A stretch of DNA of 27,268 nt, from contig JBIKWQ010000047.1 in NCBI GenBank assembly GCA_044356215.1, forward strand, positions 1 through 27,268, written 5' to 3'. The translations under genes were made by a program, and so were the position numbers. The notes below the pieces were generated by a model that saw nothing but the letters and a program-made list of their open reading frames with translations, was not told the DNA's origin and made no database searches. Shown one piece after another: positions 1 to 27,268 of this stretch (the stretch's first letter is position 1; each line of letters starts with the position of its first letter). The DNA is from Bdellovibrionota bacterium (GTDB lineage: Bacteria; Bdellovibrionota_C; UBA2361; OMII01).

Positions 1-2
1 AT

Positions 3-266
3 GTTTATGAACGGGTTGTTACTGTAGCTAACAGTGATGGCAGGAATTATACGGGAGTTCATGGAGACGGGGCGCTTGATTCAAATGGGAGGGCTAACGA
101 GAGTAATTGGCCGTCACCAACTAGTGCGTCGGGGTCTGGATTTCGTGGCGGAAGCTGGAATGTTGCATCATCGTATTGTCGGGTGTCTGACCGGTCGACC
201 GCTGGGACGGCTGATACGAGTCGTAGGTCTGATTATGGAGGTCGAGGGGTTAGGACGGCGCCGTAG
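3..266 (+). CDS. C-terminal part (5' end outside window) of an FGE-sulfatase (SUMF1-like, CLec-fold) domain protein
   Basis: Frame 3 is open from the edge: VYERVVTVANSDGRNYTGVHGDGALDSNGRANESNWP...GSGFRGGSWNVASSYCRVSDRSTAGTADTSRRSDYGGRGVRTAP*, with TAG at 264-266. It matches the (GN)VxE...RGGSW...R.S.R...R....G.R.VR terminus of the family. Not in the ORF track because it has no start codon in the window. Confidence 0.85.
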   Translation, partial: VYERVVTVANSDGRNYTGVHGDGALDSNGRANESNWPSPTSASGSGFRGGSWNVASSYCRVSDRSTAGTADTSRRSDYGGRGVRTAP

Positions 267-276
267 TATAATAAAC

Positions 277-352
277 CGACATGCGACATGCGTATCACGT
301 CTCACGTGAAACGTGGCACGTTATACGTCTTACGCCTGCCGCCTGTCGTTAT
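277..352. repeat. Degenerate heptamer tandem repeat (CG every 7 nt, about 11 units)
   Basis: cgacatg cgacatg cgtatca cgtctca cgtgaaa cgtggca cgttata cgtctta cgcctgc cgcctgt cgttat; CG starts at 277, 284 ... 347. Confidence 0.85.
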
Positions 353-365
353 CGGGTTCCTCCTC

Positions 366-570
366 CTCGGACCGCGGCGCTCCCGCGCCGCTTGTAGCAA
401 TTATCAAAGGCCGTAGCAAAGCGCGCCAGAGGCGCGCGGTCCGAGTTGGCGTTGCATGTAACGGATACCGGAGGTTGCAGCAAAGTGTGTCCGATTGGAC
501 CGCGGCGCTCCTGCGCCGCTTGTAGCAAATAGCGAGGGTTGTCACAAAAGCGCGCCAGAGGCGCGCGGTC
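366..570. repeat. Two REP/REPIN-like GC-rich palindromic elements in direct orientation (369-441 and 497-570)
   Basis: Both copies read GGACCGCGGCGCTCCYGCGCCGCTTGTAGCAA-N17-AAA(A)GCGCGCCAGAGGCGCGCGGTC. The ends are inverted (CTCGGACCGCG...CGCGGTCCGAG in copy 1) and each half is itself a hairpin. Confidence 0.75.
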
Positions 571-630
571 GACGAACTAAGCCACAGCTCTACCCCTCTG
601 TGGTGAAAATGTGAACAAATCTCTGTTAAC

Positions 631-659
631 TTGCACAAAACCCCAACACTTACTACCGT
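631..659 (+). promoter_or_regulatory. Putative sigma70 promoter of the ligase gene
   Basis: TTGCAC-N17-TACCGT, 11 nt before ATG 671. Confidence 0.5.
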
Positions 660-670
660 TGCTGAAGCCT

Positions 671-2302
671 ATGTCTCACCGATCTATTACAAGCTTTAGC
701 GAACTCTACTTAGCTGTTCGTGATACATCTAGTTCCGAGGAGAAGGTGGTGCTTATCGCCGAGTTCCTTAAGATAGCGCCAAGCTCTGAATTCGGCTGGG
801 CGGTTTTGTTACTAAGAGGCGGAAGCTTACGCGGTGGCGTTAGGTCTGGTGAACTACGTGAGTGGGCCGCCGAGCTCTCGAATGTGCCTCTGTGGTTAGT
901 TGAAGAGTCCTACTCGGTAACAGGAGACCTGGCTGAAACGATAGCGCTCTTGGTTTGTAAAGATTCCAGCGATTCACCGGCGACCCCAACCTTAAATCAC
1001 TGGATCAAAACTATAAGTAAGATTAATTCGGTCCCTCGTGACGAGCGCAAACAGCTAGTGTTAGAAACTTGGCGCGGAATGTCTCAGGCAGATTGCCTGG
1101 TTTTCAATAAGCTAATTACCGGTGCTTTGCGTATCGGTGTAGCTAAGGGTCTTGTCACCAAGGCGCTAGAGAGAGCATCGGGTATTCCCAGCAGTGAGCT
1201 CTGGACTAAGCTTGCTGGTTCCTGGCGCCCAGATGAATTGACGCTTGAAGCTATAACCACCCGTTCTGACTCCGGTAAATCGGTAGCTCCTTATCCGTTT
1301 TTCCTTGCCTATCCCCTCGAGCGAGATATCTTAAACAGTTATTCAATAGATGACTGGCAAGTTGAGTGGAAGTGGGACGGAATTCGAGCCCAGATAGTAA
1401 AACGTCACGGAGGCGTGGCGATCTGGTCGCGAGGTGATGAACTGATCTCAGAGAGCTTTCCTGAAATAGTTGAGGCCGGCGTTTCGTTGTCTGACGGCAC
1501 AGTGCTCGATGGAGAGATAGTCGCCTGGAACACCTCTACTGACGGTGCTGGACATCCAGCGAGCTTCGCCGATCTCCAGAAAAGAATTAACAGAAAGCGC
1601 ATAACCTCCGCGCTCCTTAACGTATCTCCAACACGTTTCATCGCTTACGATATATTAGAGACCGACGGGCGTGACATTAGAACGGAGCCGTTATCAACGA
1701 GGAGAAATGCTTTGGAAAAAGTGGTCGTGCCTCTGATATCATCGGAATCCCCGATATTAATCTCAGCAGCTATAGAGAGTGTATCTTGGCAGCAGGCGAG
1801 CGATCTTCAACGCGACTCACGCGCGCGTCACGCCGAGGGGCTTATGCTAAAACGACGAGACTCACCTTACGGGACGGGTCGCGTAAACAGAGGCGCGTGG
1901 TGGAAGTGGAAGGTCGAGCCACTGACGATTGACGGAGTTCTCCTTTACGCCACCAAAGGTCACGGTCGCAGGGCGGATCTCTATACAGATTATACCTTTG
2001 CCGTCTGGGATGGTGATAAGCTCGTTACCTTCGCCAAAGCTTACTCAGGTTTAACTGAGAGCGAGATCCGCGAAGTCGATGCCTTCATAAAAAGAAACAC
2101 CAAGGAGCGCTTTGGTCCAGTACGCACAGTAGAGCCCGAACTCGTTTTTGAGATCGCCTTCGAGGGGATCCAGTCATCAAAGAGGCACCGCTCTGGGGTC
2201 GCGGTGAGGTTCCCACGGATCTTGCGTTGGCGTAGAGATAAATCGGCCAAGGACGCCGATACTTTAGAGGCACTAAGAAACTTGGCCGAAAATAGAGCCT
2301 GA
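671..2302 (+). CDS. ATP-dependent DNA ligase (N-terminal DNA-binding, adenylation and OB domains)
   Basis: Motif I EWKWDGIRAQ, VLDGEIV, FIAYDIL, EGLMLK, WWKWK and C-terminal AVRFPRILRWRRDK. Start moved from GTG 611 to ATG 671 because the putative promoter lies inside the longer ORF. Confidence 0.95.
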   Translation: MSHRSITSFSELYLAVRDTSSSEEKVVLIAEFLKIAPSSEFGWAVLLLRGGSLRGGVRSGELREWAAELSNVPLWLVEESYSVTGDLAETIALLVCKDSSDSPATPTLNHWIKTISKINSVPRDERKQLVLETWRGMSQADCLVFNKLITGALRIGVAKGLVTKALERASGIPSSELWTKLAGSWRPDELTLEAITTRSDSGKSVAPYPFFLAYPLERDILNSYSIDDWQVEWKWDGIRAQIVKRHGGVAIWSRGDELISESFPEIVEAGVSLSDGTVLDGEIVAWNTSTDGAGHPASFADLQKRINRKRITSALLNVSPTRFIAYDILETDGRDIRTEPLSTRRNALEKVVVPLISSESPILISAAIESVSWQQASDLQRDSRARHAEGLMLKRRDSPYGTGRVNRGAWWKWKVEPLTIDGVLLYATKGHGRRADLYTDYTFAVWDGDKLVTFAKAYSGLTESEIREVDAFIKRNTKERFGPVRTVEPELVFEIAFEGIQSSKRHRSGVAVRFPRILRWRRDKSAKDADTLEALRNLAENRA

Positions 2303-2358
2303 CAGCTCTTTGTCGCGATTTTCGAGCCGACTTAGATCGTCAAAAACGGCCCGCTGCA

Positions 2359-2387
2359 TTGAAACAAGGGCGTCTGTAAAGTAATAT
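2359..2387 (+). promoter_or_regulatory. Putative sigma70 promoter of the ABC-F gene
   Basis: TTGAAA-N17-TAATAT, 22 nt before ATG 2410. Confidence 0.6.
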
Positions 2388-2409
2388 GCCCGCTACAGCG
2401 GGGTAGGCT

Positions 2410-4257
2410 ATGCTTCAAGTTAGTTCAATAGAAAAACATTTCGGCGAGAGGGTCCTCTTCTCAAAAGCGTCTCTAACTGTCTCTCCAGGAGAGCGTGTGG
2501 CGCTATTTGGCAGAAACGGCTCAGGTAAATCCACTCTTTTAAAAATCATAGCTGGCGAGGAGACTCCGGACGATGGTGATGTATCAACTCCGAAGGGATA
2601 CAAGATAGGTTTCCTGAAGCAACATCTATCGTTCTCAAAAGCCACGGTCCTAGAGGAGGCGTGCTCAGCTTTACTGGGAGACCCTATCGCTGAGCAGTAC
2701 AAAGCTGAGATCGTTTTAGCGGGGTTGGGATTCTCTGAGCCAGAGTTAGAGCTTTCACCTACGGCGCTCTCGGGTGGTTTTCAGATCCGAATAAATCTCG
2801 CTAAGTTAATCCTCTCAGAGCCAAATATGTTGTTGCTCGATGAGCCAACTAACTATCTCGATATCGTCTCGCTTCGGTGGCTAGAGAGCTTTTTGCAGAC
2901 GTGGCCGGGAGAGATGATCGTGATCTCGCACGATCGTTATTTCTGCGATCAGGTAAGCACGCACAGCGCCCTTGTATATCGCGGCGGATTTAGAAAGATT
3001 GAAGGAAACTCAGAGAAGTTATTCGAAAGGATCTCGGCGGATGAGGAGCTTCACGAGCGCACACGTGAGAACCGCGAGAAAGAGATTAAGCGCATGGAGG
3101 CGTTTATCACCCGCTTTAAAGCGCAGGCGAGCAAAGCTACTCTGGTTCAATCGCGAGTAAAGGCGCTAGCGCGTATGGAGAAGCTAGAGGAGCTCTCAAG
3201 CGATCCAACATTAGATTTCTCTTTTACTCATCTGCCACTACCTGGAAAATTCCCTTTAGAAGTAAAGGACCTCTCCTTTGGATACGCGAATTTAGATAAG
3301 CCTCTAATCGACGGACTATCGTTCGCGATTAAGAAGGATGACCGGTTGGCGGTAATCGGTAAAAACGGGCGTGGTAAATCAACACTTCTCAAACTTTTAG
3401 CCGGAGAGCTGGTTCCGAGCTCTGGTGAAGTGGCGCTTAGCCCTAACACTGTGAGCTCATTCTTCGCGCAGACTAATACTAATCGACTAAATCTCTCAAA
3501 TACGATCGAGACCGAGGTTTATAACGCCAATCAAAAGCTAAGTCGGACAGCGGTCAGAGCTATCTGTGGCTGTATGATGTTTGAGGGTGATGACGCTCTA
3601 AAGAAGATCTCAGTGCTCTCAGGAGGCGAGCGATCGCGCGTATTGCTTGGTAAGATCTTAGCTACCCCAACTAATCTTTTGTTGCTCGATGAGCCAACAA
3701 ACCACTTGGATGTTGAATCGGTGATGGCGTTAACAGAGGCACTTGAAGATTTTCAAGGTGCTGTCGTGATCGTTACTCACAGCGAGGAGATCCTAAGACG
3801 AGTAGCCACCAGGCTAGTTGTGTTCCAAGGAGATAATCCCTTTGTTTTCGAGGGGACTTACGACGAGTTCCTCGATTCGATCGGTTGGGAGGGTGAGGAA
3901 ACGGTCAAGCCATCTAAGGGAAAGAAAAAGAAAAAGGTAGCAGAGGATTCAGATCCTAAGCGCGACAAAGCGCAGCTCTTGCAGGAGCGTTCGCGGGAGT
4001 TAAAGCCGTTACGCGAGAGTGTGGAGAAATTAGAGAAAGAGATTTCGGAGCTAGAAAAGAGGATTTCAGCAACGCAGGAGGATCTGTCACGAGCATCAAA
4101 CAGCGGAAATAGCGCGCAGATACAGAATCTTTCTCGAGATCTCGCCCGCGCGCAAGCGGAGCTAGCGATCCGCATCGAGAAGTGGGAAACAGCGCAGGCT
4201 GAGCTAGAGACGATTCAGAATAGATTTCAGAAAATGATTGATTCTGTGGTGGTGTGA
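2410..4257 (+). CDS. ABC-F family ATP-binding cassette protein (ribosome-associated ATPase)
   Basis: Two nucleotide-binding domains (GRNGSGKST/LSGG/LLLDEPTNYLD and GKNGRGKST/LSGGERSR/LLLDEPTNHLD), no TM segments, FITRFKAQASKA linker, C-terminal coiled coil. Confidence 0.95.
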   Translation: MLQVSSIEKHFGERVLFSKASLTVSPGERVALFGRNGSGKSTLLKIIAGEETPDDGDVSTPKGYKIGFLKQHLSFSKATVLEEACSALLGDPIAEQYKAEIVLAGLGFSEPELELSPTALSGGFQIRINLAKLILSEPNMLLLDEPTNYLDIVSLRWLESFLQTWPGEMIVISHDRYFCDQVSTHSALVYRGGFRKIEGNSEKLFERISADEELHERTRENREKEIKRMEAFITRFKAQASKATLVQSRVKALARMEKLEELSSDPTLDFSFTHLPLPGKFPLEVKDLSFGYANLDKPLIDGLSFAIKKDDRLAVIGKNGRGKSTLLKLLAGELVPSSGEVALSPNTVSSFFAQTNTNRLNLSNTIETEVYNANQKLSRTAVRAICGCMMFEGDDALKKISVLSGGERSRVLLGKILATPTNLLLLDEPTNHLDVESVMALTEALEDFQGAVVIVTHSEEILRRVATRLVVFQGDNPFVFEGTYDEFLDSIGWEGEETVKPSKGKKKKKVAEDSDPKRDKAQLLQERSRELKPLRESVEKLEKEISELEKRISATQEDLSRASNSGNSAQIQNLSRDLARAQAELAIRIEKWETAQAELETIQNRFQKMIDSVVV

Positions 4258-4344
4258 GGGGGAAGATCTAGATTAACACCGGGTAATCTATATCGAGGCC
4301 ACAGAGGTAGCGGATAAAGCGTATGTGAATCTCGAGCTTCAGCT

Positions 4345-4374
4345 TTGCCTCGCCCCCCCTGTTTGAGATAAGCT
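4345..4374 (+). promoter_or_regulatory. Putative promoter giving a leaderless leuC mRNA
   Basis: TTGCCT-N18-TAAGCT ends 7 nt (TCTCCCC) before ATG 4382; no Shine-Dalgarno sequence. Confidence 0.5.
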
Positions 4375-4381
4375 TCTCCCC

Positions 4382-5776
4382 ATGAAGAACATCATAGAAA
4401 AAATCTGGGAATCACACGTTATTCCAGCGAAAGAGGCGGGAGCGCCGGATATCTTAACGATAGATTTTATGCTGATGCATGAGGTCACATCGATTCAGGC
4501 GTTTGATCTACTTAAAGAGCGCAGGATCCCGCTTCTTGATAAGGGGCGCCTAGTGGCGACCCTTGATCACAGTATACCAACAAGAAAGAACAGACTTGAG
4601 ATCTACGATCCAGCGGCGAAGACTCAGGTTGAGGCGCTCAGAAGAGTCGCCGCCGATGAGGGCTTAACTCTCTTTGATTTCGGTTCAGGTTATCAAGGGA
4701 TCGTTCACGTTATCGGTCCAGAGCTAGGCTTGACCCAGCCTGGCATGACTATCGTTTGCGGTGACTCTCACACCTCGACTCACGGAGCTTTCGGAGCACT
4801 AGCCTTCGGAGTTGGAACGAGTGAAGTGGGCCATGTGCTAGCCGCCGGTTCTATTCTCCTAAGGAGACCTAAGACGATGCGAGTTGAGTTCGACGGCACG
4901 TTCGCTCCTGGGGTATACGCGAAAGACGCCATATTGAAGTTGATCGCTGAGATCGGAATCGGTGGCGCTAACGGGCATGTGATCGAATACACAGGTAGCG
5001 CGGTCCGAGCGATGTCGATGGAAGAGCGAATGACCGTTTGTAATATGAGTATCGAGTGCGGAGCTCGGGCGGGATTAGTATCCCCAGACGACAAGACGCT
5101 AGCCTTCTTGAAAGGAAGACGGTACTCCCCGAAGGATAGTGATTGGGATCGCGCCGAGAGCTATTGGCGATCCTTAGCGAGCGACGCTGGGGCGACTTAT
5201 GATCGTGAGATCCGGATCGATGTCAGCAAGCTTACCCCGATGGTGACCTGGGGTACCAATCCAGAGCAAGGGATCGAGATTGGGCAGAAGGTTCCCACAC
5301 TAAGCACGCTCCCTGAGTCACACCGAGCCGTAGCACAGCAGGCGTTGGCTTACACACGCTTATCTGAGGGCCAGCCGATAAGTGGAGTGAAGATTAATTG
5401 GGCCTTTATCGGTTCGTGCACAAATGGCCGGATTGAGGACTTAAGGATCGCCGCCAAAGTTCTCAAAGGAAAACAGGTTAGTCCAGAGGTAAAGCTCTAC
5501 ATCGTTCCCGGATCTGAGCAGGTTATGCGGCAGGCGCACGATGAGGGACTAGTGGATATATTCACATCCGCAGGTGCTGATTTTCGCATGCCCGGGTGTT
5601 CGATGTGTCTAGGCATGAACGACGATAAGGTCCCGTCAGGCGAGCGGTGCATCAGCACATCTAACCGTAATTTTATCGGCCGGCAGGGGGAGGGAAGCAT
5701 CACGCACCTGGCATCCCCCGCCACGGTCGCCGCATCAGCGGTTGCCGGCGTGATCACAAGATTTAACGCGGAGTAA
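4382..5776 (+). CDS. leuC: 3-isopropylmalate dehydratase large subunit
   Basis: HEVTS, GIVHVIGPELGLTQPGMTIVCGDSHTSTHGAFG, IGSCTNGRIEDLR, GCSMCLGMN, STSNRNF.GRQG. Confidence 0.98.
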   Translation: MKNIIEKIWESHVIPAKEAGAPDILTIDFMLMHEVTSIQAFDLLKERRIPLLDKGRLVATLDHSIPTRKNRLEIYDPAAKTQVEALRRVAADEGLTLFDFGSGYQGIVHVIGPELGLTQPGMTIVCGDSHTSTHGAFGALAFGVGTSEVGHVLAAGSILLRRPKTMRVEFDGTFAPGVYAKDAILKLIAEIGIGGANGHVIEYTGSAVRAMSMEERMTVCNMSIECGARAGLVSPDDKTLAFLKGRRYSPKDSDWDRAESYWRSLASDAGATYDREIRIDVSKLTPMVTWGTNPEQGIEIGQKVPTLSTLPESHRAVAQQALAYTRLSEGQPISGVKINWAFIGSCTNGRIEDLRIAAKVLKGKQVSPEVKLYIVPGSEQVMRQAHDEGLVDIFTSAGADFRMPGCSMCLGMNDDKVPSGERCISTSNRNFIGRQGEGSITHLASPATVAASAVAGVITRFNAE

Positions 5777-5781
5777 TCAAC

Positions 5782-6387
5782 ATGAAGCCTTTTGCAACAG
5801 TAACTTCAATCGCGGCGCCGGTGGCGATCAAGGATGTCGATACTGACATGATCATCCCAGCGCAATTTTTGACTAGCATATCTCGAGATGGATTTGGCCC
5901 AAACCTCTTTAAGAGACTCCGCGAATCGCGCCCTGATTTCTATCAAAATAACCCCCGATTTAATAAAGCTGAGATCATAGTTGCGGATACGAACTTTGGG
6001 TGCGGCTCATCGCGCGAGCACGCGGTTTGGGCTCTTTTAGGAGCAGGCATCAAGGTTGTTATAGCGCCATCTTTCGCTGATATCTTCGCTGGCAACAGCG
6101 CCAAGAATGGATTGCTTTTAGTGACACTGCCGGAAGATGTGGTGCAAGCATTACTCAATGACGCTCTTAAAAAAGATCTCAAATTAAATGTTAATTTAGA
6201 AACGCAGCTTGTGTCTTCTGATACAGGCGCTGAGTGGAGCTTTAATTACGATCCGTTTAGAAAGCACTGCCTCTTAAACGGGCTAGATGATCTCGATTAT
6301 CTCCGTTCAAAGCTAGATGTAATTCAAGCGAAAAAGAGAGAGCAGAGCTCTAACTGGTTCTACTCAACGTTAACGCCAAACAGGTAG
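5782..6387 (+). CDS. leuD: 3-isopropylmalate dehydratase small subunit
   Basis: DVDTDMIIPAQFL, NFGCGSSREHAVWAL, SFADIF, CLLNGLDD. Confidence 0.98.
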   Translation: MKPFATVTSIAAPVAIKDVDTDMIIPAQFLTSISRDGFGPNLFKRLRESRPDFYQNNPRFNKAEIIVADTNFGCGSSREHAVWALLGAGIKVVIAPSFADIFAGNSAKNGLLLVTLPEDVVQALLNDALKKDLKLNVNLETQLVSSDTGAEWSFNYDPFRKHCLLNGLDDLDYLRSKLDVIQAKKREQSSNWFYSTLTPNR

Positions 6388-6391
6388 CGCT

Positions 6392-7489
6392 ATGAGTGAT
6401 ATTAAACGTGTCGCGGTTTTAGCCGGGGATGGGATCGGCCCAGAAGTAATGGAAGAGGCGCTAGCGACTCTAGCGGTCGTTTGTGAGAAGTACTCAAGGC
6501 GCTTAAGTTTCGCGCAGGCCTTAGTAGGAGGCGCGGCATACATTAAGACAGAGAACCACTTTCCCGATGAAACAAGGGAGATCTGCGCTAAAAGTGACGC
6601 GATCCTCTTTGGTTCAGTCGGTGGTCCGGTATCACAGGCTCACCAACCACAGTGGAAAAACTGCGAGACCAATTCGATCTTAGCTATACGCAAAGCATTC
6701 AAGTTAGCCGCTAATTTTAGGCCAACTGTAGTTTATCCCAGTTTATCTTCGGGCTCGCCTCTAAAGTCGCAAGTTATCGGAGATGGGGTGGACTTAATGA
6801 TCATCCGTGAGCTTCAGGGGGATGTGTATTTCGGTGAGCACACATTTTTTGAGTCACGAGGCGAGCGGAGCGCTCGGGATTCCGGAGAGTACACCGAGAA
6901 TCAGATAAAGTTTGTAGCTCATACAGCGTTTAACGCTGCCAGAAAGCGCCGTAAGGTCGTGCATTCGGTAGATAAAGCTAATGTAATGCATATGTCCAAG
7001 CTCTGGCGTGAAGTAGTGAGTGAGGTGCATCAAGCTGAGTACGCGGATGTGAAGCTAGAGCATATTTTGGTGGATAACTGCGCTTTGCAGCTAGTGAATA
7101 ATCCCGCTCAGTTCGATGTGATAGTGGCGCCTAACCTTTTTGGAGACATCTTGTCCGATTTAGCCGCGGCGTTACCCGGATCGCTAGGATTGTCGCCCTC
7201 GGCGAGCTTTAACAGTGAAGGGTTCGCGCTCTATGAGCCATCGGGGGGATCCGCGCCTGATATAGCGGGTAGAGGCATAGCTAATCCGATAGCCCAGATC
7301 CTATCCGCGGCCATGATGTTACGGTACTCATTTGGCTGGGACGCAGAGGCCAGTGCGATAGAAAACGGGGTGGCTAAAGCTTTATCAGATGGATTTCGCA
7401 CAGCCGATTTAACGCCATCAGATAACTCATCACACAAACCAGCGACGACCAGAGAGATGGGAGACGCGATCCGGGAGCGGATTAGTTAA
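6392..7489 (+). CDS. leuB: 3-isopropylmalate dehydrogenase
   Basis: LAGDGIGPEV, GSVGGP, SVDKANV, NLFGDILSD, YEPSGGSAPDIAG, ANPIAQILSAAMMLRYS. Confidence 0.98.
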   Translation: MSDIKRVAVLAGDGIGPEVMEEALATLAVVCEKYSRRLSFAQALVGGAAYIKTENHFPDETREICAKSDAILFGSVGGPVSQAHQPQWKNCETNSILAIRKAFKLAANFRPTVVYPSLSSGSPLKSQVIGDGVDLMIIRELQGDVYFGEHTFFESRGERSARDSGEYTENQIKFVAHTAFNAARKRRKVVHSVDKANVMHMSKLWREVVSEVHQAEYADVKLEHILVDNCALQLVNNPAQFDVIVAPNLFGDILSDLAAALPGSLGLSPSASFNSEGFALYEPSGGSAPDIAGRGIANPIAQILSAAMMLRYSFGWDAEASAIENGVAKALSDGFRTADLTPSDNSSHKPATTREMGDAIRERIS

Positions 7490-8034
7490 GCAAGCGAGGC
7501 CGCTCTCGCCACAACCGCTCTTAGGCCAGGCGCTGAATGATCAGATGTCACCGCCGAGAACAGACGCTCTGCTAAGCCATATTTTAGATTGGAGTGAAGC
7601 TCTACGTGATTAGTCCCGGCTGTCTCGTTGGAGAGATACTCGCTCAGTATCTCGATCGCTAAGGCCTTCACATCTCCTAACGAAAACACTCCAACAACTC
7701 CAACCCACGACGCCTCATCGCGCCACCAGATCAGGCCTGACCAGAGATCTCCAACGCTAAAACTCTGAGTTTCTCCTACCTGCTCACCGGTCAAGCTTAA
7801 GAGATAACTCCTTAGCGAGCGATTAAGATCAGCTTCGGCCTGTTTGCATACCACCGCCTGATGAGCGACATAACGCTTTAGTAGAGTTGGTCCGATCGCC
7901 CGAACCGCCGTGTAAAGCTCTTTAGGGGTGGGTTTCTCATCGCGACGCGAGGCTTTCGCAGTTGGCGTCTGCACCGTGACGGCAGTGATCTTAGAGGACT
8001 CGGAAGAAGTGTTTACAGAATCGCATGAGTTCAT
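7486..8034 (-). CDS. Hypothetical protein
   Basis: 182-aa ORF filling the gap, with GGAG upstream; its stop shares TTAA with the leuB stop. No recognised motif. Confidence 0.65.
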   Translation of the reverse strand: MNSCDSVNTSSESSKITAVTVQTPTAKASRRDEKPTPKELYTAVRAIGPTLLKRYVAHQAVVCKQAEADLNRSLRSYLLSLTGEQVGETQSFSVGDLWSGLIWWRDEASWVGVVGVFSLGDVKALAIEILSEYLSNETAGTNHVELHSNLKYGLAERLFSAVTSDHSAPGLRAVVARAASLA

Positions 8035-8314
8035 AAGCTTAAAATCTCCATCAAATAAACTACTCTCTAAGTCTGTACCATCCGAAATTCTTAAGCAAAT
8101 TTATTCGGGCTATCAAAGCTTAGCTACTATTTTATCGAAAGGGTCCTAATTTAAGATAGTTAGCGTCTTTTTGGCGGGGGCACCAATTCTAAATTCGGCC
8201 CCGCAACAGGCGAATTTAGGATAATTGTCGATTCTGGCGAATGAAGGGGCCTTCTTTGGGTAGTTTCGGGATCGATTTGCTCGCTAAAACGTGAGACGTC
8301 TAACGCCCCAACCC

Positions 8315-11300
8315 CTACTGACAAGTCAGCCCAGGATTTGGGAACTGCTCCATGCTAGTTGAGAGCCTTCTCATATCTGCCTTCGCGGCCTGTTTGAGGC
8401 TCGCTCGGCGTTGTCTGTACTCGGCCCTCGCGCGGTTAGTTCTCATACAGCAGCTATCAAGCACGTCACGCATGTCATTCGCGATCGCGTTACCAGCGGA
8501 CTGAATACCATTCTTAGGAGTGGTAATATCCTCAAGCGCGCAACTCTTGTAACTTGAACAGATCAAAGTCCAAGTTTGTGAGAAGAGATCGTTGTTAACA
8601 GAATTGGCGGCGCCATCGTACAGTGCCTTGGCCTTCTGTCTGAGTGCTCGATCGGCCGCCGCTGATGGGGCGCGGCAGGTGTTGAGACACTTGCTTGATC
8701 CAGGCAAGCACTTATAGCACCCGTTGTCCGCAGCCTTACAGTATCCCGCGCGGGCATACTGCTGACGAAGCGCGAGAGCCTTATCGAGCCCCTCTCGTAT
8801 ACGAAGGAGTCTAGCCTTCATTCCGTCAAGCGACTCGCTTAAGTCAGACACTGTGCATTCTGGATTAGTGCTGGCTGTCTCAAGACGTACCTCTCCGCAG
8901 CGAATGTCCACATAGCTCTCTGTGCTAGCCGAGGTTGTGGCAGTGGTCGCGTAGCTCGCTAACTCAGCAGAGTTGGGGATCGTTACTGAAGCGGCCTTGA
9001 GGGAGCTAAGCACTGGCACCTTGTAAGACACTACGTATGACTCACCAACATTTAGCCTTGGCTCATTTGATGTGTTGCGAACAGAGATAGTGATTACCTG
9101 CGCCGCCTGCGAGAAGGAGAATCCCGCTACTCCAGTAACACTCGCGCCATTTAGTGTGGCGGATGTTAACGAGGAGGTTCCTGTTCCCTTAACCAGAGTG
9201 TCAGTAATGTTTGACACCTGGAATGCTGGGTAGTTACCAACGTTTGTGAGTGTAAGGGTGTAGGCGATCTCCGCTCCTGGGAACACCGGCCCAACTGTAG
9301 TTGTGCTCTTGGTTAAGGTTATGCGGGGTCTCGCTTGGAATACCACGTTATTGGCGTCCGAGTTTGTGACAACTATAGTCTGCTCACTGATGAGATCTCC
9401 AAATGGAGATACGGCCCTAGCTGTATAGGTTCCATCTGGGACACCGGAGAGCGTAAATACTCCGTTAGAGTCAGTCGTTCCAGTAAACGAAGTTCCTACC
9501 AGAGAAACCGTTGTTCCGCTCACTCCGTTTTGCTGACCTGATCCGGCTGTCTCCTTCGAGAAGATTACCCGTCCAGATATATTGTTACTATCAACAGCGA
9601 TTGTGGCGCTGGCGGGAGTAACGTTTGTCAGGGTCTCGCGTGGGCCATTATCGATCGCTCCTGTGGCATAGCTCGCCACAGTCGCCGTGTTAACTAGCGA
9701 AGAAGTCGAGCCGCTGACAGAAGATGTTAATGGTGCATTGTATCTAACAACGTACACATCACCAGCAGCAAGTCGTGCTTGGCCACTTGAGTTGCGAACA
9801 GTGATCGTCAACTGTTGACCACTCTGAGTAAAGCTAAAGCCAGAGGCGCCTGTTACGCTGGTTCCATTTAAAGTAGCACTGACTAAGCTAGCGCTTCCTA
9901 ATCCAGGAGGCAGGGTGTCGACTATGCTAGCCACATCATACGCTGTCGCTGTTCCAGAGTTCGTTAATGTCACTTGATACTCAGCGTTTTGACCAAACCT
10001 AAGTGGCGGAGTCGACAACGATGTCTTAGCCAAAGTTAGGGTTGGACGAACAACCGTAAAATTAGCGGTTGCTGTTAACGAGGTCTTGTTAGCGGACGTC
10101 TCACCGCTGACAGAGGAGTTCTTCGTCACCCACTCAACATCAGCTCGATTTGTATACGCGCCTGGTATCAGGCCAGAGCGTATCGTCGCCTTGTAGCGGA
10201 AGGTAAATGACTGAGCTGTGGCGGCGCTATTTATCAGCGTGCCTAAATTCACCCGGTGAATTGTGGTGCTCGATTGAGTTTGTGTTGTGTTTGGATTCAG
10301 CTCAAAGCAAACGTTTGAGTTACCAACGAAGTTAAAGAGTCCAGCGCAAGCCGGATTTGACTCGATGCTTGGGAAGGTGATCGTCCCCGCGCTAAAGTTC
10401 TCAAAGAAGTTGGTTGAGGTCCCAGCGGTAGCTGTATCTCTCTCGCGGATAGTGAACGACTCGGCGGTTCCAGGAGGAATAGTTATCGTCACATCGAAAT
10501 CAGCGCTCTCTCCCGGGCGGAGGTTGCTTCCTGTTGTGGCGGGGTCAGTTGAGCTGTCCGCGACGAGTGTCTTTGTCAGAGACGGCGAAGCTGCGGTTGT
10601 GCTAGCTGTGTCTGAGATCGGTGAGAATAGAGGTCCACCTGGGGTTGAGGCGTAACGTGATGTAACGGTATTGGTAATAACGCCTCCGAAGGCCGCGGTG
10701 GCGTCGAGGGTCGCGTCATACTGAACAGTGCAGGTCTGTCCCGCTGGAATATCAATCCCCGTCGCGCTAATCGTTGTTCCGCTCGATGTGTCAGTAGGTG
10801 CTGCGCCGGTTGAGCAGTTTGAGAAAGTTAAAGACCCACCAACTCTTGTAAGACCGACTGGAAGTGGATCTGATAGAGTAACGCTGAAAGCGTCATAGTC
10901 ACCGATATTCTCAAGAACGACTTGAAATCTTAGTCGACTTCCAGGAGTAACGTTAGTGAAGTTAGCGGCTCCGCCTGTTCCCGATACGGTTCCGCTTCCG
11001 GACACAACTGAGGCAGCGGCCTTAGTGATGCGGATATCAGGTTGATCCGTTAACAGCGACGCGATAGCTGAAAGCAAATTGATCGCTGTCAGGCTCTGGC
11101 TGCTGTTTTGGCTGAAGTAAGCCACATTCACAAGCAATAGATCGTTAGCTGCCGGATTATTTGTTGCTGTTACTGTAAAAAGAAGCTCGACGAAAGCCGA
11201 GTTGCTGGTCACATCACTCTCCTCGGTGAAGGACAACTTAAGCGCGTTCTCAGCGCCAACAACTGTTATTGTCGGCGCGACGGTGAAGCTAGCGGTAGTT

Positions 11301-13252
11301 AGATGTATATGTCCAGGAGCTGGAGCAGCATCGCTCGCGGTAGCATCGAAGATGAAGTTCGATGGCGTTGTAGCCGTTGGATTTAAAACATCAAATATCG
11401 GTGAAGGTAAGAAGTCCTTTAATACAAAGCCCTCCACATCCCCGGTTGGAATGGTGAAAGCAAGTCTGAATGTGAGGTTGTCTCCTGGGCTTACGTTGAC
11501 CGGGAAAGAAGTTACAGCAACCCCATTCTTAAACGCGACATCTTTCTGCACGTCTGTAATCGGAGTGATGGTGATTGAGGCAGTTGGGCCGTTCACTGCT
11601 AATCGGTTAGCGGTCCCCGCGATTCTGAAATCCGCGGTCATCGTATCGCTGATAACGTCTCCACCATCAACCGTTTGAGTTCCAACGACTGAGCCAGTGA
11701 AGATCTCGTCAATAGTTGACTGGTAGGTGATTACTACCCGGGTTGGGGCGTCTACGCCTAGATCCTCAGCGCCCGTCAGGGTTCCATCAGTTCCGTAACC
11801 ATTGGGTGAAGGAGCGATTAAAGCTGCCGAGAGATCCAGATCAATCAGCCACTCGCCTGTGGTGCCGTTTCTGTTAATTGGCTGTAGCGGTGTTCCTGCC
11901 GCGGCTGATAACTGAGCTTGAGTGCGGGTTACTCCGGTGGCGGAGCCCTCGAAGACAGTGACTTGGAGCGAATTGTTGATATAGGTTTGACCGTCGCTTA
12001 GCGTGTCAGTAATCTGTAGATCATCAAACGAGAAATAGTCTGAGATGTCATAGATCAAGGTGTGGGTAAGGGTATCACCTGGCTTGGCCGTTGAGCCGCC
12101 CGTTGTCGCGTTAGTGATCGACTTGGATGTGTAGAGCGACCTGTGTTCTAAAGTGGCGGAAGCTGGGCCCGATGTTAGGTTTAGGTTGCCTGATCCTGGA
12201 TCGTAGTTATAAGTGGTGCTCGCTGAATTCGTTGACGTCGTTGTCGCTCCAGTAGTAGGTGGGATAATAGGCGCTCCAGATCCACCGGCGAACTCCTGCA
12301 CGTACCCTGTGTAAGTAACCTGCTTATCGAGACCTGGATCTCCGGTAATGCTCGCGTAGGTTACCGTAAGAGTGCCCCCGCCCGCGCTTGTTCCTGTGAA
12401 AGAGCAGGTATCGCCAGCGCCCAAGCTTGGGCTAAATGTAAGGCTTCCTGGATTAGTTTTGCAGTTGCTGCCAGGGAGTGATGTAAAAACGAATGTATTG
12501 GGCAATACATCTGTGATCACGTTTGTAGTCGTGGTGAAGGTGTTCGCCACAGTGACATCTAGGGTAAAGCGTCTTGGATAGCTCGGACCAGTCGCTGTTG
12601 AGCCATCGAAAAGCGCGGCTACGCTCTTTTGAAGTAAGAGAATAGTTGGTGTTACGTTAACAGTTGTGGCGCTGGTACAAAGGGTATCGCCTGTTCCGCA
12701 AGGCCCACGTGTTCCGTTTGGTACTGCTCCCAGAGCAAAAACAGCAGTAGCGTTTACAGGCTCTGGAACACCGAGGGTCGCTGTCGCTAGGACCTTAGCC
12801 GGTATCGAGTAGGTGATCGCTGGCTCGTTCTGAGCGACGCTTCCAACAGGAAGAGAGAAAAAGATAACTGATTGGCCCGCCGTTACAGGGACCTGATTGC
12901 CGGTTACTGGGTTGGTGTAGTTAGTGCTGCCGCCCGCTGGTCCGAAAGCTGTTAAGCTTACCGGAGCACCGCCGAGAGAGGTAATAACTATGCCGTTTCG
13001 GCAGGTGGCGTCACATTCGATCCCTGCTGGGAGCTTTACTTCTAGCATCGGGTAGTAACCAAGGGCGTCACCTGTATTAGTGAACGATACCTCGACGTTG
13101 ATATTAGAGTTTAACAGGGCGTTGGCAGGTGCCTGAATAGTCGCTGTAGGTATCGGAGCGGCGAAAGCTGAATCAGAAGACGCGGCGAATATTAGCGGGA
13201 GAAGGGTAAGGAGAGTTGATTTAACTAGGCGCTTGGTAAAACTAAACAACAT
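8315..13252 (-). CDS. Large secreted surface/adhesin-like protein with DUF11 / isopeptide-forming repeats, a carboxypeptidase-regulatory-like domain and a Cys-rich helical C-terminal domain
   Basis: Signal peptide (KRLVK...SAFA|A). About seven repeats of type xxK...PGD/E.x.Y.x.x.N.G...D.LP...N (e.g. LTKSTTTVGPVFPGAEIAYTLTLTNVG...ITDTL...IPNSA). GTTDSNGVFTLSGVPDGTYT motif; Thr/Ser/Gly-rich. Start set at ATG 13252, 6 nt after GGAG. Confidence 0.88.
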   Translation of the reverse strand: MLFSFTKRLVKSTLLTLLPLIFAASSDSAFAAPIPTATIQAPANALLNSNINVEVSFTNTGDALGYYPMLEVKLPAGIECDATCRNGIVITSLGGAPVSLTAFGPAGGSTNYTNPVTGNQVPVTAGQSVIFFSLPVGSVAQNEPAITYSIPAKVLATATLGVPEPVNATAVFALGAVPNGTRGPCGTGDTLCTSATTVNVTPTILLLQKSVAALFDGSTATGPSYPRRFTLDVTVANTFTTTTNVITDVLPNTFVFTSLPGSNCKTNPGSLTFSPSLGAGDTCSFTGTSAGGGTLTVTYASITGDPGLDKQVTYTGYVQEFAGGSGAPIIPPTTGATTTSTNSASTTYNYDPGSGNLNLTSGPASATLEHRSLYTSKSITNATTGGSTAKPGDTLTHTLIYDISDYFSFDDLQITDTLSDGQTYINNSLQVTVFEGSATGVTRTQAQLSAAAGTPLQPINRNGTTGEWLIDLDLSAALIAPSPNGYGTDGTLTGAEDLGVDAPTRVVITYQSTIDEIFTGSVVGTQTVDGGDVISDTMTADFRIAGTANRLAVNGPTASITITPITDVQKDVAFKNGVAVTSFPVNVSPGDNLTFRLAFTIPTGDVEGFVLKDFLPSPIFDVLNPTATTPSNFIFDATASDAAPAPGHIHLTTASFTVAPTITVVGAENALKLSFTEESDVTSNSAFVELLFTVTATNNPAANDLLLVNVAYFSQNSSQSLTAINLLSAIASLLTDQPDIRITKAAASVVSGSGTVSGTGGAANFTNVTPGSRLRFQVVLENIGDYDAFSVTLSDPLPVGLTRVGGSLTFSNCSTGAAPTDTSSGTTISATGIDIPAGQTCTVQYDATLDATAAFGGVITNTVTSRYASTPGGPLFSPISDTASTTAASPSLTKTLVADSSTDPATTGSNLRPGESADFDVTITIPPGTAESFTIRERDTATAGTSTNFFENFSAGTITFPSIESNPACAGLFNFVGNSNVCFELNPNTTQTQSSTTIHRVNLGTLINSAATAQSFTFRYKATIRSGLIPGAYTNRADVEWVTKNSSVSGETSANKTSLTATANFTVVRPTLTLAKTSLSTPPLRFGQNAEYQVTLTNSGTATAYDVASIVDTLPPGLGSASLVSATLNGTSVTGASGFSFTQSGQQLTITVRNSSGQARLAAGDVYVVRYNAPLTSSVSGSTSSLVNTATVASYATGAIDNGPRETLTNVTPASATIAVDSNNISGRVIFSKETAGSGQQNGVSGTTVSLVGTSFTGTTDSNGVFTLSGVPDGTYTARAVSPFGDLISEQTIVVTNSDANNVVFQARPRITLTKSTTTVGPVFPGAEIAYTLTLTNVGNYPAFQVSNITDTLVKGTGTSSLTSATLNGASVTGVAGFSFSQAAQVITISVRNTSNEPRLNVGESYVVSYKVPVLSSLKAASVTIPNSAELASYATTATTSASTESYVDIRCGEVRLETASTNPECTVSDLSESLDGMKARLLRIREGLDKALALRQQYARAGYCKAADNGCYKCLPGSSKCLNTCRAPSAAADRALRQKAKALYDGAANSVNNDLFSQTWTLICSSYKSCALEDITTPKNGIQSAGNAIANDMRDVLDSCCMRTNRARAEYRQRRASLKQAAKADMRRLSTSMEQFPNPGLTCQ

Positions 13253-13577
13253 ACACATCTCCAATAGACGTTCTCAAGCCAACACTTCCTAGAGATTCTC
13301 CAGAGTGTGACCGCCGTCATTGTGTAGCCTAGAAAGGGGGTTGGGATCAACTTTAGCGGCGAACTCTTTCTTTACTCTAGTTGTTCAGTGATTAGCTGAC
13401 CTAAATAAAGCTGTTATTACAAGTGTTTGCTAGTTAAACGGGAGCCCCGAGGGCGTTGCTTGCTTCGGATAGTAGCGGGTAGGTGCGACTACCGTTTCAA
13501 GGAGCAAGAACCTAGTTTGGGTGGCGGTACATCATACCCTTTGCAAGTTAGGGTTGGGAGTTAATTAGGGAGAAAAG

Positions 13578-14531
13578 ATGCGGAATATACTAAAGGGCAT
13601 GATTCGAGTCGTAGCCACGGTGGCGTTTGTGATGACGGCAGTGGCTGGGAGGGCTTGGGGGGAGGAGATGTTCCTTTTGGACCGAGCGGCGCGCAGTAAG
13701 AAGAAACCGGAAAATGTTACTCTTACATTTAAACAGTCAGATGGCAGGGATGCTGCTTCTCGGGCTGTGATCAAGTTACCCACAAGCGATAAAGTGATGG
13801 AAGCACTCTATTCCGGGGATAATTTGCTGGTTGCCACGGAGACTAAAAGCCGCGGAAAGCATGAGCCTAGAGTATATCAGTTTTTGGTGAATGAAGACGG
13901 ATCTACTAAGCGTGTTGCTAGGCGTCGGCCGAGTGAGGAAGATCTGGCACTGTTTGGGAGAGTCGCTGAATCGCGAAGGCCTAGCCGCCCAGCCACCTGC
14001 AATGGCCCAGGGTGCAGCCCGAATACAGTTCCCAGTGTCCCTGTTGTGGGTCAACCATATTACCCCCCAGTTGTTAACCCTCCCTCAACCGGTGGCAACA
14101 ACATTATGTGCATGACAGCGGGAGATGTTCGTTGTGGTCCGGCGGGGAAACCAGGCGAGCAGTGGTGCTGTCCGAAGGATCCAGGGTGCGGGAGTGCTAA
14201 GGACGTTTGCGGAAGCGGGGGAGGGCAGCCCAAGCCACCGGTTTCGCCGCCGCAGCCTCCAACGGGTGGAGATTGTCCAGGGGCCTATGCAAACGAGAAT
14301 ACAAAGAAGTGCTCGTTTAACTCGACGTTTACGTGCTGCAAACCATCAGAATCATGTAGCACCATAAAAGTTGATGATGGAACAACAATCCCTTTCTGTA
14401 GCACTAGTAGTAATCCGCCGATGGGAGGAGGTCCAGGTGTGGGTGCGCCTCCACTTGCAAATCCTAGCCCAGGATTATGTTATTATGATCCCACAACTGG
14501 ACAGAAAATTTGCCCAAGGAGAGGTTTCTAA
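13578..14531 (+). CDS. Secreted Cys/Pro-rich hypothetical protein
   Basis: GGAG Shine-Dalgarno, signal peptide (..AVAGRAWG), charged N-terminal domain, then 16 Cys in Pro/Gly-rich linkers; followed by a strong hairpin. Confidence 0.75.
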   Translation: MRNILKGMIRVVATVAFVMTAVAGRAWGEEMFLLDRAARSKKKPENVTLTFKQSDGRDAASRAVIKLPTSDKVMEALYSGDNLLVATETKSRGKHEPRVYQFLVNEDGSTKRVARRRPSEEDLALFGRVAESRRPSRPATCNGPGCSPNTVPSVPVVGQPYYPPVVNPPSTGGNNIMCMTAGDVRCGPAGKPGEQWCCPKDPGCGSAKDVCGSGGGQPKPPVSPPQPPTGGDCPGAYANENTKKCSFNSTFTCCKPSESCSTIKVDDGTTIPFCSTSSNPPMGGGPGVGAPPLANPSPGLCYYDPTTGQKICPRRGF

Positions 14532-14538
14532 AAAACAA

Positions 14539-14574
14539 ATCGGCCCCCCAAGCTGTCACGCTTGGGGGGCCGAT
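14539..14574. terminator. Intrinsic terminator hairpin between convergent genes
   Basis: ATCGGCCCCCCAAGC-TGTCAC-GCTTGGGGGGCCGAT is a perfect 15-bp stem. The A-run on its left gives a U-tract on the minus strand. Confidence 0.85.
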
Positions 14575-14606
14575 AAAAGCGCCTCTATGCAGATGCGCTG
14601 CGCTTG

Positions 14607-15182
14607 TTACTTATGACTCTGTATCGAAGTATAAGCCATCAAGCCTAAGCTCTGAGCGCGTTTAATCGCTTTTGATACTTTGCGCTGATTGTAGGCTGTT
14701 AAGCCGGTTAAACGACGTGACAGGATACGACCGCGCTCGCTAACAAACTTTGAGAGCATCGCTACATCTTTGTAGTCGATCGACTTGGTTGGATCCTCAG
14801 TAAAGGGGTCAAGCTTCTTACGACGCTTGAAGAGCTGAGTTCTCTGAATCGATGGGAGTGGCTCGAACTTTCTGCCGCCCTCTTGTCCCTCTGATGAACC
14901 AGTTGATGGTCCAGAATTCTTGCCGCGATCCTCGCACACCTTCATCGGGCGGCCATTTAGTGGGCGGTTGTTTAAGCCCTCGATCGCCTTCTTAGCGTCG
15001 TCCTCGCTCTCCATCTCAACGAAAGCGAAACCCTTTGAGCGCTTCGTCTCACGGTCAGAGGCTACTACTACACTTAATGTTGGCCCAACCTCGTCGAAGA
15101 GGGCGCGGAGCTGATCGCTCGTTACTTCAAAATCGAGATTGCTAATAAAAAGCTTCTTCTTTGATACTGCGCCAGAATTCAT
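14607..15182 (-). CDS. rpsR: 30S ribosomal protein S18 fused to an N-terminal RRM RNA-binding domain (191 aa)
   Basis: RNP2 KLFISNL and RNP1 KGFAFVEM, a Gly/Ser linker, then RRKK...IDYKDVAMLSKFVSERGRILSRRLTG...QRKVSKAIKRAQSLGLMAY (bS18). ATG 15182 is preceded by GGAG; the ORF-track TTG at 15248 is the -35 box. Confidence 0.92.
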   Translation of the reverse strand: MNSGAVSKKKLFISNLDFEVTSDQLRALFDEVGPTLSVVVASDRETKRSKGFAFVEMESEDDAKKAIEGLNNRPLNGRPMKVCEDRGKNSGPSTGSSEGQEGGRKFEPLPSIQRTQLFKRRKKLDPFTEDPTKSIDYKDVAMLSKFVSERGRILSRRLTGLTAYNQRKVSKAIKRAQSLGLMAYTSIQSHK

Positions 15183-15219
15183 GAACACTCCATTTGCGTG
15201 AATATTTTCAAGGCCCGGG

Positions 15220-15248
15220 ATGCTACCTATCACTGGGGAAAATGTCAA
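15220..15248 (-). promoter_or_regulatory. Sigma70 promoter of the RRM-S18 gene
   Basis: TTGACA-N17-TAGCAT on the minus strand. Confidence 0.8.
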
Positions 15249-15296
15249 ACTGGGGAGATTTCCTACCCCCTAACTTAAAGTTACTTAAAAGAACTA

Positions 15297-15325
15297 TTGA
15301 CGCCAGAAACCAACCGATGTATCTT
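15297..15325 (+). promoter_or_regulatory. Sigma70 promoter of the structured RNA
   Basis: TTGACG-N17-TATCTT immediately before the rod structure. Confidence 0.7.
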
Positions 15326-15518
15326 CTGAATCCAGATTTGTGAGCGAGCACAGCCAGTTGCGGCCGTTTGGGATGGGTTGGGGAATCTCTCCTTCTAGGC
15401 GCTGGTGGCAAGTTTGCCGCGGTCTTTAAATATCGTGGAGAGATAGTTAACTCCTCGAAAAGACAGAGTGGAAGACAAGGTTACGCAGCTTGCAAACTCA
15501 ACCAAACACGCGATTCAG
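15326..15518 (+). ncRNA. Probable 6S RNA (SsrS)-like rod-shaped non-coding RNA, about 190 nt
   Basis: Nested pairings CTGAATC/GATTCAG, TTTG/CAAA, TGAG/CTCA, CGAGC/GCTTG and AGCC/GGTT. A central bubble (AGTTGCGGCC opposite AGAGTGGAAGACAA) follows, then GGGTTGG/TTAACTC, ATCTCTCC/GGAGAGAT and an apical GTGGCAA/TTGCCGC. G-U wobbles work only on the plus strand; it has its own promoter. Confidence 0.65.
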
Positions 15519-15530
15519 ACAACAAGTCAG

Positions 15531-15554
15531 TCTCTTGAGCGCCCGTTCAAGAGA
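15531..15554 (+). terminator. Hairpin after the ncRNA (terminator or processing site; no U-tract)
   Basis: TCTCTTGAGC-GCCC-GTTCAAGAGA. Confidence 0.45.
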
Positions 15555-15604
15555 GAATAACCGATTCAATATAACTGTAGAGTAACAGGAGTAATAACGG
15601 AGCT

Positions 15605-15919
15605 ATGAGCAATTCTGCCAATAATTTCTTGCCCGAAGATGAAGTAGAAGCATCCTCCCCAGTTAAGCCTGAAAGAAATCTCCTAGCGGCGGTATTAGCG
15701 CGAGCTATCTGCGACGCTTTCGGAACAGCTCACTGTGAGCGTCACGTGGTGCGCAGCGCGCGTCAGTGGCTCTTCGGTAAGCTTACTCCAAAGCGCCCAT
15801 TTAGCTTTGCTTGGGTGGCGCTGCATCTGGACCTCGATCCGATCTCGCTTCAAGAGAGCCTCCGTAATTACGAGGGTGATCCAGAGGCGTTCCAAGAGCG
15901 TCTCAGCTTGTTACGCTAA
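15605..15919 (+). CDS. Small conserved-type hypothetical protein
   Basis: GGAG upstream. PERNLLAAVLARAICD...ARQWLF...PFSFAWVALHLDLDP resembles an uncharacterised small helical family I recall from delta-proteobacterial lineages and phages (not verified). Confidence 0.75.
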   Translation: MSNSANNFLPEDEVEASSPVKPERNLLAAVLARAICDAFGTAHCERHVVRSARQWLFGKLTPKRPFSFAWVALHLDLDPISLQESLRNYEGDPEAFQERLSLLR

Positions 15920-16117
15920 ATGACACTGTCTCCGTGGCGTAAATGCGTGGTGGCGGCAGCCGCCATCACGCTTGTTGTTGCTTATCAGCTTTATCAAGTC
16001 GCCAGCCTTACCGGAAACTACGAAGGCATGTGGTTTTCACTCGCTCATACCGTGATGGTAGCGGTTGGGGTTGTGTTGGCGTTGAGACGGGTTGGGGGTC
16101 AGGCAGGGGCCTCCTAG
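15920..16117 (+). CDS. Small two-TM membrane protein (putative)
   Basis: ATG directly abuts the upstream TAA; two hydrophobic stretches (CVVAAAAITLVVAY; LAHTVMVAVGVVLAL). Confidence 0.5.
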   Translation: MTLSPWRKCVVAAAAITLVVAYQLYQVASLTGNYEGMWFSLAHTVMVAVGVVLALRRVGGQAGAS

Positions 16118-16452
16118 GCGATAGATTCAAGACCTTTACTCTGCACTAGAGCTAGTAGTTTTAATGATGGACCCGAAGGCTTTTTCTCTCCTCGTTCCCA
16201 TTGACTGATCGATGTAATTGTAACGTTCAGGTAATGCGCAAATACGGATTGACTTACGTTTTCACGCTCCCGAATAGCGCGAATCTCATCGCCTGTAAGA
16301 TCTTTCACGGGAGTTAAACAGGAGTTGTTGAATTCCTGCATTGTGTGTTTGCTGATGACACCGGTCTCTCGTAAGCTCGCTGCAGCTTCGTGAATAGCAG
16401 CGAAGGCGTCACTCCTATAGTGCTTAGCTTCGCTTCCCTTTCTTTTCTTCAT
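16114..16452 (-). CDS. HigA-like XRE/HTH antitoxin
   Basis: YRSDAFAAIHE...TMQEF...C...EIRAIRERENVSQSVFAHYLNV...ISQWERGEKKPSGPSLKLL; overlaps the end of the toxin gene. Confidence 0.92.
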   Translation of the reverse strand: MKKRKGSEAKHYRSDAFAAIHEAAASLRETGVISKHTMQEFNNSCLTPVKDLTGDEIRAIRERENVSQSVFAHYLNVTITSISQWERGEKKPSGPSLKLLALVQSKGLESIA

Positions 16453-16819
16453 AAGTCTTTATCCTCTCTAAATCACCTCTGGCTTCCTGTCTCTCAAGCT
16501 GGGCTTGAGTCATGCTCAGCATAATTCCGGCAAGCTTTTTAAACTCGCGCAATTCAGCGCCGGTTATGTTGTCTCTGTCCTTCTTTGAGAACCCGTAAAT
16601 AAAAAAAACTAGCTCCCCCTTCTTATAAAACAGAATTGTTCTGTATCCCCCAGATTTACCCGCCCCGGTTCGAGCCACCCGTTGCTTGATTACTCCGCCC
16701 CCAAGGTTGGCATCAACTGATCCGCGCTCCATTGACTCGACAATTCTAACCAGATCGCGATCTTCAATACCCGATCGTGCGGCATATCGAGTAAACCACT
16801 TGCTTTTAAAGATCTGCAC
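16424..16819 (-). CDS. Type II toxin, RelE/ParE superfamily (HigB-like, toxin-first operon)
   Basis: IFKSKWFTRYA...DANLGGGVIKQRVARTGAGKSGGYRTI...FFIYGFSKKDRDNI. Confidence 0.92.
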   Translation of the reverse strand: MQIFKSKWFTRYAARSGIEDRDLVRIVESMERGSVDANLGGGVIKQRVARTGAGKSGGYRTILFYKKGELVFFIYGFSKKDRDNITGAELREFKKLAGIMLSMTQAQLERQEARGDLERIKTYEEKKGKRS

Positions 16820-16858
16820 CTCAGTGGTTCCCTATAAGACTAATCTTATTTATTATGG

Positions 16859-16877
16859 TATAGCACTCGGTGTTATA
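16859..16877. promoter_or_regulatory. Palindromic operator in the TA promoter
   Basis: TATAGCAC-TCG-GTGTTATA lies within a minus-strand TTTACA-N17-TACCAT promoter. Confidence 0.7.
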
Positions 16878-16927
16878 TGTAAAGTGATTTTTTAGAAGCG
16901 TTAACTCGAGACAAAATAGCCGACTTC

Positions 16928-17265
16928 CTACGGGGCGTTGCAGTTTTTTTGGTACGTTGCTGAGATCACTAGTAAAAGAAGCGCAAAACAGCCATAGAGT
17001 CACGGTCACGATCCAAAAAACATCCGGTGAGTAGTTACCGAATATCTCAAAGTTTTCTCCTGCCTTCCCTAAGTCGAGATCACGGAGGGCTGCAGAGAGA
17101 TGCCTGCGCGAAAAAATATGCGATGAAGAAATCTCCGTGGCCCGCCGTGACCTCGATGTAGATTATCCAGCACGGAGGGTGAGGAAAAGAATTAGGAAGA
17201 GTAAGAACAGACGAACATGAACCAACAGCAGCGCCGAGAAAATCACCTCGGCACTAATCCACAAA
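16928..17265 (-). pseudogene. Possible degraded membrane-protein gene remnant
   Basis: Hydrophobic peptide pieces in shifting frames (FLWISAEVIFSALLLVHVRLFLLFLILF; GNYSPDVFWIVTVT; LYGCFALLLLVISATYQKNCNAP*). Confidence 0.3.
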
Positions 17266-17267
17266 AA

Positions 17268-18050
17268 TCATCCCCGCCCCCAACTAGGCTCTCTCTTCTC
17301 AATTAAAGCCCGAATCCCTTCGGCAAACTCAGTAGAATTATAATTTATACTCTGTGCTTCAGCCTCGTGATTAAGAGCTGCCTGCAATTCAGATAAATCA
17401 CCACGCATAGTTTGAAGTAGCTGTATTCTCGCTGCAGGTCCACACGCTAAGATCTCATTCGCCACTTTTTGCGCCTCATTTAGCACCTCATCACGGGTCG
17501 TAACTCGTGACACTAATCCAAGCCGTAGCCCCTCCGCCGCGTTAATAATCCTTCCGGTTAATAGAAGTTCAGTAGCAGCGGATCTCCCGATAATTCGCGG
17601 AACCAGAAATGTTCCGCCCATTCCAGGATGTAGCCCCAGCTTTAAAAATGTAAATCCAAGCTTCGTATCATCACTAGCGATCCGGATATCAGCGGCACAT
17701 GCCAGACAGAGGCCAGCGCCAACGGCGGCTCCATGCAGAGCGGCGATAATCGGCACATTTAGAGTAAGGATAGAGAGGAATGAGTCATAAAACTTTAGCA
17801 TCCCAACGCGGTTTTCCTCTTTAGAGCGTGAGCGTTTGGCGTCAAGCATCTCTAAGTGACCACCCGCTGAGAAAGATCGGCCAGCTCCACGAAGGATAAT
17901 CACCTTCGCGGCCCCTTCCACCTTTAGACGTGACATCACAGAGGCGAACTCATCCGCCATCGCCTCACTCATGGCATTTAGATTCACTTCGTCGTTTAAA
18001 GTAATCGTAACGATCCCTTGCGGGTTTATCTCTGAAATAACTAGCGGCAT
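17268..18050 (-). CDS. Enoyl-CoA hydratase/isomerase (crotonase) family protein
   Basis: ITLN...NAM, LRGAGRSFSAGG, PIIAALHGAAVGAG...AADIRIA, ELLLTGR, EGIRALIEKREP. Start set at ATG 18050. Confidence 0.93.
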   Translation of the reverse strand: MPLVISEINPQGIVTITLNDEVNLNAMSEAMADEFASVMSRLKVEGAAKVIILRGAGRSFSAGGHLEMLDAKRSRSKEENRVGMLKFYDSFLSILTLNVPIIAALHGAAVGAGLCLACAADIRIASDDTKLGFTFLKLGLHPGMGGTFLVPRIIGRSAATELLLTGRIINAAEGLRLGLVSRVTTRDEVLNEAQKVANEILACGPAARIQLLQTMRGDLSELQAALNHEAEAQSINYNSTEFAEGIRALIEKREPSWGRG

Positions 18051-18151
18051 AATAGATAGGAGGCTGCCACGAGAAGAGCGCGCTGGCAATTAAAATCAAA
18101 GAGCGCTGCCCTTCGCATGCGCCGTTTGTTTATGATATCGTTCAAGCATCT

Positions 18152-19900
18152 ATGATCAGTTCACTAAGAGATCTTATCGCCATCCTAAGGGCAGAGCGCG
18201 AGATAATTGAGATAAAAGCTCCGGTCGATCCACGCCTCGAGATAGCTGAGATCCACCGAAGGGTGATTGATCGCGAAGGCCCGGCTCTCTTATTTACCTC
18301 GGTAAAGGGCTCACCATTTCCAGTAGTCACGAATCTGTTCGGGACTAAACGCCGAGTTGATCTAGCTTTTGGTCCACGACCCGAACGACTGGTTCGTGAC
18401 ATCGCCTCGTTTCCGCATACGATGATGCCACCATCGCTGAGTAAGCTCTGGCAGCATAGAGACACACTGATTCAGTTAACAAAAGTTGGCTTAAAGCGAC
18501 GTTCTAGCTCACGCGAGCTTATCTTTGATGATCCACCACGATTAACTCGTCTCCCGCTCTTAACCACCTGGCCCCTTGATGGCGGGCCGTTTATTACCCT
18601 GCCTTTAGTTTACACCGAACACCCAACAACAAAGGTTCACAACCTTGGGATGTATCGGATCCAACGTTACGACGACTCAACAACGGGTCTACACTGTCAG
18701 ATCGGTAAAGGCGGAGGATTTCATCTCCTCGCGGCGCGTGAGCTTGGGCGCTCTCTGCCGGTGCAGATCTCTGTTGGTGGTCCACCAGCGCTGACGCTTG
18801 CGGCTATAGCTCCCTTACCTGAGCAGGTTCCAGAGCTTTTATTGGCGTCCCTTGTTATGGGCGGAAAGCTCCCGCTCGTTGATAATCCTTACGGGCCTCT
18901 GCCTTTAATTGAGAGCTCTGAGTTCACTTTAATCGGAAGCGTTGATCCAAATGAGACCAGGCCCGAGGGACCGTTTGGTGATCACTACGGATACTACTCG
19001 CTGCAACACGACTATCCGGTCTTTAGATGTCGCGCCGTTGCGCGCAGACCTGATGCTATCTTTCCAGCGACTGTAGTAGGAAAGCCGCGCCAAGAGGATT
19101 TTTATATCGGTGAATATCTACAACGGCTCTTATCGCCGCTTTTTCCAGTTGTTATGCCACAGGTGCGTGACCTCTGGTCGTACGGAGAGACGGGATTTCA
19201 CTCACTAGCCGCGGCGGTTGTACAAGAGCGTTATGCGAGGGAGAGTTTGCATTCGGCGTTTCGAATTCTTGGCGAGGGGCAGCTAGCTCTGACTAAGTTT
19301 CTATTGCTCACTGATAAGCCGATGGATCTTACCAAGTTCTCGCAAGTACTCGAGCACATCTTAGCGCGAGCTGACTTTAGATCTGATCTCTATGTGTTCT
19401 CAAATACATCGATGGATACCCTTGATTACGCGGGGCCAAAGATAAATCACGGCAGCAAGGGGTTGCTCTTGGGTTGCGGAGAGCCAAGGCGTGAGTTGCC
19501 TCGTGAGTTTAACGGCGCGTTACCACCAGGAATCAGAGAAGCGATCCCATTTTGCGCGGGCTGCTTAGTTGTAGCGGGGGATAGCTATCAAAAAGATATC
19601 CAGTTAGCCGCGCGAGTGTCCAAGAGCGAGCAGTTCGCCAAGTGGCCGCTTATAATTTTAGTTGATGATGCCAAGCGAGCAACCAAAAGCGAGAGTTTAT
19701 TTCTCTGGAGCGCCTTCACCCGATTTGAGCCAGCGGCTGATATTCATGTCACCAAGATTGAGTTAGCGCGGCACCACCTCTGTTATGAGGCACCGATAGT
19801 GATCGACTCCCGCATGAAGCCTTGGTATCCAGGAGAGGTGGAGTGCGACTCGGAGACCAGTGAGCTGGTTGATCGGCGGTGGGGGGAGTATGGGGTTTAG
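18152..19900 (+). CDS. UbiD-family (prFMN-dependent) decarboxylase, long form
   Basis: LEIAEIHRRV...GPALLF, NLFGT, WPLDGGPFIT, NLGMYR, EGPFGDHYGYYS, TVVGKPRQED, DTLDY. Confidence 0.95.
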   Translation: MISSLRDLIAILRAEREIIEIKAPVDPRLEIAEIHRRVIDREGPALLFTSVKGSPFPVVTNLFGTKRRVDLAFGPRPERLVRDIASFPHTMMPPSLSKLWQHRDTLIQLTKVGLKRRSSSRELIFDDPPRLTRLPLLTTWPLDGGPFITLPLVYTEHPTTKVHNLGMYRIQRYDDSTTGLHCQIGKGGGFHLLAARELGRSLPVQISVGGPPALTLAAIAPLPEQVPELLLASLVMGGKLPLVDNPYGPLPLIESSEFTLIGSVDPNETRPEGPFGDHYGYYSLQHDYPVFRCRAVARRPDAIFPATVVGKPRQEDFYIGEYLQRLLSPLFPVVMPQVRDLWSYGETGFHSLAAAVVQERYARESLHSAFRILGEGQLALTKFLLLTDKPMDLTKFSQVLEHILARADFRSDLYVFSNTSMDTLDYAGPKINHGSKGLLLGCGEPRRELPREFNGALPPGIREAIPFCAGCLVVAGDSYQKDIQLAARVSKSEQFAKWPLIILVDDAKRATKSESLFLWSAFTRFEPAADIHVTKIELARHHLCYEAPIVIDSRMKPWYPGEVECDSETSELVDRRWGEYGV

Positions 19901-20007
19901 GGGAGAGAGAGAGATGCAAAACCTCAGATACGCCAGGCCCGCCCCGATGAATATCCTAAAAACACTCCTATCCAAGGCGGTCGGTACCAAGTCAGCTGAG
20001 GCAGCAG

Positions 20008-21009
20008 CTACTCCTGCCAAGGGTGTTTGTTAGCCTCACTGTGCGGGAACAGGCGCGCAATATATTGAAGATCGTCCAGTGACACTGGTCGTTGCAGCGC
20101 CTCATAGATATCTCGTACCTGTTGACTCGAGCGGAAGCCGGGAACAACACTGGCTACCACGTCATGGGAGAGAAGAAAGCCCAACGCTGGTGCGATTAGG
20201 TCTACTGGCCTATGGCCAAAGCGATCTCTAAGCAACGCCATTCTGGGTTCTAATGCTTGAAGTGATCTTGTACTGAATTCCGAATTCGTGCTTCTGGTAT
20301 CTCCAGGCCCAAAGGTCAACGGATTTTGGCCGTCATGTTTGCCGAGAAGTCTCCCCTGACCAAACGGCATCATCGCGATAAACCGGATTCCACGCTCCTT
20401 CATGAATGGGCTGAGAGTTCCCTCCGGCGCGATGAACTCTGGATGCTCGAAGCTGGCCCAGCTTTGTATGAAGTCGGGCAGTAGTTTCTTGCTGACTCGA
20501 ATCAGGTCGCTAGCCGAGTAGCCAGACAAACAGATTGAGCGTATTTTACCCGATGCCTTCAGATCGTTCATGACACTAACGGCATCGTCGAGAAAGCGAT
20601 CTTCTGCACCGAAATCACAATGATGAAGGTAGTACAGGTCGATCGTATCTCTCCCCAAATTGCGAAGGGACTGTTCACATTGAAATCGGATGTTCTCTGG
20701 AGAGTAGACGCTTGGTGCGCTCGTTGGGAGAAAGCCAACCTTAGACGCTATCACAGCAGACATTTTGGATCCGGAGAGCGCTTTGCCGACGAGACGCTCG
20801 GATCTTCCATGACCATATACATCTGCTGTGTCGATATGGCTCATGCCGTGTTCCAGGGCAAAAGTTAAACCTCGCACACTATCTTCATCATTTAGAGGTC
20901 CGCTCCAACCGGTTGGTTCACCATTGGTCCAGTACGGCCCACCGATAGTCCAGGTTCCAATACCTACTGAGCTGAGCTGGATCCCCTTGTGTTCCACAGT
21001 TGTTAACAT
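20008..21009 (-). CDS. Aldo/keto reductase
   Basis: GIGTWTIGG, IDTADVYGHGRSE, IASKVG, SLRNLGRDTIDLYYLH, GKIR.I.LS; GAGG Shine-Dalgarno. Confidence 0.93.
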   Translation of the reverse strand: MLTTVEHKGIQLSSVGIGTWTIGGPYWTNGEPTGWSGPLNDEDSVRGLTFALEHGMSHIDTADVYGHGRSERLVGKALSGSKMSAVIASKVGFLPTSAPSVYSPENIRFQCEQSLRNLGRDTIDLYYLHHCDFGAEDRFLDDAVSVMNDLKASGKIRSICLSGYSASDLIRVSKKLLPDFIQSWASFEHPEFIAPEGTLSPFMKERGIRFIAMMPFGQGRLLGKHDGQNPLTFGPGDTRSTNSEFSTRSLQALEPRMALLRDRFGHRPVDLIAPALGFLLSHDVVASVVPGFRSSQQVRDIYEALQRPVSLDDLQYIARLFPHSEANKHPWQE

Positions 21010-21218
21010 GAGCGAACCTCACTACTTTATTGATGTCTCGTCCTATATAGCATCGCAATTCTCCCTCGCCTCTCCTGTTAACACCCTAAAACGGGAGGAG
21101 GGGAGCGAAGGGTTACCTTTTGTTTACCACGATAGCAGGAGCGCGGCGATGTGTAATGCAATGTATCTATGACAATTGGAGCGCGAATCTTCTGCTTCGC
21201 CGATGCATGAGAAGATGT

Positions 21219-21409
21219 ATAAGAAGATCGATTAATTCCGGATTTATATCAGCAAACTAGGCAGTCGGGGTTTGTTTGTGTGAATGCCAAGGTGTTGCTA
21301 GAGAGAGTTTGAGGCGGAGCTGCTGCTCCACCTGGAGCGATAAGCGAGTTTTTTCGGGAGGAGCAGAGCTTTATTTAGCCTTATTTCTTGATTTTTTGCC
21401 CCTAGCAGC
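21219..21409. repeat. ~190-bp direct repeat, copy R1
   Basis: Aligns end to end with 23088-23277; roughly 90% identical by hand count. Confidence 0.95.
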
Positions 21410-21604
21410 CCCCAGGTATGTTTAAGAGCCTCGTTCTAGCTGCACCCCGCGAGTGCCGTCTCTGTGGAAGCGGTTCTTATGACTCCTCTGGCACACGGTC
21501 AAACGAGTTGTAGAACTTAGGAATCGGGGGAGGGACATTGAAGTCAGCGTTGGAGCAATCATTATCGCCGCAAGCTTCGCAAATCCGGAGGGGCGCGCTG
21601 TACA

Positions 21605-22720
21605 CTAGGAAAGTGGTTTTCCAGCTATTTCGCGGTTTAACGACATGCCTCTCCCGCCGCGTACCTGCTTTAGCTCGTTAGAGACGCCGGAGATATCACC
21701 GTTTGCACTGAATGAGTAGCTTCCAAGAAGTCCGTGAAATTTAGTCTTATGGATATACTCTGCCGGGTCACCGCCGGACTGTAGCGCCTCATGAACGATC
21801 CGAAACGATTCGATCCCGGAGGCAAATAAAACGTCCCAGGTATTGAGCGGGCCGAACTGCTGCTTGAATTCAGCCAGGAGTTTCTGGTCGGTATCATCTA
21901 ATCGCGGGGGGCTCGGGAAGTCTGTATACACGATCCCCTCGGCTAGCGGCCCTGCATTCTTTAAAAATGTTGCGCTCCCAGGTGTATAGGAGCCAAAGAT
22001 AGGCAGGGTTATCCCAAGCTGCTTAAGCTGCTTTAGGATAATCAGAAACGCCTCCTCTGAAGTTGGGTTAATGAAGAGGGAATCGATTCCGCGCGACTGG
22101 AGACGTAGTAGTAATGACTTAAAATCCGAGGTGTCGGGTCCAAAACGCTCGTGCACAAGTTGTAATCGCTTGCCGTGTGCTGCCTTCTCGACCTCTGCGG
22201 CTAAATCCTCGCAGTATTCCGAGGCAGCTTCGGTGAGTATGCCAAGTTTATGATGGTGGCTGCCTATATGAGAGACCAAAATACGCGCATTATCGACATC
22301 ATTCGGAGCGAGCCGAAAGAATGTGGAGCCCAAGGTAGAAAATCGTGGCGAGGTAACAAGTGGAGTAACGACTAACACGTTACGAGCACGGTACGCTGGA
22401 GCGGCAACAAGCGCTGCTGTATCGCAAGCAAAAAAGGCGGCTTTCACGCCATCGATGGCAACTAGCTTGCGCGCAACTGTCATCGCGTCTTTACCCTCGC
22501 AATGATCATCTTCTACCACGATCGTATAGCGATTATTCGCCAGAGTTTGATTGGCAAATGTAATAATATTCTTTAGGTCAGTGCCAAACGTTGCGCTCGG
22601 ACCAGAGAGCGGCGCAGAAACTCCAAACTTAATAAGCTCCTGTGCGGTACTTAGAGAGAAGCTAAATAGACCCGTGAATACGAGAGAGCATACTGTGGTA
22701 ATTATGGTCCTACGTTCCAT
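21605..22720 (-). CDS. ABC transporter substrate-binding protein, branched-chain amino acid (LivJ/K-like) family, orphan
   Basis: Signal peptide, IKFGVSAPLSGPSATFG, VVEDDHCE, FFRLAPND, DFKSLLLRL, FHGLLGSYSFSANGD. Confidence 0.9.
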   Translation of the reverse strand: MERRTIITTVCSLVFTGLFSFSLSTAQELIKFGVSAPLSGPSATFGTDLKNIITFANQTLANNRYTIVVEDDHCEGKDAMTVARKLVAIDGVKAAFFACDTAALVAAPAYRARNVLVVTPLVTSPRFSTLGSTFFRLAPNDVDNARILVSHIGSHHHKLGILTEAASEYCEDLAAEVEKAAHGKRLQLVHERFGPDTSDFKSLLLRLQSRGIDSLFINPTSEEAFLIILKQLKQLGITLPIFGSYTPGSATFLKNAGPLAEGIVYTDFPSPPRLDDTDQKLLAEFKQQFGPLNTWDVLFASGIESFRIVHEALQSGGDPAEYIHKTKFHGLLGSYSFSANGDISGVSNELKQVRGGRGMSLNREIAGKPLS

Positions 22721-23087
22721 CGCGACTCTCGTTAATTTCCATCCACGGTAGCCAAACGGTGACTTGATGAATCCACACTAGACAGACGATGCACAGAGCT
22801 GCTTCGGTCAGCGCCGTGGCAATAGCAGAGCCGATCGCCCCCACTAATGGAATTAGTATAATATTTTCGGGGATATTTACCACAATACTTACAATCGTTG
22901 CCCAAATGTATAAGGACTGCTTTCCTCAAGAAATGAAGATCGTCCCTGCTGGTCCGTTTATCCAGGCGAATGGCGCCACGACCATCAAGATAGAGAGCGC
23001 GACCCCAGCCTGCGAATATTCTGGCCCGTACACCCCCGCAAGCAAGGAGCGCGAGAAGATTGCTATGAGCACGGCAAGCGGGAATGA
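22710..23087 (-). pseudogene. 5'-truncated Wzx-type polysaccharide flippase fragment with an internal stop
   Basis: SFPLAVLIAIFSRSLLAGVYGPEYSQAGVALSIL...IFIS*GKQ...VVNIPENIILIPLVGAIGSAIATALTEA...*, with TGA at 22926-22928. Begins exactly at the edge of repeat R2. Confidence 0.8.
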
Positions 23088-23277
23088 ATAAGAAGATCGA
23101 TTAAATCCGGATTTATATCAGCAAACTAGGCAGTCGGTATGTGTTGGTGTGGATGTCCAGGTGTCGCTAGAGAGAATTTAAGACGGAGCTGCTGCTCCAC
23201 CTGGGGCGATAAGCGAGTTTTTCGGGTGGCGCAGAGCTTTATTTAGCCTTATTTCTTGATTTTTTGCCCCTAGCAGC
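23088..23277. repeat. ~190-bp direct repeat, copy R2
   Basis: Partner of 21219-21409; contains the palindrome TAAATCCGGATTTA and the hairpin GGAGC-TGCT-GCTCC. Confidence 0.95.
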
Positions 23278-23528
23278 TCGTAGCGATTGAACCGAATTTG
23301 ATTGATTTTTGCGCAGTGGGCTTGGGCCTGGTAGAGCGCAAAGCCTATGTCGTGAGATTGATATTCCGGCATAACCCCAGCCATGTGCGTGGTCAAGTCG
23401 TCCATACCCCAGGCTGCCCGCTGCACTTGAACGACCGCAAGCATCTGTTCTGAGCTCGTCAGTGGAACAATCGGGAATGATTGTGAGGGTGTTGATTGAA
23501 TCTTTTGGGAGGGGTCAGGCTGCTGCAT
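23278..23528 (-). pseudogene. Internally deleted GNAT acetyltransferase remnant (COG3375-like)
   Basis: IVPLTSSEQMLAVVQVQRAAWGMDDL is joined directly to THMAGVMPEYQSHDIGFAL (acetyl-CoA motif A-like). The intervening strands are missing and the frame runs on into repeat R2. Confidence 0.55.
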
Positions 23529-23601
23529 ACATGACCGATTACTTGAGGTTCGACGGTACCACAATCGCGAATTTCCGGCATCTCACGACACCTGTCAACT
23601 T

Positions 23602-23883
23602 TTTTGCGCGGGCCGCCTAGTTGTAGTCGAGAGTTTATTTCTCTGTGGCGCCTTCACCTGATTTGAGCCAGCGGCTGATATTCATGTCACCAAGATTGAG
23701 TTAGCGCGGCACCACCTCTGTTATGAGGCACCGATAGTGATCGACTCCCGCATGAAGCCTTGGTATCCAGGAGAGGTGGAGTGCGACTCGGAGACCAGTG
23801 AGCTGGTTGATAGGAGGTGGGGGGAGTATGGGGTTTAGGAGAGAGAGAAAGAAGCAAAACCTCGCCAACGCGAGCTTTTTGCT
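23602..23883 (+). repeat. Second copy of the ubiD 3' end (pseudogenised)
   Basis: 23602-23626 matches 19550-19574 (23/25) and 23628-23863 matches 19690-19925. It carries a CGA>TGA stop and a ~115-bp deletion. Confidence 0.95.
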
Positions 23884-23963
23884 CGAATTGATTTCGTATA
23901 TGCGTCTCATGCGCTCGGCCTTCCGCGATTGCTTTCAGGTCTGCCCGTAACAGGAATCTTAGC

Positions 23964-25100
23964 CTAGCCCCAAGCCCCATCCCATAATTTCCGCACGAAG
24001 CTTTCAAATGGTAAAATGAAAATTCCATCATCACTCCGTCGCTCATGGGGCTCTTGGCATACAAGAATGCGGGCCTTAAATGAGGCTTCTGAGTGAATAG
24101 CTCGCAAGCCTTTAAGGTCACTATCAGAGATACTACGCGAAGCCTTGGCTTCAATAGCAAGTCTATCTCCTAAGATAAAATCGACCTCTATGTTAGTAGT
24201 AGTGCGCCAATATGATATCCGCTCTTTTGAGCAATATTCGCTGTAACAACAAAGCTCATGATACAAGAGAGACTCAAATGCTTCTCCGTACTCCGGTGTA
24301 CTAGGCGCATACGACATGCGTTCTTGCAAAACGCGAGTAACTCCGATGTCGAAGAGGTATAATTTTTCACTTGCTACTACTTTGCGAGCGCTCCCCTTCT
24401 GCCAAGGAGAGATTCGCGACGCGACCAATGAGTCAATGAGAATCTCAACGTGTTCGCGTAAAGTAGTAGGTTTTATCTGCGCATCTGAAGCTAGTTTCGT
24501 GTAGTTAATCTGCTTACCTGACACCAGCGCGGCAAGAGATAGAAAACGTCTAAACGCAGCCACGTTTCTCACTGCGGCTTCGGCGATAATCTCTTGCTCG
24601 AGGTAGTCAGTAGCATAGGCGCTCAGCAAAATTGAAGGGTCATCTGATGTCCAAGCTGCCGGAAGCATTCCAATTTGAAGAGCTTTCTCTAAATTAAAAT
24701 CGACGCCCAATTCGATTAGGCTCAAAGGATACAGACGAAACGTCCTAGCGCGTCCCCCGAGTAAATTTACTCCGCCTTGTCGCAGCTTGCGCGCACTTGA
24801 GCCGGTCATAAGAAAGCGCGCCCCACGTTCCTCTATTAGGTAGTGCACTTCATTAAGGAGCTCGGGGATCCGCTGAATCTCATCAATAATTGTCAGTCCT
24901 TCCGCAACGGCGAAACTACGGAGCTTGGTGGGGTCATTTAAAAGACTTAGGTACTCTTCGGTCTTTAGAAGGTTAATAATCCGAGAATCCGGGTAAAACG
25001 AGCGCAAAGCAGTCGACTTACCAACCTGGCGCGGACCAAGAAGAAAAGCAGAGCCAGCCTTAAAGTTGCTTAAACCTATGATTCTATTGTATTTATTCAT
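23964..25100 (-). CDS. AAA_14 / DUF4143 ATP-binding protein (COG1373-like)
   Basis: GPRQVGKST, IIDEIQRIPELL, MTGSSA, GRA, KLYLFDIG, GEAFES, YWRT...EVDFI...AIEAK (PD-(D/E)xK-like end). Confidence 0.93.
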   Translation of the reverse strand: MNKYNRIIGLSNFKAGSAFLLGPRQVGKSTALRSFYPDSRIINLLKTEEYLSLLNDPTKLRSFAVAEGLTIIDEIQRIPELLNEVHYLIEERGARFLMTGSSARKLRQGGVNLLGGRARTFRLYPLSLIELGVDFNLEKALQIGMLPAAWTSDDPSILLSAYATDYLEQEIIAEAAVRNVAAFRRFLSLAALVSGKQINYTKLASDAQIKPTTLREHVEILIDSLVASRISPWQKGSARKVVASEKLYLFDIGVTRVLQERMSYAPSTPEYGEAFESLLYHELCCYSEYCSKERISYWRTTTNIEVDFILGDRLAIEAKASRSISDSDLKGLRAIHSEASFKARILVCQEPHERRSDDGIFILPFESFVRKLWDGAWG

Positions 25101-25109
25101 ATGTAACGA

Positions 25110-25160
25110 ATAATAACGCCGAAGGCGTGAATTTGCAATCTTATTTCACGCTTTCGGCGT
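25110..25160 (-). promoter_or_regulatory. Promoter of the AAA ATPase with paired operators
   Basis: TTGCAA-N17-TATTAT. The spacer carries ACGCCGAAGGCGTGAA, with an inverted partner TTCACGCTTTCGGCGT at 25145-25160 (15/16). Confidence 0.75.
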
Positions 25161-25277
25161 GAGTTTTGATAAGGGCTTGTAACGACAGGCTAAATTAGCA
25201 GCGCCCTAGTCCATAGGCAGGGCGTCGCAGTGTTTTTGGTAAGCTGCTGGGATAATTAGTAAAATATTTTCTACCAC

Positions 25278-25390
25278 AGAGGTGGAGTGTGACTCGGAGA
25301 CCAGTGAGCTGGTTGCTAGGCGGTGGAGGGAGTATGGGGTTTAGGGGAGCGAGAGAAAGAAGCAAAACCTCGCCAACGCGAGCTTTTGCT
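25278..25390 (+). repeat. Third copy of the ubiD 3' end
   Basis: Matches 19834-19925 and shares a further CGCCAACGCGAGCTTTTGCT with copy 2. Confidence 0.93.
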
Positions 25391-25410
25391 TTTGGCTCGC
25401 GTGGCGTTGG
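25371..25410. terminator. GC-rich hairpin, probably the ancestral terminator between ubiD and the convergent gene
   Basis: CGCCAACGCGAGC-TTTTGCTTTTG-GCTCGCGTGGCG. Confidence 0.5.
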
Positions 25411-25465
25411 GCCGACGGGGAAGCCGCGTCACCGATAGGGCGCGCCGCTGCTCTTTAGGGAAGAG

Positions 25466-27169
25466 TTAGTTGGTTGCGTCTTCGAAGAAATGCAAGTTTT
25501 TGTTATAATCGTCACTCGGCTTAACCAGATTCTCATAATCAATTTCTTTCAGGTCCGGTATTAGCTCTTCGATGAGAGCTGGGATCTTGGTCATATCTTC
25601 GGAAAGATAAGCTATGCAGGATAAGGCGTCTTCTTTTTTGTTGAAGGGGAGGATCAGGGAGGGCTGCGTCGGCCTAGCGTCTCTATCAACTTTCTGTTTA
25701 TACCCATCATTTTGGCCATCTGCCTCAGCAAAAGTAAAACGCATGGTGACGTAGAATTTCCCGTCTTGGCCTTCTCGAAGGATAGCGAAACTATCGTTCT
25801 GACTAACCTTCGGGGCTTGGGGGGGCGCGCTCCAAGATGGCCATGTCATATCAGCCTGGGCATCCGTTACAGGTGAAGTTTCTAGCAGATTAATAATCTT
25901 GGTCCTAAAGCCATTATGTGCGTGACCTCTGATGGCATCTTTTTGTAAACGAATACTCACTAAAGCCTGTCCACCAGCTTCTTTGACTTTTTGTATTATG
26001 TCAGCGACGGAAGTGATGGAGGTGTGTTTATCTAATGTTGGATATTCGGCGGCTTTGGCTTCGCTGTGCTCGAGCTTGACGTCTTTTATTGAGGTTCCCT
26101 TTTTGTAGATTTGTGTTTGTCCGTCAGATTGTGTGGTTTGCGAGGAGTTACTGCTGGCAGGAATATCGGAAGGTGCTTGAGATCGTGTTTCTACTTGTTG
26201 CGCTGCATTGGCAAGAGCAGCTAAACCATCAACGACTTGAATGTTTCCGGCGCTCTCACTTATGGAGCTGTGCTCAGAAGCTTGAGCGCTGCCTGCCGGG
26301 GCTGCGGGTGCTTCAGAATTTACCTCCCCCTTTGTCGGCCCTTGCAGTTTCGCATCTCCTTCCTCAGCTTCACTAGCTTCTACTTCGGCCGCTACCTTTG
26401 CCTTAACCCCCTCCGCCACATCCTTCAGAAAATTTATAGACTCGCTCTTTTCAGTTTCAGCCTCACTCGGAATCCGCCAAACATTGCCATCATCGTGATT
26501 CTCAGTATCGAGCTTCCCTGTGGTTAAAAACATAACAACGATGTCCTTTAGGTCGTGATTCCAGGCTTCGCCTAGGTTCTTCGCGGCATCATTGCCGACC
26601 GTGTAACTTACGGAACCCTGGTACGGATTTTTAGTCGCAGATAAGGTAAGGATGTTCCCGTTTTTGTGGGTGATGATTATATTTTTCTCATTAAATTCCA
26701 AGGTTGCAGTCTGCTTATACGAATATTTGACAACATGAGCAGGGCTGTCCTCGCCTAGCGTTATGTCTTGCTGACTCGAGTCGAATTCCATCCTGAAAGC
26801 GGAATCGGCGGAAACGCCATCGTGCTCACTGGAACGAGCTAACAGATCTATAAATTTAATTACCTGAGTACTCTCCGCCGGCACACACCGTGCCTTAACC
26901 AACCCAATTAACTCCGCGTTGTTCTCAAAAATAGGATCTCTCAGGTTGATTTTGCCATCGTCAAATACTTTGCTTAATGATTTTAAAAATTCCTCTGGAT
27001 TGTTCTTCGCGAGTTCCGAGAGAACAACGGCCTTTCGCGTTTTATCCCCTTGGCGAGTATGTGAATCATTGACTGTGTCGAACGAGAATGACAGACCTTC
27101 AAGTGACTGATCTTGAGATCTGGTCCCCGCATCTTGTTTACTGGTAGATTCAACTCCGAAACGCAACAC
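25466..27169 (-). CDS. Hypothetical protein with an acidic/Ala/Ser-rich central linker; start uncertain
   Basis: 567-codon ORF with no recognised motif, signal peptide or Shine-Dalgarno at the GTG. Confidence 0.7.
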   Translation of the reverse strand: MLRFGVESTSKQDAGTRSQDQSLEGLSFSFDTVNDSHTRQGDKTRKAVVLSELAKNNPEEFLKSLSKVFDDGKINLRDPIFENNAELIGLVKARCVPAESTQVIKFIDLLARSSEHDGVSADSAFRMEFDSSQQDITLGEDSPAHVVKYSYKQTATLEFNEKNIIITHKNGNILTLSATKNPYQGSVSYTVGNDAAKNLGEAWNHDLKDIVVMFLTTGKLDTENHDDGNVWRIPSEAETEKSESINFLKDVAEGVKAKVAAEVEASEAEEGDAKLQGPTKGEVNSEAPAAPAGSAQASEHSSISESAGNIQVVDGLAALANAAQQVETRSQAPSDIPASSNSSQTTQSDGQTQIYKKGTSIKDVKLEHSEAKAAEYPTLDKHTSITSVADIIQKVKEAGGQALVSIRLQKDAIRGHAHNGFRTKIINLLETSPVTDAQADMTWPSWSAPPQAPKVSQNDSFAILREGQDGKFYVTMRFTFAEADGQNDGYKQKVDRDARPTQPSLILPFNKKEDALSCIAYLSEDMTKIPALIEELIPDLKEIDYENLVKPSDDYNKNLHFFEDATN

Positions 27170-27268
27170 CTAGAATGCGTATCGCATCTAGGTAGTTATG
27201 GAAGATTCAAAAGGACAGTTAGGTGTGGCCGAAAGGCGAGTGATTTGGAAGTATCGGAAGCTTGGATA

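Follow-up and report, generated by a model that had tools for sequence, protein, structure and literature searches.

Bacteria are usually viewed as having a fixed set of ribosomal proteins, and their RRM proteins as occurring free and being little understood. The RRM is defined by RNP1 and RNP2 motifs with aromatic residues, and cyanobacterial Rbp proteins, which are glycine-rich and cold-inducible, are believed to melt mRNA structure in the cold; bS18, for its part, also exists in zinc-binding, cysteine-bearing forms. To our knowledge, one described ribosomal protein is built from RRMs, namely chloroplast cS22 (PSRP2). Its RRMs bind helices h6 and h10 of 16S rRNA, at the 30S foot, and not mRNA (bioRxiv 10.64898/2026.07.03.736309, partial text).

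bS18 lines the mRNA exit channel, in agreement with what the initial annotation of the locus described below had stated, and bS1, which consists of OB folds and binds via uS2, contacts bS18 through OB2 (PMC10123108, partial text). The N-terminus of Escherichia coli bS18 turns ordered on mRNA contact in initiation, and the N-terminal extension of chloroplast bS18c enters the platform cavity and is a predicted mRNA binder (bioRxiv 10.64898/2026.07.03.736309, partial text). In Bacteroidia, bS21, bS18 and bS6 sequester the anti-Shine-Dalgarno (anti-SD) sequence, and SD sequences are near-absent; in Flavobacterium, bS6 and bS18 form a groove that houses the 16S 3' tail (PMC7797042, partial text). 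The part ascribed to bS18 of Bacteroidetes in anti-SD sequestration when the locus was annotated is thus correct.

Here we analyze a gene that encodes an RRM and bS18 in one frame. It lies in a stretch of 27,268 nucleotides (the window), on the minus strand, the strand having been left unstated in the initial annotation. The gene and its surroundings comprise the following features:

14607..15182, minus strand: RRM-bS18 coding sequence, 191 aa plus stop (ATG at 15182..15180, stop at 14609..14607)
14925..15158, minus strand: RRM domain, residues 9-86 (Pfam RRM_1, AlphaFold2, Foldseek)
14871..14924, minus strand: low-complexity flexible linker, residues 87-104, Gly/Ser/Glu-rich, with low pLDDT
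14832..14870, minus strand: conserved lead-in segment, residues 105-117, which precedes the canonical bS18 N-terminus (alignment)
14628..14831, minus strand: bS18 module, residues 118-185 (TIGR00165, PF01084)
15188..15191, minus strand: Shine-Dalgarno-like GGAG, 5 nt before the ATG of the fusion
15220..15248, minus strand: promoter-like site TTGACA-17-TAGCAT, 10 of 12 consensus positions (consensus match only)
14529..14574, minus strand: terminator-like hairpin and T-run, 15 pairs, 11 of them G-C, between convergent genes
15605..15919, plus strand: P0271, a 104-aa conserved protein of unknown family, divergent from the fusion gene

The gene had been read as a single frame joining an RRM, through a Gly/Ser/Glu linker, to a complete bS18, and both domains indeed score far above the curated cut-offs. 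Residues 11-80 match Pfam RRM_1 (PF00076; E 2.7e-23, 82 bits, cut-off 20.7), residues 133-182 match Ribosomal_S18 (PF01084; model positions 3-52 of 52, E 4.8e-24, 84.7 bits, cut-off 21) and residues 118-185 match NCBIfam TIGR00165 (S18; model positions 1-68 of 70, 79.7 bits, cut-off 38.75). The closest NCBIfam model to the RRM is NF058537 (Rbp_regulator), at 85.1 bits, below its cut-off of 100; judged by its sequence, the RRM resembles Rbp_regulator but is not a member. RNP2 (LFISNL) and RNP1 (KGFAFVEM) read as originally described, and the bS18 part is, as stated then, devoid of Zn-ligand cysteines: the sole cysteine of the protein, C83, lies in the RRM and none occurs in residues 105-191, which rules out the zinc-binding form of bS18.

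In the AlphaFold2 model of the whole fusion (pTM 0.45), two confident domains, the RRM (pLDDT ~96) and bS18 (pLDDT ~90), are separated by residues 89-105 with a pLDDT below 50, as expected for a flexible linker. The predicted secondary structure of the RRM is E-H-E-E-H-E, i.e. beta-alpha-beta-beta-alpha-beta, and Foldseek gives a target-normalised TM of ~0.9 against solved RRMs. Solved RNA-binding RRMs, including that of chloroplast cS22 (5mmj_v), superpose on it, and cold-inducible RNA-binding proteins are among its PDB matches by both sequence and fold. No solved chain matched both halves of the fusion in the PDB sequence search. Taken on these sequence features, the RRM is probably a single-strand RNA binder.

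Nor is this assembly alone in carrying the fusion, which is found as a single frame in 91 genomes. In a set of 96 genomes of the phylum (completeness at least 85%), 93 contain exactly one S18 match, which in 91 of these 93 lies within an open frame of 170-268 aa. Both domains align in the same 91 genomes, as a single alignment in 88 and as two pieces of one frame in G090, G042 and G070. Seven both-domain rows (G099, G122, G083, G036, G087, G098 and G065) contain one stop codon inside the aligned stretch; their S18 frames measure 181-212 aa, and the stops may result from the alignment running past one end. In a neighboring phylum (that of a MAG labelled Bdellovibrionales), none of 151 genomes had both domains, the best score being 75 bits for a single domain. 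The lineage that carries the fusion is uncultivated, and its members bear database labels including SAR324 cluster, Oligoflexia, Bdellovibrionales and Deltaproteobacteria bacterium.

As to whether the architecture had already been catalogued, the answer is divided: hundreds of database proteins, from several sources, show both Pfam domains in precomputed form, and no paper describing an RRM-bS18 fusion was found in the literature searched, which was thin in subscription journals and leaves the absence of a description unproven. The database proteins are named plain 'S18', so the RRM is invisible to readers of the annotation. A representative-protein search with the whole protein returned at least four fusion-like representatives (P0122, P0139, P0148 and P0164) among its best 150, which are mostly multi-RRM proteins and do not bound the distribution. 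A genome-collection scan with the alignment gave L077, L061 and L110 among the matches listed, and the window's lineage is not among these.

Conservation is unevenly distributed along the protein. Across 25 RRM-bearing relatives the linker has a mean pairwise identity of 0.19; the corresponding value for the RRM is 0.48, and that for alignment residues 125-185 (bS18) is 0.59. Position 2 of RNP2 and position 3 of RNP1 are F or Y in all 25 RRM-bearing alignment rows, and position 5 of RNP1 is F in 24 of the 25; the putative RNA-binding face of the RRM is under conservation. The linker varies from 8 to 50 aa in the same 25 relatives (G 23%, S 16%, R 12%), so that the reach of the tether is not tightly fixed. 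The lead-in segment has order-specific forms, FEPLPSIQRxQLF and PMGYFRAQPLDLG, and is kept even in the protein of one species (G050) whose bS18 is cleanly RRM-less, with its own SD. G050, whose relatives G053 and G054 have the fusion, shows that the RRM can be lost. Its gene keeps the same place and the same neighbor.

In the genome that contains the window (96.5% complete), the fusion is the one S18 match. As noted at the outset, the gene has neither rpsF nor rplI beside it: none was found within the window, and the two genes adjoin on another contig, in the order rplY-pth-rpsF-rplI, with 57 nt between rpsF and rplI and no rpsR. The rpsF match for bS6 (G000:C78) reaches 77.5 bits, over the cut-off, and the genome also encodes a separate free RRM protein. 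The state of rpsA and rpsU, raised together with the number of rpsR copies, is ordinary in that full-length bS1 (613 bits, over the cut-off) and bS21 are both present, and no other rpsR copy was found in the genome. Two possibilities had been put forward for the RRM-bearing ribosome, a constitutive one and one in which the fusion is a swappable paralogue. The latter lacks support, as a second rpsR turned up in none of the 96 genomes surveyed in the phylum; the former is the fitting one because the fusion is the only available bS18, with one S18 per genome in 93 of the 96. The initial interpretation is therefore supported in part, namely for the fusion, its sole copy and its constitutive use, and not for the paralogue. 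Since the genome contains no other S18, we infer that the full-length fusion is, with little doubt, incorporated into ribosomes.

The fusion gene stands alone as its own transcription unit and is monocistronic. Regarding the promoter and terminator with which it had been credited, the sites are present, but they are consensus matches close to shuffle expectation: the region has two promoter-like and two terminator-like matches, where shuffles expect 1.3 and 1.7. GGAG or GAGGAG precedes the ATG in the 11 same-genus fusion loci listed. Contigs from three metatranscriptome runs span 14535-15183, 14582-15198 and 14589-15170 with substitutions only and no insertion, deletion or joint (the transcription evidence consists of assembled contigs, and RNA-library contigs can hold DNA carry-over). 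One further run, of DNA and not flagged as a possible source of the window, also covers the fusion frame, again with substitutions only. The linker thus has read support across it in the form of indel-free contigs, and it contains neither a stop nor a frameshift. The RNA contigs stop at 15170-15198, downstream of the promoter-like site, whereas the DNA contig extends past; we take this as a weak hint that their ends mark the transcript 5' end. At the other side they stop at 14535-14589, by the terminator-like hairpin. If the promoter-like site is used, the 5' leader is ~30 nt long; no Rfam match was obtained at E up to 1 in 14300-16200. An internal start producing an RRM-less isoform was considered and rejected: among the 20 RRM-bearing fusion genes checked, only 8 encode the Met of PMGYF, all of them without an SD-like motif at -15 to -5, and the window protein lacks that Met.

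SD motifs are enriched upstream of ORFs in this genome (0.277 versus 0.108 in the control), and the enrichment is located at -15 to -8. By one crude measure, the SD excess is 0.169 here versus 0.333 in an E. coli sample, i.e. about half. An SD core (GGAG, GAGG or AGGA) occurs in 9 of the 20 fusion-gene start-upstream stretches listed outside the window's genus and is lacking in the other 11. The genome's own 16S gene is partly assembled (model positions 9-902), and 3' ends were taken from relatives: four carry a canonical anti-SD, and a fifth (G037) did not match the anchor motif. Together, bS1, bS21, the SD enrichment and the anti-SD of the relatives amount to seemingly canonical initiation, which makes the RRM an addition and not a replacement.

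Set against canonical bS18, residues 118-185 of the fusion align with residues 4-72 of the 75-residue solved chains (residue 118 facing residue 4), and, as with the canonical protein, the gene is single-copy and the partner bS6 is encoded as well. By contrast, the fusion adds ~114 N-terminal residues, including a folded RRM, and its gene is encoded alone, whereas canonical rpsR sits between rpsF and rplI. Chloroplast bS18c likewise has a lineage-specific extension at the same terminus of the same protein, but that extension comprises 19-55 residues with a repeated 7-residue basic/aromatic motif and no fold (bioRxiv 10.64898/2026.07.03.736309, partial text), where the fusion has a complete tethered RRM. 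The RRMs of cS22 (5mmj_v, 5x8p_v) are among the best matches to that of the fusion (E 4.3e-20; Foldseek rank 14). However, cS22 is a separate protein with two RRMs and no bS18 part, a land-plant invention, whereas the fusion consists of one RRM and bS18; assignment of the fusion to cS22/PSRP2 was therefore rejected, the likeness being that of a single domain. bS1 is a flexible single-strand-RNA-binding module at the head-platform cleft (PMC10123108, partial text), the very place proposed for the RRM, but it is made of OB folds and not of an RRM, and since the genome has bS1 too, the RRM is additional. In the anti-SD sequestration of Bacteroidia, bS18 controls the pairing of the 16S 3' tail on the same platform surface; there, however, core residues of bS18 are used and SD sequences are near-absent (PMC7797042, partial text), whereas here a domain is added and SD motifs are enriched. 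Finally, free glycine-rich Rbp proteins have the same type of domain, and their Gly/Arg-rich tail resembles the fusion linker, but they are separate proteins of ~90-150 aa, unlike the RRM fused to bS18.

An RRM gene and rpsR are also found side by side elsewhere. In 12 of 26 relatives of a MAG with Planctomycetota-labelled proteins, a separate rbp gene immediately precedes rpsR and is read in the same direction, and two MAGs labelled Pirellulales share this arrangement. When Planctomycetota genomes were drawn evenly, the pair was present at 1 of 80 S18 loci, the one being that of the starting genome. Adjacency throughout the phylum was rejected on this count, and the contrast between 1 in 80 and 12 of 26 close relatives indicates that the pair is clade-limited. 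It looks like an unfused state of RRM-bS18 and is an instance, independent of the fusion, of a gene for an RRM protein linked to rpsR; the observation is new.

How might the fusion work? The best explanation, in our opinion, and one that we hold to have about an even chance of being right, is that a bS18 with a tethered RRM assists the capture of mRNA leaders at the exit. The product would be a normal bS18 with its N-terminus lengthened by ~114 residues, comprising the RRM, an 18-residue disordered tether and the lead-in segment. Its bS18 module would assemble normally into the 30S platform next to bS6, with the bS18 N-terminus pointing to the platform cavity by the SD/anti-SD helix. Because bS18 is positioned at the exit channel and the platform cavity, the RRM would come to lie beside the exiting 5' part of the mRNA, a location near the mRNA exit that is inferred from published bS18 structures. 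Each ribosome of the lineage would thus carry a leashed single-strand-RNA-binding domain, which would serve as an auxiliary in capturing and holding unstructured mRNA leaders at initiation, as a small helper alongside bS1 and SD pairing and not in their place. That mRNA is the ligand of the RRM is itself slightly less than an even bet. Counted against the capture of mRNA leaders were the complete initiation apparatus, the loss of the RRM in G050, the 8-50-residue tether, the binding of cS22 to rRNA helices and the confinement of the rbp-rpsR pair to one Planctomycetota clade.

The trivial explanation, an artefact in which an assembly chimera or a frameshifted gene pair mimics a fusion, has a negligible probability: the same single frame recurs across 91 genomes that were assembled independently, as well as in hundreds of database proteins, and no indel appears in the contigs of four runs (three of RNA, one of DNA) that were not flagged as a possible source of the window, so that this reading is refuted for practical purposes. 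A real RRM could, however, bind rRNA, notably the 16S 3' tail with the anti-SD, and thereby stabilize the platform or gate SD pairing. The binding of 16S h6 and h10 by both RRMs of cS22 (bioRxiv 10.64898/2026.07.03.736309, partial text) and the position of the Flavobacterium 16S 3' tail in the bS6/bS18 groove (PMC7797042, partial text) provide precedents, and the modest SD excess by the crude measure given above, together with an SD core at only 9 of 20 fusion genes outside the window's genus, points in the same direction. Yet the SD enrichment at -15 to -8 implies that the anti-SD is in use, and a disordered tether of 8-50 aa with 0.19 identity suits a roaming domain better than a fixed contact; we consider such rRNA binding unlikely. 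Contact with the 16S tail would be the protein-domain counterpart of the sequestration of the anti-SD by bS21, bS18 and bS6 in Bacteroidia.

Somewhat less probable still is that the RRM acts as an RNA chaperone or assembly aid that became a fixture of the ribosome, either helping to fold the 16S platform in 30S assembly or melting mRNA at the exit in the cold. Its resemblance to free glycine-rich Rbp (NF058537 being the nearest model, at 85.1 bits), the Gly/Ser/Arg-rich, Rbp-tail-like linker and the cold-inducible RNA-binding proteins among its sequence and fold matches in the PDB argue for such a role, as does the finding that a cyanobacterial rbp of the glycine-rich, cold-inducible type is the commonest upstream neighbor of the gene of a ribosome-associated small protein (PMC13640635, partial text). 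On the other hand, the NF058537 score is under the cut-off of 100, and the separate free RRM protein of the genome could fill such roles. We regard as improbable that the RRM serves autoregulation or some off-ribosome work, with free RRM-bS18 binding its own transcript or others and replacing an operon control that was lost when rpsR left rpsF-rplI. The gene is indeed monocistronic, with promoter-like and terminator-like sites of its own outside rpsF-rplI, and for Bacteroidia bS18 has been proposed to regulate its own translation (PMC7797042, partial text); but the leader would be short (~30 nt if the promoter-like site is used), 14300-16200 gave no Rfam match, G050 keeps the place of the gene and its neighbor without the RRM, and it would be possible, though wasteful, to retain the domain in 91 of 93 genomes for autoregulation and nothing else.

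On sequence grounds, an RRM is apparently a permanent part of an exit-lining 30S platform protein across nearly the whole of a phylum-level lineage. If it binds leaders, this would be a natural ribosome with a built-in mRNA-recruiting module, and one that could be used to engineer ribosomes with leader specificity; were the 16S tail its target, Shine-Dalgarno pairing would be gated in a novel manner. In both cases, the fusion offers a concrete place to seek the function of bacterial Rbp proteins, and the Planctomycetota rbp-rpsR pair points likewise. In a bolder scenario, which we put forward as speculation with a low chance of being correct, the RRM reads mRNA leaders or binds and releases the anti-SD tail throughout the phylum, P0271 is its partner or regulator, and, as the rbp-rpsR pair of Planctomycetota would imply, free Rbp proteins act at bS18 too; the choice of start sites would then be made partly by a ribosomal protein domain, adding a third mode to those of SD pairing and bS1. 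The RRM-less G050 and the conserved P0271 are ready-made comparisons.

P0271, the divergent neighbor, had no Pfam, NCBIfam or PDB-sequence match, none of its 24 members matched a PHROG family, and Foldseek against the PDB returned nothing at E 0.001 or better. Its residues C36, C44 and H47 hardly vary. A wide VIA-align comparison gave a best Z of 5.1, which is ordinary for helical bundles, and several bS20 chains at Z 3.6-4.4, bS20 being already present in the genome; look-alikes in the ESM Atlas belong to unnamed clusters, partly viral. Prediction of a complex between RRM-bS18 and P0271 scored 0.00 and 0.00, which speaks neither for nor against binding, and the putative P0271 leader (15335-15610) is not folded more stably than shuffled versions (z -1.42, with 17 of 200 shuffles matching it). 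P0271 is present in all 96 genomes of the phylum and, by hand tally, in 79 of the 92 genomes in which both were located it shares a contig with the S18 gene at a distance of at most 1.5 kb. In 22 of 23 aligned relatives its identity to the window copy is 65-90%, compared with 36-51% for the fusion in those orders. This gene neighborhood of P0271 and the fusion is a new observation.

The gene under study, RRM-bS18, encodes an RRM, a linker, a lead-in segment and ribosomal protein bS18, and lies in the window with the following flanking features:

14607..15182, minus strand: RRM-bS18 coding frame, 191 aa, ATG at 15182 and stop at 14607
15248..15220, minus strand: promoter-like TTGACA-17-TAGCAT, a consensus match upstream of the fusion gene
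14574..14539, minus strand: terminator-like 15-pair hairpin with a T-run, a consensus match 3' of the fusion gene
15605..15919, plus strand: P0271, a 104-aa protein, conserved neighbour of the fusion gene
15297..15325, plus strand: promoter-like TTGACG-17-TATCTT, upstream of the P0271 gene

The initial annotation had proposed that an RRM and bS18 share one frame. This was borne out, and the strand could be added: in Pfam, RRM_1 matches residues 11-80 (E 2.7e-23) and Ribosomal_S18 residues 133-182 (E 4.8e-24), and residues 118-185 align with positions 1-68 of the 70-position NCBIfam S18 equivalog model, each match being far over its curated cut-off. The RNP2 LFISNL and RNP1 KGFAFVEM that it had read are both present in the translated frame, and the bS18 part does lack cysteine, since the sole cysteine of the fusion, C83, is in the RRM. 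The protein is a bS18 member that contains an RRM family member; it fails membership of cS22 (the chloroplast ribosomal protein with two RRMs) and of NF058537 (Rbp_regulator).

An AlphaFold2 model built on 26 relatives gave the RRM a pLDDT of about 96, with the order E-H-E-E-H-E, and the bS18 part about 90; residues 89-105, which separate them, fell under 50, and the pTM of 0.45 is as would be expected of two beads on a string. Foldseek placed the RRM on solved RNA-binding RRMs with a target-normalised TM of about 0.9, and no chain matching both halves was found among solved structures. In the alignment with solved 75-residue bS18 chains, residue 118 pairs with residue 4, so that the added N-terminal part amounts to about 114 residues: the RRM, the tether and a conserved 13-residue lead-in that is kept even in an RRM-less species.

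The stretch was also found in public runs labelled lake water metagenome, and we compared contigs from three metatranscriptome runs (X8, X11 and X12) and from one DNA run (X3) not flagged as a possible source of the assembly. Support across the linker had been a concern of the initial annotation: the assembled RNA-run contigs, covering 14582-15198, 14589-15170 and 14535-15183, cross the frame with 2-5 substitutions relative to the window and zero insertion, deletion or joint. The DNA contig extends past the gene on both sides. For practical purposes, an artefact can be ruled out. RNA libraries may contain DNA, and the RNA-run contigs are therefore no proof of transcription; that they end close to the terminator-like hairpin on one side and shortly before the start codon on the other gives a weak hint that the transcript is monocistronic. 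As for the promoter and terminator assigned to the gene at the outset, both sites are present on its strand, as consensus matches and not as proof.

The fusion is the only bS18 of its genome (3.24 Mb, 131 contigs, 96.5% complete): the S18 model has one match there, the fusion itself, and the RRM model two, the fusion and a free RRM protein encoded on a different contig. The gene was said to lie outside the rpsF-rpsR-rplI context, and indeed rplY (L25), pth, rpsF and rplI follow one another on contig C78 (L016, 1465..2511), with a 57-nt rpsF-rplI gap devoid of rpsR, whose normal place is there.

In the genome collection, the lineage ranks as a phylum that comprises one class, class and phylum draws giving identical families; its proteins carry the source labels SAR324 cluster bacterium, Deltaproteobacteria bacterium, Oligoflexia bacterium, Bdellovibrionales bacterium and Candidatus Dadabacteria bacterium. 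Exactly one S18 match was present in 93 of 96 genomes surveyed (completeness at least 85%), the other three, G020 (90% complete), G110 (85%) and G074 (86%), giving none. In 91 of the 93, this single S18 is in an open frame of 170-268 aa that aligns to both query domains, as confirmed for G070 on the fetched locus; seven both-domain rows hold one stop within the aligned stretch. The fusion is not unique to this assembly; such uniqueness had been named by the initial annotation as grounds for rejection. In a control set outside the lineage, none of 151 genomes in the phylum of a MAG labelled Bdellovibrionales gave a both-domain match (best 75 bits, single domain). A wider whole-protein search was dominated by eukaryote-like multi-RRM proteins and gives no bound on the distribution. 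That the gene is real, lineage-wide and the sole copy is virtually certain, and its product is very probably incorporated into ribosomes.

The two exceptions are G052, with a partial S18 match in a 48-aa frame, and G050, whose 110-aa frame holds a bS18 starting exactly at the conserved lead-in motif:

L035 (G050:C117) 2499..2747: RRM-less bS18, 82 aa, preceded by AAGGAG

No RRM was found anywhere in this 4-kb locus. Since the family mates G053 and G054 carry the fusion, the absence is a secondary loss, and G050 is a natural RRM deletion. Upstream, its locus retains the usual genes, those for enoyl-CoA hydratase and P0271.

Across 26 aligned proteins spanning the phylum, 25 of them RRM-bearing, mean pairwise identity was highest in the bS18 core (0.59), followed by the RRM (0.48), the lead-in segment (0.34) and the linker (0.19). 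F or Y occupies the three aromatic RNP positions in 25/25, 25/25 and 24/25 RRM-bearing rows, which indicates that the RNA-binding face is under constraint. The linker varies in sequence and in length, from 8 to 50 residues (G 23%, S 16%, R 12%), so that the tether need only be a tether.

The state of rpsA and rpsU had also been raised: bS1 is full-length (613 bits, over cut-off) and bS21 is encoded, as is bS20. With an intentionally crude selection of frames (200 codons or more, first ATG, 150 or more codons left), SD cores were found at -18..-4 in 27.7% of 1990 frames, versus 10.8% in the control window, with a clear peak at -15 to -8; E. coli K-12 treated in the same way (150 kb, 120 frames) gave 36.7% versus 3.3%. 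SD pairing is in use in this organism, perhaps more rarely than in E. coli. The 16S 3' ends of four relatives carry the canonical anti-SD, the window genome's own 16S 3' end being unassembled. Together, these data show that the RRM adds to a canonical apparatus and replaces no missing part.

What the RRM could reach is suggested by published bS18 structures. According to a 2026 preprint (bioRxiv 10.64898/2026.07.03.736309), the E. coli bS18 N-terminus becomes ordered upon mRNA contact in initiation, the N-terminal extension of chloroplast bS18c reaches into the platform cavity, where it probably makes extra mRNA contacts, and the two RRMs of cS22 bind helices h6 and h10 of 16S rRNA in the foot region of the subunit. 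The groove of bS6 and bS18 holds the anti-SD tail in Flavobacterium (PMC7797042). An RRM tethered to the bS18 N-terminus would therefore have the 5' mRNA on its way out, the SD/anti-SD helix, the free 16S tail and bS1 within its range.

We give most weight to a constitutive bS18 whose tethered RRM would bind single-stranded mRNA leaders near the exit, although mRNA as the ligand is a tentative assignment, somewhat short of an even chance. Three points count against it: the RRM is not needed to complete the initiation apparatus, it has been lost in one species, and the only known RRM ribosomal protein, cS22, binds rRNA. The main rival, which we regard as unlikely, is that the RRM itself binds rRNA, with the anti-SD tail as the most interesting target. 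That it acts as a chaperone or in assembly is more doubtful still, and autoregulation or work off the ribosome appears improbable. RRM-bS18 is a lineage-specific ribosomal-protein extension that brings a complete, folded RNA-binding domain to a functionally sensitive place.

The initial annotation knew of no described example, and no paper on RRM-bS18 was found in full-text searches that covered few subscription journals. The architecture is catalogued in that database entries carry both Pfam domains, as do all 50 members of an ESM Atlas cluster, and silently so, the entries being named plain 'S18'.

An unfused form of the RRM/bS18 pairing, which does not imply common descent, occurs in a MAG with Planctomycetota-labelled proteins, where a separate glycine-rich rbp is directly upstream of a stand-alone rpsR:

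L077 1413..1757 and 1951..2232, same strand: unfused rbp and rpsR

The pair recurs in 12 of 26 close relatives (of G124) and in two MAGs labelled Pirellulales (L061, L110); in an even draw of that phylum it was present at 1 of 80 S18 loci, namely that of the starting genome. The pair is an independent link between an RRM protein and rpsR, and a fusion could arise from it if the stop codon were lost and the Gly/Arg tail turned into the linker.

Among candidate functional partners of RRM-bS18, P0271 ranks first. It is present in 96/96 genomes of the phylum and, by hand tally, is encoded no more than 1.5 kb from the S18 gene, on one contig, in 79 of the 92 genomes in which both were located; the 13 exceptions comprise 10 on different contigs and 3 on one contig, 4-33 kb apart. 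Among 31 fetched loci, its gene and the S18 gene diverge in the 14 of the window's order, and it is upstream on the same strand, operon-like, in 11 of other orders, one further locus having a weak paralogue and five none (homologues: L005-L015, L020, L022, L026-L030, L032-L039). Of 23 aligned relatives, 22 are 65-90% identical to the window copy (the weak paralogue, 30%), compared with 36-51% for the fusion in the same orders; judged from these alignments, P0271 is far more conserved than the fused ribosomal protein. C36, C44 and H47 are nearly invariant, and weaker paralogues number 2-3 per genome (E about 1e-8 to 1e-12). It had no Pfam, NCBIfam, PDB-sequence or PHROG match, and structure searches gave no convincing fold match for its predicted five-helix bundle (mean pLDDT 78). 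Downstream of its promoter-like site, an RNA-library contig (X12) begins at 15347 (stretch 15347..15500), which suggests a leader of about 260 nt; this had no Rfam match and folded no better than shuffles.

Just upstream of P0271, on the same strand, four of the fetched loci of other orders (L022, L028, L030 and L035) have the enoyl-CoA hydratase gene. In the window, a RelE-family toxin gene (PF06296, E 1e-42) and an overlapping HTH/MqsA-like antitoxin gene (16114..16819, minus strand) sit between P0271 and that gene (17268..18089). Elsewhere, a 1649-aa secreted-looking repeat protein (8315..13264, minus strand), with weak DUF11, DUF7927 and CarboxypepD_reg-like matches and a Cys-rich C-terminal region, adjoins a 317-aa Pro/Gly/Cys-rich protein without family (13578..14531), and a DNA ligase of the ATP-dependent type (N, M and C domains; 611..2302, plus strand) adjoins an ABC-F type ATPase (2410..4257) and a leuC/leuD/leuB-like trio (4382..7489).
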